A stretch of 53,822 nucleotides of DNA from Coleofasciculus sp. B1-GNL1-01. Its GTDB lineage: Bacteria > Cyanobacteriota > Cyanobacteriia > Cyanobacteriales > Coleofasciculaceae. This document shows, piece by piece, positions 1 through 53,822 of this stretch; position 1 is the stretch's first letter, and each line of letters opens with the position of its first letter. Position numbers and translations under genes: made by a program. The stretch is from the NCBI GenBank assembly GCA_040220235.1, contig JAVJTO010000050.1, one strand, 5' to 3'. The notes beneath the pieces were generated by a model. The model was given only the letters and a program-made list of their open reading frames with translations. It made no database searches and was not told the origin of the DNA.

Positions 1-291
1 CTTTTCGATGAAGATGATTGGGAAAATGCTCTTGAGTTACGCGAAGGAATTGTGAACCATTCAACGAAGAGCAATTCAGCTTCTGACAAAGCCAAAAAGA
101 AGCGGACAGCCGATAACTTACCCGTGCATAGCTTTCAAACCCTGTTGGCTGATTTAGGCACGATTGTTAATAATCGAATTCAGTCTAATATCCCAGGTGT
201 AAATTTTGATTTTGACAAAGTAACCGAACCGACTCCGGTACAAAGGAAGGCTTTAGATTTGTTGGGCGTCAGCCTGATATGTACCCAGTGA
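1..291 (+). CDS. IS1634-family transposase, C-terminal part (runs off window start)
   Basis: C-terminal motifs PVHSFQTLLADLGT and TEPTPVQRKALDLLGV, typical of IS1634-family DDE transposases. Confidence 0.75.
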   Translation, partial: LFDEDDWENALELREGIVNHSTKSNSASDKAKKKRTADNLPVHSFQTLLADLGTIVNNRIQSNIPGVNFDFDKVTEPTPVQRKALDLLGVSLICTQ

Positions 292-361
292 AGCCGAAAC
301 TGAAATCGCCCTAAGCCAAGATACGCATACAGTGTAGCGATTTGTCAAAGGGGAACTTCAG
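1..361 (+). mobile_element. Right end of an IS1634-like element inserted into a Uma2 gene
   Basis: Transposase 3' end, then terminus ...GGGAACTTCAG joined directly to mid-gene Uma2 sequence (TTTAATCTGGCTGTACAG; compare the intact context at 8537-8555). Confidence 0.7.
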
Positions 362-778
362 TTTAATCTGGCTGTACAGCTTGGTATCTGGGCGGAACTT
401 GATGGTACAGGTTTGGGTTTTGACTCCAGTGCAGGATTTACGCTTCCTAATGGTGCCACGCGATCGCCTGATGCGTCTTGGATTAAAACAGAACGGTGGA
501 ATGCTCTGACTGAGGAGGAAAAAGCATCCTTTGCGCCGATTTGTCCGGATTTTGTGATTGAGTTACGCTCGGCGAGTGATACGTTAAGTGGCTTGAAAAC
601 GAAGATGCAGGAATACATAGAGAATGGTGTATCTCTAGGCTGGTTGATTGACCGCAAAAATCGCACTGTTTATGTCTATCGCCCGAATCAAGAGGTTCAA
701 ATCTTGGAAAATCCAGAGCAGGTTAGTGGTGATCCAGAGTTATCCGGTTTCAGATTACTGATGTCAAAGATTTGGTGA
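362..778 (+). pseudogene. Uma2/DUF820 family endonuclease, 5' part displaced by IS
   Basis: FDSSAGFTLPNGATRSPDASW and CPDFVIELRS motifs; near-identical to 8349-8980; the N-terminal third is missing. Confidence 0.85.
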
Positions 779-798
779 TTTAGGTAAAGAGTTAAGGT

Positions 799-885
799 GT
801 AGGGTGGGCAAATGGATAGAAGAATTTCTGGTGAAATCGTTAAATTAACGTAATTTGCCCACCCGACAAGATCAGGCGATCGCAC
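799..885. repeat. REP-like hairpin (GGGTGGGCAAAT...ATTTGCCCACCC) followed by HIP1, copy 1 of 3
   Basis: Inverted repeat with GTAG start; further copies at 9001-9084 and 9479-9561. Confidence 0.8.
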
Positions 886-906
886 TCACATAAAAGGATT
901 AAGTAT

Positions 907-1518
907 TTATATATCACAGTCTTCAAAATAGCGACTCCAGTAACGGTCGATAGCTTTATCCAACTCTCCGAAAGGAAAGTCCTTATCATAATACTCCTTT
1001 AAAGCAACTAAGAAAGCCAGAACTGCTTTTCCTTCCTCGACAGTCAAGCTGTCGAAGCGCTCGTGAAACTGGGCTAGTTGCTCTCCAGAATCGAAGTATT
1101 CTAGTTGCTGCTCCCTGAGCAACTCTAGCATATCATCTGGGAGACCAGGTGAACGTTGAGCCAGGTAATCGTAGCTTTCTACAATATCCGGGCGAGATGG
1201 TTTGGTAAGCGTGCCTATAAGCACATCTACAAAGAAATCGACGGATTCGTATGAGTTTACAGAAGCAGATAAAAACGCAGGTAGAAAATACCGAAATGCC
1301 TCCGGAGTTAGCATCACAAGGTCACCTCCTATCTCATAGCGCATCTCCTCAGCAGTGAGTTCTCTGGGGGTTATCCTAGCCAGAAATTGACCCAGTTTTC
1401 TATGCTCGTACTGCACTCGAGGCAACGATACTAATATCTGAGTATCTAGGGGCCGAGGGCGTGAAGCAAAGGCATCAAAGAAATATGCTCTGAGGTCTTT
1501 GTTAGAAGGTATTTGCAT
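907..1518 (-). CDS. Putative immunity protein (DUF6714-like)
   Basis: 203-aa acidic ORF 15 bp downstream of a toxin-tipped DUF4157 gene; LTPEAFRYFLPAFL motif recalls DUF6714. Confidence 0.6.
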   Translation of the reverse strand: MQIPSNKDLRAYFFDAFASRPRPLDTQILVSLPRVQYEHRKLGQFLARITPRELTAEEMRYEIGGDLVMLTPEAFRYFLPAFLSASVNSYESVDFFVDVLIGTLTKPSRPDIVESYDYLAQRSPGLPDDMLELLREQQLEYFDSGEQLAQFHERFDSLTVEEGKAVLAFLVALKEYYDKDFPFGELDKAIDRYWSRYFEDCDI

Positions 1519-1533
1519 ATCATCGCGGATTGT

Positions 1534-2763
1534 TTAGTGTGCTTGTTGAATTTGCTTTAGGGCTGACTCGAGCGCCGCTATCACCGCTAAAATCCCTGCT
1601 GCTATAGAGCCAGCCACGCCTACGGCAAGAATGGCTTTCCCAAGTGCAATGATTGCGACAATAAGTGCAGCTATTGCAGCAATAGTTAGTCCTGCTTCGA
1701 CAAGCCTTTGAGTGCGTTCAACTACTTCCTCCATTACTTGTACTAATTGTTGTGGACAGTTAGAATCATCGAAGTACCTATAGCAACGCATCATCATGTT
1801 CGTCGTTTGCTCTATGTGATCACGATGTATTTTATCCCCACCCTTAAAACACGTAGTAGCCATTGCAGTCCGTGCGGCGATTTCTGCAGTAGCGGCGGCG
1901 ATCTTGGTCGCAAGGGTTACACAGTCGTCGGTATCATAACATCTACCAAGTGTAGCTGTGACTTTTTTAGTTGACTCTACTGCTACTAATAAGGCTGTAT
2001 ATCGGGCCCAACTACAGTCTCCTGGAGGCACCATACCATCACCAGGATAAAATTGCACTACTTGACCTGCCATCTTGGTGTGTATTTTTTTGCTCTGAAT
2101 ATTTGTATTGCTGCGTTCATTCGTAGGTTGTTGTTTGATATCAGGTGCGGTTCCCTGCTGCACCACATGAGTCAACTCATGGGCCGTCAACTCATTATTC
2201 CCCGGTGATTTCCCCGCCCCAAAATAAACATCACTCCCATGAGTAAACGCCTGAGCGCCCAACTCCTGATTCATCTGCACCGCTTCACCACCCGTATGCA
2301 CCCGCACCCCACTAAAATCAGCCCCAAAGCGCGGTTCCATAAATCCTCTCACGTCCTCTGATAATGGAGAACCTCCACCCTTAGACGCATTCAAACGACT
2401 CTCTAAATCCCCAGAGGCTTGATTTCCATCTATTTGATGCGCCCGTTGTATCATCTGGCGCATTTGCACACGCGGATCAATTCGCTTTTGCACCACGGGT
2501 GTAATTGATTGCGCTCGTTGCCATATCTGCTTGGGATTATTGGCTTCCAACTGACGCTGAACGGATGCTGAACTATCCGCAGGCGCTGACATTGATATTA
2601 CCTGAGACGCTACTCGGTCAGCTTCTTGCTCGTAAGTATCTCCTGGCGCTCCTATGGTTGACCCTGAGCGAAGTCGAAGGGTCAATTTCGTTTGAATGCC
2701 AATTTCATCTAAGTCTTTCCCGGCTTCTCCCGCCTGTTCCTTCTCTGTTGAGGAGTTATACAA
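1534..2763 (-). CDS. DUF4157 (eCIS core) protein with Ntox16-like tip and hydrophobic tail; 5'-deleted copy
   Basis: DUF4157 with AHELTHVVQQ; tip PGDC...C...CFKGGDKIH...RC; compared with 6255-8102 the native ATG and about 125 N-terminal codons are deleted, leaving a TTG start. Confidence 0.75.
   Translation of the reverse strand: MYNSSTEKEQAGEAGKDLDEIGIQTKLTLRLRSGSTIGAPGDTYEQEADRVASQVISMSAPADSSASVQRQLEANNPKQIWQRAQSITPVVQKRIDPRVQMRQMIQRAHQIDGNQASGDLESRLNASKGGGSPLSEDVRGFMEPRFGADFSGVRVHTGGEAVQMNQELGAQAFTHGSDVYFGAGKSPGNNELTAHELTHVVQQGTAPDIKQQPTNERSNTNIQSKKIHTKMAGQVVQFYPGDGMVPPGDCSWARYTALLVAVESTKKVTATLGRCYDTDDCVTLATKIAAATAEIAARTAMATTCFKGGDKIHRDHIEQTTNMMMRCYRYFDDSNCPQQLVQVMEEVVERTQRLVEAGLTIAAIAALIVAIIALGKAILAVGVAGSIAAGILAVIAALESALKQIQQAH
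2657..2680. repeat. 24-bp SDR-like palindromic insertion in frame within the DUF4157 gene
   Basis: GTTGACCCTGAGCGAAGTCGAAGG adds LRLRSGST, absent from both paralogs; related motif at about 39942-39970. Confidence 0.65.
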
Positions 2764-2876
2764 TTATAGTCAATCATCAAGGGAAAATCAGCGCGATCGC
2801 TTCCCCTGGTGAACTATAACGTTGTAACTCTAGCCCTCTTTTGTCACTGGAGGAATTTCGACTCAGATGAATTTAC
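2749..2876. repeat. Duplicated upstream (promoter) region of DUF4157 genes
   Basis: Homologous to 8161-8280 (GAGGAGTTATACAATTATAGTCAATCATCAAG...CTCTAGCCCTCTTT). Confidence 0.8.
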
Positions 2877-3139
2877 CCATTGCTCATTTTATAGATGCGG
2901 CGTTCAACCGCAGCCCTATATTTTGGAAGGATTTGGAGATTGAGGGTATTTGCGATAGCGATAATTAGCCGACTCTTTTATTCTGACAATGGTTGGAGTG
3001 TTTCGAGGTATGGATTCATCCCAAGACAGGGGGAAGAGGTATAGTGCGATCGCACAAACACTATTTTATTGATCGTAGCTGATTTCCTGAGATAGGTGAT
3101 CAGGGTAAGCTGGTGCTAGAGACGCGATCGCAAGCTAGT

Positions 3140-3611
3140 TCAGCCTAGCCCCATACCTCTCATAAAAACCTGAATATCTTGCATCAACTTCTGGCTACAA
3201 ATCGCTAATTTTTCTGATAATTGCACGACTAGATCAGGATTGAGATTATGAGCATAGTTACTTCTGACAACGTGGCGAAAGCGTCGGAATTCGTCCAAGT
3301 CAATTAATGTTGTCTCTGAAAGTACAGCTTGGCGAACCGTCGGGATCTCTACAGACAGTTGTTCCAATACTTGCCGATGCCAATCTGCACCTGTTGGCAC
3401 GTCTCCATCTATCTCTTTAGCAATTTCATAGAAGATACGCTCTGCTCCCGTATAATAGCTTTGCATATTCAGCGCAATAGCCGCGATGAGTGCGTTTTGC
3501 ATATCATCATCTTGAGTTTGGGGAAGTTTGTTGATCAGTCGTTGAGTTTGAGTGACTGCTTCTTTCGCCTTGTGCTAATTCCTGCTCAATGCGCTGAACC
3601 AACATAGTCAT
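3140..3611 (-). pseudogene. HEPN (HepT-like) toxin with a +1 frameshift near 3570
   Basis: ATG at 3611 gives MTMLVQRIEQELAQ; another frame continues AKEAVTQTQRL...SYYTGAERIF...FRRFRHVVR; directly downstream of an MNT gene. Confidence 0.75.
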
Positions 3612-3613
3612 CG

Positions 3614-3988
3614 TCACAGTTCTATCCCTTGCTGAATGGCTGCTTGGATATGGGGGGGTGATGATTCAGCATCTATCAGGTCAATGGGGAAATGATGTCC
3701 TCTTTCGGCAATTGCCCCAGCCCGTAGGTAATGGTTTGTTTCAATTCCCCAAACGGCAAGGTCGATATCAGAATGCCAGGTCATGCGCTGGTGATCAAGC
3801 ATTGAACCAAATAAAACAACGCGATTTGCGCCAAATTCCTCCTTCAGGGTAGCAGCCGCTTGGCGTGCTGCTTGCCAGCCTTGCTGCTGGAGTTTTTTCA
3901 TCTGGAGCAAAAACTCAGCCCTATTTTTACGGGCGGTTAGCACTCTCTTTACAATCTGTTCACGGGTTTTTGTGTCCACGGAGGGCAT
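3614..3988 (-). CDS. Minimal nucleotidyltransferase (MNT) antitoxin
   Basis: VVLFGSM...SDIDLAV motif; paired with the HEPN gene. Confidence 0.85.
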   Translation of the reverse strand: MPSVDTKTREQIVKRVLTARKNRAEFLLQMKKLQQQGWQAARQAAATLKEEFGANRVVLFGSMLDHQRMTWHSDIDLAVWGIETNHYLRAGAIAERGHHFPIDLIDAESSPPHIQAAIQQGIEL

Positions 3989-4034
3989 GAGTTGCAGGGG
4001 TTTGATTAAGAGGTTGAGGGCATCTGCGATCGCA

Positions 4035-4116
4035 CTTGGAAAACCCAGAGCAGGTTAGTGGTGATCCAGAGTTATCCGGTTTCAGGTTGCTGATGGCAAA
4101 GATTTGGCGATTTGGG
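4035..4116 (+). pseudogene. 3'-terminal Uma2 remnant
   Basis: Matches about 703-783 and 8906-8985; starts immediately after the HIP1 at 4026-4033. Confidence 0.8.
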
Positions 4117-5073
4117 TTAAGTCTTGTCACCTTCTGGTTTTTCCAGTAATAAATCAATATCTCCAAACATCCCAGTTATATAGGATTCCAGAACTTCTCT
4201 TCCTTCAGCATTGGGACAAATTTTTATAGCTTCTAAGGCTTGTTCCCGTTCTTTTAAAGCTGCCCATATCAAGAAGCTTTTCGTGTCAATTTTGTCTAAT
4301 ATTTCTTTGATTCGTTCTGCATGAGTAGCGATTTCATTGTCTGTCACTAGGGACAATAGCTCATCTCGTTCTGAGTGATGAGATTCCAACCCATAGAGCA
4401 AAGGGAGAGTAATTTTTCCCTGCTTTAAGTCAGTTATACCATCAGGTTGCCAAATGGATTCCATGTCGTTAAGAATTTGTAGAGCAAGCCCCAGATGATG
4501 ACCAAAAGCACCACAAGATTGAATCAGTTCAGGGTTATCTGTTCCCACCATAGCACCAGTAGCACAAGCTGTAGCCACAAAGCCAGCACTTTTCATTTCT
4601 ACGGTTAACCAATAGTCTTCAACAGTTCGAGTAGTTCCAACTAGCTCTCTATCCTGACCTACTGATATACGAAAAAAGGCATCAATATAGGACTGATTAA
4701 TTTTGTGAAATATCTTGGGTTCAAGAGATGCTTTGCTCAGGATTTCAAAGGAAAGAATATGAATAGCTGAAGCATAATTCCAAGCTCTAGTGGCGCCGAC
4801 CTCCTTCCATAGCTGTCCATCTCGATCTTGATCTTCCAAATCATCCAAAATGCGTAGGCATAGACCCAGAGCTAGAAGTGCAGCACAAACATGAATAGCC
4901 TCTTTGGCTTCTCCATCAACAGCTTGACAGGAAGCTAATGGTAATATCGCCTCTGGAATCATTGGTTCTTCAAACAATTTGGCTAGTACCACCTTCAATT
5001 CTGTCCAAAAATTGGGAATTGAGTTTTGAAAAACCTCTCTAATTTCTGGATATAATGATTTTAAAGAATTCAT
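4117..5073 (-). CDS. ComQ-like isoprenyl transferase (class I isoprenoid synthase fold), copy A
   Basis: FARM LRILDDLEDQD followed by GQLW rather than RRG; GQD motif; KS; degenerate second motif QILNDMES; DLKQGKITLPLLY. Confidence 0.8.
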   Translation of the reverse strand: MNSLKSLYPEIREVFQNSIPNFWTELKVVLAKLFEEPMIPEAILPLASCQAVDGEAKEAIHVCAALLALGLCLRILDDLEDQDRDGQLWKEVGATRAWNYASAIHILSFEILSKASLEPKIFHKINQSYIDAFFRISVGQDRELVGTTRTVEDYWLTVEMKSAGFVATACATGAMVGTDNPELIQSCGAFGHHLGLALQILNDMESIWQPDGITDLKQGKITLPLLYGLESHHSERDELLSLVTDNEIATHAERIKEILDKIDTKSFLIWAALKEREQALEAIKICPNAEGREVLESYITGMFGDIDLLLEKPEGDKT

Positions 5074-5139
5074 GTCAATTTACTCAAAATTTACGACCAA
5101 TTGAGGCTGTGATGGAGCCCTCAACTATTGCATAATTCG

Positions 5140-6252
5140 TCAGTTTGTGGGATTCCAGACATACTTTCCCTTTTTGTCAATATAGCCTTGCTTTTCACCA
5201 ATCTTTACCCATGCCAGCCCTTCGATGAAGATACTAGCCCAATCAAACTGGGGTTCTATAACTATCTGCCCAGTTTTGTTGATATAGCCCCACTTATCCT
5301 CAATCTTTACTGCTGCCAACCCTTCAGAGAAATTAATAGGTCGCTCCTTAAACTGTGGATCAATAACCATTTTCCCAGTTTTGTCAATATAGCCCCATTT
5401 GACATTAGTCATGTTTGGTGGTTTGCTCTCAGCAGAGATCATACCAGTTGCGACGACTGCAAGTCCTTCAGAAAAGTCATAACCTTCATCAAATTGGGGT
5501 TCAATAACTATCCGACCAGTTGTATCAATGTAGCCTACTTTGTCTCCAACTCTGACAGCAGCTAATCCTTCAGAGAATTCCCTAACCAAATTTGAAGATG
5601 GATTGATTACTATCTGCCCAATTTTGTTGATATAGCTTACTCGCCTATCGAGTCTCACCAATGCTAGCCCTTTAGAAAACTCCCTAGCCTCATTAAACTG
5701 AGGCTTGATGACTATTTGCCCCGTCTTATTGATATAGCCCATTTTGCCATCAATATCTACAGCAGCCAACCCTTCAGAGAACCTATATGTTAAATCGAAC
5801 TGGGGAGGAATAACTAATTTACCCGTCTTATTGATATAGCCCATCTTGCCATCAATATCTACAGCAGCTAATCCTTCGTAAAAGCTATAAGCAGAATCAA
5901 AATCAGATTCAATAACAATTTGTCCAGTTTTATCGATATAACTCCACTTATCACCTATTCTGACGGTTGCTAGTTCTTCAGAGAACTGACCAGTTTCATC
6001 AAATTTGGGCTTGATAAGAATTTGCCCCGTAGAATTAATATAACCCCACTTACCATTCTGACTGATAGGAAACAGTTGGGAAGGCTCTGAGATTGGCATT
6101 TGTGAATGGTTTGATACCTGCATTGCCTGTGGAGAAGTACTCAATATGATTGTCGGACGTTGAGTGCTACAAGATAGCAAACCTAAAATAGCCTGGCATA
6201 AAAGCAAAAAAATGATTCGGTTCACCATAAACTTTTTGATATAAAACATCAT
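5140..6252 (-). CDS. WG-repeat (KWG beta-repeat) lipoprotein, putative immunity
   Basis: Signal peptide with lipobox-like LLSC; about 8 repeats of FSEGLAAV...KWGYINKTG; starts 2 bp after the toxin stop. Confidence 0.85.
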   Translation of the reverse strand: MMFYIKKFMVNRIIFLLLCQAILGLLSCSTQRPTIILSTSPQAMQVSNHSQMPISEPSQLFPISQNGKWGYINSTGQILIKPKFDETGQFSEELATVRIGDKWSYIDKTGQIVIESDFDSAYSFYEGLAAVDIDGKMGYINKTGKLVIPPQFDLTYRFSEGLAAVDIDGKMGYINKTGQIVIKPQFNEAREFSKGLALVRLDRRVSYINKIGQIVINPSSNLVREFSEGLAAVRVGDKVGYIDTTGRIVIEPQFDEGYDFSEGLAVVATGMISAESKPPNMTNVKWGYIDKTGKMVIDPQFKERPINFSEGLAAVKIEDKWGYINKTGQIVIEPQFDWASIFIEGLAWVKIGEKQGYIDKKGKYVWNPTN

Positions 6253-6254
6253 TA

Positions 6255-8102
6255 TTAGTGGTTGATTCTTTTAATTGTTCCTATATGTTGGGTGCCACTC
6301 CGTTTGTTAATTAGATGTTTGTAAATAGATGGCCAACTGTTATCTGTAACACTTACGCATCCCCAAGAAACGTCTCCACGGTGTAAATACTCATCTCCTT
6401 GGGGTCCACCTTCAATTCTAAACCACGTTTTGGCATAATTTCCGTAATTATCACCCCCAGCATGAGGGTGATCAGGAAGCCGAAGAGGATATTCTCTATC
6501 AAGGGCTATTTTAGGAGCACTCGGATCGTTGGGATTAGTATCTATTGTTGCTCTGGCAGTGCCACCACCATAATCTAATATCCCAGTTTTTTCATTAAAA
6601 GTTACCGCTACGGCTCCTCCCCAATTTGTCAAACCAAGGTATCCTGGTTTCAGGCTTGCTTTTGTTCCCTCCCAGGGTCCTTCCAAAATAGTAAAATAAT
6701 CTCGTTCCCCTTTTTGTTCTTGATATTCAACTTTCAATGCATCAGGAAAACTCCGCTGATTATTTCCTATTAGTCCAACCACCCAACCCTCTGTATTTCC
6801 AGAAGAGACACCCAGTATTTCCCCCTTCTTAAAAGTTGTTTGGGGAGTACATCCAGAGATACACCTTCTCAGGGTGTGGGAGTTATCTTTTTTCTGAATA
6901 TCTACAGCCTTTGGTTCCTCTAAAACCTGTTGCTGAGAAGCTACAATTTTATCAGCCGAATTTTCCCGTTGAAACTGAAGAATCTCCTTGCGGTAAACCG
7001 AGGAATCATGACCAGTAGTTCCTCCCAAGGATTGCAGATGGCTCAATACATCACTCTTAGGTGCTATCCCTTCCAGAATCGGTACTTCTTTTAAATTGAT
7101 TGCCGGTTTCTGAGGTTTCTGATTCTGCCGCTGCACAACACCTGTCTGCTGCACAACATGAGTCAACTCATGCGCTGTCAACTCATTATTCCCCGGCTCC
7201 TTCCCTTGACCAAAATAAACATCACTCCCATGAGTAAACGCCTGAGCGCCCAACTCCTGATTCATCTGCACCGCTTCACCACCCGTATGCACTCGCACTC
7301 CACTAAAATCAGCACCAAAGCGCGGTTCCATAAACCCTCTCACGTTCTCCGATAATGGAGAACCCCCACCCTTAGACGCATTCAAACGATTCTCTAAATC
7401 CCCAGATGCTTGATTTCCATCTATTTGATGCGCCCGTTGTATCATCTGGCGCATCTGCACACGCGGATCAATTTGCCTGTGCACCACAGGTGTAATTGAC
7501 TGCGCTCGTTTCCATATCTGATGGGGGTGATGGGGGTGATTGGTGTCCAACTGACGCTGAACGGATGCTGAACTATCAGGAGGCGCTGACATGGACATTA
7601 CCTGAGATGCTACTCGGTCAGCTTCCTGCTCGTAGGGATCTCCTGGTGCTCCTACCGTCAACTTGGTTTGAATGCCAATTTCCTCTAAGTCTTTCCCGGC
7701 TCCTCCCGCCTGTTCCTGCTCTTCTTTGGCACAATCAGCACATTGGCGTTGAATCGGGTTCTGTGATACTGGGGCAAAAGCACCTTTTAATTGGGAAGCT
7801 GGGCTTTGTGGTAAGGGTGGGGGTGGCTCAAACGTGGGTGCCCATGGTGATTCAGATTTACGCTGTAGCGTTGACTCTTCAGCTTCCTCCTGTTTTTTGG
7901 CTTGGATTCCTCGCATCACATTCGCGGTGAGTCTATCGGCTGATGCTCTGGAATACTCCCCGATTTCCTGGGATGGGGCAGATGACGGGTTTGACTTGGG
8001 TTGAATCGAAGAATGTCCCATTTTACCTGGACTCTTACCCTTTTTCTGTACTGGGGTGGGAGTCCAGGATGAATTTTTCTTGTGTACGGGTTTATACTCC
8101 AT
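6255..8102 (-). CDS. DUF4157 protein with Tlde1/DUF2778-like (L,D-transpeptidase fold) tip
   Basis: Low-complexity leader, CADC, DUF4157 HELTH, linker, then C-terminal YLHRGDVSWGCVSV (H..SxGC). Confidence 0.8.
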   Translation of the reverse strand: MEYKPVHKKNSSWTPTPVQKKGKSPGKMGHSSIQPKSNPSSAPSQEIGEYSRASADRLTANVMRGIQAKKQEEAEESTLQRKSESPWAPTFEPPPPLPQSPASQLKGAFAPVSQNPIQRQCADCAKEEQEQAGGAGKDLEEIGIQTKLTVGAPGDPYEQEADRVASQVMSMSAPPDSSASVQRQLDTNHPHHPHQIWKRAQSITPVVHRQIDPRVQMRQMIQRAHQIDGNQASGDLENRLNASKGGGSPLSENVRGFMEPRFGADFSGVRVHTGGEAVQMNQELGAQAFTHGSDVYFGQGKEPGNNELTAHELTHVVQQTGVVQRQNQKPQKPAINLKEVPILEGIAPKSDVLSHLQSLGGTTGHDSSVYRKEILQFQRENSADKIVASQQQVLEEPKAVDIQKKDNSHTLRRCISGCTPQTTFKKGEILGVSSGNTEGWVVGLIGNNQRSFPDALKVEYQEQKGERDYFTILEGPWEGTKASLKPGYLGLTNWGGAVAVTFNEKTGILDYGGGTARATIDTNPNDPSAPKIALDREYPLRLPDHPHAGGDNYGNYAKTWFRIEGGPQGDEYLHRGDVSWGCVSVTDNSWPSIYKHLINKRSGTQHIGTIKRINH

Positions 8103-8348
8103 GATGCCGCTTCAGTTACCCAATGATTTACTGATCCCAAGCCAATTGCTTCAATAATGCTGAGGAGTTATACAATTATAGTCAATCATCAAGAGAAAAT
8201 CAGTGCGATCGCTTCCCCGGCTGAACGATAATGTTGTGACTCTAGCCCTCTTTGGTCACTTGGGAAATTCCGACTAAGACAGACTTTTGATACAGGACAT
8301 CTCGACCCATTATGGAAGGTGCGCGTCTTGGTCGGAGAGAATATTGCT

Positions 8349-8980
8349 ATGACCACAACTCTACTTATTCAAACTGAAACCACTCCCTTAAAGATTTCGC
8401 TACCTGCGATCGCGCCAATGACTCGCGAGGAGTTCTATACCTTTTGCCAAGCGAATCGAGACTTGCGTATCGAACGTACTGCGGCTGGAGATGTTGTCAT
8501 TATGCCACCTGCTTTTTCAGATACCGGAAACCGCAATTTTAATCTAGCCGTACAGCTTGGTATCTGGGCGGAAATTGATGGTACAGGGAAAGGGTTTTGA
8601 CTCCAGTGCAGGATTTACGCTTCCTAATAGTGCAACGCGATTCTCCTACGGAGACGCTTCGCGAACGCCTGATGCGTCTTGGATTAAAACAGAACGGTGG
8701 AATGCTCTAACTGAAGAAGAAAAAGCATCCTTTGCCCCAATTTATCCTGATGCGTGTGATTGAGTTACGCTCGGCGAGTGATACTTTAAGTGGTTTGAAA
8801 GCGAAGATGCAGGAATACATAGAGAATCGTGTATCTCTAGGCTGGTTGATTGACCGCAAAAATCGCACTGTCTATGTCTATCGCCCGAATCAAGAGGTTC
8901 AAGTCTTGGAGAATCCAGAGCAGGTTAGTGGTGATCCAGAGTTACCCGGTTTCAGATTGCTGATGGCAAAGATTTGTTGA
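8349..8980 (+). pseudogene. Uma2/DUF820 endonuclease with two frameshifts and an SDR insertion
   Basis: Split over ORFs 8319-8600, 8557-8763 and 8732-8980; +1 shifts near 8590 and 8752 relative to the 362-778 copy. Confidence 0.85.
8637..8668 (-). repeat. SDR5-like element inserted in a HIP1 site
   Basis: 24 extra bp split GCGATCGC (intact at 460-467 in the paralog); reverse strand reads GCG-TTCGCGAAGCGTCTCCGTAGGAGA-ATCGC. Confidence 0.8.
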
Positions 8981-9000
8981 TTTTGGTAAAGAGTTAAGGT

Positions 9001-9084
9001 GTAGGGTGGGCAAATGGATATAATGTCTGGTGAAATTATTCAATTAACATAATTTGCCCACCCTACCAGATTGGGCGATCGCAC
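9001..9084. repeat. REP-like hairpin plus HIP1, copy 2
   Basis: GTAGGGTGGGCAAAT...ATTTGCCCACCCTAC then GCGATCGCAC. Confidence 0.8.
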
Positions 9085-9187
9085 TAAGCTGTTCGGCATT
9101 TAAACCTTAATATCAATAATGACGCAATCCTTGTAGTGCGAGCATCTTGCTCGCTACTAATACCCAATTTAAATGCATGACAGCTTA
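9085..9187. mobile_element. MITE-like element
   Basis: Imperfect terminal inverted repeats TAAGCTGTtcgGCATTTAAA / TTTAAATGCatgACAGCTTA; internal palindrome GTAGtGCGAGCATCTTGCTCGCTAC. Confidence 0.65.
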
Positions 9188-9422
9188 CGAGATATCAAAA
9201 GATAGTTCGCGTTTACTAGCAACACAATCTTCAAGGTATAAATTAATTAATTCTTGCCAAAACATTCCTTTTTCTTGTGCCATTTCCTCAAAATATTCTA
9301 TGACTTCTATCCCTAAGGGTAAAGTTACTTGTTGTTTTAATGTTTGGGCAAATGGATTGGGTATGCTTTTCTTGATTGATTCTATTCTTTTCGTTATCCC
9401 ACTCAAAAATTAATCGCTTCAT
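9185..9422 (-). pseudogene. Internally deleted BrnT/BrnA-type TA operon
   Basis: ATG at 9422 encodes MKRLIFEWDNEKNRINQEKH (BrnT N-terminus), joined out of frame near 9362 to NPFAQTLKQQVTL...LINLYLEDC (BrnA/CopG-like antitoxin). Confidence 0.7.
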
Positions 9423-9478
9423 ATTTACATATTAAAGTAAAAGGGTGAAGATGGTCAATCTTTCAACTAGAAGCGAGT

Positions 9479-9561
9479 CGGGTGGGCAAATGGATAAAAT
9501 TTCTAGTGAAGTCGTTAAATTAACATAATTTGCCCACCCTGCAATATTAGGCGATCGCACT
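9479..9561. repeat. REP-like hairpin plus HIP1, copy 3 (ISAs1 target)
   Basis: GGGTGGGCAAAT...ATTTGCCCACCC then GCGATCGCACT. Confidence 0.8.
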
Positions 9562-9612
9562 CAGGGTAAGCTCATCTAATTTGGTATAAATTGTACTTGA
9601 CAAAAGTAATAC

Positions 9613-9825
9613 TCATTATGGAGGAAGACGAAGGGTTTGCGATCGCGTCCCTGGCGGGGTGAGCCACAACTGTGATCAGTCGGTCATTATGGAGGAAGAC
9701 GAAGGGTTTGCGATCGCGCCCCTGACGGGGTGAGCCAAAACCGTTGTCAGGCGATTATCTGGGAGCAAGAGAAAGGGAAAGCGATCGTGTCCCTGACATG
9801 GGGCAACAAGACTTGTATAAGCCAG
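9613..9825. repeat. About 71-bp tandem repeat (2 close copies plus 1 degenerate) in the ISAs1 leader
   Basis: TCATTATGGAGGAAGACGAAGGGTTTGCGATCGCG at 9613 and 9684; degenerate copy from about 9753. Confidence 0.8.
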
Positions 9826-9914
9826 CCGATAAAAAATCTACTTGACATTTGAGCCAAAGAAGTGAGATGACAGCAATGCACTCACCCTTAAAACAACTTC
9901 AGGAATGAAGCTTT

Positions 9915-11174
9915 ATGTCTGAAGGATTTGAAACTCAATCGCATCAAGCCAACAAAACTACTCGTCATCAGTCGAAGCCCAGAGAAGCCGTATCAATTGA
10001 AGCTATTCAACAGAACTTAGTTGAGAATTTCTCTGATATCAAAGACAAGAGAGTAGAGCGAACGAAGAAACATCAGCTCACAGACATCTTAGTAATTGCA
10101 ATTCTGGCAATAATCGCTGGAGCAAAAGGATGGGAAGATATCGAAAATTATGGCATTAGTAAGCAAAAGTGGTTGGAGGAGTTTTTGGCATTACCTAACG
10201 GCATTCCCTCAGATGACACCTTCCGACGGGTATTTGAGTTCATTGACCCAGAAGCATTGCATCGATGCTTTGTGCGATGGGTAGAAACCCTGGTGACTCA
10301 GATGAACGGAGAAATCGTCCCCATAGATGGTAAGACTTTGAGAAGTTCCTACGACCGAAATCAAGGCCAATCAGCACTCCATGTCATTAGTGCTTGGGCA
10401 AGCGAACAACGTTTGGTGCTGGCACAGTTAAAAGTTGAAGATAAATCTAATGAAATCACTGCCATTCCCCCACTATTAGAGTTGTTGGATTTAACCGGAT
10501 GCATTGTGACTATTGATGCGATAGGAACCCAAACCGATATTGCCCGAAAGATTATCCACAAGAAAGCTGATTATGTCCTGGCACTTAAAGCGAATCATCC
10601 CACTCTCTACTGTCAGGTGAAAGCTTGGTTTGAGCAAGCTCAAGCCCAGCAGTTTGCAGGAATTGATGTTAGTTATGATAGACGCATTGAAAAAGCACAT
10701 CATCGCACGGAAATCCGCGAAGTTTGGTCTGTACCTGTTTCTGCTCTTGGTGATATTTATCAACCTCGACTCTGGGCAGGACTCCAAAGCCTTGTCATGG
10801 TTATCCGAGTGCGTCATCTCTGGAATAAAACGACTCGTGAAGTTCAGTTTTATTTGACTTCTTTATACAGTAATGCTCAACTTATCGGTCGAGCTATCCG
10901 AAAACATTGGGGGATTGAGAACCAAGTTCATTGGACTCTTGACGTCACTTTGGCTGAAGATGCTTCCCGTATTCGTTCTTTCCATAGTCCTCGAAATTTT
11001 GCTCTCTTGCGGCGCATGGCTCTTAATGCCCTCAACCGAGAACATACATATAAACGTAGTCTTCGACAAAAAAGTAAACGAGCAGCTATGGATAATGATT
11101 ATATGATTCAAGTTCTCAGTTGTTGTTTTACTAACAATACATTAGAGGCTTCTGATGCCTTGTGTCAAGCCTGA
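9915..11174 (+). CDS. ISAs1-family (H-repeat) transposase
   Basis: GIPSDDTFRR, IDGKTLR, KSNEITAIP, VTIDA, HWGIENQVHWTLDV motifs. Confidence 0.95.
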   Translation: MSEGFETQSHQANKTTRHQSKPREAVSIEAIQQNLVENFSDIKDKRVERTKKHQLTDILVIAILAIIAGAKGWEDIENYGISKQKWLEEFLALPNGIPSDDTFRRVFEFIDPEALHRCFVRWVETLVTQMNGEIVPIDGKTLRSSYDRNQGQSALHVISAWASEQRLVLAQLKVEDKSNEITAIPPLLELLDLTGCIVTIDAIGTQTDIARKIIHKKADYVLALKANHPTLYCQVKAWFEQAQAQQFAGIDVSYDRRIEKAHHRTEIREVWSVPVSALGDIYQPRLWAGLQSLVMVIRVRHLWNKTTREVQFYLTSLYSNAQLIGRAIRKHWGIENQVHWTLDVTLAEDASRIRSFHSPRNFALLRRMALNALNREHTYKRSLRQKSKRAAMDNDYMIQVLSCCFTNNTLEASDALCQA

Positions 11175-11224
11175 TTGAGATGCTCTTACCCTGCGATCGC
11201 ACTTGGCGTTAATTCTATAATGTT

Positions 11225-11377
11225 ATGTCACAATATAGTCGTTCTTATGTGCCAGGAGGAGTATTTTTTCTAACCTTGGTTACTTATCGCCGTATTCCTC
11301 TATTTTCGGAGGTTGAAAATATATCTTTGTTACGGAAGGCGATCGCACTACCGAGTAAGGCTTTAGCCTGGGTGTAA
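11225..11377 (+). pseudogene. 5' remnant of a REP-associated tyrosine transposase (RAYT)
   Basis: Translates MSQYSRSYVPGGVFFLTLVTYRRIPLF...LLRKAIA; homology stops at the HIP1 at 11339-11346. Confidence 0.7.
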
Positions 11378-11400
11378 TACATCACGAGAGGAACTTCAGG

Positions 11401-12363
11401 TTAAGTCTTGTCACCTTCTGGTTTTTCCAGTAATAAATCAATATCTCCAAACATCCCGGTTATATAGGATTCCAGCACTTCTCTTCCCTCAGCATTGGGG
11501 CAAACTTTTATAGCTTCTAAGGCTTGTTCCCGTTCTTTTAGAGCCGCCCATATCAAGAAGCTTTTCGTGTCAATTTGGTCTAATATTTCTTTTATTCTTT
11601 CTGCATGAATAGCAATGTCATTGTCTGTCACTAGGGATAATAGCTCATCTCGTTCTGGGTGCTGGGCTTGCAAACCATACAGTAAAGGAAGAGTAATTTT
11701 TCCTTGCTTTAAGTCTGTAATTCCATCAGGTTGCCATATTGATTCCATGTCGTTAAAGATTTGAATAGCCAATCCAACATGATGACCGAAAACGTGGCAA
11801 GCTTCAATCAGCTGTTGGTTTTCCGTTCCAAGCATTGCTCCCGATGCACAGGCGGCTGAGTATGCTGTAGCTGTTTTCAATTCTATAGTTCGCCAATAGT
11901 CTTCAATACTATTCGACAACCCGATCAAATCACGTTCTTGACCTACAGTTATATAGAAAAAGGCATCTATAAAGAGTTGATTAACTTTCCGAAATATTTG
12001 GGGAGAAAAGGAGGCCTTACTCAGTATCTCAAAGGATAGAATATGAATAGCTGAGGCATAATTCCAGGCACGAGCTTCTCCAAGCAGTTCCCATAACTGT
12101 CCTGGACGATCTTTATCTTCCAAGTCATCAAATATTCGCAGACTGACTTCTGTGGCAATAAGTGCTGCGGAAACAGGTACAGCTTCCCTCGCTGTCCCAT
12201 TAACGGCATGACAACTAACCAGCGGTAAGATAGCTACAGATAGCAGTGGCGGTGGTTTAGCGAAGATTGTATCAAAAATTGGCCTCAGCTCTGGCCAGCA
12301 ATCCGGAATTCCATCTTCAAGCACCTGACGCACTTCTGGATATAGTGATGTTAGCCAATCCAT
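11401..12363 (-). CDS. ComQ-like isoprenyl transferase, copy B
   Basis: LRIFDDLEDKDRPGQLW, GQE, KT, QIFNDMES; last 117 aa differ from copy A at only 8 positions. Confidence 0.8.
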   Translation of the reverse strand: MDWLTSLYPEVRQVLEDGIPDCWPELRPIFDTIFAKPPPLLSVAILPLVSCHAVNGTAREAVPVSAALIATEVSLRIFDDLEDKDRPGQLWELLGEARAWNYASAIHILSFEILSKASFSPQIFRKVNQLFIDAFFYITVGQERDLIGLSNSIEDYWRTIELKTATAYSAACASGAMLGTENQQLIEACHVFGHHVGLAIQIFNDMESIWQPDGITDLKQGKITLPLLYGLQAQHPERDELLSLVTDNDIAIHAERIKEILDQIDTKSFLIWAALKEREQALEAIKVCPNAEGREVLESYITGMFGDIDLLLEKPEGDKT

Positions 12364-12389
12364 ATTTTGAAACCCGTGTCATCTATTAC

Positions 12390-12893
12390 TTAAGGAAGTA
12401 CATGGACTTGAATGGGCTCTAGCTCTTTGTCTTTGTAGCTAGGTACTAATGTGTACTCACCAGGCGTTGGAAACAAAGACTGACCCATTGACCAACTCAT
12501 TGAAACTCTATCACCAGCAGGGAGAGCAAACCACTTCTCTTCTCGTAGACCATTACTAATTGCTAAATTCCATGCCATAGATTGCTCACCATTGATGAAA
12601 AGCTTTACCAGATGAAGTTCTGGATTTGTGACTTCGTCACTCTGGTTGGTAGCAGTAAGAGAAATCTTGAAGTTTTGTATCTCCGATATGGAGAACTCCA
12701 ACGGTTCAGCGGTAATTTGTAGCTGGACAGTATCTATCTTTGTATTTTGTTCTTTCATCGTTTCTTCTCCATTTTCTGGCAGTGAGGGATCAGCCGCCTG
12801 ATTTTGACCCTCAGTTTGACATATAACCAGCATAGTCACACTAAGGATAATAAGCGTGTAACGCGCAAAAAATTCTAAGCAAACATTCATCAC
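12390..12893 (-). CDS. Exported Ig-like protein, putative immunity
   Basis: N-terminal hydrophobic signal; beta-strand pattern (ISLTATNQ, PGEYTLV); ATGA overlap with the upstream toxin gene. Confidence 0.65.
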   Translation of the reverse strand: MMNVCLEFFARYTLIILSVTMLVICQTEGQNQAADPSLPENGEETMKEQNTKIDTVQLQITAEPLEFSISEIQNFKISLTATNQSDEVTNPELHLVKLFINGEQSMAWNLAISNGLREEKWFALPAGDRVSMSWSMGQSLFPTPGEYTLVPSYKDKELEPIQVHVLP

Positions 12894-14836
12894 GGAGTCC
12901 TTTCGACACTTTCACCAGCTTTTTTGACCTTGGAAGTACCATCCGAGCCTGATATCGAAAAGGCTTGGGTTACGGTTGTAAATTTCTTTCCATTACCCCC
13001 TTCACCTTTAACCCTAAAATGGTTTGGAATATCCCACTTGAATCCACCTTTTTTCCATGGTGCAGGGTGGCCAGAGAAAGCCGCGTGGTCTCGTAATGTA
13101 CCAAGTGTATTATCCTGTGCAATCGGGACAAAATTAGGATTCGGATGGTGATACAAACTAGCAGGAGGGTAAGGCTTGAAGTATCCCGATATATTAGTAG
13201 CTGGACCAGGAATCTCTTTGATGAAAGCATTTCCGAAAGACACTTTCTTGGGGTGAAAATTAAAGTTTAGGCGCATACCAGCACCCTGAGTACCCGCAGG
13301 GTAAGTATCTTCACTTGTCTTGGTTCCGGTGATACCATTGGGTTCTATGACATTCATCGAGACTGAGGATTCTTTACCACCTAGCTCAAACTTTATTTTC
13401 ACGGATGCAGCTCTATTGGGGGCAGTCCAATTAAACGTATTTCCGTTAGGCAAAGTTACAGGAGTCCCAGCTGATGCCGTCCACTTCCCTGCACTCGGTG
13501 CTTGAAATTTAACCTCTTCACCTACACCAACAACCGTTCGTGAATTTGGAGAGCCATCTGGTGCATTAAATTTTGTTTTATGAGTGATTTTGCCAGCCGC
13601 ATTACTATCCCCACAAGCTCGAAAAATTTTAGAGTTATCACCTGTCTGAGTTATACTTCCATTTTGAGTTGGCAAGAGTTGTCGCTGTTTCTCAAGAATC
13701 TGTTCAGTTGAATGGGTCTGCTGGAATTGAGCAATTTCTTTACGGTACAAAGCTCCATCAATATTTAATCGCTCCTGCATAGCTTGTAGATGACCCAAAA
13801 CTTGACTCTTGGGTGCGATGCCATGCAAAAGGCTAGGTTGGATCTGTTCTTGTTTATTCTTCCTCTGCACAACACCCGTCTGCTGCACAACATGAGTCAA
13901 CTCATGCGCCGTCAACTCATTATTTCCCGGCGATTTCCCTGCCCCAAAATAAACATCACTCCCATGAGTAAACGCCTGTGCGCCCAACTCCTGATTCATC
14001 TGCACCGCTTCACCACCCGTATGCACCCGCACTCCACTAAAATCTGCCCCAAAGCGCGGTTCCATAAACCTTCTCACGTCCTCGGATAACGGAGAACCTC
14101 CACCCTTAGACGCATTTAAACGATTCTCTAAATCCCCAGATGCTTGATTTCCATCTATTTGATGCGCCCGTTGTATCATCTGGCGCATCTGCACACGCGG
14201 ATCAATTTGCCTGTGCACCACGGGTTTAATGGATTGCGCTCGTTTCCATATCTGATGGGGGTGATGGGGGTGATTGGTGTCCAACTGACGCTGAACTGAT
14301 GCTGAACTATCCGCAGGGGCTGACATGGACATCACCTGAGACGCTACTCGGTCAGCTTCTTGCTCGTAGGGATCTCCTGGCGCTCCTACCGTCAACTTGG
14401 TTTGAATGCCAATTTCCTTTAAGTCTTTCCCGGCTTCCCCCGCCTGTTCCTGCTCTTGGTTGGCACAATCAGCACATTGGCGTTGAATCGGGTTCTGTGA
14501 TACTGGGGCAAAAGCACCTTTTAATTTGGAAGCTGGGCTTTGTGGTAAGGGTGGGGGTGGATCAAACGTGGGTGCCCAGGGCGATTCAGATTTACGCTGT
14601 AGCGTTGACCCTTCGGCTTGCTCCTGCTCCTTAGCTTGGATTCCTCGCATTACATTGGCGGTGAGTCTATCAGCTGATGCTCTGGAGTATTCCCCGATTT
14701 CTGGGGATGGGGTAGATGACGGGTTTGACTTGGGTTGAATCGAAAAATGTCCCATTTTACCGGGACTCTTACCCTTTTTCTGTACTGGGGTTGGAGTCCA
14801 GGAGGAATTTTTCTTTTGTACGGGTTTATACTCCAT
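12890..14836 (-). CDS. DUF4157 protein with an unassigned beta-rich C-terminal domain
   Basis: First about 326 aa near-identical to 6255-8102; homologous linker; unrelated tip of about 235 aa. Confidence 0.85.
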   Translation of the reverse strand: MEYKPVQKKNSSWTPTPVQKKGKSPGKMGHFSIQPKSNPSSTPSPEIGEYSRASADRLTANVMRGIQAKEQEQAEGSTLQRKSESPWAPTFDPPPPLPQSPASKLKGAFAPVSQNPIQRQCADCANQEQEQAGEAGKDLKEIGIQTKLTVGAPGDPYEQEADRVASQVMSMSAPADSSASVQRQLDTNHPHHPHQIWKRAQSIKPVVHRQIDPRVQMRQMIQRAHQIDGNQASGDLENRLNASKGGGSPLSEDVRRFMEPRFGADFSGVRVHTGGEAVQMNQELGAQAFTHGSDVYFGAGKSPGNNELTAHELTHVVQQTGVVQRKNKQEQIQPSLLHGIAPKSQVLGHLQAMQERLNIDGALYRKEIAQFQQTHSTEQILEKQRQLLPTQNGSITQTGDNSKIFRACGDSNAAGKITHKTKFNAPDGSPNSRTVVGVGEEVKFQAPSAGKWTASAGTPVTLPNGNTFNWTAPNRAASVKIKFELGGKESSVSMNVIEPNGITGTKTSEDTYPAGTQGAGMRLNFNFHPKKVSFGNAFIKEIPGPATNISGYFKPYPPASLYHHPNPNFVPIAQDNTLGTLRDHAAFSGHPAPWKKGGFKWDIPNHFRVKGEGGNGKKFTTVTQAFSISGSDGTSKVKKAGESVERTP

Positions 14837-15085
14837 GATGCCGCCTCAGTTGCCCGATAATGTAAGGATTGGAGCCGATTTCCTCAAGAATCCTGGGTGA
14901 TGGTCTGATCAGCCAATGCCTAGCCCGTTCCCAGAAAACGCTGGACAGCGGCTTGACCCAAGACATCTTGAGGTGTTGGCTAGATTATAAACTATTTTGT
15001 CTAAACCGAATTCAACCGGAAATATGTTTTAACATAAGAGCCAGCAAACGGGAGCAAGGGGAGAGACTGTTGAGTTTGGCGGTAA

Positions 15086-15136
15086 GCGTTAGCGTAGCCA
15101 TGCCCGAAGGGCTATAGCTATCCCGGAGGGAATCGC
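15086..15136 (+). repeat. SDR5-like element in a HIP1 site with a nested insertion
   Basis: GCG-TTAGCGTAGC[CATGCCCGAAGGGCTATAGC]TATCCCGGAGGGA-ATCGC. Confidence 0.65.
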
Positions 15137-15220
15137 TCTTCCCAACCCACTTGAGTATTACCCGTTTTCACGCTCTCAACAAACGATAAACTTTAACACC
15201 ATTAAAACCTATAAACCTAT

Positions 15221-17332
15221 ATGGATAGTCCCACACCCATCACCTGGTATCAAGCCAACTTTCACTATCTCCAGATAGCCGTTAATCAAGTCCGACAGGT
15301 TTTGGAAGATTACCTCGCTTACCAGCAAAATCAGCCCAACTTAGCCAAATTGGAAACAACGTTAGCCCCAGATGCCGCAACGATTCTCGACTATGCACCG
15401 CCAGTATTAGATAAACTCTGCGCTTTATTTCACCTCTCCCAATTTGACCGCTATATCCTCTTATTATGCGTTGGCATGGAGTTGGATAGTGAGTTTGAAG
15501 TCTTATGTGCCAAAATTAACGGCAATCCTAAACAAAATTATCCGACGCTGAATCTAGCCTTATCTACGTTTCACCAGTCTGATCTGAGCATTCTTTCCTC
15601 CCAATCTCCCTTACACTACTGGGAACTGATTGAAAGGGTGGAAGGATTATTCTTTACTCAATCACCTCTACGCATTAATCGGCGCATTCTCTGTTATCTG
15701 TTGAGTGAACCTTGCGTAGATAAGGAATTGGCAGGTATCCTTTTACCTGTACCGCCTTCATCTTCCACTCCTCTTCCCCCTTCGTATCAAGAAATTGCTG
15801 ACAAACTTATCGCCACTTGGTCTAAACCACTGGCAAATTTTGACGATCCCGTTGTTCAGTTATGTGGTTCAGATATAGGGGCAAAGCAATCTATTGCTAC
15901 TGTCGCCTGTAGTGCATTAGGCTGGAATCTTCAGATGATATCAGCCTCTGTTCTTCCCTTTAATCCCAATGAACTGTATCAGTTGATGCAACGGTGTTTC
16001 CGGGAAACTTTATTAAACCACAGTTTCTTGTTCCTGAATGCTGATGAGATGACTCAAGGTGATCCTCGGCGAGAATGGGCAATTGCTGAGTTTGTTGAAC
16101 AATTAGAAGTGCCATTAATTTTCAGCACCCAGGAACGACAACCGCAACATCAACGCCCGATGATTACTTTAGAGGTGGGTCAACTGAGTCATGCTGAACA
16201 ACGAGATATCTGGAAATTCCATCTCGGTTCACTGACAACAGAACTGAATGGACAACTTGATACCATCGTTTCTCAATTTAATCTGGATGCGGCAACTATT
16301 CAAGCTGCCTGTTTATCGCTGAATAGTAGTGACTATACGTCCACATCAACGGATAAACCACAGGAAGACAAACAAACCGATAAAGAACCAGCCAAAACAT
16401 CTTCATCCTCAACCCGTCGTCGCTCATCGAAAACTCAAAAGACTCAACCCAAAATAGAACATAATTTATCTCCCCTGCAAACTCATTTATGGGATTTCTG
16501 TAAAGTTCAAGCGCGTCCCCGTTTAGATGATTTGGCGCAACGGATTGATGCTGTAGCGACTTGGGAAGAGTTGATTCTACCAGAACGGGAAAAAAATACA
16601 TTACATGAAATTTCAACTCATGTGCGCCAACGAGCAAAAGTTTATCATGAGTGGGGATTTGCGGGAAAAGGAGGACGCGGTTTAGGGATTAGCGCTCTTT
16701 TTTCCGGACCGAGTGGAACTGGAAAAACTATGGCGGCGGACGTATTGGCAAAGGAATTGCGCCTTGACCTTTATCGGATTGATTTGAGTGCAGTGGTGAG
16801 TAAATATATTGGTGAAACGGAGAAGAATCTGCGGCGAATCTTTGATGCAGCGGAAACCAGTGGGGCAATTTTATTGTTTGATGAAGCGGATGCTTTGTTT
16901 GGTAAACGAACGCAAGTGAAAGACTCCCATGACCGCCATGCGAATGTGGAAGTGAGTTATTTATTGCAACGGATGGAAGCCTATCAGGGATTAGCGATTT
17001 TGACGACAAATCTGCTCGACGCCTTAGATCAAGCGTTTATGCGTCGGATTAATTTTTCGGTGAAGTTTCCCTTTCCCAACGCCCCAGAACGAACCGAGAT
17101 TTGGCAGCGCATTTTCCCAAAAGAAACGCCGACAAAGAACTTAGATATGAAAAAGTTGGGCAAACTAAATATGGCGGGGGGAAATATCCGTAATATTGCC
17201 TTAAATGCGGCGTTTATTGCGGCTGATGCGGGTGAACCTGTTATGATGAAACATCTTTTACAAGCGACGAAAAGCGAATCTCTGAAGTTGGGGAAAATTT
17301 TAACGGATTCTGAAATCAGTGGCTGGGTTTAA
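15221..17332 (+). CDS. AAA+ ATPase of the eCIS Afp15/Pvc15 type
   Basis: GPSGTGKT, DLSAVVSKYIGETEKNL, LLFDEADALFGKR, ANVEVSYLLQRME; degenerate first AAA module; adjacent to DUF4157 genes. Confidence 0.85.
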   Translation: MDSPTPITWYQANFHYLQIAVNQVRQVLEDYLAYQQNQPNLAKLETTLAPDAATILDYAPPVLDKLCALFHLSQFDRYILLLCVGMELDSEFEVLCAKINGNPKQNYPTLNLALSTFHQSDLSILSSQSPLHYWELIERVEGLFFTQSPLRINRRILCYLLSEPCVDKELAGILLPVPPSSSTPLPPSYQEIADKLIATWSKPLANFDDPVVQLCGSDIGAKQSIATVACSALGWNLQMISASVLPFNPNELYQLMQRCFRETLLNHSFLFLNADEMTQGDPRREWAIAEFVEQLEVPLIFSTQERQPQHQRPMITLEVGQLSHAEQRDIWKFHLGSLTTELNGQLDTIVSQFNLDAATIQAACLSLNSSDYTSTSTDKPQEDKQTDKEPAKTSSSSTRRRSSKTQKTQPKIEHNLSPLQTHLWDFCKVQARPRLDDLAQRIDAVATWEELILPEREKNTLHEISTHVRQRAKVYHEWGFAGKGGRGLGISALFSGPSGTGKTMAADVLAKELRLDLYRIDLSAVVSKYIGETEKNLRRIFDAAETSGAILLFDEADALFGKRTQVKDSHDRHANVEVSYLLQRMEAYQGLAILTTNLLDALDQAFMRRINFSVKFPFPNAPERTEIWQRIFPKETPTKNLDMKKLGKLNMAGGNIRNIALNAAFIAADAGEPVMMKHLLQATKSESLKLGKILTDSEISGWV

Positions 17333-17375
17333 AATCCTGTTGGTTCATCCCACGGTTTCCCAGTCTCTACATCAG

Positions 17376-18737
17376 TCATAATTCATTTTCCAACGCCCGT
17401 TTAAAAGCAGCAGCACTCTTAAAATATATCTGAGGATTATCGGTAAGCGCTAAATCAATTACCTCCGCTAGTCCCTTGGGAATTCCAGCATCTCGTTGAC
17501 GAATCGGTACAGGTTTGGTTTGCAATACAACCCAGAATGGATCGTTATTACCAAAATCGCGAGGTAATCTACCCGTTAACATATAGTACAAACAAGCCGC
17601 TGTTGCCCAAACATCAACATCGGGTTTACTATACTTAAAATCAATAACCTGTTGTCGGGGCATAAAAGCAGGACTTCCCGCATATTGACCACTGCGAGAC
17701 AACCCACTCAATCCTGCCAAATCAAACGCCTTAGCCAATCCATAATCAGCAACTTTGGCAAGACGCCCTAATCCCAGATTGGCAAGAAAGATATTCCCCG
17801 GTTTCAGATCACGGTGTACTAATCCTTGGACTTGAATATTACCACTCTGGGCTAGGGTAATATTAGGTAATTGGATAGTGTGGGCATAGTCTAACCCATC
17901 CAAGACTTGCAGCGTAATTGACATGGCTTCATTAACCGACAATTTGCCGCCGCGTTGCTGCATTAAATCCAGAACACTGCCACCATTACAATAATCCATG
18001 GTAAAAAAAAAGGAATCCTGGTCGTAACCAAGTTCCCGGAGTTTAACGATATTAGGGTGTTGTAAGGCTTTGGTTTTGTCAATCTCCATCAGGAATTGCC
18101 TGATCGCATCACTGGGACGCCTGTTGTGCGATCGCATGATTTTGAGGGCGACTAATTCCTCAGTTCGGTCATGATGGGCTAAATAGACTGTTCCTAATCC
18201 CCCTTGACCTAATCGTTTCAGCGTTGTGTAGCCGCGAATCTTAGGTAGATAAGAGTCACACCCTAACGTCGTCGAAGCGCTTTTTAAGCCACTTTCACGG
18301 GGTAAGAGAGGTTTCTCACTGGGATCAACACAAATTGTTTGTGATTCAGAGGAGTTCACGTCACTGTGGTTTACCCCTTCAATTTTGACGCGCAATACCG
18401 TATGGCGAAGCTTAATTTCGTCGCCATTCTTTAAGTCGTACTCTGGAAACTGTATCCTAGCCCCTTCGGTTGGCGTTTGATATCGATGACGTTTGCCGAT
18501 AATCTTACCATTAACATAAGTGCCGTGGAGACTACCGAAGTCACGAATACGGATATCAGGAGGATTGATATCCAGCAAACAGTGATAGCGTGAGATAGTC
18601 TTGTGATACCGATCATTAGGGAGTCGGGGATGGCAATCTTTGGCGCGACCTAGAATACAAGTCGTGCGATCGCAAAATTCAAAGTTCTCACCTTTGAGAC
18701 TTCCGGTGATGACTGTAAGGATAACTTTGGCAGACAT
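17376..18737 (-). CDS. FHA-domain Ser/Thr protein kinase
   Basis: FHA (GRAKDC, ISRYHC, SLHGTYVNG); kinase LGQGGLG, VALK, HRDLKPGN, DYG. Confidence 0.9.
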   Translation of the reverse strand: MSAKVILTVITGSLKGENFEFCDRTTCILGRAKDCHPRLPNDRYHKTISRYHCLLDINPPDIRIRDFGSLHGTYVNGKIIGKRHRYQTPTEGARIQFPEYDLKNGDEIKLRHTVLRVKIEGVNHSDVNSSESQTICVDPSEKPLLPRESGLKSASTTLGCDSYLPKIRGYTTLKRLGQGGLGTVYLAHHDRTEELVALKIMRSHNRRPSDAIRQFLMEIDKTKALQHPNIVKLRELGYDQDSFFFTMDYCNGGSVLDLMQQRGGKLSVNEAMSITLQVLDGLDYAHTIQLPNITLAQSGNIQVQGLVHRDLKPGNIFLANLGLGRLAKVADYGLAKAFDLAGLSGLSRSGQYAGSPAFMPRQQVIDFKYSKPDVDVWATAACLYYMLTGRLPRDFGNNDPFWVVLQTKPVPIRQRDAGIPKGLAEVIDLALTDNPQIYFKSAAAFKRALENEL

Positions 18738-18881
18738 CTGGGATCATTTATTGAGGAGTCAGGGTTCAGTTAGGAAAAAAATGGTTTCTCCTGATCTATT
18801 GTTTCCTATTAGCCCTAGTAACCGCCACCTTTATCCTCAGTTATCAGTTATCAGTTACCAGTTACCAGTTCCCTGTTTCCC

Positions 18882-19655
18882 TCAAGCTAATGAAGACGAT
18901 CCCAAGTCGGGGGGAATATCCTGAAGACGCCCTTGTCCCACCGCTTGAATCGCTTCTTTGAGGGAAACATCACCCGTATACAGGGCGCGACCCACGATCG
19001 CACCAATCACGCCTAGGGGTTCCAATGCCAGTAAACTTAATAAGTCTGTAATCGAACTGACACCCCCAGACGCAATCACCGGAATCGAGACATGGCTGGC
19101 TACTTCTCGCAAGGCGTCGCGGTTGGGTCCGGTGAGTGTACCATCCCGGTGAATGTCTGTATAAATAATTGCCGATACACCCAAATTAGCCATTTGCTGT
19201 GCTAGTTGAGTCGCGGTAATTTCTGAGGTTTCTAGCCATCCCCGTGTTGCAACCTGTCCATTTCGCGCATCGATACCAACAATAATGCGATCGGGAAACT
19301 CAGAACACAGGTGTTCGACCAAGGGATGATCTTCAACCGCCGCCGTTCCCAGAATCGCATACTGAACCCCAACAGAAAGCAGTTGACTAACCCCTTCCTT
19401 GTCGCGCAATCCGCCCCCAACTTCTACGGGAACCGATACCGCTTGGACAATGGCTTCGATGGTTTTGGTATTAACCGGATGTCCCGCTTTCGCCCCATCT
19501 AAATCCACCAGATGTAACCGACTCGCCCCTTGGTCAACCCATTGTTTCGCCACCTCCACCGGGTTTTCATTATAAACTTGCGATTGTTCATAGTCGCCTT
19601 GGTATAACCGTACACAGCGACCTTCGAGTATATCAATAGCTGGAATAACGTTCAT
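18882..19655 (-). CDS. hisA: ProFAR isomerase (histidine biosynthesis)
   Basis: [50 protein letters not shown]; start placed at MNVIPAID. Confidence 0.97.
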
Positions 19656-19657
19656 AT

Positions 19658-19696
19658 TCGTCATTGGTCATTCGTCATTGGTCATTTGTCATTCGT
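19658..19696. repeat. STRR heptamer array upstream of hisA
   Basis: About 5 copies of (c/g/t)GTCATT. Confidence 0.8.
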
Positions 19697-19745
19697 AGAA
19701 AAACAGGGTATCAAAACCATGTCCTTGAGTGCAGCGAAGGTTCAG

Positions 19746-19807
19746 TCGGGGCGGGTTTAGTCACATTTGGATGAACCCAAAACGATAATAGTGAAACCCG
19801 CCCCTAC
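19746..19807. repeat. REP-like hairpin GGGGCGGGTTT...AAACCCGCCCCTAC
   Basis: Inverted repeat; related copy at about 32455-32520. Confidence 0.7.
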
Positions 19808-19812
19808 ATTCC

Positions 19813-21498
19813 TCAAAACTCTCCCCCCAAAGGCGGTAATTCTTCGAGAATTTTGAACCGGACATGATTAATCGCCAGATCCCCAATCGAAACCTCTTCC
19901 TTGTTAACGGGAACACCTTTACTGGTCAGGGTTTCAAACGTAATTCCTTTACCAATTTCTACATGATACCAAGCCAATCCCATAAAAAATCGAGTCGGGT
20001 AAGGGCCACCTTCGCGAGTATCATCGGGATTAGATTCCATGGGAACCCAACCAAATCCTGGTAAGTAAAATTCCATCCAAACATGATTAAAATCAGGTTG
20101 TAAGGGAATGTCTCGTTGATCGGGATGGGCGGGACATTTGTAACGACCAACGGTACGACAGGCAATTCCACTGAGACGGGATAGGGCTAATAAGACACCG
20201 AGATACTCCCCACAAGACCCAATTCCTCGCGCTAACACCACATCTGGGGTATCGATATGGGGTTTGATTCCATAAGCGAGTTGGTCATAGACATAATTGC
20301 GAATACTATACATTTGCCGCAATACATTCGTTTCTCGACCAGCGGCGTCAAGGGCGGCGCGGCGGATGATTTCGGTATCCATGGCTAACTCGTCATCATC
20401 CACTAAGTAGCGAGTTTTGAATTCGGCTGGCAATTCTGGCGTATTTTCTAAATCTCTGGGTGTAATCCGATATTTGATACTCCAAACTTCTAGAAGCGCC
20501 TTCCAGCCAAATAAATGCCGTTCTCCGGGGGCGAGGGCATCAAATTTAAACACCGCCACCCGCTGATTGCCTTGGATTTCTTCGGTGAAGGGAATCCCAA
20601 CGGCTTCAATGGCGCGGATTTTTTGACGTGCGGTTTCTGAGGGTAAGGCGATGCGCCATTCTATGTCCTGCAAGGCTACGTCGTCTAAGGGAGAGAGTTC
20701 CTCAACGTAAGACATTTCGATTAAATAGCCATTGGAGAGAGCATAGCGTTCCTCGGCATTGTAGTGAAAGGAGAGGGGATGAATAAACGTGCGATCGCGA
20801 TACTGTAGTTCGTGGTTGGGTTGAGCGTTAGGATTATCGCGGATGTAGGGTTCTTCGCTTGCATAGGCGACATAGAGAATCTCCTGATTCGTTTGCGGGT
20901 TTCGGTAGAAGGTTAAACCCGTGGGATTCTCAAAAGGAGTTAAGACGCTGAAGATAATATTTCCTGTGGCGCGATCAAGGCAATACACGGTCTGTTCTTC
21001 CTGATCCGAGACCCAAAGTTCCTCATCCCGCACCGTAATGTTCTCCATGCCAATTCCTGGGGCATATAAGCGGGTAATCTCCTGCCCGGTATCCCGACTG
21101 TAAATCAGAATATACCCCATTTTTTGACAGGTGATATAGACCGTCGAGTCCTTGAGTGCAACACCATTGGCGGTGTAGGGTAATGTCAGGAAATGCTGAA
21201 GCTGAAGATCGCCGTTGAGTTGGCAATAGTATACACTTTCTTTCCGCGTCAACCACAGCGTATCCCCCACGACGGCTAAACCCGTCGCATCGGCAAAATC
21301 GAGATCCGGCGAGGAATTCAAAATTTTGGTATCGTCAGTTTGGGGGTTGATTTGCAACAGATAGCCACTCGTGGCATCGATGGCAATCAATTTTTCTCCC
21401 CAAAAAGCAATACCCTGTAGGGCAGCCGCCCCAATCGGTCGAATGGTGTGGAACGATTTCAATTTAGGTGACACAGAGGAATCAGGATTAGGAATCAT
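19813..21498 (-). CDS. Transglutaminase-like protein with N-terminal beta-propeller
   Basis: GSCGEY, FNHVWMEFYLPGFGWVPME catalytic region; YWTD/NHL-like blades at the N-terminus. Confidence 0.85.
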   Translation of the reverse strand: MIPNPDSSVSPKLKSFHTIRPIGAAALQGIAFWGEKLIAIDATSGYLLQINPQTDDTKILNSSPDLDFADATGLAVVGDTLWLTRKESVYYCQLNGDLQLQHFLTLPYTANGVALKDSTVYITCQKMGYILIYSRDTGQEITRLYAPGIGMENITVRDEELWVSDQEEQTVYCLDRATGNIIFSVLTPFENPTGLTFYRNPQTNQEILYVAYASEEPYIRDNPNAQPNHELQYRDRTFIHPLSFHYNAEERYALSNGYLIEMSYVEELSPLDDVALQDIEWRIALPSETARQKIRAIEAVGIPFTEEIQGNQRVAVFKFDALAPGERHLFGWKALLEVWSIKYRITPRDLENTPELPAEFKTRYLVDDDELAMDTEIIRRAALDAAGRETNVLRQMYSIRNYVYDQLAYGIKPHIDTPDVVLARGIGSCGEYLGVLLALSRLSGIACRTVGRYKCPAHPDQRDIPLQPDFNHVWMEFYLPGFGWVPMESNPDDTREGGPYPTRFFMGLAWYHVEIGKGITFETLTSKGVPVNKEEVSIGDLAINHVRFKILEELPPLGGEF

Positions 21499-21697
21499 GA
21501 TCAGTCTATATCAAGATTTAGATTTCAGCGTCGCCATCTATACTCAGGTGGTGTCAATACCCTCCCCATTTAGCCGGATGCTCCGGGCGTGCATCTGCAA
21601 TATTTTAAATGTGCGATCGCACATTTGAACATTGGTTGTTATTGGGTAGCCGTTTTCATTCAATAATTTTATTGACAAAAATAATTTTGTATGTATT

Positions 21698-22495
21698 ATG
21701 AAACTCATCCGTTTTTTCCCCCACAAACTAGCCATAACCGCTTTAGTAACATTGCTTTTAATCGTGGGGTTGAGCCTGAAAGAGCCAGTTCGGGTACAAG
21801 CGCAGTTAAGCAATGCCTCGATCAGTTCTCAGTTACCCGATCAATGGGAATCCGCGCCACTGCCTAATTCTGGTGATTCAGGTCTACAAGATAGCAGTAA
21901 TTTACCGTTTGCGGGTTGCCTCAGCAGTTATCCCATTGCCTTAGTACCCGCCTCTGGTATGGGACAAACACTGGCGGAGTATCCCACCATCTTTTGGTAT
22001 CTACCCCGGACAAGGGCTTGGGGCATGGAGTTTAAGTTAACAGATCGTGATAGTCAGGAAATTTACTCGACCAAGTATGCCTTTGCCCGTGGCACCTCAA
22101 ACGATTATCAGGGACAAGATGACCAATTGGTTGTTGGCACGCCCGGTATACTCAGTTTAACCATACCGAGATTAACGGGTAGCTCTCTGCCACTGAAAGA
22201 GGATCAGAAGTATGACTGGACTGTAAAAATAATCTGTAACCCCAATGATCCATCCGGTGATGTTTATCTGGCAGGCACAATCCGGCGAGTGTCAATTGAC
22301 CATACTCTAAGCCGTCGCCTACAGCAAGCACCACCTGAGGAGCGTGTGGTACTTTACGCAAAGGAACGACTGTGGTATGAAGCATTAGGGACGTTGGTGA
22401 AACTCCAGCGCGATCGCCCGAATGATCCGGCTGTGATTGCGGCTTGGGACAAGCTACTGAAGTCTGTCGGGTTAGATATGATTCTACTCGGATAA
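21698..22495 (+). CDS. DUF928 domain protein 1
   Basis: Signal peptide; IALVP, PTIFWYLP, LWYEAL, WDKLLKSVGL. Confidence 0.85.
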   Translation: MKLIRFFPHKLAITALVTLLLIVGLSLKEPVRVQAQLSNASISSQLPDQWESAPLPNSGDSGLQDSSNLPFAGCLSSYPIALVPASGMGQTLAEYPTIFWYLPRTRAWGMEFKLTDRDSQEIYSTKYAFARGTSNDYQGQDDQLVVGTPGILSLTIPRLTGSSLPLKEDQKYDWTVKIICNPNDPSGDVYLAGTIRRVSIDHTLSRRLQQAPPEERVVLYAKERLWYEALGTLVKLQRDRPNDPAVIAAWDKLLKSVGLDMILLG

Positions 22496-23019
22496 GCTCT
22501 AATTTCTGTTCCCCCTGCTTCTAGACGCGCCATAGCAAGTCTGGAACATTGGATGCCCAGTTTCTCTAGTCCTTGTCACCTAGGAGGACAAGGGCGAATT
22601 CCCCATCTCGCAGGAATTCATGTATTTCACTCAAGTGAGAATAGCTATATCTTTACAAAAGATTTAAATTTTCAGGCGATAGAAGCATGGAAATCAGGAA
22701 TTGGCTTTAAGAGTGATGAAGATTTAGATAAGAGTGGAAACAACGTTCCGGGATTACCCATGTCTAACGTTAAAATATTAACAACTTAAGACAATGGTAC
22801 TGATATAACCAGGGGTCGTAGTCAGACCAAAAGTCGGCTAGCATGACTGGCAGCGTTTACGACAAACTCTTAATTCAGCAACATTTCCCTCAAGGTAGAT
22901 GCTTGTCTGAGCTAAAAAGGTGATTATGTCTGACAGAAACTAACCTGAGTCTGGAACCTTGGCTTCTGCTCTAACATCTATATACTAAAGACTCGGTTCT
23001 ACGAGCATATATCTGAATT

Positions 23020-23859
23020 ATGGCTTGCTTCACCCGCTTATCACACCTAACATTCTTAACAATAGCTTTGATGCTAGGATTAGCTACCAAGCTAGTCGCT
23101 CAAGTGCCAACCCCGGTTAGGATGACCTCTCTGGGTGCTGAACTACCGACTCAGTGGGAATTCAGAACTCCAGACAGTTCAACACCTGAGCCGATTCCCG
23201 TGAATCGAGAAGCTGGTGGAACGCGAAGTCCAGAGAATTGTACGCCGAATAATCAATCACTAATTGCCCTAGTTCCAGAATCATTGATCGGCAAAACCCT
23301 AGAGGAATATCCCAAACTATTCTGGTATATGCCATCAACAACAGCATCGGCAGTCGAGTTTGTACTGAAAAATGCTAATGATGAAGAAATTTACCAGGTT
23401 AAGTATTCCTTGGAGCAGTCGGCGACAGGGGAAACACAGATGCCGAGAATTATGAGTTTAGCGATTCCTGCCTCTGCTAATCTTACTCCCCTGAAAACAA
23501 ATCAGCTCTATTACTGGCAATTAGCATTGGTTTGCGACGCCCTGGATCGTTCAGCAGATATGGTTGTGGGTGGTGGGATTAAGCGAGTTGAACCGAGTCT
23601 AACGCTAAAAATGCGGACTCAACAGGCAACGCCTCAAGAACGAGTGGCACTCTATGCCAAGGAATTGCTCTGGTATGACACGTTAGACACCTTGGTAGAA
23701 CTCCATCAGGATTTTCCCAATGATCGCAACGTGCAAACCGCGTGGAACAAGTTATTGCACTCAGTTGGCTTACAAAGTCTTTCTGAGCAATTAAATCCAG
23801 ACAGGAGTGCTGCTTTAACTGAATCGTTGTCTAACTCAGGAGCTAATTCTGTTGAATAA
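23020..23859 (+). CDS. DUF928 domain protein 2
   Basis: REAGGTRS..C, LIALVP, PKLFWYMP, LWYDTL, WNKLLHSVGL. Confidence 0.9.
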   Translation: MACFTRLSHLTFLTIALMLGLATKLVAQVPTPVRMTSLGAELPTQWEFRTPDSSTPEPIPVNREAGGTRSPENCTPNNQSLIALVPESLIGKTLEEYPKLFWYMPSTTASAVEFVLKNANDEEIYQVKYSLEQSATGETQMPRIMSLAIPASANLTPLKTNQLYYWQLALVCDALDRSADMVVGGGIKRVEPSLTLKMRTQQATPQERVALYAKELLWYDTLDTLVELHQDFPNDRNVQTAWNKLLHSVGLQSLSEQLNPDRSAALTESLSNSGANSVE

Positions 23860-24096
23860 AACAACCAATACAAAGATAGGGAAAAACTAACATAAAGATT
23901 CAGATAAGAGTCCAACCCCAGGTTTCAGCTCCCTCCCTATCTCAAGCTAGAATAGAACTATTCAGGCAAATTATTCGACGAGAACCCTGAAAATTCTGCA
24001 ATTATCATCCCTTTTGTAGGAAGGTTAAGTGTCTGCTCAGACAGATTTTTCCAAAAACTTTGAAAGACTCTGATTAAGAAGGAGTTCTAAATTATT

Positions 24097-24930
24097 ATGG
24101 CTTGGTTTACACATTCATCCCGTTTTACAGTCGCTTTAGCGCTAACCCTAGGACTGGTGGCTAATCTTCCCGCTGGAGTACAAGCCCAGTTAGGGGGTTC
24201 ATCCCTCAGCCGTGATATCCCAACCGAATGGGAATTCACGCCGCCAGACAGTCAAGGTCCAGCGATTCCAGGCAATAGAGAAGGTGGTGGTACAAGAGGA
24301 CCTTGTATTGCAAACCCTAAACCCGGTCAAGTGCCGATCGCATTGGTGCCTGAGTCCGGGATTGGAAAAACCATCGCTGAGTATCCGACTCTCTCTTGGT
24401 ATCTACCGCAAAACACAGCTTGGGGAGTAGAGTTAATGGTGCGTAATGCCAAGGGTGAGGAAATTTATTCGACGAAGTATGCCTTCGACCATTACACCGG
24501 ACAAGATTCTCAGGGAGATGACAAACAATATGTGGTCGGCGCTCCCGGTATTATGAGCTTAACGTTGCCTAACTTAGAGAGTAGTGTCCTTCCTCCAGAG
24601 ACGGATCAGACATATAAGTGGACGTTAAGGCTGATTTGTAATACTCAAGAACCATCCGGTGATGTATATGTCGATGGTGCGTTCGAGCGGGTGGAACCTG
24701 ATGCCAGTCTGGTACGCCGCATCCAACAAGCAACGCCGGAACAGCGAGTGGCTATCTACGCCAGTGAGCGACTTTGGTATGAAACGTTGAATACCTTAGT
24801 GGAACTACGTCGCGATCGCCCCAATGATCAGGGTTTGAAGGCGGCGTGGAGCCAATTGCTCCGTTCAGTCGAACTCGAGCAAATTGTCGAAGAACCAGTA
24901 GCTCAGGGTGCCAGAACCAATCCGAACTAA
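24097..24930 (+). CDS. DUF928 domain protein 3
   Basis: REGGGTRGPC, PTLSWYLP, LWYETL, WSQLLRSV. Confidence 0.9.
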   Translation: MAWFTHSSRFTVALALTLGLVANLPAGVQAQLGGSSLSRDIPTEWEFTPPDSQGPAIPGNREGGGTRGPCIANPKPGQVPIALVPESGIGKTIAEYPTLSWYLPQNTAWGVELMVRNAKGEEIYSTKYAFDHYTGQDSQGDDKQYVVGAPGIMSLTLPNLESSVLPPETDQTYKWTLRLICNTQEPSGDVYVDGAFERVEPDASLVRRIQQATPEQRVAIYASERLWYETLNTLVELRRDRPNDQGLKAAWSQLLRSVELEQIVEEPVAQGARTNPN

Positions 24931-24946
24931 TCACTGAGTCACTGTC

Positions 24947-25765
24947 ATGGTACATAAGCGACGTCCTTTTTATCGATTTTCTCTCGCTGTGGGGATAAAG
25001 CTGGCGCTATTTGCCGCAGGGTTTGCCCTGATCCACAGCCCCCAAATAGTCCAGGCTCAGGGAATCCCCCAAACCTGGACAACTAACAAATATGAACCGC
25101 CAAGGGGAATTGGCTCGGCGAATCGTGTCGAAGGAGGGGCAACCCGAAGTTCTGGAGTTAATTGCCCTGTTGTCGGTAAACCGTTAACGGCTTTAATGCC
25201 GAGCGATCGCTTTGGTACAACGGTTGCGGCTTATCCCAGCTTTTTTGTCTACCTACCAGCCTCACCCGATCCCAGTACACCCTTACCTGTGGAGTTTGTT
25301 CTGGAGGATAGCGAGGGAAATCTCGTTTATCAAAGCAAATTCCGTACCAATGGCAAGTCAGGAATCATCACATTAAATCTACCTCAGGACGTTAGCTTAT
25401 CACCCTTGGCGGTGGGTGAAGATTATCGTTGGACGTTCTCGATTCTCTGTCCACCTGAGGACGAACGCTCTAATGATCTGGTGGTTGAAGGATGGGTGAG
25501 ACGGGTAGCGATCGCTCCTACCCTAGAAACTCAGTTAGCGCAGGCATCCCCGACAAAAAAAGTGGAACTCTATGCTGAGGCACAACTGTGGCAAGATACT
25601 CTAGCACAGCTTGTTGAACTGCGCCGCAATTATCCGAGTGATTCGGAGGTGGCGAATCAGTGGGTCAACCTTTTGAATGCGGCGGGACTTAGCAATCTGG
25701 TGGGTGAGTCACTCGCATCTCAGAATACGCCTGTTGATGTACCTTTATCGTCGTCACAACCGTAG
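24947..25765 (+). CDS. DUF928 domain protein 4
   Basis: RVEGGATRS...C, PSFFVYLP, LWQDTL, WVNLLNAAGL. Confidence 0.9.
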   Translation: MVHKRRPFYRFSLAVGIKLALFAAGFALIHSPQIVQAQGIPQTWTTNKYEPPRGIGSANRVEGGATRSSGVNCPVVGKPLTALMPSDRFGTTVAAYPSFFVYLPASPDPSTPLPVEFVLEDSEGNLVYQSKFRTNGKSGIITLNLPQDVSLSPLAVGEDYRWTFSILCPPEDERSNDLVVEGWVRRVAIAPTLETQLAQASPTKKVELYAEAQLWQDTLAQLVELRRNYPSDSEVANQWVNLLNAAGLSNLVGESLASQNTPVDVPLSSSQP

Positions 25766-26108
25766 TCAATCGAAATTGATCCACTAATATACACCATCGC
25801 AAGGGTACGAAATGTCGTACCCTTGCTTTGCATATAAATTTAAATTTGTCAAGTCTTTTTAGCTGAATTGGTAATCTAAGAAAACAATCGGTAAACTCGA
25901 TAAAAATAGGGATGGCAATAAAATAGATGAGACAACCCGCCAATCCAATAACTGACTCACTAGGAAAGACTCTACCTGAAAGGATTCTAACTTATCTTTT
26001 AGCGCCAACAGCAGTGTTATAGTAGTGTCACCCCCTGATCGGAGGATATTTACAACCAACCTATCAAGTTGAGCCGACTAGACGTTTAACCAAGTGAGAG
26101 GGAAAAGT

Positions 26109-26720
26109 ATGGCAGAAATCAGTAAAGAACAAATGCGCGAGCGCCTAGGCAATATTGACCAGATCCGAGATATCATCTTCGGCGCTCAACTCCGAGAGTA
26201 CGATAGCCGAATTGACAAAATTGAGTCGAATCTGGCATTGATCCAGCAAGAAATGCGCGATCGCATCGAGCAAACCAAGACTGTCTATGCGACAGAGCTA
26301 CGAGCCGCTGTAGATTCCCTGGAGAAAAAACTGAAGTCGCTGAATATGACAGTTCAAAACGATAATTCAGAGATTCGGCAAACCATCGATATGGTCAACA
26401 AAAAGTTTTCCGGAAATCTGGAATCCCTGGATAATAGTTTAGAAAAACAAACCAATAATTTGCATAACGAACTCTCAGAAACTCGCGAAAAACTCCAAGA
26501 GGACATTAGAAGCCTGAGATCGTATGTTTTTGAAGAACTCGAACGGCGCTTTTCCCTGATTAATGATGGTAAAGTTGCTAAAGATGATATGGCAGACATT
26601 TTGTTTGAATTGGGATTAAGAATTAAAGGAACAGAGTTTGCGCCTGAGCTGAAAGAAGCAGCAGGTAGTGATGTGGATGTTGATGTTCGGCTTTTAGAAG
26701 CCGGTCCCCTTTCGCAGTAA
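26109..26720 (+). CDS. Conserved coiled-coil protein of the OmpA/small-GTPase operon
   Basis: NIDQIRDIIFGAQLREY start, heptad-rich helix, MADILFELGLRI end. Confidence 0.75.
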   Translation: MAEISKEQMRERLGNIDQIRDIIFGAQLREYDSRIDKIESNLALIQQEMRDRIEQTKTVYATELRAAVDSLEKKLKSLNMTVQNDNSEIRQTIDMVNKKFSGNLESLDNSLEKQTNNLHNELSETREKLQEDIRSLRSYVFEELERRFSLINDGKVAKDDMADILFELGLRIKGTEFAPELKEAAGSDVDVDVRLLEAGPLSQ

Positions 26721-26921
26721 AATAAGGGATGATAAATAAATTGTTGTCATTCACTCAAGTGGCTGGTTATTAGTCCTAACGTTCAGCAAAATGTTGGCTC
26801 AAAGCTAGCAATGTAGTGGATGTCCTAGATGAATAGGATTAGAATTGGGTCAAATGCCAACTTTGACTCAATTTGGCATTTACAAACTCGGTGCCGATAT
26901 AGAACAAGGCAGGATCAAATT

Positions 26922-29669
26922 ATGGCTTTACCAGGAAAAAAGGGATCTGCCATATCCCAGCTAGAGGATTTGCTGGATTTATTGATGGATTTACAAGATC
27001 CTAACTCGACTGAAGCCACCACAACAGGAATGTCTTCCGCCAAGGAGAAAGGGGAAACTCAGGAGGAACCCCATACCGATCAGTTACAACAACAGGGAGT
27101 AGAAAAAGATAAAGCAGCAGAGGAAGCAGGGGAAGCAGGGGAAGTAGAGGAAGCAGAGGAAGCAGAGGAAGCAGGGGAAGTAGGGGAAGTAGGGGAAGTA
27201 GAGGAAGCAGGGGAAGTAGAGGAAGCAGAGGAAGCAGAGGAAGCAGAGGAAGCAGAGGAAGCAGAGGAAGATGGAATTATAGCCGATTCGAGTAGTCTGG
27301 AGGATAAATCAACCTCCCAGAATTCAACACCTTCTCAAGAGCAGGAGCAAGCTTGGGAGAGAGATGTTTCAGATTCCGTGAAAAGTAAGACTAATCTAGA
27401 GAAATCCGAGCAAAATCCTACAGATCATTTCGCTGCAAAGGAGACTAAAACAGCAGTAACAAATTTATCCAATGGGGAAACTGAATCATTATTTGACCAT
27501 TCGACGCCTGAACTATCCTCCTCTGAAAACTTGAACTCATTGAATCAATCTCAGATCAACCCAACCTCACCTGAAAACGTGTCTCAAAAATCTACCGACT
27601 CCAGCGATCATTTAATTTCTGATCAACTTTTAACAGCACTAGGAGAGTTGAATCAATCCTCATTAGAGTCAGCCGAAAATGGACTATACTCATCCCAGTT
27701 AAGCGAATCTGATCAGCCAAAAACTGAGGAATTTGAACAGTCAGCCGCCTCCTCGTCTCAGCTTCAACATATACCTGAAAACCAGAACCAGGAATCCCTC
27801 ACTTCGTATGATGCAAATATTGAGGATGAATTTGAACGATTGCAAAAATTACTCCTAACTCCCGATATCCTCGATTCGCAAGAAGGGATTGAACTACTCA
27901 AAGAAAAATTTTCCTCTTTAGAAAATCAAATTTATGATCCGAGTAATTTAATTAAATTAATGCTGCCATTAATTACTCAAATTTTAAGCATGAAAATTGC
28001 TGAAGCTAGAGAAGAAATGGCAAGTGCGATCGCGCCCATTGTGGATGAGATGATCGAGGCGAAAACCAAAGAAGATAAAGAGGGCATCTGTTCCGCCTTA
28101 GCGCCGATTATCCCCTCCGCCGTTAACTATCAAATTCTCAGTAATCCCGGTGAATTTGCCCGAGCCATTGCCCCAGAAATGAGTGCGGCGATTAAAGAAC
28201 AAATTGATATTGAACGGGATGCCATGGTAGACGCCCTTTATCCAGTTATGGGGGGGACGTTCTATAAATATTTGTCCGAAGCAATGCGGGCGATTGATCA
28301 AAAATTAGAAAACTCCTTAAGTCCGGAGGGAATTGCTCGCAAAATTCGGGCGAAAAGTCAGGGAATCTCTGAGGCAGAACTCATATTTAAAGAGTCGATG
28401 CCATTTAGCATCCAAGCAATTTTTCTGATTCACAAAGCCTCAGGATTAGTGATTGCTGAAGTTCAACCCTTTGGCAAACAACACTTGGAATCAGATATGG
28501 TGGCGGGGATGCTAACCGCCATTCGCAGTTTTGTGAATGATTGTATTATGCAATCCGGTGAAATCTCCGAACTCGATCGCATCGAATATGGACATTGTGA
28601 CATTCTCCTGGAAGTCGCTGGGTACTGTTATCTGGCTGTGGTGACACAAGGCGATCCGCCGAAGTCATTTATCGACAAAATGCGCGAGGCTTTAAGTACG
28701 ATCGTTCTTCGCCATGGGAAGGCGATCGAATCCTTTGATGGTGATCCGGATAATGTACCGGATCAAATCCCCTCCCTTCTGGAATCATTAACCATCGTTA
28801 ATCCCAAATCCGAAAAGCCGCCGCGTAAAGTTCCTGTCGCCTTGTTAAGCGTTTGTGCTGCTGTATTGGGTTTGATTTTTATTCCTTGGGGTATTCATCT
28901 GCATCGTAGTGGTGTTAATCAGCAGTTTGAGGAAAAAACTGCTGTTGCTTTGGCATCTGATCCCGAACTTGCCGTCTATCGCTTAAACGTGGAAGCCCAA
29001 GGTGATACGATTACCCTATCTGGCAAATTACCGAATCAATATCTCGTCGAAAAAGCGGGACAAATTGCCCAAACGACTCTACCCAATGGTGAGATAGATA
29101 ATGATATCATTGCCATCAAGGTTCCACCCGATCCCGTCGAAGTCGCCGCCGAGGTTGAGCGTGTCACCGCGATCCTCAATCAAACCGAACGTTTGGCAAT
29201 TTGGACGAATTTTCAGGACGGTCAAGTTACCGTAGAAGGCAGTGTCATTCAGGTCAAAGATGCCCAGAAAATCACCGAGGCGTTGGAGGAAATTCCGGGA
29301 GTAGACTCTGTAACCAACACCGTGCAACTACAACCTCTAGCCTTAGCCTCTCGCATCTACTTCGATCTCAATTCCGCTGACTTAAAAGCCTCAGAACAAG
29401 CCAAAATGGACGCCTTGACTGCATTCCTCAACGATTACCCCAACCAATCCCTGCGAGTCATTGGTCATAGTGATCCCAGTGGTACACCCTTAGAAAATCA
29501 GGAATTAGCCCTGGAACGGGCAAAAACCGTCGCGGAAGCCCTAGTGCGTCAAGGGATTGATGCGAGACGCTTAGAAGTGTCCGGAACCACCAAACCCCCC
29601 ACAGGCGTGTATGCGGATGAACCCCATAAGTACAGCCGATTCGTCGAATTTGAGGCGATCGCCCGTTAA
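26922..29669 (+). CDS. Membrane protein: acidic tail, helical repeats, longin/roadblock-like domain, TM helix, BON x2, OmpA-like domain
   Basis: IFLIHKASGLVI...MLTAIRSFV; one TM helix (LLSVCAAVLGLIFIPWG); C-terminal IYFD, IGHSD, NQELALERA; start placed at MALPGKK. Confidence 0.8.
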   Translation: MALPGKKGSAISQLEDLLDLLMDLQDPNSTEATTTGMSSAKEKGETQEEPHTDQLQQQGVEKDKAAEEAGEAGEVEEAEEAEEAGEVGEVGEVEEAGEVEEAEEAEEAEEAEEAEEDGIIADSSSLEDKSTSQNSTPSQEQEQAWERDVSDSVKSKTNLEKSEQNPTDHFAAKETKTAVTNLSNGETESLFDHSTPELSSSENLNSLNQSQINPTSPENVSQKSTDSSDHLISDQLLTALGELNQSSLESAENGLYSSQLSESDQPKTEEFEQSAASSSQLQHIPENQNQESLTSYDANIEDEFERLQKLLLTPDILDSQEGIELLKEKFSSLENQIYDPSNLIKLMLPLITQILSMKIAEAREEMASAIAPIVDEMIEAKTKEDKEGICSALAPIIPSAVNYQILSNPGEFARAIAPEMSAAIKEQIDIERDAMVDALYPVMGGTFYKYLSEAMRAIDQKLENSLSPEGIARKIRAKSQGISEAELIFKESMPFSIQAIFLIHKASGLVIAEVQPFGKQHLESDMVAGMLTAIRSFVNDCIMQSGEISELDRIEYGHCDILLEVAGYCYLAVVTQGDPPKSFIDKMREALSTIVLRHGKAIESFDGDPDNVPDQIPSLLESLTIVNPKSEKPPRKVPVALLSVCAAVLGLIFIPWGIHLHRSGVNQQFEEKTAVALASDPELAVYRLNVEAQGDTITLSGKLPNQYLVEKAGQIAQTTLPNGEIDNDIIAIKVPPDPVEVAAEVERVTAILNQTERLAIWTNFQDGQVTVEGSVIQVKDAQKITEALEEIPGVDSVTNTVQLQPLALASRIYFDLNSADLKASEQAKMDALTAFLNDYPNQSLRVIGHSDPSGTPLENQELALERAKTVAEALVRQGIDARRLEVSGTTKPPTGVYADEPHKYSRFVEFEAIAR
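27111..27271 (+). repeat. In-frame 9-bp tandem repeat (GAAGYAGRG)
   Basis: Encodes (EEA/GEA/GEV)n. Confidence 0.9.
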
Positions 29670-29747
29670 CAGCATAAGTAGTCGGACATAATTAAAGTTA
29701 AACATGAGGACAAGGGAACAGGGAACAGTAAAAAGGATTACCCCGAA

Positions 29748-29956
29748 CCAATGACCAATGACCAATGACCAATGACCAATGACCAATGACAAATGACAAA
29801 TGACCAATGACCAATGACCAATGACCAATGACAAATGACCAATGACCAATGACCAATGACCAATGACCAATGACAAATGACCAATGACCAATGACAAATG
29901 ACCAATGACCAATGACAAATGACCAATGACCAATGACAAATGACCAATGACCAATG
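29748..29956 (+). repeat. STRR heptamer array (CC/CA-AATGA), about 30 copies
   Basis: 209 bp of continuous 7-mer repeat ending in the GTPase ATG. Confidence 0.95.
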
Positions 29957-30460
29957 GCTAAAATATCCAAAAAAATTTGTCTCGTCGGTGACTTTGGCGT
30001 AGGCAAAACCAGCTTAATTCGCCGCTTCGTCGAACGCCAGTTTAGCGATCAGTATCTGTCCACCGTCGGTGTGAAGATCTCCCGGAAAACCCTAGAATCC
30101 GTAAATTTACAGTTGCTCATCTGGGACTTGGAGGGACATACTAAATTTAAATCCATCGCTCCCAGTTACTTACAGGGGGCGAGTGGTGTCATCGTCGTGG
30201 CTGATGTCAGCCGCCTGGAAACCGTTGAGCGATTAGATGAACACGTTAACCTGTTTCTATCGGTTAATCCCAAAGGCAAAATTGCCATTGCCTTAAATAA
30301 ATCGGATTTAGTCGAACCGGAAAAACTGAACCAACTGGTTCAAATCGTTCAGGATAAAGACTTAAATCCCGAAGCCGGACTTTATCAAACCTCAGCGAAA
30401 ACAGGTGCTTATGTCGATGAAATTTTTGGACAACTTGCTGATAAGATATTAAGGGCTTAG
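29954..30460 (+). CDS. Rab-like small GTPase (prokaryotic Rup type)
   Basis: G1 GDFGVGKT, G2 YLSTVG, G3 WDLEG, G4 NKSD, G5 TSAK. Confidence 0.92.
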   Translation: MAKISKKICLVGDFGVGKTSLIRRFVERQFSDQYLSTVGVKISRKTLESVNLQLLIWDLEGHTKFKSIAPSYLQGASGVIVVADVSRLETVERLDEHVNLFLSVNPKGKIAIALNKSDLVEPEKLNQLVQIVQDKDLNPEAGLYQTSAKTGAYVDEIFGQLADKILRA

Positions 30461-30467
30461 AATTTGT

Positions 30468-32111
30468 ATGCCGTCCCGCTTAAAAGTATTAGCACCCGAC
30501 TACGAGTATCTCACCCTTGATCCCGAGTTACTCGTTCAAGACTTGTCTGACGGTGTTCCTAATTTTGCGGAATCTCCTCAAGATTTAAAATTAGGCGAAG
30601 ATGTCCGCTTAGCCTTTCCGGAATTAGTCGGTATGGAAGGGGTAATGATGGACATTTTAGCAGGACGGCAGATGAGTTTTCAGTTAGCAGGGATTGTTCG
30701 AGCTGATCAGCATCACACAGCTAAAGCGACTGATTCTCCTTTTTATTTTGATTTACATATTTGTCACCATCAAGATGAGAATGAAAATTATTTAATCCTT
30801 TTCTTTAAGGATGTTACCGAATGGATGATGTTACAGCAAAAATTAATTCAAAAATCAAATGAAACTAATCTATTATTAAGTGCGCTAACTCATTCTAAAA
30901 ATTATATTGATAAAATTATCAGTTCAATGGCTGATGCCCTATTAGTCACTACAGCTTCAGGAGACATCAAAACGGCAAACCGTGCCGCACAAAGTCTATT
31001 TGGATACAAGATAGACGAATTAGTCGGACAACCGATTACCAAAATTATTAAAAATCAAGACTTTTTAAATAACTTAAGTCATTTATCACCGGATAGTTCG
31101 ACATTTCAGGACATCGAATTAAATTGCCTGACTAAACAGAGTGAAACCGTCGCTGTAGCGTTTTCTTGTTCGGCTTTGATAACTGATCTAGAAGGTTCAC
31201 TCAATTTCGTCTATGTCGGTCGAGATTTGACCCAGCGTAAACTTTTGGAAGCGGAAATGCTTCAGGCGCTAGAGCGAGAAAAAGAACTTACGGAACTAAA
31301 ATCTCGCTTTATTTCCATGACAAGTCATGAATTCCGGGTTCCGTTAACGGCGGTTTATTCCTCGACCGAATTACTGGAACAGTATAGTCATAACTGGGCG
31401 GAGGAGAAAAAGTTCAAACACTTTAATCGAATTAAAGACTCAGTGAACCGCATGACAACCCTATTAGATGATGTGTTGATTGTCAACAAAGCGGAATCCG
31501 GCAAATTGGAGTTTAATCCTCAACCCTTAAATTTAAACCAGTTGTGCCGGGATTTAGTCGAAGACATTGAACTAGGTATCGGTAAGCAGCATGAAATCAG
31601 TTGGATTAATTCAGGTATGGCGAGCAAGGCTTGCATGGATGAAAAACTCCTGCGGCATATTTTGACTAATTTGCTGACAAATGCGGTAAAGTATTCACCG
31701 CCAGGTTCTACCGTGCAGTTTAACTGTCACTGTCGAGAACAGGAGGTTCTGTTTGAAATTAAAGACCAAGGGATTGGCATTCCTCCAGAGGATCAAAAGC
31801 GACTTTTTGAGTCCTTCCATCGGGCTAAAAATGTGGGTAATATTCAGGGAACAGGTTTAGGTTTATCCATTGTCAAAAAATCGGTTGATTTACACGGGGG
31901 TAAATTGGCGGTTCACAGTGAAGTGGGTGTGGGTACAACGTTTACAGTCATGTTACCCCTAGGAGATGGGGGAGCAGGGGGAGCAGGGGGAGCAAGGGGA
32001 GCAGGGGAAGCAGGGGAAGCAAGGGGAGCAGGGGAAGCAAGGGGAGCAGGGGAAGCAGGGGGAGAAAAAAATAAATTAGAGCTTCTCCGAAACACAGATT
32101 ACACAGATTGA
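30468..32111 (+). CDS. PAS-domain sensor histidine kinase
   Basis: SHEFRVPL H-box, [24 protein letters not shown] domains N-terminal. Confidence 0.92.
31968..32064 (+). repeat. In-frame 9-bp repeat at the kinase 3' end
   Basis: (GGAGCAGGG/GAAGCAAGG)n encoding G/A/E/R. Confidence 0.85.
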
Positions 32112-32164
32112 ATAACACTCTCCAGAAGTCTCACGATTAAATGACACAGATTAACACAGACAAG

Positions 32165-32268
32165 AAACCCCCTTTTTGCCTTGGCGACTAAAAGTCGCAG
32201 CTACACAAACAAAGTCCGCCTGCGCGGACTAGATTATAAAGGGGGTGGCTAACCCGGATTTGGTATCA
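32165..32268 (+). repeat. About 100-bp dispersed repeat, copy 1
   Basis: GGCGACT..AAGTCGCAGCTACACAAACAAAGTCCGCCTGCGCGGACT...GGATTTGGTATCA; other copies at 34442-34524 (minus), 37465-37567 and 38728-38818. Confidence 0.85.
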
Positions 32269-32272
32269 CAGC

Positions 32273-32452
32273 CCCACCGCTACCGTAAATCTGTGAAATC
32301 AGTGTGACTAACCTCTGACACCCCACCACTACCGTTTCAATAAATCTGTGAAATCAGTGTTTCCACCGCTACCCTAAATCCGTGAAATCAGTGTAACTAA
32401 CCTGTGACACCCTCTCCACCACCGTTTCAATAAATCCGTGAAATCAGTGTTT
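32273..32452. repeat. About 89-bp tandem duplication containing 4x TAAATCYGTGAAATCAGTGT
   Basis: Direct repeats; complementary to ACACAGATTACACAGATT at about 32092. Confidence 0.75.
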
Positions 32453-32528
32453 ACAGGGCTGGTTTTGAGAAAACGTTATCATCAACAGCGAAACGCAACA
32501 GTGCTAACCCCGCCCCTACTTCAAAACT

Positions 32529-34259
32529 ATGACTGGTTCTATTCAAACCCTACCAATGGAGGTTGTTAACTTAATTGCGGCTGGCGAGGTGATTGATTCC
32601 TTAGCCGCCGTGGTACGAGAATTGGTGGAAAATGCTTTGGATGCGGGGGCGACGCGCATCGCTGTGGCTGTATGGTTTGATTTGTGGCGCGTGCGCGTGG
32701 CAGATAATGGCACGGGTATGGACTTGACAGATTTACAACAAGCTGCATCAGCCCACAGTACCAGCAAAATTCAAAGTCGCGATGATTTATACAAGATTAC
32801 CAGTTTGGGATTTCGCGGTGAAGCCTTGCATAGTATTGCAGCGTTAGCCGAATTGGAGATATGCAGCCGACTGACAGGTACATTGAATGGATGGCGCTGT
32901 AGGTATAATACCGAGGGAGAAGCAGAAGACACAGAAGCGGTTGCGATCGCGCCAGGTACCGTGGTGACTGTCTCGAATCTATTTGGCAAGTGGCGTCTGC
33001 GTCGTCAGGGATTACCGTCGAGGAGTCAACAACAACGCATAATCCAAGCCACGATACAGAATATAGCCCTTTGCCATCCATCGGTGACTTGGCAAGTTCA
33101 GCAAAGCGATCGCTCCTGGTTTACAATTAGTCCGGGTAAAACGACTCAACAGATCATCCCACAACTTCTCAAACAGGTTCGGGTGCATGACTTGCAGCAA
33201 TTAACCGTAGATGTTCCTACACCAGAGGAGGGGAGTGCAGGGGAGATAAGGGAGTTTACTTACAACTCAACCCCAAAGACGCGCCATGGCGCGTCTCTAC
33301 ATTTAGTGTTAGGATTGCCTGATCGCTGTCACCGTCGCCGCCCGGATTGGGTTAAAGTAGCGACAAATGGACGGTTAGTGCGATCGCCAGAATTGGAACA
33401 AACGATTCTCACCGCCATGGCGAAAACCTTACCACGCGATCGCTATCCAATTTGTTTTATTCACCTACAAATTTGCCCCAGTCAAATTGATTGGAATCGT
33501 CATCCCGCCAAAGCCGAAATTTATCTGCATTCCCTTTCCTATTGGCAAGAACAGATTAGCCAAGCCATTGAACAAGCCTTGCGGATTGGGGCGGAAAATT
33601 TCGACACCGCCTCTCAATCCCATCGCGTCGGCAAATTACTGACAGCCTCGGCAAAAAAGGGCGTTTATCACTTGGATGAGTCACCAAAACAGGAGCGTAA
33701 TACTTCGGATATTGGCTTAGTTGAATTAAAAGCCGTTGCCCAAGTACGTAACATGTATATTCTGGCAGAACATGATACAGGAATGTGGTTAATTGAGCAA
33801 CACATTGCCCATGAACGAGTCTTGTACGAACAACTGTGCGATCGCTGGCAACTGGTTCCCCTAGAACCGCCCGTAATTCTCAACCATTTAACCCCCGTTC
33901 AACTCGAACAACTGCAACGGATTGGCTTAGAAATAGAACCCTTTGGCGATCAAATGTGGGCTGTTCGCAACGCACCCGCCCTACTGCACCAGCGAGATGA
34001 TTGTGCTGATGCCCTATTAGAACTCAGTTTAGGTGGAGACTTACAAAACGCACAAGTTGCCACAGCTTGTCGCAGTGCAATTCGCAATGGCACACCCTTA
34101 ACCTTAGACCAGATGCAGACATTATTAAATCAATGGAAAATGACCCGCCATCCCCGCACCTGTCCCCATGGGCGTCCGATTTACTTACCCCTAGAAGAAT
34201 CAGCGCTAGCTCGTTTTTTCCGTCGTCATTGGGTGATTGGCAAAAGCCATGGCATTTAA
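32529..34259 (+). CDS. mutL: DNA mismatch repair endonuclease MutL
   Basis: LIAAGEVI, ELVENALDAGA, LGFRGEAL, EQHIAHERVLYE, ACRSAI, CPHGRP. Confidence 0.97.
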   Translation: MTGSIQTLPMEVVNLIAAGEVIDSLAAVVRELVENALDAGATRIAVAVWFDLWRVRVADNGTGMDLTDLQQAASAHSTSKIQSRDDLYKITSLGFRGEALHSIAALAELEICSRLTGTLNGWRCRYNTEGEAEDTEAVAIAPGTVVTVSNLFGKWRLRRQGLPSRSQQQRIIQATIQNIALCHPSVTWQVQQSDRSWFTISPGKTTQQIIPQLLKQVRVHDLQQLTVDVPTPEEGSAGEIREFTYNSTPKTRHGASLHLVLGLPDRCHRRRPDWVKVATNGRLVRSPELEQTILTAMAKTLPRDRYPICFIHLQICPSQIDWNRHPAKAEIYLHSLSYWQEQISQAIEQALRIGAENFDTASQSHRVGKLLTASAKKGVYHLDESPKQERNTSDIGLVELKAVAQVRNMYILAEHDTGMWLIEQHIAHERVLYEQLCDRWQLVPLEPPVILNHLTPVQLEQLQRIGLEIEPFGDQMWAVRNAPALLHQRDDCADALLELSLGGDLQNAQVATACRSAIRNGTPLTLDQMQTLLNQWKMTRHPRTCPHGRPIYLPLEESALARFFRRHWVIGKSHGI

Positions 34260-34358
34260 TGTTTGTAGTTGCGCTTTAGCGCCATAATCGTATCGCTAGA
34301 GCAGTTAACTTAAGCCCTTAACTAAAGTTAGGGCTAAAAGCTAAAACCCGTTAAAACG

Positions 34359-34443
34359 GGTTCAATTTTATGGGCGCGTTGAGAGTTGAGTTGTAAGCCA
34401 TAGCGCAATTTCATAACCGTGATCACAGAAACCGTAATGTCAT
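34359..34443 (-). pseudogene. Internal fragment of a vapC PIN gene
   Basis: Homologous to about 38125-38209. Confidence 0.7.
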
Positions 34444-34524
34444 AATAAATCCGAGTTAGCTACCCCCCTTATAACCCAGTCCGCGCAGGCGGACTTTGTT
34501 TGTGTAGCAGCGATTTCAATCGCC
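34442..34524 (-). repeat. About 100-bp dispersed repeat, copy 2 (inverted)
   Basis: AGTCCGCGCAGGCGGACTTTGTTTGTGTAGC. Confidence 0.8.
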
Positions 34525-34532
34525 TTGTTGGA

Positions 34533-35165
34533 TCAGCTTTTGTTCTGTCGTATCCCATTAATAAACGCCATTCTCGCCTCAACTATATCAGACATTAACA
34601 CACAGCGCACCAGCAACTCTAAATCTAATTTAGGTAAAAACTCACTGCGCTCAACTTGCTCATAGTCATTTTGCCGAAAACGGTAGATGAAAATCTTATT
34701 CTTTTGCCAAAACCAAACTTCAGGAATTTGAAACCGCTTGTACTTTTTGAGTTTATCCGTTCCGCCACTGGTGAGAGCCACTTCAATTGCCAGATCAGGA
34801 TGGTCTTTCTTTGTGCCAATATAGTAAGACTCATCGGGAGCAAAGGAAGCCCCTTTCATTTCAGCTTCACGAGTGGCATTCCCAATCGGAATAAATCGAA
34901 TACCCGTTTCAAATAAATAGGCTTCTATGAGAATCGCGAGAAATTTTTTAATCATTTCATGGTCTTCACCTGTCGTCATGAACTCCACACACCCATCAAG
35001 ATAAGTTAACTTTAATCCAGGAACCTCTTGCATCACGGCTTGAATTGCTTTGAATTGCTGCCAATTATAACGTCCGGGTAGGATAAAATACTGGTCGTTA
35101 ACTGGGTTTTGTTGTTCTGTAAGTTGTATAGTCATAGTGAATTTAAACTTTTCGGAGGAGTACAC
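34533..35165 (-). CDS. Uma2/DUF820 family endonuclease
   Basis: LTYLDGCVEFM, APDESY, PDLAIEVA, IPEVWFW; true start may be MTIQL. Confidence 0.85.
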   Translation of the reverse strand: MYSSEKFKFTMTIQLTEQQNPVNDQYFILPGRYNWQQFKAIQAVMQEVPGLKLTYLDGCVEFMTTGEDHEMIKKFLAILIEAYLFETGIRFIPIGNATREAEMKGASFAPDESYYIGTKKDHPDLAIEVALTSGGTDKLKKYKRFQIPEVWFWQKNKIFIYRFRQNDYEQVERSEFLPKLDLELLVRCVLMSDIVEARMAFINGIRQNKS

Positions 35166-35209
35166 AAATGCTTAGTAATAATTAAGCCAATCGAGACAAG
35201 TTTCAGTAT

Positions 35210-35980
35210 CTATTGAATTAGAGCGGGTAATCGTTGCTCAACTTCACCGATATAGTCTACCAAACCTGTATGAATACCTCTTTCGCGCAGAAGTTCTAAG
35301 TCTGTATCTTCCCAACACTGCTGTTCGCGTCTCATATCTCCGTCTGTTAGTTGTTCAACTATAACTTTCGCATTTCTCATTCGATCAGGTTCTTTCCGTG
35401 AAGTAGAGCGTAATCTGTGTGATTCCGTACAAGGATCAAAGGTTAATTTAGTTTTTATTTCTGCTAAAATTTGTTTTTCTTGTTGATTCAAGGGAACAAA
35501 TCCATTTAAAACCCATGCCTCACGTTTGGGATTCGCTGTACCAATAATAATTTCTAATAAAGGTTGTCGATTAACCTGTTCTAAGCGTGCTTGTTCAAGC
35601 CCCTGGCGGCGTTCTGGTTGATTATCTACATCACGGATAAAGAGAATTGCCTTAATCTGTCGTGTTTTTTGCAGGAAACGAACCAAATTCAGGACTTTTA
35701 CAGATATTGCCCCATCAGCTTTTAACGGTTCACCCTTTCTATCATGACCCAAAAATCGTGGCGGTTTAAATCTCAGTTGTTCTTTTGCCTCGTCAATAAT
35801 TTTACCAATGTCACTCCAGCAGGAATGTTGTGTTCCATTTTGTAATCCACTCCACTGGAAAAAATACTGAAGATTATCCTCATCTAACCAATCTACTTTC
35901 TCGACCAAAACACGCTCAGCTAATGTGGTAGCCGTTCGTGCATCTGCACCACTTTCCACAATAACAATAAACTCAGTCAC
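35210..35980 (-). CDS. TOPRIM-like (DUF4276-like) partner of an ABC ATPase
   Basis: IVIVESGAD, FIRDVD, REAWVL; GTG start overlaps the ATPase stop. Confidence 0.6.
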   Translation of the reverse strand: MTEFIVIVESGADARTATTLAERVLVEKVDWLDEDNLQYFFQWSGLQNGTQHSCWSDIGKIIDEAKEQLRFKPPRFLGHDRKGEPLKADGAISVKVLNLVRFLQKTRQIKAILFIRDVDNQPERRQGLEQARLEQVNRQPLLEIIIGTANPKREAWVLNGFVPLNQQEKQILAEIKTKLTFDPCTESHRLRSTSRKEPDRMRNAKVIVEQLTDGDMRREQQCWEDTDLELLRERGIHTGLVDYIGEVEQRLPALIQ

Positions 35981-37106
35981 TTCCTTCTCCTGCAACAACC
36001 CAATCTTCCCCCTCAGCATCCCAAAACTCACCCGTTGTTAACGTTTGTTTTGCCCATTCCACATCAGGATGCTCATCTAACCGCTTGGAGATAGTGAAGC
36101 CGGAATCAGTATTATTTAAAACATGTACTTGAATAGGAACCAGTTCATCAATAATATAGGGAGAGTGAGTTGAAAAGATAATTTGCAAATTCGGGTTGTC
36201 TTGAATAATTTCCTTAAAAACAGTCATCAACTCTCGTTGGGCTTTGGGATGAAGTCCCTGTTCAATATCATCGAGTAAAACCAAATTAGGTTGATTAGGA
36301 TTCATCAGCACAGCCAGCAATCCTAGGGTAAGTATTGTTCCTTCGCTAACGGAATGGGCTGGTATACGCTCACCACTATTCATATCGAGTACAACTTCTT
36401 GTCCGGTAAGTTCCTGAGTTTCTTCATAAGGAATAAATTTACCATTGACTTCGAGGGAACGCTGGCGATTGACGACAACCTTTGCTCGCTTGACGCCTAT
36501 CTTGCGTATACCGGGTACGATTTGCCTTAACCTTTCTTCTAAAGCTTGAAAATTATCTGGATTCTCATTACGCAGAAAGTCCAGAGTCGGTGCTAGTCCT
36601 GAACCATCATACTCAACTCGTGGTGTAATTTCGTCACTGTACGCTGCTTTGGCAAGATTACTGGCTACTAGCTTAAGATAAACTGTATGTCTGAGAGACT
36701 GAGGAATGGGATATTCCGCATCTTTTAGTGAGCTTTGCCATCCCTCACAGTTATCGAGTTTGCCATCTACTTTCCACGACGCCTTTGGATGCCAATAATC
36801 CGGCTTTTCTTGTGTCCAGCTATAGGATGCTTGCCAATCTTGCCGCTTGTCATATCCCCAAAAACCGCTGGCAGTAACCGACATATTGTTTTTGCCTGTT
36901 GTTGTAATAAATTGAGGTGATCTTTCCTGCTGGAAGATATTTTTAAATTCTGAGCCAGCCAATCGACTAAGATAATGCAACGCTTGCAGGACTGATGTTT
37001 TCCCAGCACTGTTTTGTCCGACGATAGCATATAAACGGGAACGATCAAAGCTAAGTTGTGTAGATTGATGGCTTTTAAAATTATGGAGTTCTAACCTTTC
37101 TAACAT
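35973..37106 (-). CDS. ABC-type (AAA_21/AAA_15) ATPase, putative defence
   Basis: LHNFKS, GQNSAGKT, VSEGT signature, LLDDIEQGLHP, STHSP. Confidence 0.88.
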   Translation of the reverse strand: MLERLELHNFKSHQSTQLSFDRSRLYAIVGQNSAGKTSVLQALHYLSRLAGSEFKNIFQQERSPQFITTTGKNNMSVTASGFWGYDKRQDWQASYSWTQEKPDYWHPKASWKVDGKLDNCEGWQSSLKDAEYPIPQSLRHTVYLKLVASNLAKAAYSDEITPRVEYDGSGLAPTLDFLRNENPDNFQALEERLRQIVPGIRKIGVKRAKVVVNRQRSLEVNGKFIPYEETQELTGQEVVLDMNSGERIPAHSVSEGTILTLGLLAVLMNPNQPNLVLLDDIEQGLHPKAQRELMTVFKEIIQDNPNLQIIFSTHSPYIIDELVPIQVHVLNNTDSGFTISKRLDEHPDVEWAKQTLTTGEFWDAEGEDWVVAGEGSD

Positions 37107-37131
37107 TGATTATATATCTACAATAGTTGGA

Positions 37132-37377
37132 TTAGCTACGGGATTTTAGCCTCTCGTTTTCTCGAACACCACGCACCCAAGCCGTACTATTAGCTAAATC
37201 TTGACGCTCTCGCCATATCCCAATGAATGGATCATTTATCCAATCAACATCTCTGGCTTGAGATGCAGGTTCAGTTATCCTGTATTTTTGTCGTAAAAAA
37301 GCGATGAAGTTTAGAAGTTGGCGCTGTGCTTCAGCAGGTAGGGATAAAAACTCATTCAACAACTCTTCCTGTGTCAT
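37132..37377 (-). CDS. Small orphan antitoxin-like protein (DUF2281-like)
   Basis: LPAEAQRQLLNFIAFLRQKY...PFIGIW..R.D. Confidence 0.6.
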   Translation of the reverse strand: MTQEELLNEFLSLPAEAQRQLLNFIAFLRQKYRITEPASQARDVDWINDPFIGIWRERQDLANSTAWVRGVRENERLKSRS

Positions 37378-37464
37378 GCTGATACCTTGTTAAAACTATA
37401 CTATATCTTTTAGTGGCTAATCCCATAAGAGCGCTCAGTTGAAAGGCTGCATGTCAACGCAAGT

Positions 37465-37567
37465 AAACCCCTTTTTGCCTTGGCGACTAGAAGTCGCAGC
37501 TACACAAACAAAGTCCGCCTGCGCGGACTAGATTATAAAGGGGGTGGCTAACCCGGATTTGGTATCA
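37465..37567 (+). repeat. About 100-bp dispersed repeat, copy 3
   Basis: Near-identical to 32165-32268. Confidence 0.85.
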
Positions 37568-37838
37568 ATTCTGATAGCTGACGCAACTTGCGTAAAATTG
37601 TTGATTCCCACTGCTACTGAACAACCGGAATAATTCACTACTATCCATTGACAATCCAGCTTCTGTAAATGTTACAAACTGGATAGACATAAATTCCAGC
37701 CAACCCCCTTTGGTTAAGATTACCAGAAAAACTAGGGCATATCCATCAAGATTGTAGTCAACCAGAAAATTCATGGCAATTTTGAGGCGCGTTTGGCTTT
37801 TTGCTCCTCTAGCTTTGCCCATAAAGCTGCTTGACCGA
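37568..37838 (-). pseudogene. Deleted duplicate of the DUF433/DUF5615/DUF4926 block
   Basis: 37638-37838 matches about 39350-39549; 37568-37635 matches about 38819-38886. Confidence 0.8.
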
Positions 37839-37893
37839 GTTGACGGGACATTGTGAGTGATATCCAAAAGCTTGCTCTTCAAATAATGCTCTT

Positions 37894-38298
37894 CTATAAC
37901 TGTCGCCAGTTTTCAGTTTGTAAACCAGGAACTCGATCAAATTCCCGTTGGTTGGCAGTGATCATGACAAGGTTGTACTGAAGAGCAGTAGCAGCAATTA
38001 GCACGTCGTAAGCGCCAATTGGCTGTCCTTGAGATCTGAGAATGGCACGAATATGAGCCACTTGTTCTGCTTCTGAAATGCCAAAAGGAAGCAGGGTAAT
38101 GGAACTGAGAAAACTGGTAATAACGGGTTCAATTTTCTGGGCGCGTTGATGGTTGAGTTGTAACCCATAGCGCAATTCCATAACCGTGATCACGGAAACC
38201 GCAATGTCAGTTGGTGACGTTTGCTTGAGTCGGGCTTGGGTAGCGGGTTCCCCTTTGATGAAGTCGCTAATGACGCAGGTATCAAGCAGGTAGCGCAT
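37894..38298 (-). CDS. vapC: VapC PIN-domain toxin
   Basis: YLLDTCVI, MELRYG, AYDVLIAATA, TANQREF. Confidence 0.9.
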   Translation of the reverse strand: MRYLLDTCVISDFIKGEPATQARLKQTSPTDIAVSVITVMELRYGLQLNHQRAQKIEPVITSFLSSITLLPFGISEAEQVAHIRAILRSQGQPIGAYDVLIAATALQYNLVMITANQREFDRVPGLQTENWRQL

Positions 38299-38540
38299 TA
38301 GAATAACTCCGGTTCGCGGGGTGGTAGAAGTTGATCACGGTAAGATTCAAATACTGGAAAGTCAGGATCACCTTTATAGCTAAGGATAGTATCTGACCAA
38401 CAGGCAACTTTGCTTTGGGTTGTTTGAGTCAGTTGACGCAAGGATTGGAGGATAAAGCTTTCAATGGGAATATTGAGTTGGGTAGCTTGTTGAATCAGCT
38501 TTTGTTCTAGGTCTTTGGGGATGTTTATTGTGATTTGCAT
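38298..38540 (-). CDS. VapB-type antitoxin
   Basis: Ribbon-helix-helix-like MQITINIPKDLE; stop overlaps the vapC start. Confidence 0.75.
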   Translation of the reverse strand: MQITINIPKDLEQKLIQQATQLNIPIESFILQSLRQLTQTTQSKVACWSDTILSYKGDPDFPVFESYRDQLLPPREPELF

Positions 38541-38615
38541 AGGGTTTCTCCTAGTCATTGTTTTTGCCCAAGTCTCAACCTTCAACTTAACATGAGATTA
38601 ACCGGGAAATTACGA

Positions 38616-38684
38616 CTGTCGTATCCCATTAATAAACGCCATTCTCGCCTCAACTATATCAGACCTTAACACAGAGCGTACCAG
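38616..38684 (-). pseudogene. 3' remnant of the Uma2 gene at 34533-35165
   Basis: Matches about 34545-34613. Confidence 0.75.
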
Positions 38685-38727
38685 GAGTACACTAATACGA
38701 TTGTATTGAAAAATATGTTTAGAATTA

Positions 38728-38818
38728 GCCATGGCGACTGGAAGTCGCAGCTACACAAACAAAGTCCGCCTGCGCGGACTAGATTATAAAGGGGGTGGCT
38801 AACCTGGATTTGGTATCA
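38728..38818 (+). repeat. About 100-bp dispersed repeat, copy 4
   Basis: Same core as 32165-32268. Confidence 0.85.
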
Positions 38819-38864
38819 ATTCTGATAGCTGACGCAACTTGCGTAAAATTGCTGATTCTCACTG

Positions 38865-39071
38865 CTATTGAACAACGGGGATAATTTGCGAGGCGGCAAC
38901 CTCGATTGTCACTTGAGGCAGATCAAACCCTTCCAAACTGTATCCATCTTCTTCACTTTCAGCCTTATGGTAATATTCTACAATTGTGGCAATATCTCCC
39001 CGTTTTAGGTTGTATTCTGGTAAGTCTTGAGCCAGGGCAACTTGGGAAAACATAGGGTATTGTGCTTTCAT
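38865..39071 (-). CDS. DUF4926 domain protein
   Basis: VALAQDLPEYNLKRGDIATIVE...GYSLE. Confidence 0.75.
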   Translation of the reverse strand: MKAQYPMFSQVALAQDLPEYNLKRGDIATIVEYYHKAESEEDGYSLEGFDLPQVTIEVAASQIIPVVQ

Positions 39072-39093
39072 GAATTCGCTCCTTTATCTGGCA

Positions 39094-39486
39094 CTATGGA
39101 ATGAATAAGCGACCAACCCCCATATAGTTTTCAATGTCCAGTACAATCTCGATGAGGCGTTCAACACATCGCTCTCGATAGTCAAATTCGTCAAGGCGCT
39201 CAAGACTACCAATGGTAACGACAGGAAATGAATTCGATCTGTTTTCCTCGCGTATGACTTGCTCCAATGAATCATCACCCTTCATATTCCGGTTCGCTGT
39301 GAGAATCATCTTATGGTTGGCTTGAGCATAACTCCAGACAAGGCGATCGCTACTATCCATTGACAATCCAGCTTCTGTAAATGTTACAAACTGGATAGAC
39401 AGAAACTCTAGCCAAGCCCCTTTGGTTAAGATTCCCAGAAAAACCAGGGCATATCCATCAAGATTGTAGTCTACCAGAAAATTCAT
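39094..39486 (-). CDS. DUF5615 PIN-like toxin (VapC45 type)
   Basis: MNFLVDYNL, SDRLVWSYAQ, ILTAN; ATGA overlap with the DUF433 gene. Confidence 0.75.
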   Translation of the reverse strand: MNFLVDYNLDGYALVFLGILTKGAWLEFLSIQFVTFTEAGLSMDSSDRLVWSYAQANHKMILTANRNMKGDDSLEQVIREENRSNSFPVVTIGSLERLDEFDYRERCVERLIEIVLDIENYMGVGRLFIP

Positions 39487-39860
39487 GGCAATTTTGAGGC
39501 GCGTTTGGCTTTTTGCTCCTCTAGCTTTGCCCATAAAGCTTCTTGACCAGGTTTATGGGGCATTGTGGCAATTCGGGCAAAGTGTTCGCGGTTGCGCTCT
39601 TCCCAATAGTGGCGAATTTCTTCCCTGGTTTGCAGAACGTGTTGATATTCAGCTTCTACTTGAGTGCGATTAGCTTCAAGATAAGACAATGCGGCATTAA
39701 TTTGCTCATCCGTAAGATTAAATTTATCACGGATTAACTTAGGGGGATACTGAGCCTTCAAAAAATCCATCACATCATAGAGGGTGATGCGTGTACCTAC
39801 TATAGTCAGTCCCCGTTCTGTACGGATGATTGCGGCTTTTCCATTTGATGCCAAAGTCAT
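39483..39860 (-). CDS. DUF433 antitoxin (VapB45 type)
   Basis: IVGTRITLYDV, LTDEQINAALSY. Confidence 0.85.
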   Translation of the reverse strand: MTLASNGKAAIIRTERGLTIVGTRITLYDVMDFLKAQYPPKLIRDKFNLTDEQINAALSYLEANRTQVEAEYQHVLQTREEIRHYWEERNREHFARIATMPHKPGQEALWAKLEEQKAKRASKLP

Positions 39861-40109
39861 ATCTATAGCCTTTCTCCAACTCATTTAATATTACATCTAC
39901 ACAATATGAACCGTCATTGTTCTTTTGGGTAAGTTCAAGTAGGTTGGGTTGAGCGAAGTCGAAACCCAACAGTCTAACCCGCTTGCATTGGGTTACTCTA
40001 CTCTTCGGGTTCTCCTAGGCGAGTACGAGAAGGCGAGAGCCTACGTTTCAAGAGTCCAACCTATCAACTAAGCTTTCTAACATTAGCTTACTAATATAAT
40101 TCGATTGCT

Positions 40110-40253
40110 TTACGGATACGATATAGTGTTTGCAACTCTGCCTTGTTAGCACAGCCGACAATTAATTCCATTTGTGTGACTATACTAATCGCAAAGCTAG
40201 AACTTGATTTCAAATTTTGCAAACAGGTAACGGCGTCAGAAATATCACGACCG
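40110..40253 (-). pseudogene. PIN-domain toxin fragment
   Basis: GRDISDAVTCL...AISIVTQMELIVGCANKAEL; both ends missing; next to the palindrome GTAGAGACGCGCCATGGCGCGTCTCTAC. Confidence 0.6.
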
Positions 40254-40334
40254 TCAACCCCACCCCACTGTGTAGAGACGCGCCATGGCGCGTCTCTACA
40301 ATCCTGATTCAGCAAGCCCTAATGCAAATCAATC

Positions 40335-42548
40335 TTATCCAACCAACTCAGTCGCCCGCTTCGTCAAATTCTCAGCCGTTAACCCATTAAACGCCATAAC
40401 TTGACCCGCACTTGATGCCGTTTCTCCACGCTTCCAGGAAAAAATATCGCGCTTAACGGTACTCCGTAACATCAATGGTTCCAGCATGGCACTGGCACCT
40501 CCGGTTACACCAATTAACGCATCGCCACCAAAGAACTCCTCAAATCTTTGATCATCTAAAAAGTGGCTATCGGGTTCCTTACAAGTTTCCCACGCCACAT
40601 CATGGGGACGATACAAACGTCGGGGACTAATTACAGAAACAACTCGCACCCCAATTCCTTGATTTTCCAGGTGAACGGCTGCATCTAAGACGGGAATCAG
40701 TGGCATATCGCCAATCACGGCAAATACGACTTTCTGACTCCCTTCGGTTTCATGGAGTACCACACCCCCATCTTTTAAGGCTTGACGGGTTTGTTCAAAT
40801 GTGGTTAATACCGGTAAAGGTGACTTACTCGCCGTAATCGTAATCCCCTTATTTTTCATCGTTAACGCCCAGTCGTAACACACCTGGATACTATTGGCAT
40901 CACAGGGAAACAAGGGGAACACATTACCATTCCGCATCATCGCAGCAAAGTAATTTTCAATCTCTGGACGCTGGTGAGTCCAACCATTACGCCCTTGTTC
41001 CAATGCGCCAGCGGTAAATAAGGTAATTGTCGCAGGTGTTGGACGGCGCAATTCTGCCATGGCTTGGGTAACGGTTTGCCATATTGGTAACCCATTCACC
41101 GCGAAGGATTCATAGGAACACCACAGAGTACGGGAACCAAACAAAGCTAAACTCGCGGCTAACCCTGCACAAGCATCTTCACTTAAGGGTTCGTATACCT
41201 GACCCTTGGGTCCCTGATAATAGAGGTCATCAACGGTAGGATGGAGAATCTTCAGCGCCACGTTAACATTATTAATCCCAGAGGCGGCATTGCCATCGGC
41301 GTTAGAAATGATAAAGTTAGGGTCTTGTTTCCCGACATGGGCAACTAACGCCCCCATCGCCGTCGTCGCCACTTGCTTATCACTCTTAATTTCAAATTCG
41401 TTTAAGGGTAATGTGCCTAAATCCGGTAGGGATAACTCCTTCTCCGTCACTACCTGATGGGACGCCGGACCCCCAGCCGCCCGTTCAAAGTTGCTGCGTA
41501 CCAGTTGCCACGCGGCTGGAGGTAAGGCACGCTGTTTTAAGGCTTGGACAATCTCTTCATTGTCTAAGGTATGGTAGCCGTAGAGGTTGTGGGCTTTAGC
41601 CCCTCGCGCATGGACACCGGAACCTTTAAGCTGTTTGATAATTAGTACGGTAAGCTTACCGCCCAGGGCAGATTTAGCGGCTTTGTCTGTCGCTTCTAAG
41701 ACAGCTTTGGTAAATTCCAAGCGTTTTTCCCAGGAAAAGGCGGTGCTATCCACATATTCACCGGGTTGGTTGGCGTCGTCAAAGTCTTTGGCATTGACTA
41801 GGATAATTTCTTTAAATCCATTACCTTCCCAATATTCAATCATCTCTTCATTGGGTTTGGTGGATACCATACTGTGGTGTTCCTGAGAGTATCCATTCCA
41901 AACTAAGATGGGTAGGAAGTTAGTGACATCGGGATAGGCGGTGTGGAAGTGACCGAAACTACTCATCACGTAAGGTTCACCAATCCCCCCGTCGCCAATT
42001 GTCACGGGGAAAAGGGTATCCCGGTGCAGTAACGCCCCCGCCATGGCGAAATGCTGCCCTTGTCCCAAGGGTCCTGCGGGGTTAAGCAGTCCAGGAATTT
42101 GACCGGAAAGGTGTCCTAGGAGTCCATGCATTTCCCGGAACCGTTCCCGCATCTGTTGCACGGTGGTAATCCCCATGTCCTCTAAGGAACGGTCTAAGAA
42201 CATGGTGCTGTAAAAGCCGGGGGCATGGTGTCCCACTTCGGTAATAATATTTTTATAGCCCAGCATGACTAAGGCGGCGATACCTTCGGCGACGCTGGCA
42301 AATCCGCCCGGATGACCGGATGCTTTCGATGCCGTGACTTGCAGGGTGAGGTAACGCAGGGCATCAGCCGCGAGGAGAGTTTGGAAGACAGCCGCTGGGT
42401 CAGAGGGAGAGGCGATCGCAACCTTGTCCTCAGCAATGGCAGATTTTCCACCATACGTCTCCAAACCCGGTAAGGCTTGCCCAAAATATTGGATGCCTTC
42501 GCAAAAGGCTGGAACGGGTGACGTAGTTTTTGGGGTTGTTGCAGTCAT
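40335..42548 (-). CDS. Phosphoketolase/transketolase-like ThDP enzyme
   Basis: SGHPGG, GPLGQG, GDGG...N ThDP-binding motif, LSEDAC, SYESF, NGWTHQ. Confidence 0.85.
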   Translation of the reverse strand: MTATTPKTTSPVPAFCEGIQYFGQALPGLETYGGKSAIAEDKVAIASPSDPAAVFQTLLAADALRYLTLQVTASKASGHPGGFASVAEGIAALVMLGYKNIITEVGHHAPGFYSTMFLDRSLEDMGITTVQQMRERFREMHGLLGHLSGQIPGLLNPAGPLGQGQHFAMAGALLHRDTLFPVTIGDGGIGEPYVMSSFGHFHTAYPDVTNFLPILVWNGYSQEHHSMVSTKPNEEMIEYWEGNGFKEIILVNAKDFDDANQPGEYVDSTAFSWEKRLEFTKAVLEATDKAAKSALGGKLTVLIIKQLKGSGVHARGAKAHNLYGYHTLDNEEIVQALKQRALPPAAWQLVRSNFERAAGGPASHQVVTEKELSLPDLGTLPLNEFEIKSDKQVATTAMGALVAHVGKQDPNFIISNADGNAASGINNVNVALKILHPTVDDLYYQGPKGQVYEPLSEDACAGLAASLALFGSRTLWCSYESFAVNGLPIWQTVTQAMAELRRPTPATITLFTAGALEQGRNGWTHQRPEIENYFAAMMRNGNVFPLFPCDANSIQVCYDWALTMKNKGITITASKSPLPVLTTFEQTRQALKDGGVVLHETEGSQKVVFAVIGDMPLIPVLDAAVHLENQGIGVRVVSVISPRRLYRPHDVAWETCKEPDSHFLDDQRFEEFFGGDALIGVTGGASAMLEPLMLRSTVKRDIFSWKRGETASSAGQVMAFNGLTAENLTKRATELVG

Positions 42549-42773
42549 GCTGAGTACCTTAAATAATTGTATCGGTAGATTAACTTTATGAAAATTTTAC
42601 AACGTTTTGCAACTTGAATGTTGTTAAAGTTAATCAATTCTGGGTTATGCAGCGATAATTCCAGGTCATCAGACGGGATTCACGGAAGGAGTTGAATCTA
42701 TTTCATACAATCAGGATTATGTCAATAGGCGATAATTCGCTACTCTAAGAAACATGAACTCAAACACCCTGCC

Positions 42774-44180
42774 ATGAAACTGCCTGAAGGTCCGACAAGC
42801 CCTGCCATTGTGCAACTGATCCAGTGGATTATTGACCCTCTGGAATTCTTGGATAGTTGTGCCAAGCGCTACGGGGACACCTTTACCGTAAATCTGAGAA
42901 ACTTTGAGCCTTTCGTTTTCCTCAGCCATCCCCAAGCAATTCGGGAAATTTTTACCACCGATCCCAAACAGTTTGACTCAGGTCGGGGGAACAAGATTCT
43001 TGAATCCTTAGTGGGAGAAAATTCCCTATCGTTGCTTGATGGCGACCGTCACAGACAGCAACGACGTTTGATTATGCCGCCCTTTCATGGGGAACGGATG
43101 CAGACTTACGCTCAATTAATTGGCGACATTACCGAACAGGTTGCTAGTCAGTGGCAAGTTGACAAGCCACTCTGTATGCGGGAGCAAATGCAGGACATTA
43201 CCCTGCAAGTGATTATGCAAGCCGTGTTTGGTCTGCGGGAGGGGGCGCGTTACCAACGCCTCAAGCCCCTTTTGGCAACCCTGTTAAATATGACCGACTC
43301 TCCCCTGAGTTCCAGTCTGCTATTTTTCCAATTTCTGCAACAAGATTGGGGCGCGTGGAGTCCCTGGGGGCGCTTTGTCCGGCGCAGGCAGCAAATTTAT
43401 CAACTTTTGCAAGCGGAGATTGATGAACGTCGAGAACAGTCACACCTAGAAGGAGATGATGTCCTTAGTTTAATGATGTCGGCGCGTGATGAACAGGGTC
43501 AGCCGATGACCGATGCGGAGTTGAAAGATGAGTTGCTGACGCTTCTGTTTGCTGGTCACGAAACGACGGCGACGGCGTTAGCCTGGGCGTTTTATTGGAT
43601 TCACAAACATCCTGAGGTCTATCAAAAACTGATACAAGAATTGGATGGCTTAGGGACTCACCCAGAACCAATGGCGATCGCAAAATTACCCTATCTCACT
43701 GCCGTTTGCCAAGAAACCCTGCGGATTTACCCGGTTGTTTTCATTACCTTCCCCCGCATTACCAAAGCACCGATGCAAATTATGGGTCATGACTATGACG
43801 CCAACACAACATTGTTTCCTGCCATTTACCTGACTCATCATCGGCAAGATATCTATGCCGAACCGGAACAGTTTCAGCCAGAACGTTTCCTAGAACGCCA
43901 GTTTTCTCCTTACGAGTATTTACCCTTTGGGGGTAGCAGTCGTCGCTGTGTGGGTTTGGCATTGGCGCAGATGGAAATGAAACTGGTTCTGGCGACTATT
44001 TTGTCGCGCTATCAGTTAGCACTAAGAGATACCAAACCCGTAAAACCCAAACGTCGTGGCTTCACGGTTTCCCCAGAAGGGGGTGTGCAGATGGTAATGA
44101 AGGGAGTGCGATACGTTCCTTCGGAACAGGCTTCGCCAACGAGTCCAGCCCCAGTGCCTCTAGAGACGACTACCTACTAA
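42774..44180 (+). CDS. Cytochrome P450 (CYP110-like)
   Basis: AGHETT, ETLR, PERF, PFGGSSRRCVG heme motif. Confidence 0.95.
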   Translation: MKLPEGPTSPAIVQLIQWIIDPLEFLDSCAKRYGDTFTVNLRNFEPFVFLSHPQAIREIFTTDPKQFDSGRGNKILESLVGENSLSLLDGDRHRQQRRLIMPPFHGERMQTYAQLIGDITEQVASQWQVDKPLCMREQMQDITLQVIMQAVFGLREGARYQRLKPLLATLLNMTDSPLSSSLLFFQFLQQDWGAWSPWGRFVRRRQQIYQLLQAEIDERREQSHLEGDDVLSLMMSARDEQGQPMTDAELKDELLTLLFAGHETTATALAWAFYWIHKHPEVYQKLIQELDGLGTHPEPMAIAKLPYLTAVCQETLRIYPVVFITFPRITKAPMQIMGHDYDANTTLFPAIYLTHHRQDIYAEPEQFQPERFLERQFSPYEYLPFGGSSRRCVGLALAQMEMKLVLATILSRYQLALRDTKPVKPKRRGFTVSPEGGVQMVMKGVRYVPSEQASPTSPAPVPLETTTY

Positions 44181-44259
44181 TTTACTATAATTTTCAGAGT
44201 GGTCAACGTTGAATATAAAGTGGTCAGATTCGATTAAACTTTAAGATCTGAGGAAAAAA

Positions 44260-44667
44260 ATGACCGAAACTCAAGATAAACCAATTAATGAATCTACGTC
44301 TACGCCAGACGCAGCTCCAACTCAGTCGGGCAATTTTCTGCAAAGTTGGAAATTTAAAGCCGGGTTAATCACGACAGCCGTTGTTTCAATTTTTCTGGGT
44401 TTCTTCCTGCTGGTTTTCTTCTGGCATCACATTGTTGCTGGGATGGGGATGAATTCTTGGTCTGATCGTGCTGGTGCAGAACCCATTGAGTGCATGATGA
44501 AAGATACCAACAATGATGGTTATGTGAGCTGTAGTGCCATGCGGAACGGTGACGTAGTTCCCCTAGAATGTGGTGTCAGTATCTTTAATATTGGTTGCCG
44601 AGTGAATTATGGTGCGGCTGCGGCTCCATCGTTGCGTTCTTCTGGTGGATCAAATGTTCGGCGTTAG
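44260..44667 (+). CDS. Hypothetical membrane protein with a Cys-rich external domain
   Basis: One TM helix; CMMKDTNNDGYVSC, LEC, GC. Confidence 0.75.
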   Translation: MTETQDKPINESTSTPDAAPTQSGNFLQSWKFKAGLITTAVVSIFLGFFLLVFFWHHIVAGMGMNSWSDRAGAEPIECMMKDTNNDGYVSCSAMRNGDVVPLECGVSIFNIGCRVNYGAAAAPSLRSSGGSNVRR

Positions 44668-45107
44668 CCTCTGTGATGGGGTTAACCAAGCCTCACATTT
44701 GGGTTTTTGGTAGTGTTTAGGGACAAAAAATGATCCAAAGACCCAATTGTGGCAGATAAAATTCTGAATTAATTCTCACCTTATATAAAGTCAGATACCC
44801 GCCCGGAACCTGGAGGAACCCGGAGTTCAAACTCCGGGCTTATAGCTAAAGTCCATTAAAATGGACTAAGACTAGAGATGCTTCCCTTGATATAGCGCTA
44901 CGCGCTGGCGTATTTACACATTAGAAATGGAGGCTTTATCAGGAGTGCTTTAGAACATTTGTACTGTAACTACGCGAGAGGATACTGCTATAGGTGGATA
45001 AGGCTAAGGTTCCTCAACTACGAACGACGAACGAACGACGAACGGAGCAAACTGTCCGTCTCACAGTCTATAATGAGAAGTACAGACTGACGTGAGAAAC
45101 GAAGACA

Positions 45108-46406
45108 TTGACTTCCCCGATTCCCCCTGAATTCCTGAAAACCTTGACCGACGAACGCGGTGTGTCTGACACTGAACTGGAGGCGTTGTCGTTAGTCCTG
45201 ACAGGTCAGTCAACTCAGGATGAGATTGCTCAATTCCTGGGGATCACTCCTATCGCCTTGCGGAAGCGATTGGGTGAAGTTTATCGCAAGTTTGAGATTA
45301 CGGGAACGGGTCCGGGTAAGTTAGTGGAATTGAAACAACGCCTCATCCGTGCTTATCAAACTCATCAAACTCAGTCCGCTCGGCGTCGAGATTGGGGAGA
45401 AGCGCCGGATGTCTCGGTGATGTATGGGCGTAAAGAGGAACTGGAGAGGCTAAAGCAATGGATTGTCAAGGATAACTCGCGCTTAGTCGCCATCCTGGGA
45501 ATGGGTGGAATTGGTAAAACCACGTTGGCGGTGAACCTGGCGCAGGAGATAGAGGAGGAGTTTGAGTTTATTATCTGGCGATCGCTTAGAAATCCGCTAC
45601 CCCTGGACAGTCTTTTAGCGGATTGGCTTACAAGTTTGGGAAATCAGGAAGAATCGGATTTACCTACAGACTTGAATGAGAGACTCTCTCTGTTGCGAGA
45701 TTATTTAAGTCAGCACCGTTGTCTATTGATCCTGGATGATGTGGAGACAATTGTGCGAAGCGGTGATAGATTTGGACGCTATAGTCCTGACTATGAGGAT
45801 TATGGGTTACTCCTGAGACAAGTTGGTGAAACGTCCCATCAAGGTTGTGTATTACTTTGTTCTCAAGAAACCCTGAGAGATATCCGGCGCTTAGAAACAA
45901 CTCGTCCCTCGGTTCATTCCTTACAACTTAACCCCTTACCCGACGACGCCGCCCGCCAAATCTTAGCCGAAAACGGGTTAACGGGTGAGGAAAAATGGGA
46001 GAGTTTGATTCGGGATTATCAAGGGAATCCTTTAGCTTTAAAGTTAGTCGCTGCGACGATTAAAGAGTATTTTAATGGGGATGTGGTGGAATTCACTAAC
46101 CTGCAAACGATTTTAGTTGATGATATCTTTCGGGAAAACCTCGACCGACAGTTTGAGAAGTTATCGGATTTAGAGAAAGAAATTATACAGAGTTTAGCGA
46201 GTCAAGACAAGCCGCTGTCTCTGAGGACGTTGCAAAAAAATAATTCTATCTCGTTTTCGGAATTATTAGAGGTATTGGACTCCTTGCGGGGACGTTCTCT
46301 GATTGAGAAGACTGGGGGTGATAAGAAAAAGACTAGCGAACCATTTTTTACTTTACAACCGATTATTAGGAAATATGTGAAAACGTTCAAACTGAATGAT
46401 TTGTAG
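45108..46406 (+). CDS. HTH plus NB-ARC (STAND) protein lacking C-terminal repeats
   Basis: N-terminal HTH; DWGEAPDV, GMGGIGKT, LLILDD, GNPLALK, FTLQP. Confidence 0.85.
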   Translation: MTSPIPPEFLKTLTDERGVSDTELEALSLVLTGQSTQDEIAQFLGITPIALRKRLGEVYRKFEITGTGPGKLVELKQRLIRAYQTHQTQSARRRDWGEAPDVSVMYGRKEELERLKQWIVKDNSRLVAILGMGGIGKTTLAVNLAQEIEEEFEFIIWRSLRNPLPLDSLLADWLTSLGNQEESDLPTDLNERLSLLRDYLSQHRCLLILDDVETIVRSGDRFGRYSPDYEDYGLLLRQVGETSHQGCVLLCSQETLRDIRRLETTRPSVHSLQLNPLPDDAARQILAENGLTGEEKWESLIRDYQGNPLALKLVAATIKEYFNGDVVEFTNLQTILVDDIFRENLDRQFEKLSDLEKEIIQSLASQDKPLSLRTLQKNNSISFSELLEVLDSLRGRSLIEKTGGDKKKTSEPFFTLQPIIRKYVKTFKLNDL

Positions 46407-46459
46407 AGACGTTGCATGCAACGTCTCTACAGGTTTACCCTCCTACCCTTAATAACTAT

Positions 46460-48199
46460 GTGATTTACTGTATTAATCCCCACTGTCAACAGCGTCAAAA
46501 TCCCGATGAATTGGAGTGTTGCCAAACCTGCGGTACTCCACTATTGATTCATGACCGATATCGGTTGATTCAACCCCTACGTCGATTAGATTCGCGGAAA
46601 TATACCGATATCTTTGAGGTGGATGATCAGGGAACCGGGAAAGTGATGAAGGTTCTCAAAGATAATCATGCCAAATTAGTTGAACTGTTTGAACGGGAAG
46701 CTTTGACGCTGGAACTGTTAAATCATCCAGGAATTCCGAAAGTTGAGAGTGATGGGTATTTTACGGTTACTGTTAATAATAACACAGAATTACACTGCCT
46801 AGTTCTGGAAAAAATTGAGGGACAGAATTTAGAAGCCTGGGCAAAACAGTATGGGGCGATTTCTCAATCATTAGCGCTCAACTGGCTGAGACAACTTCTG
46901 GAGATTATTGATTACTTGCACCAAAACCAATTCTTTCATCGGGATATTAAACCCAGTAATATTATCCTGAAGCCGGATGGCAGATTGGTATTGATTGATT
47001 TTGGTAGTGTGCGGGAGATTACCGAGACGTACTTGGCTAAACTTCGGGGCGATGTTGAACTAACTAAGATTATATCAGAAGGATACACCGCACCGGAGCA
47101 AATTCAGGGTAAATGTTTGCCTCAGTCTGATTTTTATGCTTTGGGACGCACGTTGGTTTATTTACTCACGAATAAACCGCCCAGTTGCTTACCTGTCAAT
47201 CCTAAAACAGGTCAGTTAATTTGGCAAGATAAAGCACCGCAAATCTCTAAACCTTTGGCAGAGTTTATCGATGATTTGATGGCGGATGCGGCGGTGAATC
47301 GTCCCCAAGATGTGAAAGCGATCGCGCAGGGGTTAACCCGCGTCAGTTTGTGGTTGCGGGGGTTGGGTTGCTGGGTGCGATCGCCTAAAGGAATTGCCAC
47401 TATTATTACTCTAGGAATCATGGGAATTGGCGGATATCATGTCTCACAACCTTGGCGATTTCAGTATTATTTTAAACAGGGACGAGAAGATCTCATGGAA
47501 CTTCGCTTAGAGCAAGCTAGATTAAATCTGGAACGAGCGGTTAAAATTAATCCTAATAGTGCCATAGCGCGTAGTGACTTAGGACTGATTTGTAATTATC
47601 AAGAAGACTTTAAATGTGCTAAAGAACAATTCATCCAAGCTTTACAACTAAAGCCAGACGCTGAAACAAGGGCAACACTTCACTACAATTTAGGAGTACT
47701 TTACGAGTTAGAAATACCCCACAAAGACATCGAAAAATTTGACCTTGAACAGGCGCTGGCTGAATATAAACGTGCCATGCAAGATAACGGTTATGTCGGT
47801 ATTGATGCTACGAACAATTTCGCCCGTCTGCAAATCTGGAAAAAGTTGAATTATGACTTAGCGATTAATCTGCTATTCAAGGCATTGAAGCGTACAGAAA
47901 CCCTGGATTTAGATCAGACCGAAAAAAATAGTCTCCAATCCGTACTCTACAAAAATATCGGCTGGGCATTTAGACAAAAAGCTAACTATCAGCAAGCCGA
48001 GAACTATTTGCAAGCTGCTATTACTCTAGATGAAACCCAAGCTGCGCCACACTGCTTACTCGCCCAAGTACAGCAAAAACAAGGCGATGAGAAAAATGCA
48101 CTGATTTCCTGGAAAAACTGCCTTGAATTTGAGTCGAGAGGATTGCCCGAAGTTCAAACTTGGCAAGGTGAAGCCCAGGAATATTTAAATTCACAGTAA
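46460..48199 (+). CDS. Ser/Thr kinase with 4-Cys prefix, TM helix and TPRs
   Basis: YCINPHC...CQTCG, HRDIKPSN, DFG, YTAPE; TM helix; TPRs; GTG start inferred. Confidence 0.88.
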   Translation: MIYCINPHCQQRQNPDELECCQTCGTPLLIHDRYRLIQPLRRLDSRKYTDIFEVDDQGTGKVMKVLKDNHAKLVELFEREALTLELLNHPGIPKVESDGYFTVTVNNNTELHCLVLEKIEGQNLEAWAKQYGAISQSLALNWLRQLLEIIDYLHQNQFFHRDIKPSNIILKPDGRLVLIDFGSVREITETYLAKLRGDVELTKIISEGYTAPEQIQGKCLPQSDFYALGRTLVYLLTNKPPSCLPVNPKTGQLIWQDKAPQISKPLAEFIDDLMADAAVNRPQDVKAIAQGLTRVSLWLRGLGCWVRSPKGIATIITLGIMGIGGYHVSQPWRFQYYFKQGREDLMELRLEQARLNLERAVKINPNSAIARSDLGLICNYQEDFKCAKEQFIQALQLKPDAETRATLHYNLGVLYELEIPHKDIEKFDLEQALAEYKRAMQDNGYVGIDATNNFARLQIWKKLNYDLAINLLFKALKRTETLDLDQTEKNSLQSVLYKNIGWAFRQKANYQQAENYLQAAITLDETQAAPHCLLAQVQQKQGDEKNALISWKNCLEFESRGLPEVQTWQGEAQEYLNSQ

Positions 48200-48361
48200 T
48201 TCTACAGAACAACGGTGCGTTACGCTGCGCTAACGCACCCTACGATTTTGTTCAGACAAGCAACAATTTTGTTAATACAAGCAATAGTGATAGCAATGTA
48301 GCCATTAATGTCTATACAATGATATTAATGTTTTGTGCTGCTACCGTGCTTTTGTGTTAAT

Positions 48362-49339
48362 ATGAAGCCTAAGGTATTATTTTCCTTACTCGTCGCATTT
48401 GCTCTAGCAATGGGAATCGAAAGCATTGTTTGGCAACGTGCGATCGCGGATACCCAAAACCCCAAGCCAATCTGCCCAGAAAATGGTCCTTGTCGTTTCC
48501 CTCGTCGCAGTGGTTTTACGGATATTCGGGTTATCACTCCCCCCAGAGGTTCGCTGCTAAATCCTCAACCTACCTTGTCTTGGACACCGCTAGCCGATAC
48601 TCAAGAGTATACCGTGCGTTTGTTGCGATCGGGGGAAACTGTCTGGGAATTACCGAATGTGCGAGACACCGAAATTTCCTATCCGGCTAATCAATCTCCA
48701 TTAACTCCTGGGATTAATTATGAATTAATGGTTGAGGCGGATGGAAAGGCGGGGAAATCGATGTTTAGACTGATGACATCCAGCCAAGCTGAATCTGTTA
48801 TGGCTGAGGTGGAAGAGATTCGCCAGCAGAATCTGAGTGCAGATGAAATGGCTTTACAACTTGCCCAAGTTTACCAAGATTATGACTTGATGACTCTGGC
48901 GATTCAAACGCTAACAGACGCGATTGAAAAAAATCGCCAAAATTTAGAGGTTTATCAGAGTCTGGGGAATTTATATAATCGATTGGAGTTACCGAGAGTA
49001 GCAGAATTAGTTTATCAAGAATCCCTAGATTTGGCAAGAAGTCGTCAAGATATTGCCGGACTTGCCCAGGCGCAAATTGGACTGGCGAGATCCTTTGTGG
49101 CGCAGGAAAAATTACCGCAAGCTGTTGAGGTGTTAACGGCAGCATACAGCCATTATCAGCAGTTAAATAATGCTGAATTGACTCCGCAAGTAGCCCAGTT
49201 TTTAGGCGAAGTTTATGAAATGGATAATAATTATGAAGAGGCGCGGCTTTGGTATCAAGAAGCTAAGGTGGGATATGAGGCAATTGGTGCTGAACAGCGG
49301 ATTGAGAACATAGAAAAAGCGATGCAGCGATTAAATTGA
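48362..49339 (+). CDS. Exported protein with a DUF928-like beta domain and TPRs
   Basis: Signal peptide; PTLSWTP, LTPGINYEL; C-terminal TPR helices. Confidence 0.7.
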   Translation: MKPKVLFSLLVAFALAMGIESIVWQRAIADTQNPKPICPENGPCRFPRRSGFTDIRVITPPRGSLLNPQPTLSWTPLADTQEYTVRLLRSGETVWELPNVRDTEISYPANQSPLTPGINYELMVEADGKAGKSMFRLMTSSQAESVMAEVEEIRQQNLSADEMALQLAQVYQDYDLMTLAIQTLTDAIEKNRQNLEVYQSLGNLYNRLELPRVAELVYQESLDLARSRQDIAGLAQAQIGLARSFVAQEKLPQAVEVLTAAYSHYQQLNNAELTPQVAQFLGEVYEMDNNYEEARLWYQEAKVGYEAIGAEQRIENIEKAMQRLN

Positions 49340-49595
49340 TTTGTCATAGACTCAAATGCTGACGTAGCTGACGTAGTGGACTGACCCAGCTAATTTGGTG
49401 AAATAGATTTGGTTCGTAGTGAGGGCTTTAGCCCTCTCCAGCTAGGCGTTAAAGCACTAAAGTGCTTACTACAAACAAAGTCCTATTTTAACCCGGTCAC
49501 GCCAGTACATTTTGACTATGATAAGTTGATTGTCGGTTGGGTTTACGTAGAAAACCCAACATTTTTACAGGCTAAGGTTCCCTTACTACGAACGA

Positions 49596-52331
49596 TTAAA
49601 ACCAGTTTCCGGCGAGGATGAATGCTGCCCAATAGTAAGGATGTTTATGGGATGGATTATCGGGATTCGTTAGAAGTTTTCGTTGCGCGTTGGCTAGGGC
49701 TTCGGCTTTGGGAATGCCTTGATTTAATTGCTGGTAGAATTCGTTCATTAATTGGGCGGTAGAATTATCACTAACTCGCCATAAACTAGCGACGGTACTA
49801 CTAGCATTTGTTCTTAAGGCGACTCCGGCTAATCCTAGGGCGGCGCGTTGATCTCCAGAGGCTGTTTGACAGGCGCTGAGGACTAATAATTGAATCGGTT
49901 CGCTGCGAGTTTGTTCTCTCTGTTGCAGGAGTTGACCAAATTTTTCTACGGGTATTTCCTTGTCCCAAGCGTAGATGACGGTTTTGGTTGCATCTGAACT
50001 AAATTCGCCGTGGGTGGCTAGATGAATTACGGAAAATGGATGGTCAATCAGTCGGTTTAGGAAGTTGGTTTGGGTAAATTGTTCGTTTTCTAGAAGTTGG
50101 CTGGGGACAGTATTATGAATCTGATGTAGTTCCTCCCAGACACTGGATAAGGGGGGTAATTGGGGTGGGTAACTATCGGCTTGTTTATGAATTCCGGCTA
50201 GTAGCCCTTGCCAATTGCTTGGGGATAAGGGTTTAAGGTTGGGAAATTGTGACCCGAGGCTAACGGTAATGTTATAGGTTTCGATTAAGTAATGCTGACC
50301 ATCGTGGAGAATGGAAAGGGGGAGATTTTGTAGGGTGCTATCCAGTACAAAGACTAGAGTTCCGGTTTTGGGTAAGTCTGCTTGCGCTGATTTTAGTAAC
50401 CAGTTATAGAGTTTTTGGGCAGAGGGTAAAATGAGGGTGTTGACTGGATTTTGGTAGTCGTCTAATTGGTGGCGTAAGTCGTAGAGGGTTTGGCTAAAGT
50501 CTTTAGCAGAAACTTGGGTTGTATACCGATAAACGTTTGCCGGAGATGATTCAGATTGGGGCAATTTAACTAGAACTTCGAGGCGGTCTTCGAGTAAAAT
50601 GGGATAAATAATTGCATCGGGGGGATTTTCACTTTGGTCAATGGAGACTAAGTTGGTAAAGCTACAGCGGAGAAAGTCTTCGAGTTCAGCCAGTTGTAGG
50701 GCTTCGCTGATGCGTGTGGCTTGGCGGAGATGGTCAAGATTGGCGTCGGGTTGGAGTAGGATTTGCAGGAATTCTTGATAAATGGGTCGCACATCGTCTA
50801 AGAAGGAAAACTGCACGCCAGGGTTGATGGCTAATAAGTTCCGCCGCACGGAATTAAGTACGTTGATTGAGGTGTTATAGGCGTGAATGGCGTTTTCTTT
50901 TTGCTGTTGTTGCCAATAAATTCGTCCCGATTGCCATAACCATTTATAGGCTAAGTCTTCGGTGTCAAGGGATTGGGCTAAACCGAGGGCTTGATGGGTT
51001 AAGTCTTGGGCATCTTTCCATTGGTGATTGTGTTCGTAAATGTGACCTAAGGTGCCCAGGGCTTCAGATTCTGCCCGTTTGTTTTGCAGGGATTTTGCCT
51101 GGTTAAATGCGGTTTGGCTATAATTTAGGGCATGACTAAAGTTTGGGTCATATTGGGGTAATTGCAGTAATTCTTGGGCAAAGGTGAGTTGGCTATAAAT
51201 GGCGATTTTACTGGGCGGTAAGTTGGCAAGGGGACTGTTGAGTAATGTTTCAACTTGGGATTTTATTTGAGGGGTAAATTCGGCGGGGTTTGCGGTTGTA
51301 TCGGTTTTGGCTAGGGTTTGTAACCACTGTTGAAAGTCGATTAATAAATGGAGTCGATGTAGTTGGACTTCTAGGGGTAGGGTGGTGGAGTCGGTGTTGA
51401 TGGCGGCGGCTTGCTGATAGGAGTTTAATGCATCCCTTGCCAATTCTTTGGCTTTGTCGCGATTTTCGATTATATTACTTCTCTCCCATAAGTCTTTGGC
51501 TTGACGGTATAAGGCGTATTGGGTTTTACCTAAACTGAATAATGTAGCACTTTGGTTGGATGGGGAGTCGATTTGTGCGGCTAAGTCTAAGGCTTGGTGT
51601 AACATAAGGTTTGACTCTTGCCAATGTCCAACCAGGCGGAGAACATTTCCTAGATGGCGTAACCCGACAACGGTAAATGCGGGTTGAGAGTGCTGGGTAA
51701 AGGTGTTAACGGCGGCGTCTAATTCGCCTGACTCAGATAAGTTGCAATGATTGTCTACCTGGAGGGCTTGCAGGGAAATCTGACAGGCGCGACGATAGAA
51801 TCCCAAAGCTTCCATGGCTTGGGCTTGGTTGAATCGGCTACCTGTGACGCCGATGTCATCATCGAGTTGCTGATAGATTTGCGTGGCTTGCTTCCAGGTG
51901 GCTAATGCAGATTCCGCCCGCCCTAAGGCTAATTCTAGACGACCTTGGTGATTCAGGGCTTGAGCATAAAGGCGCGATCGCTCTGTTGATTCTGCTACGG
52001 TATCTAATAGAGTCAGACTGGCTGTGATGGCGGCGTCGGCGTCTGTCCATTGGTGCAGTTTTTGATAGGCTAAGGAGAGATAACTCAAGGCTTGGGCTTG
52101 ATGCAGGGTATCCCCTTGGGTTTCGTAGCCTTGGGCGGCTTGTCGCCAGAAGTGAATGGCTTGTTGATACTCTTTGGCGGCGTAATAGGTTCTCCCTTGG
52201 GTTATAGATTGGGCGGCGGATTGGATAGGGGGGGTAATTGTATCCAGTTGGGATAAGACAGGGGGGATACCGATGAATAGGAATAATCCGAGAATAAATC
52301 CAATGAGTAGATGGCGATTGTTATTAGTCAT
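49596..52331 (-). CDS. Exported TPR-CHAT (caspase-like) protease
   Basis: Signal peptide, TPRs, HLATHGEF, LLVLSACQTA, ASLWRV, HPYYWAAFILAGNW. Confidence 0.93.
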   Translation of the reverse strand: MTNNNRHLLIGFILGLFLFIGIPPVLSQLDTITPPIQSAAQSITQGRTYYAAKEYQQAIHFWRQAAQGYETQGDTLHQAQALSYLSLAYQKLHQWTDADAAITASLTLLDTVAESTERSRLYAQALNHQGRLELALGRAESALATWKQATQIYQQLDDDIGVTGSRFNQAQAMEALGFYRRACQISLQALQVDNHCNLSESGELDAAVNTFTQHSQPAFTVVGLRHLGNVLRLVGHWQESNLMLHQALDLAAQIDSPSNQSATLFSLGKTQYALYRQAKDLWERSNIIENRDKAKELARDALNSYQQAAAINTDSTTLPLEVQLHRLHLLIDFQQWLQTLAKTDTTANPAEFTPQIKSQVETLLNSPLANLPPSKIAIYSQLTFAQELLQLPQYDPNFSHALNYSQTAFNQAKSLQNKRAESEALGTLGHIYEHNHQWKDAQDLTHQALGLAQSLDTEDLAYKWLWQSGRIYWQQQQKENAIHAYNTSINVLNSVRRNLLAINPGVQFSFLDDVRPIYQEFLQILLQPDANLDHLRQATRISEALQLAELEDFLRCSFTNLVSIDQSENPPDAIIYPILLEDRLEVLVKLPQSESSPANVYRYTTQVSAKDFSQTLYDLRHQLDDYQNPVNTLILPSAQKLYNWLLKSAQADLPKTGTLVFVLDSTLQNLPLSILHDGQHYLIETYNITVSLGSQFPNLKPLSPSNWQGLLAGIHKQADSYPPQLPPLSSVWEELHQIHNTVPSQLLENEQFTQTNFLNRLIDHPFSVIHLATHGEFSSDATKTVIYAWDKEIPVEKFGQLLQQREQTRSEPIQLLVLSACQTASGDQRAALGLAGVALRTNASSTVASLWRVSDNSTAQLMNEFYQQLNQGIPKAEALANAQRKLLTNPDNPSHKHPYYWAAFILAGNWF

Positions 52332-52510
52332 TCGTCATTTGTCCTTTGTCATTTGTTGTTTGTTGTTTGGGAAGTGCATCGATTTAACTCAATCCTGGAT
52401 GGGGCGCACGTCTTTATTAGTGTCAATTTAAGGTAAAAAGCATGACTGGTAAGGTTTTCACCCTCATCCCCTAACCCCTTCTCCCATCAAGGGAGAAGGG
52501 GAACTGACAT

Positions 52511-53350
52511 TTAGGTTAAGTCTTGAATTTCGGCAATGCTTAATCCGGTTTTTTGACTGATTGTTTCAACATCTAAAACATCAAGGAGTTCACGGGCAAT
52601 GGCATTTGCTTTTTCGTTCATACCTTCCTCTTTTCCTTCCAGTTTGGCTTTACGAATCGCATTTTGACTATCGTGAATAAATAGCTCTCGCTTCTCTAGG
52701 GCTTCTAACTCTCGCTTGGTTAGTTTACTCTGTCTGGCGATAGTAAATGCCTGTTTCATGGCGGGAATCGTTGCCATTGGCGGCGGCACGTCTTTTAAGG
52801 TGTTGGCAAATTTGAGAAAGTAGAGCCATTTATCGGTTAAGGTTTCTGATTCCTCCAAGGTTTTATTGAATTTGGGTAATTCGACAAAGACTAATTCAAT
52901 ATCATCGGTATAATCGGTTAAGGTTTCTTTCTGCTTGAGGCAATAGCGAGAGATGACTTTGGCACTGTTGGCGAACATCTCAAAGTCAGTAATGGTTAAG
53001 GCAATCACCGGATTTAAGAGGTTGTAATCTTCCCCAACTCCCAGTTGAATTGAAAAGGCTTCAGCGGCATTATACAGGACTCGTTTTTCAAAGCCTAAAA
53101 CATTAAGTACCTGCATTTCAATGATGACGGTTTTGTTTCCGGTGATGACGGCTTTCACATCTAAATAGGAATCCTTAATTCCCTGGATGCGAGGCGATTG
53201 ATAAGGGTCAAGGATTTCTAGGTCTTGAATCATCTCCTGTTCTTGATACAGAATGGCATTCAGGAAACTAATCAAAATTTCCTTACTTTTCTTCGACCCA
53301 AAAATCTTCTTAAAGGCAAAATCGGTTTTCGGATTAATAAACGTCATCAA
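52511..53350 (-). CDS. Rpn-family PD-(D/E)XK nuclease (putative transposase)
   Basis: PKTDFAFKKIFG, LDVKA, IIEMQ, FVELPKF, TGLS tail. Confidence 0.9.
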   Translation of the reverse strand: MMTFINPKTDFAFKKIFGSKKSKEILISFLNAILYQEQEMIQDLEILDPYQSPRIQGIKDSYLDVKAVITGNKTVIIEMQVLNVLGFEKRVLYNAAEAFSIQLGVGEDYNLLNPVIALTITDFEMFANSAKVISRYCLKQKETLTDYTDDIELVFVELPKFNKTLEESETLTDKWLYFLKFANTLKDVPPPMATIPAMKQAFTIARQSKLTKRELEALEKRELFIHDSQNAIRKAKLEGKEEGMNEKANAIARELLDVLDVETISQKTGLSIAEIQDLT

Positions 53351-53503
53351 TCATCCACCTCCTATTTATTTCCGAACCATCAACCCCTCACCTCCCCACC
53401 ACTCAATCCCTCTGCGCCCTCTGCGTAAACCTCTGCGAACCTCTGCGTTAAAAAATATACCCTCGATACTCATCAACTCAATCTCCTCATTATCCCCCAC
53501 TTA

Positions 53504-53822
53504 TCACTCAACCGCACTCTGACAATGTATCGGATTTTGCCAACCCGGATGAGGAGTAACATTAGGCGCTTGGGCGGTGAGAACAATTGTTCCATCGGGT
53601 AATTTTAGGAAGCCTTGGGCTTCAATGATTGGGGTTGAACGAGTCTGGGTTACAGGTTCAATTTTTGCCGGAGAGTTATCACTACTGGGAGTCAACGGAC
53701 GTAAATCTTCCCACACATTATCGGTTCCCGTGACTTGAGAAATTGTGGGCGGAACTCCGCCGCGTCCACTGATGATAAAATGACTGGGAGTTTGGTCAGA
53801 ACGCCCTTGACAGAAATTGACA
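53504..53822 (-). CDS. 3' end of a filamentous-haemagglutinin-like (TpsA) exoprotein (partial)
   Basis: C...FIISGRGGVPP, WEDLR, IIEAQGF...DGTIVLTA...C, the typical cyanobacterial TpsA C-terminus. Confidence 0.8.
   Translation of the reverse strand, partial: VNFCQGRSDQTPSHFIISGRGGVPPTISQVTGTDNVWEDLRPLTPSSDNSPAKIEPVTQTRSTPIIEAQGFLKLPDGTIVLTAQAPNVTPHPGWQNPIHCQSAVE

Follow-up and report, generated by a model that had tools for sequence, protein, structure and literature searches.

A DUF4157 cargo cassette with an internal leader and a putative co-encoded prenyltransferase in Coleofasciculus sp. B1-GNL1-01

The window, the whole 53,822-nucleotide stretch of contig JAVJTO010000050.1 from Coleofasciculus sp. 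B1-GNL1-01, carries two co-oriented triads on the minus strand; the six open reading frames and their tight spacing (gaps of -4 to 66 bp) are as the first-pass annotation had described them. In cassette 1, a 648-aa cargo, T1 (12890..14836), is followed by a 167-aa middle gene product, I1 (12390..12893), and a 320-aa putative prenyltransferase, PT1 (11401..12363); in the other, the corresponding products are T2 (615 aa, 6255..8102), I2 (370 aa, 5140..6252) and PT2 (318 aa, 4117..5073). An ISAs1-type transposase gene (9915..11174, plus strand; PF13808 and PF01609) lies between the cassettes and is outside the system. Counts of promoters and terminators were not above those of shuffles, and no RNA holder was listed.

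T1 and T2 share a low-complexity N-terminus, a DUF4157 domain and a leader, and end in unrelated tips, that of T1 all-beta. Their first 415 aa are 82% identical (92.5% DNA identity over 1041 bp), after which the two diverge, in agreement with the claim of like N-terminal halves. The eCIS_core/DUF4157 domain spans residues 249-321 of both (13874..14092 in T1, with an HELTH motif; 7140..7358 in T2) and exceeds the Pfam cut-off, the PF13699 match reaching 96-98 bits against a threshold of 22. The T1 leader, supported by alignment, profile search and complex model, covers residues 334-411 (13604..13837) and follows the pattern VLxHLQ...YRKEIxxFQ...IxxxQxQLL...IFR-A-C-G; Cys408 (13613..13615), two residues past the conserved Arg406, is on sequence grounds the candidate prenyl acceptor. 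The T2 leader (residues 340-417; 6852..7085) ends TLRR-C-ISG-C, with Cys414 (6861-6863) as candidate. The third genes had been called paralogous and the middle genes unrelated, and both descriptions hold: PT1 and PT2 match PF00348 and are 71% identical (52, 63 and 92.5% over residues 1-100, 101-200 and 201-320), whereas I2 is a WG-repeat lipoprotein (eight PF14903 matches, lipobox-like N-terminus) and I1 belongs to no Pfam family.

The leader had been overlooked in the first-pass annotation, as had a further DUF4157 gene with its partner (2763-907, minus strand) and a divergent ATPase gene. T3 (1534..2763) is a 5'-truncated DUF4157-Ntox16 gene with neither leader nor enzyme, and serves as an internal control; the DUF6714 gene beside it (907..1518) encodes a putative cytoplasmic partner. 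Divergent from cassette 1, an AAA+ ATPase with a winged-helix domain (15221..17332, plus strand; PF00004 and PF22977) is probably an eCIS cargo loader, for which we infer an Afp15/Pvc15-like label; its paralogs lie beside DUF4157 genes on contigs C4 and C59 and in relatives.

A third triad lies on contig C155 of the same genome, and the arrangement is also seen in other cyanobacteria and in Pseudomonadota, Acidobacteriota, Bacteroidota, Gemmatimonadota and Chloroflexota. Homologs of the enzyme had been expected to lie near DUF4157 genes, and such a gene was found within 3.4 kb upstream at 27 of 32 enzyme genes and at 0 of 149 controls. The controls are IDS-fold loci obtained by scanning genome and metagenome collections with sequence patterns, which gave mainly housekeeping IDS genes: of 160 loci, 11 belonged to the clade and the other 149 were used for comparison. 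Given the third copy, the recurrence across phyla and the control count, the triad arrangement is more than chance.

The enzyme-associated cargoes carry, between DUF4157 and the variable tip, a previously undescribed leader of about 75 residues that mostly ends LRR-C-G and precedes 87 tips in 24 unrelated families. Within the genome it is present on 3 of 13 DUF4157 genes, exactly the three upstream of an enzyme. Of 41 related genomes, 6 have the leader and exactly these 6 have the enzyme, and 21 other DUF4157-positive relatives (84 matches) have neither. In another cyanobacterial family, whose 201 genomes contributed nothing to the leader profile, the leader was found in 4 genomes, all among the 6 with the enzyme; in one of these, the two are on different contigs. 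A leader gene lies within 2.5 kb upstream at 24 of 32 enzyme genes, a count that is partly circular because 15 of these loci went into the profile; many rows, too, are kin. Of the remaining eight enzymes, two follow decayed or truncated cargo genes, one is near a contig end, one has a leader elsewhere in its genome, and four are distant members, with a DUF4157 gene immediately ahead of three of them. Broad samples of genomes yielded almost nothing: the enzyme turned up in 2 of 401 genomes and in 1 of 301 Chloroflexota, and the leader in 1 of 251 genomes and 1 of 201, in both cases the centre only. The system is therefore rare and the survey small. Identities of enzyme and leader were correlated in a Mantel test (rho 0.76, 17 pairs, 0 of 5000 permutations), which shows co-inheritance, not co-evolution.

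The leader profile gave 99 matches, of which the two weakest were dropped as repeats and four more could not be anchored at the Arg, leaving 93 to be scored. In 65 of these, a Cys lies no more than five residues from the conserved Arg, where about 4% would be expected, and in 51 a Cys occupies the T1 Cys408 position; 28 are without a Cys near the Arg, among them the C155 cargo. At least two Cys are present in 29 of 97 leader ends, and two cargoes that are 61% identical differ by a Cys/Trp exchange at one site. The R..C motif was found in 49 of 72 DUF4157 proteins with the leader versus 4 of 40 without it, and two of those four are encoded directly ahead of distant-clade enzymes.

The modelled structure of the enzyme is an all-helical IDS fold. 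PT1 has a FARM (DDLED), K163, Q201 and a pseudo-SARM (NDMES), together with the FLIWAAL and ITGMFGD segments on which the leader docks in the complex model. Across 120 homologs, the donor-binding residues hardly vary (D79 in 120, D83 in 117, K163 in 115, Q201 in 119, N204 in 117). The marks of canonical trans-isoprenyl diphosphate synthases are absent from the clade: GKRxR occurs in 0 of 120 homologs versus 97 of 135 controls, DDxxD..RR in 1 of 120 versus 131 of 149, and the usual second DDxxD is replaced by a motif starting with Asn (ComQ-type NDxxx) in 117 of 120, or by DDFEG in the C155-type subclade. The Gln one turn ahead of this motif (Q201; 119 of 120) is also present in controls and does not discriminate. 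Every match of the enzyme to NCBIfam models fell far under the cut-off, and neither leader nor enzyme clade is covered by a family model. In a quick tree that carried long-branch warnings, the enzymes formed one clade of trans-IDS-fold proteins, apart both from housekeeping enzymes and from a kinase-linked ComQ-type group of Chloroflexota. To judge from its sequence, the enzyme looks like a peptide prenyltransferase rather than a chain elongator.

The earlier description of the enzyme as ComQ-like stands for fold and motifs: the published definition of the ComQ type (IDS fold, FARM DDxxD, pseudo-SARM NDxxx; 10.64898/2026.08.29.745113) describes this clade as well. It does not extend to family membership or chemistry, as no ComX-like peptide lies downstream and the candidate site is Trp in only 2 of 93 leaders. 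At the enzyme neighbourhoods examined there was no ComQXPA-type short peptide with a C-terminal Trp, sensor kinase or regulator, and the system is not a ComQXPA member. No enzyme-cargo fusion was found among proteins of 645-2000 aa, which is weak evidence.

When enzyme and leader were modelled together, from alignments made in this analysis, the leader was placed on the enzyme with a score of 0.87 (runs 0.02, 0.87 and 0.87), compared with 0.00 for the best of three controls. Solved pairs attained the mark for such models in 116 of 157 cases and mismatched pairs in 2 of 215; at least 65% of contacts are shared between runs, and partner pLDDT is 42 or higher. That one of the three runs scored 0.02 counts against the complex. 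Contacts involve enzyme residues 76, 79, 164-166, 197-204 and 207 and leader residues 67-76. The model supports direct binding of the cargo by the enzyme via the leader, part of which is predicted to reach the active site, the output leaving the facing residue unspecified.

The genome also holds CIS structural genes, with four PF06841 tube matches on contigs C29 and C83 and an adjoining sheath-like ORF read by eye, and one homologous locus sits inside a CIS operon. Disorder-promoting residues, a proxy based on composition only, make up 65-66% of the cargo N-terminus versus 49-56% elsewhere. A disordered N-terminus is what eCIS loading needs, according to a preprint (10.64898/2026.05.27.728243), and a role of the modification in loading is for this reason less likely than one in anchoring. 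Known eCIS/PVC cargoes with DUF4157 (AlgoCIS Cgo1/Cgo2, EAT14) likewise combine DUF4157 with HExxH and a variable C-terminal tip with a neighbouring AAA ATPase and with genes for tube and sheath at other sites in the genome, and they have a disordered-type N-terminus, a feature that the cargoes here may share on composition; no leader or modifying enzyme has been described for them, whereas the present cassettes carry a leader and a putative modifying enzyme. No enrichment of PF00348 was seen in eCIStem operons (3 matches, odds ratio 0.26), and none of the matches listed lies beside DUF4157.

A constant N-terminus, swappable tips and a cognate downstream gene make up a polymorphic toxin-immunity layout, and it is from this layout that we infer the labels 'toxin' and 'immunity'. 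Neither the T1 nor the T2 tip matched a curated toxin family in Pfam, and a scan of 82 leader proteins returned two transglutaminase-like and two ATLF-like matches. The T1 tip (12893..13594; model pLDDT 97.5; 41 homologs) comprises an N-terminal Ig/PKD-like domain (1-84) and a beta domain of about 150 aa; a match to invasin (Z 8.9, rmsd 1.6, 71 aligned) concerns the Ig-like domain only, and a search with the whole tip gave no clear fold match beyond it, Atlas matches being below 0.9. The T2 tip (6258..6845) consists of an SH3-like part and an HxG-x3-SxGC motif. Its Atlas leads, DUF2778 (0.89) and YkuD (0.81), suggest a Tlde1/DUF2778-type L,D-peptidoglycan peptidase, which is a lead only because the scores are under 0.9; its His-Cys spacing is 8 versus 10 in Tae5, and sequence searches found no solved relative. 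The gene after the cargo encodes a hydrophobic N-terminus at 16 of the 21 DUF4157 genes with a leader and at 9 of the 23 others. I1, with such an N-terminus (hydropathy 3.06), is a putative exported immunity protein and I2 a putative periplasmic one. The middle gene is absent from five loci, at which the cargo abuts the enzyme.

The position of the leader is taken by other modules in relatives of the T1 tip. Among 31 leaderless homologs, the slot holds a transmembrane helix in six, OmpA in four, PG_binding_1 in three and an amphipathic segment, judged by eye, in four, and 14 have no evident anchor; none of 10 leader-bearing homologs has a transmembrane helix there. A T2-like tip with a WG partner occurs on C4 with neither leader nor enzyme. 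Because of this tip and the anchorless T1-tip homologs, a lipid is not essential for these tips.

We consider it probable that a dedicated, co-encoded prenyltransferase of the trans-IDS fold lipidates a subclass of eCIS/PVC cargo, working in the manner of a RiPP enzyme. Genomic comparison shows that leader and enzyme have been passed on as a pair, with tips and middle genes varying around them. In the model, the YRKEIxxF helix of the leader would dock on the FLIWAAL/ITGMFGD surface peculiar to the clade, and some of the leader would enter the active site, where FPP or GGPP may be ionised at the intact first Asp-rich motif and the chain moved to the residue just past the conserved Arg. Given prenylation, a thioether to Cys has slightly better than even chances, the alternatives being Trp, Tyr, Lys, the conserved Arg itself or a new N-terminal amine. 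The AAA ATPase would load the cargo through its disordered N-terminus; after injection, and possibly after DUF4157 cleavage at a dibasic site, the lipid may hold the tip at the target membrane or envelope, while the middle gene product, usually exported, would protect kin.

These data can also be read in other ways. If the enzyme bound the leader as a chaperone or gatekeeper, keeping the cargo inactive or unfolded until it is loaded and transferring nothing, the strongest model contacts, which lie on its surface outside the active site, and the 28 leaders without Cys would be accommodated, and chaperone roles have been suggested for DUF4157 neighbours (PMC11297309); we regard this as improbable, as the donor-binding residues are nearly invariant and binding alone leaves both the Cys enrichment and the anchor-slot swaps unexplained. 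It is very improbable that the enzyme is delivered along with the cargo as an effector or target-side modifier, with the leader as its mere carrier, and prenylates target proteins, lipids or small molecules post-injection. Lipid-modifying enzymes do occur as PVC toxin domains (PMC3482391), and Ord1, of related fold, prenylates free Trp; against this, cargo is probably loaded in an unfolded state, incompatible with a folded enzyme bound to it, the modelled enzyme appears to be without a disordered loading sequence, and the leader itself is predicted to reach the active site.

We give an equally small credence to a substrate other than the cargo, either the middle (immunity) protein or a small peptide of the ComX kind, with the cargo left unmodified. 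Although some middle proteins, including I2, have a Trp near the C-terminus, and ComQ, StheQ and PalQ act on adjacent small peptides, the middle genes are mutually unrelated, mostly exported and missing from the five loci noted above; a short downstream ORF with a late Trp was found at only 3 of 28 enzymes, the three being unrelated to one another, and it is rather the leader that tracks the enzyme. Least credible of all is an ordinary chain-elongating or cyclising isoprenoid enzyme, either a source of prenyl diphosphate or a passenger in toxin arrays: its IPP-binding motifs are lost, its second motif begins with Asn, its NCBIfam matches are sub-threshold, and its clade is rare and apart from housekeeping enzymes, even though the best sequence and fold matches are GGPP/polyprenyl synthases and homologs are so annotated in the sources.

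The preferred reading, lipidation of the cargo by its co-encoded enzyme, joins parts that are individually known, namely DUF4157 cargo and IDS-like peptide prenyltransferases, and has a functional analogue in RTX acylation; no described system with this coupling was found. RTX toxin-activating acyltransferases (HlyC/HlyA) transfer a fatty acyl group from ACP onto Lys of one toxin type, which is exported by a T1SS. There, as proposed here, a co-encoded enzyme lipidates a secreted toxin for action at membranes, but the fold differs, and the all-helical enzyme is no RtxC member; the present system would use an isoprenoid, an IDS fold and a portable leader serving 24 tip families. Legionella AnkB and Salmonella SifA are effectors prenylated by the host. 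Cys S-prenylation for membrane anchoring would be common to both, and multi-Cys leader ends recall CC/CXC sites, yet host heterodimeric enzymes act at a C-terminal CaaX/CC, whereas here the enzyme is encoded by the producer and the site is internal. The same comparison applies to eukaryotic FTase/GGTase (PMC10853753).

ComQ, StheQ, PalQ and ChrPC share with the enzyme the IDS fold, FARM DDxxD, pseudo-SARM NDxxx and preceding Gln, and PalQ, too, is leader-guided (NHLP) and was found via a predicted enzyme-substrate complex (PMC10853753). They modify Trp of short signal peptides or RiPP cores beside sensor kinases; here the leader lies inside a multidomain cargo of 350-800 aa, neither kinase nor ComX is present, and the candidate site is internal and mostly Cys. 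According to a 2026 review (PMC13290415, section 2.4), Trp is the target of every trans-IDS-like prenyltransferase characterised so far, and nucleophiles other than Trp are not accepted by PalQ. The word 'prenyl' is absent from the searched portions of four papers on DUF4157 eCIS cargo, and a search of openly accessible literature found no system coupling such cargo with an IDS-like prenyltransferase. Only tentatively, at somewhat less than even chances, do we propose that this is the first protein S-prenyltransferase encoded by bacteria, in which an IDS fold would use a portable internal 75-residue leader to place farnesyl or geranylgeranyl on the Cys starting any folded domain fused behind it, leaving a lipoprotein-like N-terminal anchor after dibasic-site cleavage; this would be RiPP logic applied to polymorphic toxins in at least six phyla.

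If the reading is true, bacteria prenylate their own large secreted proteins, and homologs of the enzyme are now mis-annotated as GGPP synthases. There would be a Cys-directed branch in a family whose characterised members all target Trp, and the function of DUF4157 would become testable because the leader marks a defined point of processing and modification. A leader that tolerates 24 unrelated folds would, moreover, amount to a genetically encoded tag with which ordinary proteins could be lipidated in bacteria.

The two triads, in each of which a cargo gene, a middle (putative immunity) gene and a putative prenyltransferase gene lie in tandem on the minus strand, belong to an 8.66-Mb, 45.5% GC, HIP1-rich genome (cargo T1, 12890..14836, with enzyme PT1, 11401..12363; T2, 6255..8102, with PT2, 4117..5073). 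ORF and Pfam-domain analysis and sequence comparison recovered both as the first-pass annotation had described them: T1 and T2 are 82% identical over their first 415 aa, the middle genes are unrelated (I2 encodes a WG-repeat lipoprotein; I1 matched no family in the Pfam scan), and PT1 and PT2 are paralogues of 71% identity. That identity is uneven, at 52, 63 and 92.5% across residues 1-100, 101-200 and 201-320, and at the DNA level it is 86-100% in the 3' third (11401-11760 vs 4117-4475) and 59-74% in the 5' two-thirds; we read the 3' likeness as apparent gene conversion or recombination of the putative leader-docking part. By Pfam, a third DUF4157 gene, truncated at its 5' end and encoding Ntox16, is paired with a DUF6714 gene (2763-907) and has no enzyme, and an AAA ATPase gene runs divergently from cassette 1; an FHA-Ser/Thr kinase gene (17376-18737, minus strand) converges on the latter.

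Between the cassettes are a toxin-antitoxin pair of the nucleotidyltransferase-HepT type, Uma2 copies that are broken, and a fragment resembling a transposase (3140-3988, minus strand, 413-778, 8319-8980 and 11225-11377); the cassette array is a hotspot for recombination and insertion. Further along are four tandem DUF928-type genes (21698-25765, plus strand), the first confirmed by Pfam, and a cluster labelled by eye as NB-ARC-like regulator, kinase-TPR, TPR and CHAT-like genes (45108-52331). Elsewhere in the genome, CIS tube genes lie on contigs C29 and C83, and contig C155 carries a third triad (551-3549), consisting of a cargo with a papain-like tip, a lipoprotein partner and an enzyme of 45% identity with a DDFEG second motif. 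The GNCGEHA of this tip resembles HopX-type catalytic triads. The C155 leader ends in MMRGN, without Cys, and the enzyme subtype is paired with its own leader subtype. On contig C59, a familyless gene behind a DUF4157 cargo and a lipoprotein partner (16718-17596) possibly encodes another accessory enzyme.

A survey of enzyme neighbourhoods, suggested by the first-pass annotation, bore out the association with DUF4157; flanking sequence was available for 32 clade genes, several of them near-identical strain copies, and 27 of these had a same-strand DUF4157 gene within 3.4 kb upstream, whereas none of 149 other IDS-fold loci held DUF4157 at all (1.78 Mb; 97 with at least 3 kb upstream). A quick tree, built on 47 rows and subject to long-branch warnings, placed the 32 DUF4157-linked enzymes in one clade (SH-aLRT 99), outside which lay both the housekeeping IDS and a kinase-linked group of Chloroflexota. 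Enzymes of the latter are ComQ-type (ND second motif, no RR) and sit directly upstream of membrane histidine kinases (L006, L007, L087 and related loci), in what are probably ComQXP-like signalling loci. The DUF4157-linked clade is rare, with members in 2 of 401 genomes of the phylum. It was seen, among other hosts, in Methylococcales, Acidobacteriota, Microscillaceae and Chloroflexota, on an Acaryochloris plasmid and in Gemmatimonadales, where the copy sits within a CIS operon. In two phyla a Cys-cluster protein, YkgJ/zinc-iron chelating-like by eye, flanks the enzyme gene (L002:6488-7048, L004:11090-11767).

The PT1 model is an all-helical IDS fold (pLDDT 91.5) matching polyprenyl synthases (TM about 0.8) and Ord1 (TM 0.77-0.78) at about 20% identity; NCBIfam matches all fell far under cut-off. 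Among 120 homologs, donor-side residues are conserved (D79 in 120, D80 in 109, D83 in 117, K163 in 115, Q201 in 119), whereas GKRxR was found in none, as against 97/135 control loci, and DDxxD..RR in one, as against 131/149. The second motif begins with Asn in 117/120, and with Asp in 135/135 housekeeping controls. Judged by these motifs, the clade has its donor side intact and its IPP side gone. The size of the residues five before the FARM tells donor chain length, and because these are small (Ser, Cys or Ala in 114/120), the sequences suggest a C15-C20 donor. A FARM plus a pseudo-SARM NDxxx is the ComQ signature in the accessible part of one source (10.64898/2026.08.29.745113); the earlier label "ComQ-like" holds for motifs and fold, but the loci are not a ComQXPA system.

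Beyond DUF4157, T1 and T2 are about 44% alike across 73 residues, and the only other match in the genome is the C155 cargo. This leader (T1 residues 334-411), for which no covering Pfam family was found, has the consensus VLxHLQ...YRKEIxxFQ...IAAxQxQxLE...DI...TLRR-C-G in 15 aligned copies, with F38 and R73 invariant. It lies within 2.5 kb of 24/32 enzyme genes, precedes 87 tips in 24 families, and in toxin arrays occurs only in the gene preceding an enzyme. Leader and enzyme were present in the identical 6 of 41 related genomes, five of which had contributed to the leader profile; 21 other relatives, with 84 DUF4157 matches, had neither. Among 201 independent genomes the leader was found in four, all within the six that were enzyme-positive; the enzyme of one remaining genome has the decayed remnant of a T2-like gene upstream, and that of the other is a distant member. 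In one genome (G162) leader-cargo and enzyme are on separate contigs, and two further leader-cargo genes without an adjoining enzyme are located in enzyme-positive genomes; because of such separation, action of the enzyme in trans is plausible.

Two loci (L200:7111-9199 in G831; L201:3542-5685 in G797) hold a minimal version, in which DUF4157, leader and a ~58-aa tip with three Cys directly precede the enzyme without a middle gene; this looks like a RiPP precursor riding on eCIS cargo. In a 13.9-kb array of seven DUF4157 genes (L086) with one divergent enzyme mid-array, a post-core QR-C-IPG-C motif occurs only in the gene preceding the enzyme.

Modelling of PT1 with the T1 leader supports leader-enzyme binding, at a score of 0.87 (runs 0.02, 0.87, 0.87; best control 0.00); the docking mark was reached by 116/157 solved and 2/215 mismatched pairs, rates that apply roughly, our own alignments having been used. 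At least 65% of contacts were common to runs, with partner pLDDT at least 42. The tightest modelled contacts join enzyme 268-275 and 299-306 to leader Y31, E34, I35, F38, I47, K50 and Q51. The clade conserves these docking motifs (W272 115/120, F269 114/120, L275 114/120, T302 116/120, F305 118/120), which fall within the near-identical part of PT1 and PT2. The modelled interface also holds enzyme 76, 79, 164-166, 197-204 and 207 and leader 67-76 (DNSKIFRACG), which would face one another.

In the 93 of 97 leaders anchorable on the conserved Arg, Cys stands at +2 in 51 and elsewhere within +1 to +5 in 14, while eight have Lys at +2, seven Trp/Tyr/Phe and 13 other residues; Cys makes up 0.8% of tip residues, or about 4% expected over five positions. 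An R..C motif past DUF4157 was present in 49/72 leader proteins vs 4/40 others, two of these four directly before distant-clade enzymes, and 29/97 leaders end with at least two Cys. Two distant-clade cargoes, 61% identical, carry QFK-W-G and QFK-C-G at one site. In the distant enzyme subclade (~30% identity; L186:6071-8870, L203:6248-8369, L202:209-1616), the preceding cargo has another linker and a tip that by eye resembles YHGT-type ADP-ribosyltransferases, and there is no middle gene; the Cys/Trp swap is between cyanobacterial and Chloroflexota copies. Cys as the prenyl acceptor is a tentative assignment, its chances somewhat short of even: it is absent in 28/93 leaders, and every characterised enzyme of this type modifies Trp, according to the portion available of PMC13290415. 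An acceptor that fits all leaders would be either the invariant Arg or an N-terminal amine exposed by cleavage; in the available portions of two papers, DUF4157 is proposed as an autoprocessing peptidase (PMC3482391), and this is still a proposal (PMC11297309).

The earlier reading of a toxin system with a dedicated prenyltransferase largely stands and is sharpened: triad, enzyme clade, leader and linkage were observed, binding was modelled, and prenyl transfer to the cargo is probable. The system would work like PalQ/PalX, for which IDS-like prenylation guided by a leader is described in the accessible text of PMC10853753. That the enzyme is an ordinary synthase, as its fold might allow, is very improbable, and canonical IDS identity was rejected on the lost IPP-binding motifs and the Asn of the second motif. 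A chaperone that merely binds the leader would share the modelled docking and is unlikely, given the conserved donor-side residues; co-delivery of the enzyme, to act on the target side, is distinctly unlikely. Equally doubtful is an immunity protein or small peptide as substrate: a middle gene is absent at five loci, and short Trp ORFs occur at only 3/28 and are mutually unrelated.

On genomic criteria the cargo fits the eCIS polymorphic effectors. A His/Cys motif is present in the T2 tip, for which DUF2778/YkuD peptidases are a lead; their motif is treated in the consulted part of 10.1101/2020.02.18.954545. The T1 tip gave a confident all-beta model, its first domain Ig-like and its second without assignment, and because of this it may be a binder rather than a killer. 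Among 41 T1-tip proteins, ten have the leader; the remaining 31 carry, in its place, a transmembrane helix (6), OmpA (4), PG_binding_1 (3), an amphipathic segment by eye (4) or nothing evident (14). A TM-like stretch was found in 0/97 leader proteins. The next gene has a hydrophobic N-terminus in 16/21 cases after leader-cargo vs 9/23 after other DUF4157 genes (Fisher p 0.017, rows not independent).

No literature joining DUF4157/eCIS cargo with prenylation was found in a search of open-access papers and part of their supplements; "prenyl" was absent from the searched text of four eCIS/PVC papers, including the available parts of PMC11297309, PMC3482391 and 10.64898/2026.05.27.728243, and eCIStem operons show no enrichment of PF00348. 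We consider this a new kind of system, assembled from known parts. The proposed lipidation is alike in purpose to that of RTX toxins, which are acylated. A role in loading fits less well, because a disordered N-terminus suffices for AlgoCIS cargo in the part consulted of 10.64898/2026.05.27.728243. On contig C4 (130121-136990), a T2-like tip (40%) and a WG-repeat partner (61%) stand on a different DUF4157 chassis without leader or enzyme, which shows the putative lipid to be an option, not a requirement; an AAA gene is again divergent there. Anchoring, toxicity and immunity are putative functions, and the purpose that fits best is envelope anchoring, in which the prenyl group would hold the cargo tip at the envelope.

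Follow-up and report, generated by a model that had tools for sequence, protein, structure and literature searches.

A segment of about 70 amino acids in two toxin genes of the window, i.e., the whole 53,822-nt stretch of DNA analyzed here, is a real and previously undescribed module of DUF4157 injection-system toxin genes. The genomic evidence gives about even chances that this linker is a leader bound by a neighboring prenyltransferase-like enzyme, which would prenylate the flexible junction behind an invariant Arg, most likely on a Cys.

Toxin cassettes in the window

Toxin T1 (6255..8102, minus strand) is a protein of 615 aa with a disordered N-terminus, a DUF4157 domain (aa 249–321), the linker (aa 343–414) and a tip. 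The DUF4157/eCIS_core domain (7140..7358, minus strand; E 1.5e-27), which in this cargo carries HExxH and lies N-terminal to a variable tip, follows a stretch with pLDDT below 50 across most of aa 1–145, a predicted disordered loading region. The T1 tip (6255..6860, minus strand) comprises an SH3-like part (aa 420–492) and an L,D-transpeptidase-fold domain (aa 495–615). The fold is L,D-transpeptidase/Tlde1-like with HxGxxSxGC, and structural matches include Pgp2 (Z 10.6, rmsd 3.2, 107 aligned) and Tlde1 (Z 7.3). The tip is predicted to be an antibacterial domain acting on peptidoglycan. Toxin T2 (12890..14836, minus strand; 648 aa) carries DUF4157, the linker and a tip without Pfam match; no Pfam family besides DUF4157 was matched in T1 or T2.

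An immunity-like gene and then a PF00348 gene lie behind both toxins. The putative T1 immunity gene (5140..6252, minus strand) encodes a WG-repeat protein with a signal/lipobox-like N-terminus, and is followed by enzyme E1 (4117..5073, minus strand; 318 aa, PF00348, trans-IDS fold). The putative T2 immunity gene (12390..12893, minus strand) has a signal-peptide-like N-terminus and no family match. Enzyme E2 (11401..12363, minus strand; 320 aa, PF00348) shares 71% identity with E1. The comparison toxin T3 (1534..2763, minus strand), an N-terminally truncated DUF4157 protein with Ntox16, has neither the linker (profile score 2 bits) nor an enzyme gene of its own, as the earlier note had observed; a DUF6714 gene (907..1518) is next after it.

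An AAA ATPase gene with a WHD domain (15221..17332, plus strand) is divergent from T2, and by resemblance is presumably the Afp15/Alg15-type CIS loading ATPase. This arrangement also occurs at loci L007, L008, L060 and L061, and sheath-like genes adjoin the cassettes at L060 and L061. The source genome itself contains a CIS sheath match (G000:C29). PADLOC returned nothing for T1 and E1, and promoter and terminator scans stayed at or below shuffle level. Four metatranscriptome assemblies yielded contigs spanning 5848–7175 and 4056–5773 and none spanning the T2 linker to E2; these contigs say nothing on transcription or its level and are left out of the support.

The linker module

Linker copy 1, the putative leader (6861..7076, minus strand), reads LEGIAPKS...YRKEILQFQ...DNSHTLRRC, and copy 2 (13613..13828, minus strand) reads LHGIAPKS...YRKEIAQFQ...DNSKIFRAC, with GIAPKS beginning two codons inside these coordinates. 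Copy 1 contains Arg412 (6867–6869), Cys414 (6861–6863) and a second Cys418 (ISGC; 6849–6851), and copy 2 ends in FRAC with Arg406 (13619–13621) and Cys408 (13613–13615). The earlier note had described a diverged linker common to the two intact toxins, with homology ending at the Cys. Both points hold: the copies translate as described and share 43% identity, their global alignment scores 150, whereas 1000 shuffles average -22 and reach at most 16, and the comparison of T1 with T2 places the end of homology at the Cys.

In T1, the linker is predicted to form three helices (aa 351–393, about 7052–6924), followed by a low-confidence extended segment (aa 398–418). The dN/dS of the linker is 0.08–0.47 (5 comparisons). 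The module of ~70 aa joins DUF4157 to tips of about 20 unrelated families (20 clusters among 76 tips), and is distributed over several bacterial phyla and archaea. The profile search gave 88 matches for the linker, and 142 matches were obtained for the enzyme; Nostoc sp. CCY 9925 and Coleofasciculus sp. LEGE 07092 are cultured carriers. It has no match in NCBIfam. A metagenome scan seeded with the linker gave 2 loci only, a near copy of T1 and the G162 contig. No linker–enzyme fusion occurred among the longer proteins searched, which is weak evidence. A third copy in the source genome (contig C155) also has an enzyme and ends in QARLM|MRGN, with no Cys.

Coupling of linker and enzyme across genomes

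The enzyme is encoded in 12 of the 15 linker genomes, and the linker is present in all 12 genomes with a full enzyme. A linker toxin was found within the fetched flanks of 17 of the 18 full-length enzyme loci; the lone exception comes from a genome with one linker toxin and one enzyme on separate contigs. The window's own family (52 genomes) contains DUF4157 in 43 genomes, the linker in 8 and the enzyme in 7, all 7 of them linker genomes, and 35 of the 43 DUF4157-positive genomes have neither linker nor enzyme. The phylum sample (401 genomes) has both in the same 2 genomes, plus one further borderline match (102 bits) in an unrelated context. The acidobacterial order sample (301) has the linker in 1 genome and the enzyme in 1, the same one. 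The source genome carries the linker in 3 of 13 DUF4157 matches, and its 3 enzyme genes sit behind those three. The enzyme gene can be downstream, upstream, convergent or common to two toxins.

The earlier note had proposed that the linker occurs only with a prenyltransferase, with co-occurrence across genomes as a check. This turned out to be a strong trend in the genomes compared, not a rule: the enzyme gene is adjacent at 20 of 26 linker loci but not at the other 6, and no enzyme was found in 3 of the 15 linker genomes. These are G439 (a truncated relic), G490 (cut by the contig end) and G484, a 2.1-Mb MAG with a linker and no enzyme despite full flanks. An enzyme homologue with 30% identity follows a linker-less DUF4157 toxin on an Acaryochloris plasmid. 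Linker and enzyme divergence are correlated (rho 0.77), although both this correlation and the co-occurrence are also expected from physical linkage and kinship, which inflate the Fisher (p 2.5e-7) and Mantel (p <0.0005) values, not relied on here. The profile of the linker came from copies with an adjacent enzyme, and three search centers were picked because the enzyme was present.

The arrangement matches that expected of a RiPP leader, in that a modifying enzyme is genetically coupled to a conserved segment and the part behind this segment is hypervariable. The suggestion of a RiPP-like leader gains from the cross-phylum coupling with its DUF4157 control, the leader-like anatomy and the ComQ-type motifs of the enzyme, but a T1-type tip elsewhere in the source genome (50% identical) has neither linker nor enzyme.

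The enzyme

E1 contains the FARM DDLED, GQxxE and the pseudo-SARM QxxNDMESIW. The following residues are conserved among 111 homologues (D79 in 111, D83 108, R76 108, Q142 110, K163 106, Q201 110, N204 108, D205 109, W210 111). The FARM DDxxD together with NDxxx is the stated ComQ signature, and D85, D89, D91, K174, Q212, N215 and D216 of StheQ correspond to enzyme positions by motif spacing (10.64898/2026.08.29.745113). Some members have a DE variant of FARM that is also found in StheQ. The second DDxxD and the IPP-binding motifs that mark canonical chain-elongating synthases are missing, and where canonical synthases of the source genome have GGKRxR, the pre-FARM His and the RRG loop, the enzyme has other residues or a deletion. 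The Gln upstream in the pseudo-SARM occurs in canonical synthases too. FARM is kept, the pseudo-SARM is of the ComQ-type NDxxx form and the IPP-binding motifs are lost. The enzyme looks like a transferase and not a chain synthase.

The AF2 model of E1 (pLDDT 93) has an all-alpha IDS fold with Z 33.9 to GGPPS and 29.6 to Ord1. Matches in Pfam and NCBIfam are to generic synthase models only, and the best NCBIfam score (82 bits) is far below every cut-off (275–600). Viral contigs gave 3 weak matches (26–32%), of which the one inspected is an ordinary synthase.

The junction

The junction Arg is invariant in all 81 linker members. Cys is located at +2 from this Arg in 49 of 81 and at +3 to +6 in 13 more, compared to a chance expectation of about 7% from tip composition; at control [VILM]Q[RKF] sites it was found in 0 of 23. 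It is retained in most of the 20 tip clusters. A toxin adjoining a clade of dead enzymes keeps a mere 17-aa remnant of the linker and lacks the junction Cys, in line with the leader reading. The conserved Cys after Arg that the earlier note had proposed is thus a strong trend among these sequences, not a rule, with Cys within seven residues in 62 of 81 members and across unrelated tips, while 19 of 81, including the C155 copy, have none and it is the Arg that never varies. Of the 19 members lacking Cys, 12 carry K, Y or W at +2 compared to a 9% background, in few lineages only, and 7 carry Q, N, D, L or M there. Trp was considered as the conserved acceptor and rejected, with Trp within -70 to +10 of the Arg in just 5 of 81.

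Proposed mechanism and alternatives

The three helices of the linker probably dock on the enzyme. A prenyl group from the allylic diphosphate held by FARM would then, with good probability, be transferred onto the toxin junction. The acceptor has an even chance of being the Cys thiol, with Lys, Tyr or Trp as alternatives in some Cys-less lineages. Cleavage after R-x, which would leave the modified residue at the N-terminus of the tip, is rather doubtful; the one line of evidence for a cut before the Cys is that the junction resembles, at the matching position, the generic [VIL]Q[RKF] motif, a frequent feature ahead of tips. The lipid would tether the delivered tip to the target membrane through a G/S/P-rich spacer, from where peptidoglycan would be within reach of the T1 tip. 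This lipid would assist the tip without being required by it. Linker, tip, immunity gene and the 5' portion of the enzyme gene appear to be swapped together as a single cassette. We also considered that linker toxins act specifically in the periplasm, and rejected this idea, since signal-like immunity genes accompany linker and control toxins alike and are missing from archaeal ones.

A reading that we consider unlikely keeps the linker as enzyme leader and takes as acceptor either the invariant Arg or an alpha-amine freed when the toxin is cut after R-x, leaving the Cys for a disulfide, a metal or a second modification. It would agree with an Arg that never varies beside a variable +2 residue, with at least two junction Cys in 26 of 81 members, and with catalytic motifs retained in enzymes paired with Cys-less junctions (L002, L011, C155), including RxQ, RRW and RLM. 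In the accessible text of PMC10853753, unrelated cyanobactin enzymes prenylate Arg and N-termini. However, this leaves unexplained the roughly tenfold excess of Cys, its retention with unrelated tips and its return a few residues downstream in members that have lost it at +2.

The main role of the IDS-fold protein could also be that of a chaperone or adaptor, keeping hold of the linker helices while the toxin folds or is loaded into the injection tube, with toxin prenylation absent or vestigial; this seems improbable. A clade of 12 proteins has lost the third Asp of FARM, GQxxD, the Lys and the pseudo-SARM and kept the C-terminal third; its sole member of known context lies in a DUF4157 cassette. 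FARM is damaged in the fusion protein P0218, and the C-terminal part of the enzyme is conserved better than the remainder (64% vs. 54%). The main clade, however, keeps the donor-binding residues in 106–111 of 111 members, and a chaperone leaves the junction Cys unexplained.

Less probable still, the substrate of the enzyme may not be the toxin but a lipid, a small molecule or the immunity protein; the enzyme would then travel with the linker only because the two share an exchangeable cassette. Homology blocks flank the co-inherited unit of linker, tip, immunity gene and 5' enzyme portion. Between E1 and E2, the last ~330 nt are 86–98% identical and the first ~630 nt 54–73%. The enzyme gene usually lies directly 3' of the immunity gene, and the distant Acaryochloris enzyme fits this reading as well. 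On the other side, immunity genes change family and localization while linker and enzyme remain, the coupling outlasts rearrangement, separation on two contigs and passage from one domain of life to another, and neither E1 nor E2 has a ComX-like ORF beside it among ORFs of at least 80 aa (the gap upstream of E2 measures 26 nt).

In a further, very improbable reading, ordinary lipoprotein machinery, in the producer or in the target, would attach the lipid at a lipobox-like junction Cys, and the IDS-fold protein would not be the lipidating enzyme. The lipobox pattern xxGC does follow the Arg in many members and with several tips (LAGC, ISGC, LSGC, IPGC). Against this, the linker is polar and the Cys is not preceded by a hydrophobic signal helix, a lipobox is missing from the R-x-C-G-G-like junctions of most members, and the enzyme is left unexplained.

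Taken as a whole, the proposal amounts to a prokaryotic system of protein Cys S-prenylation: in bacteria and archaea, a portable leader of ~70 aa would be recognized by an IDS-fold enzyme that places an isoprenoid anchor on the first residue in each of some 20 interchangeable toxin tips before injection, with side lineages retargeted to Lys, Tyr or Trp. We rate this full scenario slightly below an even chance.

Significance

No description of a linker and prenyltransferase system was found in the openly accessible articles searched; supplementary tables, such as those on domain enrichment in PMC8213781, could list PF00348. If true, the trans-IDS-like fold would gain a new chemistry in a prokaryotic, leader-directed Cys prenyltransferase, judged from the accessible portions of the cited sources, and injection-system cargo its first dedicated modifying enzyme, as far as the literature searches reach. 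The portable tag and its enzyme would serve site-specific protein lipidation. The junction narrows the site to a single residue, which allows a direct test of whether DUF4157 cargo is processed, and where. Even with a non-Cys acceptor, linker and enzyme are two unannotated families, now labelled 'hypothetical' and 'GGPP synthase'.

Comparison with known systems

The enzyme resembles ComQ, StheQ, PalQ, the ChrPC P domain and Ord1/XiaM in fold, in FARM plus NDxxx pseudo-SARM and in having its gene beside that of a presumed substrate. As in ComQ-type systems, the presumed substrate combines a helical leader-like part with a flexible acceptor segment. However, it is a polymorphic toxin of 450–800 aa and not a short peptide, it has no conserved Trp, the gene neighbor is a toxin or immunity gene, and no sensor-kinase gene directly adjoins E1 or E2. 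E1 shares about 20% identity with Ord1, and canonical GGPPS structures score equal or higher. In the accessible text of a 2026 review (PMC13290415), all characterized trans-IDS-like prenyltransferases modify Trp and Cys S-prenylation is presented as eukaryotic; in that of PMC10853753, PalQ rejects nucleophiles other than Trp. With canonical trans-isoprenyl diphosphate synthases (PF00348) the enzyme shares the fold and the FARM, GQxxD, KT and QxxxD positions, but it has lost their IPP-binding motifs and second DDxxD.

The toxins resemble the DUF4157 (PVC-metallopeptidase, eCIS_core) cargo Cgo1/Cgo2 and EAT14 in the disordered N-terminus, DUF4157, variable tip and downstream immunity-like gene, but differ by the additional conserved linker and by a gene for a dedicated modifying enzyme. 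The toxicity of Cgo1 is independent of the DUF4157 HExxH (PMC8894135). The word 'prenyl' is absent from the main text, as accessible, of PMC3482391, PMC8213781 and PMC11297309. As in DUF4157 CIS cargo systems, an AAA ATPase gene is nearby and the genome encodes a sheath.

The RTX toxin HlyA is fatty-acylated on internal Lys by the operon-encoded HlyC and leaves by type I secretion. If the proposal holds, an enzyme from the toxin's operon in the producer would likewise lipidate the toxin here, although the enzymes are unrelated and HlyC serves one toxin type, compared to swappable tips here. Cys S-prenylation as a membrane anchor would, on the same condition, be shared with the eukaryotic CaaX prenyltransferases, which have another fold and act on a C-terminal CaaX motif, whereas the Cys here is internal or N-terminal. 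Some effectors are prenylated by enzymes of the host; in the system described here, the producer would supply the enzyme.

Linker-bearing toxins in the window

Three DUF4157 (eCIS_core) toxin genes, T1 (6255-8102), T2 (12890-14836) and the truncated T3 (1534-2763), were identified on the minus strand. Behind both T1 and T2 lie an immunity-like gene and then a ComQ-like PF00348 gene, E1 (4117-5073) and E2 (11401-12363), respectively. The gene after T1 encodes a WG-repeat protein whose start resembles that of a lipoprotein. The earlier note described a linker between DUF4157 and the variable tip of T1 and T2, and neither linker nor enzyme for T3. Both linker copies (6861-7076 in T1 and 13613-13828 in T2) translate as it gave them, and its description of T3 is confirmed. 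The two linkers share 43% identity and align with a score of 150, whereas 1000 shuffles average -22 and peak at 16. A further linker, without the junction Cys, was found on contig C155 of the same genome; an immunity-like gene and an enzyme gene lie behind it. Among the 13 DUF4157 matches in this genome, the three bearing a linker are the same three with an enzyme behind them. A gene nearly identical to T1 is present in a Coleofasciculus record (L007). The linker is likely a leader for the enzyme, and we favor prenylation at the junction, i.e., the linker end around an invariant Arg, as the predicted outcome. That the junction Cys is the prenyl acceptor is roughly an even call, and the putative cleavage exposing the modified residue at the N-terminus is the weakest step.

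Distribution of the linker and its coupling to the enzyme

An enzyme-seeded scan of GTDB genomes yielded 19 loci, which by title belong to Cyanobacteria, Methanoperedens archaea, Methylococcales, Acidobacteria, Spirochaetales/Leptospirales, and one Nanohalarchaeota MAG. Full-length enzymes are encoded in 18 of them, and the fetched flanks of 17 contain a linker-bearing gene; DUF4157 was seen in 16 of these genes, and the remaining one runs into a contig end. The genome of the 18th locus (L013) has a single linker toxin and a single enzyme, on separate contigs. The 19th locus is a 36-aa enzyme remnant, and its genome has no linker match. A 72-position linker profile retrieved 88 matches from 1.84 billion representatives. 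Seven were left out before counting, either as false (repeat-like or low-scoring; P0049, P0080, and P0084) or as partial or aberrant (P0067, P0073, P0076, and P0086). PF13699 is matched in 66 of the 81 proteins kept, and several others are N-terminally cut. The 76 tips long enough for comparison fall into 20 clusters. For the linker, dN/dS is 0.08-0.47 in comparisons of T1 with five homologues and is saturated between T1 and T2.

In the family of the window's genome (52 genomes), DUF4157 occurs in 43 genomes, the linker in eight and the enzyme in seven, all within the linker-bearing eight; 35 DUF4157-positive genomes have neither. Fourteen of the 15 enzyme matches in this family adjoin a linker toxin, and the other follows a truncated toxin. 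Within the family of the Methanoperedens genome (53 genomes), five genomes have the linker, three of these have a full enzyme, and a sixth genome has a 34% enzyme homologue. Linker and enzyme co-occur in the same two of 401 genomes of the window's phylum, with one extra borderline enzyme match in an unrelated context, and in one of 301 genomes of an acidobacterial order. The co-occurrence search proposed in the earlier note thus shows strong coupling in both directions, with the enzyme in 12 of 15 linker genomes and the linker in 12 of 12 full-enzyme genomes; the pooled sets overlap with the 19 GTDB loci and contain non-independent kin, the profile was built from enzyme-adjacent linkers, and three search centres were chosen for having the enzyme. 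The claim that the linker occurs only with the enzyme holds as a strong trend with exceptions: the enzyme adjoins 20 of 26 linker loci. Of the other six, three belong to genomes that encode the enzyme at another site, one is a relic without DUF4157, one stops at a contig end, and in one 2.1-Mb MAG (G484) no enzyme was found although the linker locus has full flanks. Physical adjacency suffices for gene co-occurrence. Coupling beyond adjacency is argued by a pairing that survives gene-order change, two toxins per enzyme, a two-contig split, and bacteria-archaea transfer. The genetic coupling of linker and enzyme is strong.

Linker anatomy and junction residues

In the T1 model, the linker forms three helices (aa 351-360, 367-380, and 383-393; block pLDDT 66-89), and the junction lies in an extended segment (aa 398-418, pLDDT <50). 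F377 and R412 do not vary across the 81 aligned sequences. The junction follows the pattern S-x-T-[LMIV]-R-x-C, then a spacer that is 71% G/S/P/A/T. Cys conservation, counted from the Arg, is partial: Cys is at +2 in 49 of 81 proteins and at +3 to +6 in 13 more, but 19 lack it, including the C155 copy. About 7% would be expected from tip composition. The Cys persists across most unrelated tip clusters and is thus a feature of the constant part. Tips of linker-less toxins often start behind [VIL]Q[RKF], with which TLRR/C aligns, and none of 23 [VILM]Q[RKF] sites behind DUF4157 in such toxins has a Cys in the following six residues. Twelve of the Cys-less members, from few lineages, have K, Y, or W at +2, which is only a hint; in the remaining seven, this position is Q, N, D, L, or M, and where the enzyme of such a member is known (L002, L011, and C155), its motifs are intact. 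DUF4157 autoprocessing is a proposal (PMC3482391), Cgo1 toxicity is reported to be independent of the DUF4157 motif (PMC8894135), and DUF4157 to be dispensable for loading (10.64898/2026.05.27.728243).

The divergent C155 subtype (L025; G000:C155:554-3546), with orthologues in G420, G422, G425, and G426, has a linker ending in QARLM/MRGN without Cys and an enzyme with DDFEG where the E1 type has NDMES. This subtype offers a natural test of whether another acceptor is used. Another helical linker, unrelated to the first (NHEAMLDEAI...[IV]QR), lies between DUF4157 and differing tips in L002:3-1682 and L011:7711-9582.

Enzyme fold, motifs, and family edges

The AF2 model of the enzyme (pLDDT 93) has a trans-IDS fold and matches archaeal GGPPS (Z 33.9, rmsd 2.6, 301 aligned) and the indole prenyltransferase Ord1 (Z 29.6), with approximately 20% identity to all structures matched. 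Motifs, not fold alone, separate synthase from transferase. GGKRxR, the His before FARM, and the RRG loop are IPP-binding motifs in the trans-IDS family. Compared to the three canonical synthases of this genome, the enzyme has PxxxEA for GGKRxR, a replaced pre-FARM His, an RRG loop four residues shorter, and NDMES for the second DDxxD, with six more residues deleted behind. Of 111 homologues, 106-111 retain the donor-side residues, and the Arg three residues upstream of FARM is near-invariant among them. A study of ComQ enzymes gives FARM DDxxD plus pseudo-SARM NDxxx as the family signature, and StheQ D85/D89/D91, K174, Q212, N215, and D216 match enzyme positions by motif spacing (10.64898/2026.08.29.745113). 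Trp is reported to be modified by all characterised enzymes of the trans-IDS-like class (PMC13290415) and to be the sole acceptor of PalQ (PMC10853753), and Ord1 shows no IPP elongation (PMC12510300). Only five of the 81 linker proteins have a Trp between -70 and +10 relative to the junction Arg, so an acceptor other than Trp is needed.

Alternatively, the IDS-fold protein may hold the linker helices for folding or loading, with prenylation absent or vestigial. This explanation is kept alive by a conserved clade of 12 catalytically degenerate homologues (P0219-P0230; L064:6904-8049), which lost the motifs, keep the C-terminal third, carry an extra ~65-aa tail, and share 41-74% identity with the L064 protein. 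The L064 homologue follows a DUF4157 toxin with an OmpA-like domain (by eye), whose linker is reduced to a 17-aa remnant of the middle helix; joint decay of linker and enzyme would fit. On an Acaryochloris plasmid (NZ_AP026078.1; L081:6071-8870), a tandem-DUF4157 toxin without a detectable linker directly precedes a 30%-identical enzyme with intact motifs (RIVDDCTD and QILDDIESLW). The wider enzyme family can therefore pair with DUF4157 toxins lacking this linker. The tip of this toxin starts with KWG behind VRQF, and its Trp is a possible acceptor. Genes for a fatty acyl-AMP ligase and a B12 radical SAM protein lie upstream.

Tips and cassette exchange

The model of the T1 tip combines an SH3-like domain with an L,D-transpeptidase fold (best Z 10.6, rmsd 3.2, 107 aligned), with Tlde1 among the matches. 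Under junction prenylation, a membrane anchor would suit such a peptidoglycan-acting tip. Since a toxin of the same genome carries a tip 50% identical to that of T1 but has neither linker nor enzyme, the lipid would be no more than an accessory. Periplasmic immunity as a special mark of linker toxins was rejected, as it is not confined to them. T1 and T2 share 92.5% DNA identity through DUF4157, then 40-56%; between E1 and E2, identity is 54-73% in the 5' ~630 nt and 86-98% in the 3' ~330 nt. These homology blocks flank the linker, tip, immunity gene, and first two-thirds of the enzyme, which could thus be swapped as one unit, and each linker would stay with its own enzyme.

Two enzyme copies occur in one cassette (L017:3904-4557 and 5344-6288), the first partial and stop-interrupted, with a PF03692 gene between. 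This CxxCxxCC (YkgJ-like) gene recurs in cassettes (L004:9202-9885, L005:7174-7863, L015:5410-5970, L017:4599-5222, L064:3721-4392, and L064:8052-8717) and P0218 is a fusion of it with the enzyme; its product is possibly a second modifying or accessory protein.

Other features of the window

Uma2-like fragments and a nucleotidyltransferase/HEPN-like pair (413-778, 3140-3988, and 8319-8980; named by eye) flank the cassettes. Metatranscriptome contigs join 8285 to 3103 and 854 to 4026, indicating that related strains carry the flanking blocks in another order. An ISAs1-like transposase gene (9915-11174, by eye) lies between both cassettes. At ~9080-9190 there is a short element whose summed depth in RNA-library contigs is very high and where many of their loose ends fall; it is probably a genome-wide repeat. 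Four tandem paralogues of a secreted-looking protein (DUF928-like by eye) occupy 21698-25765, with a fifth, more distant one at 48335-49339; their region also has a CHAT-like gene (49596-52331). A tandem 21-nt-type repeat, read on the minus strand as many LVIGHLS units (29571-29954), lies between two genes.

Comparison with known systems

Targeted searches of open-access papers gave no description of the linker-enzyme system. The putative system would work like a ComQ/RiPP leader-enzyme pair, and the HlyC acylation of RTX toxins may be an analogue. Unlike ComQ-family pairs, this one has no conserved Trp in its presumed precursor, and the enzyme differs from canonical synthases in lacking the IPP-binding motifs.
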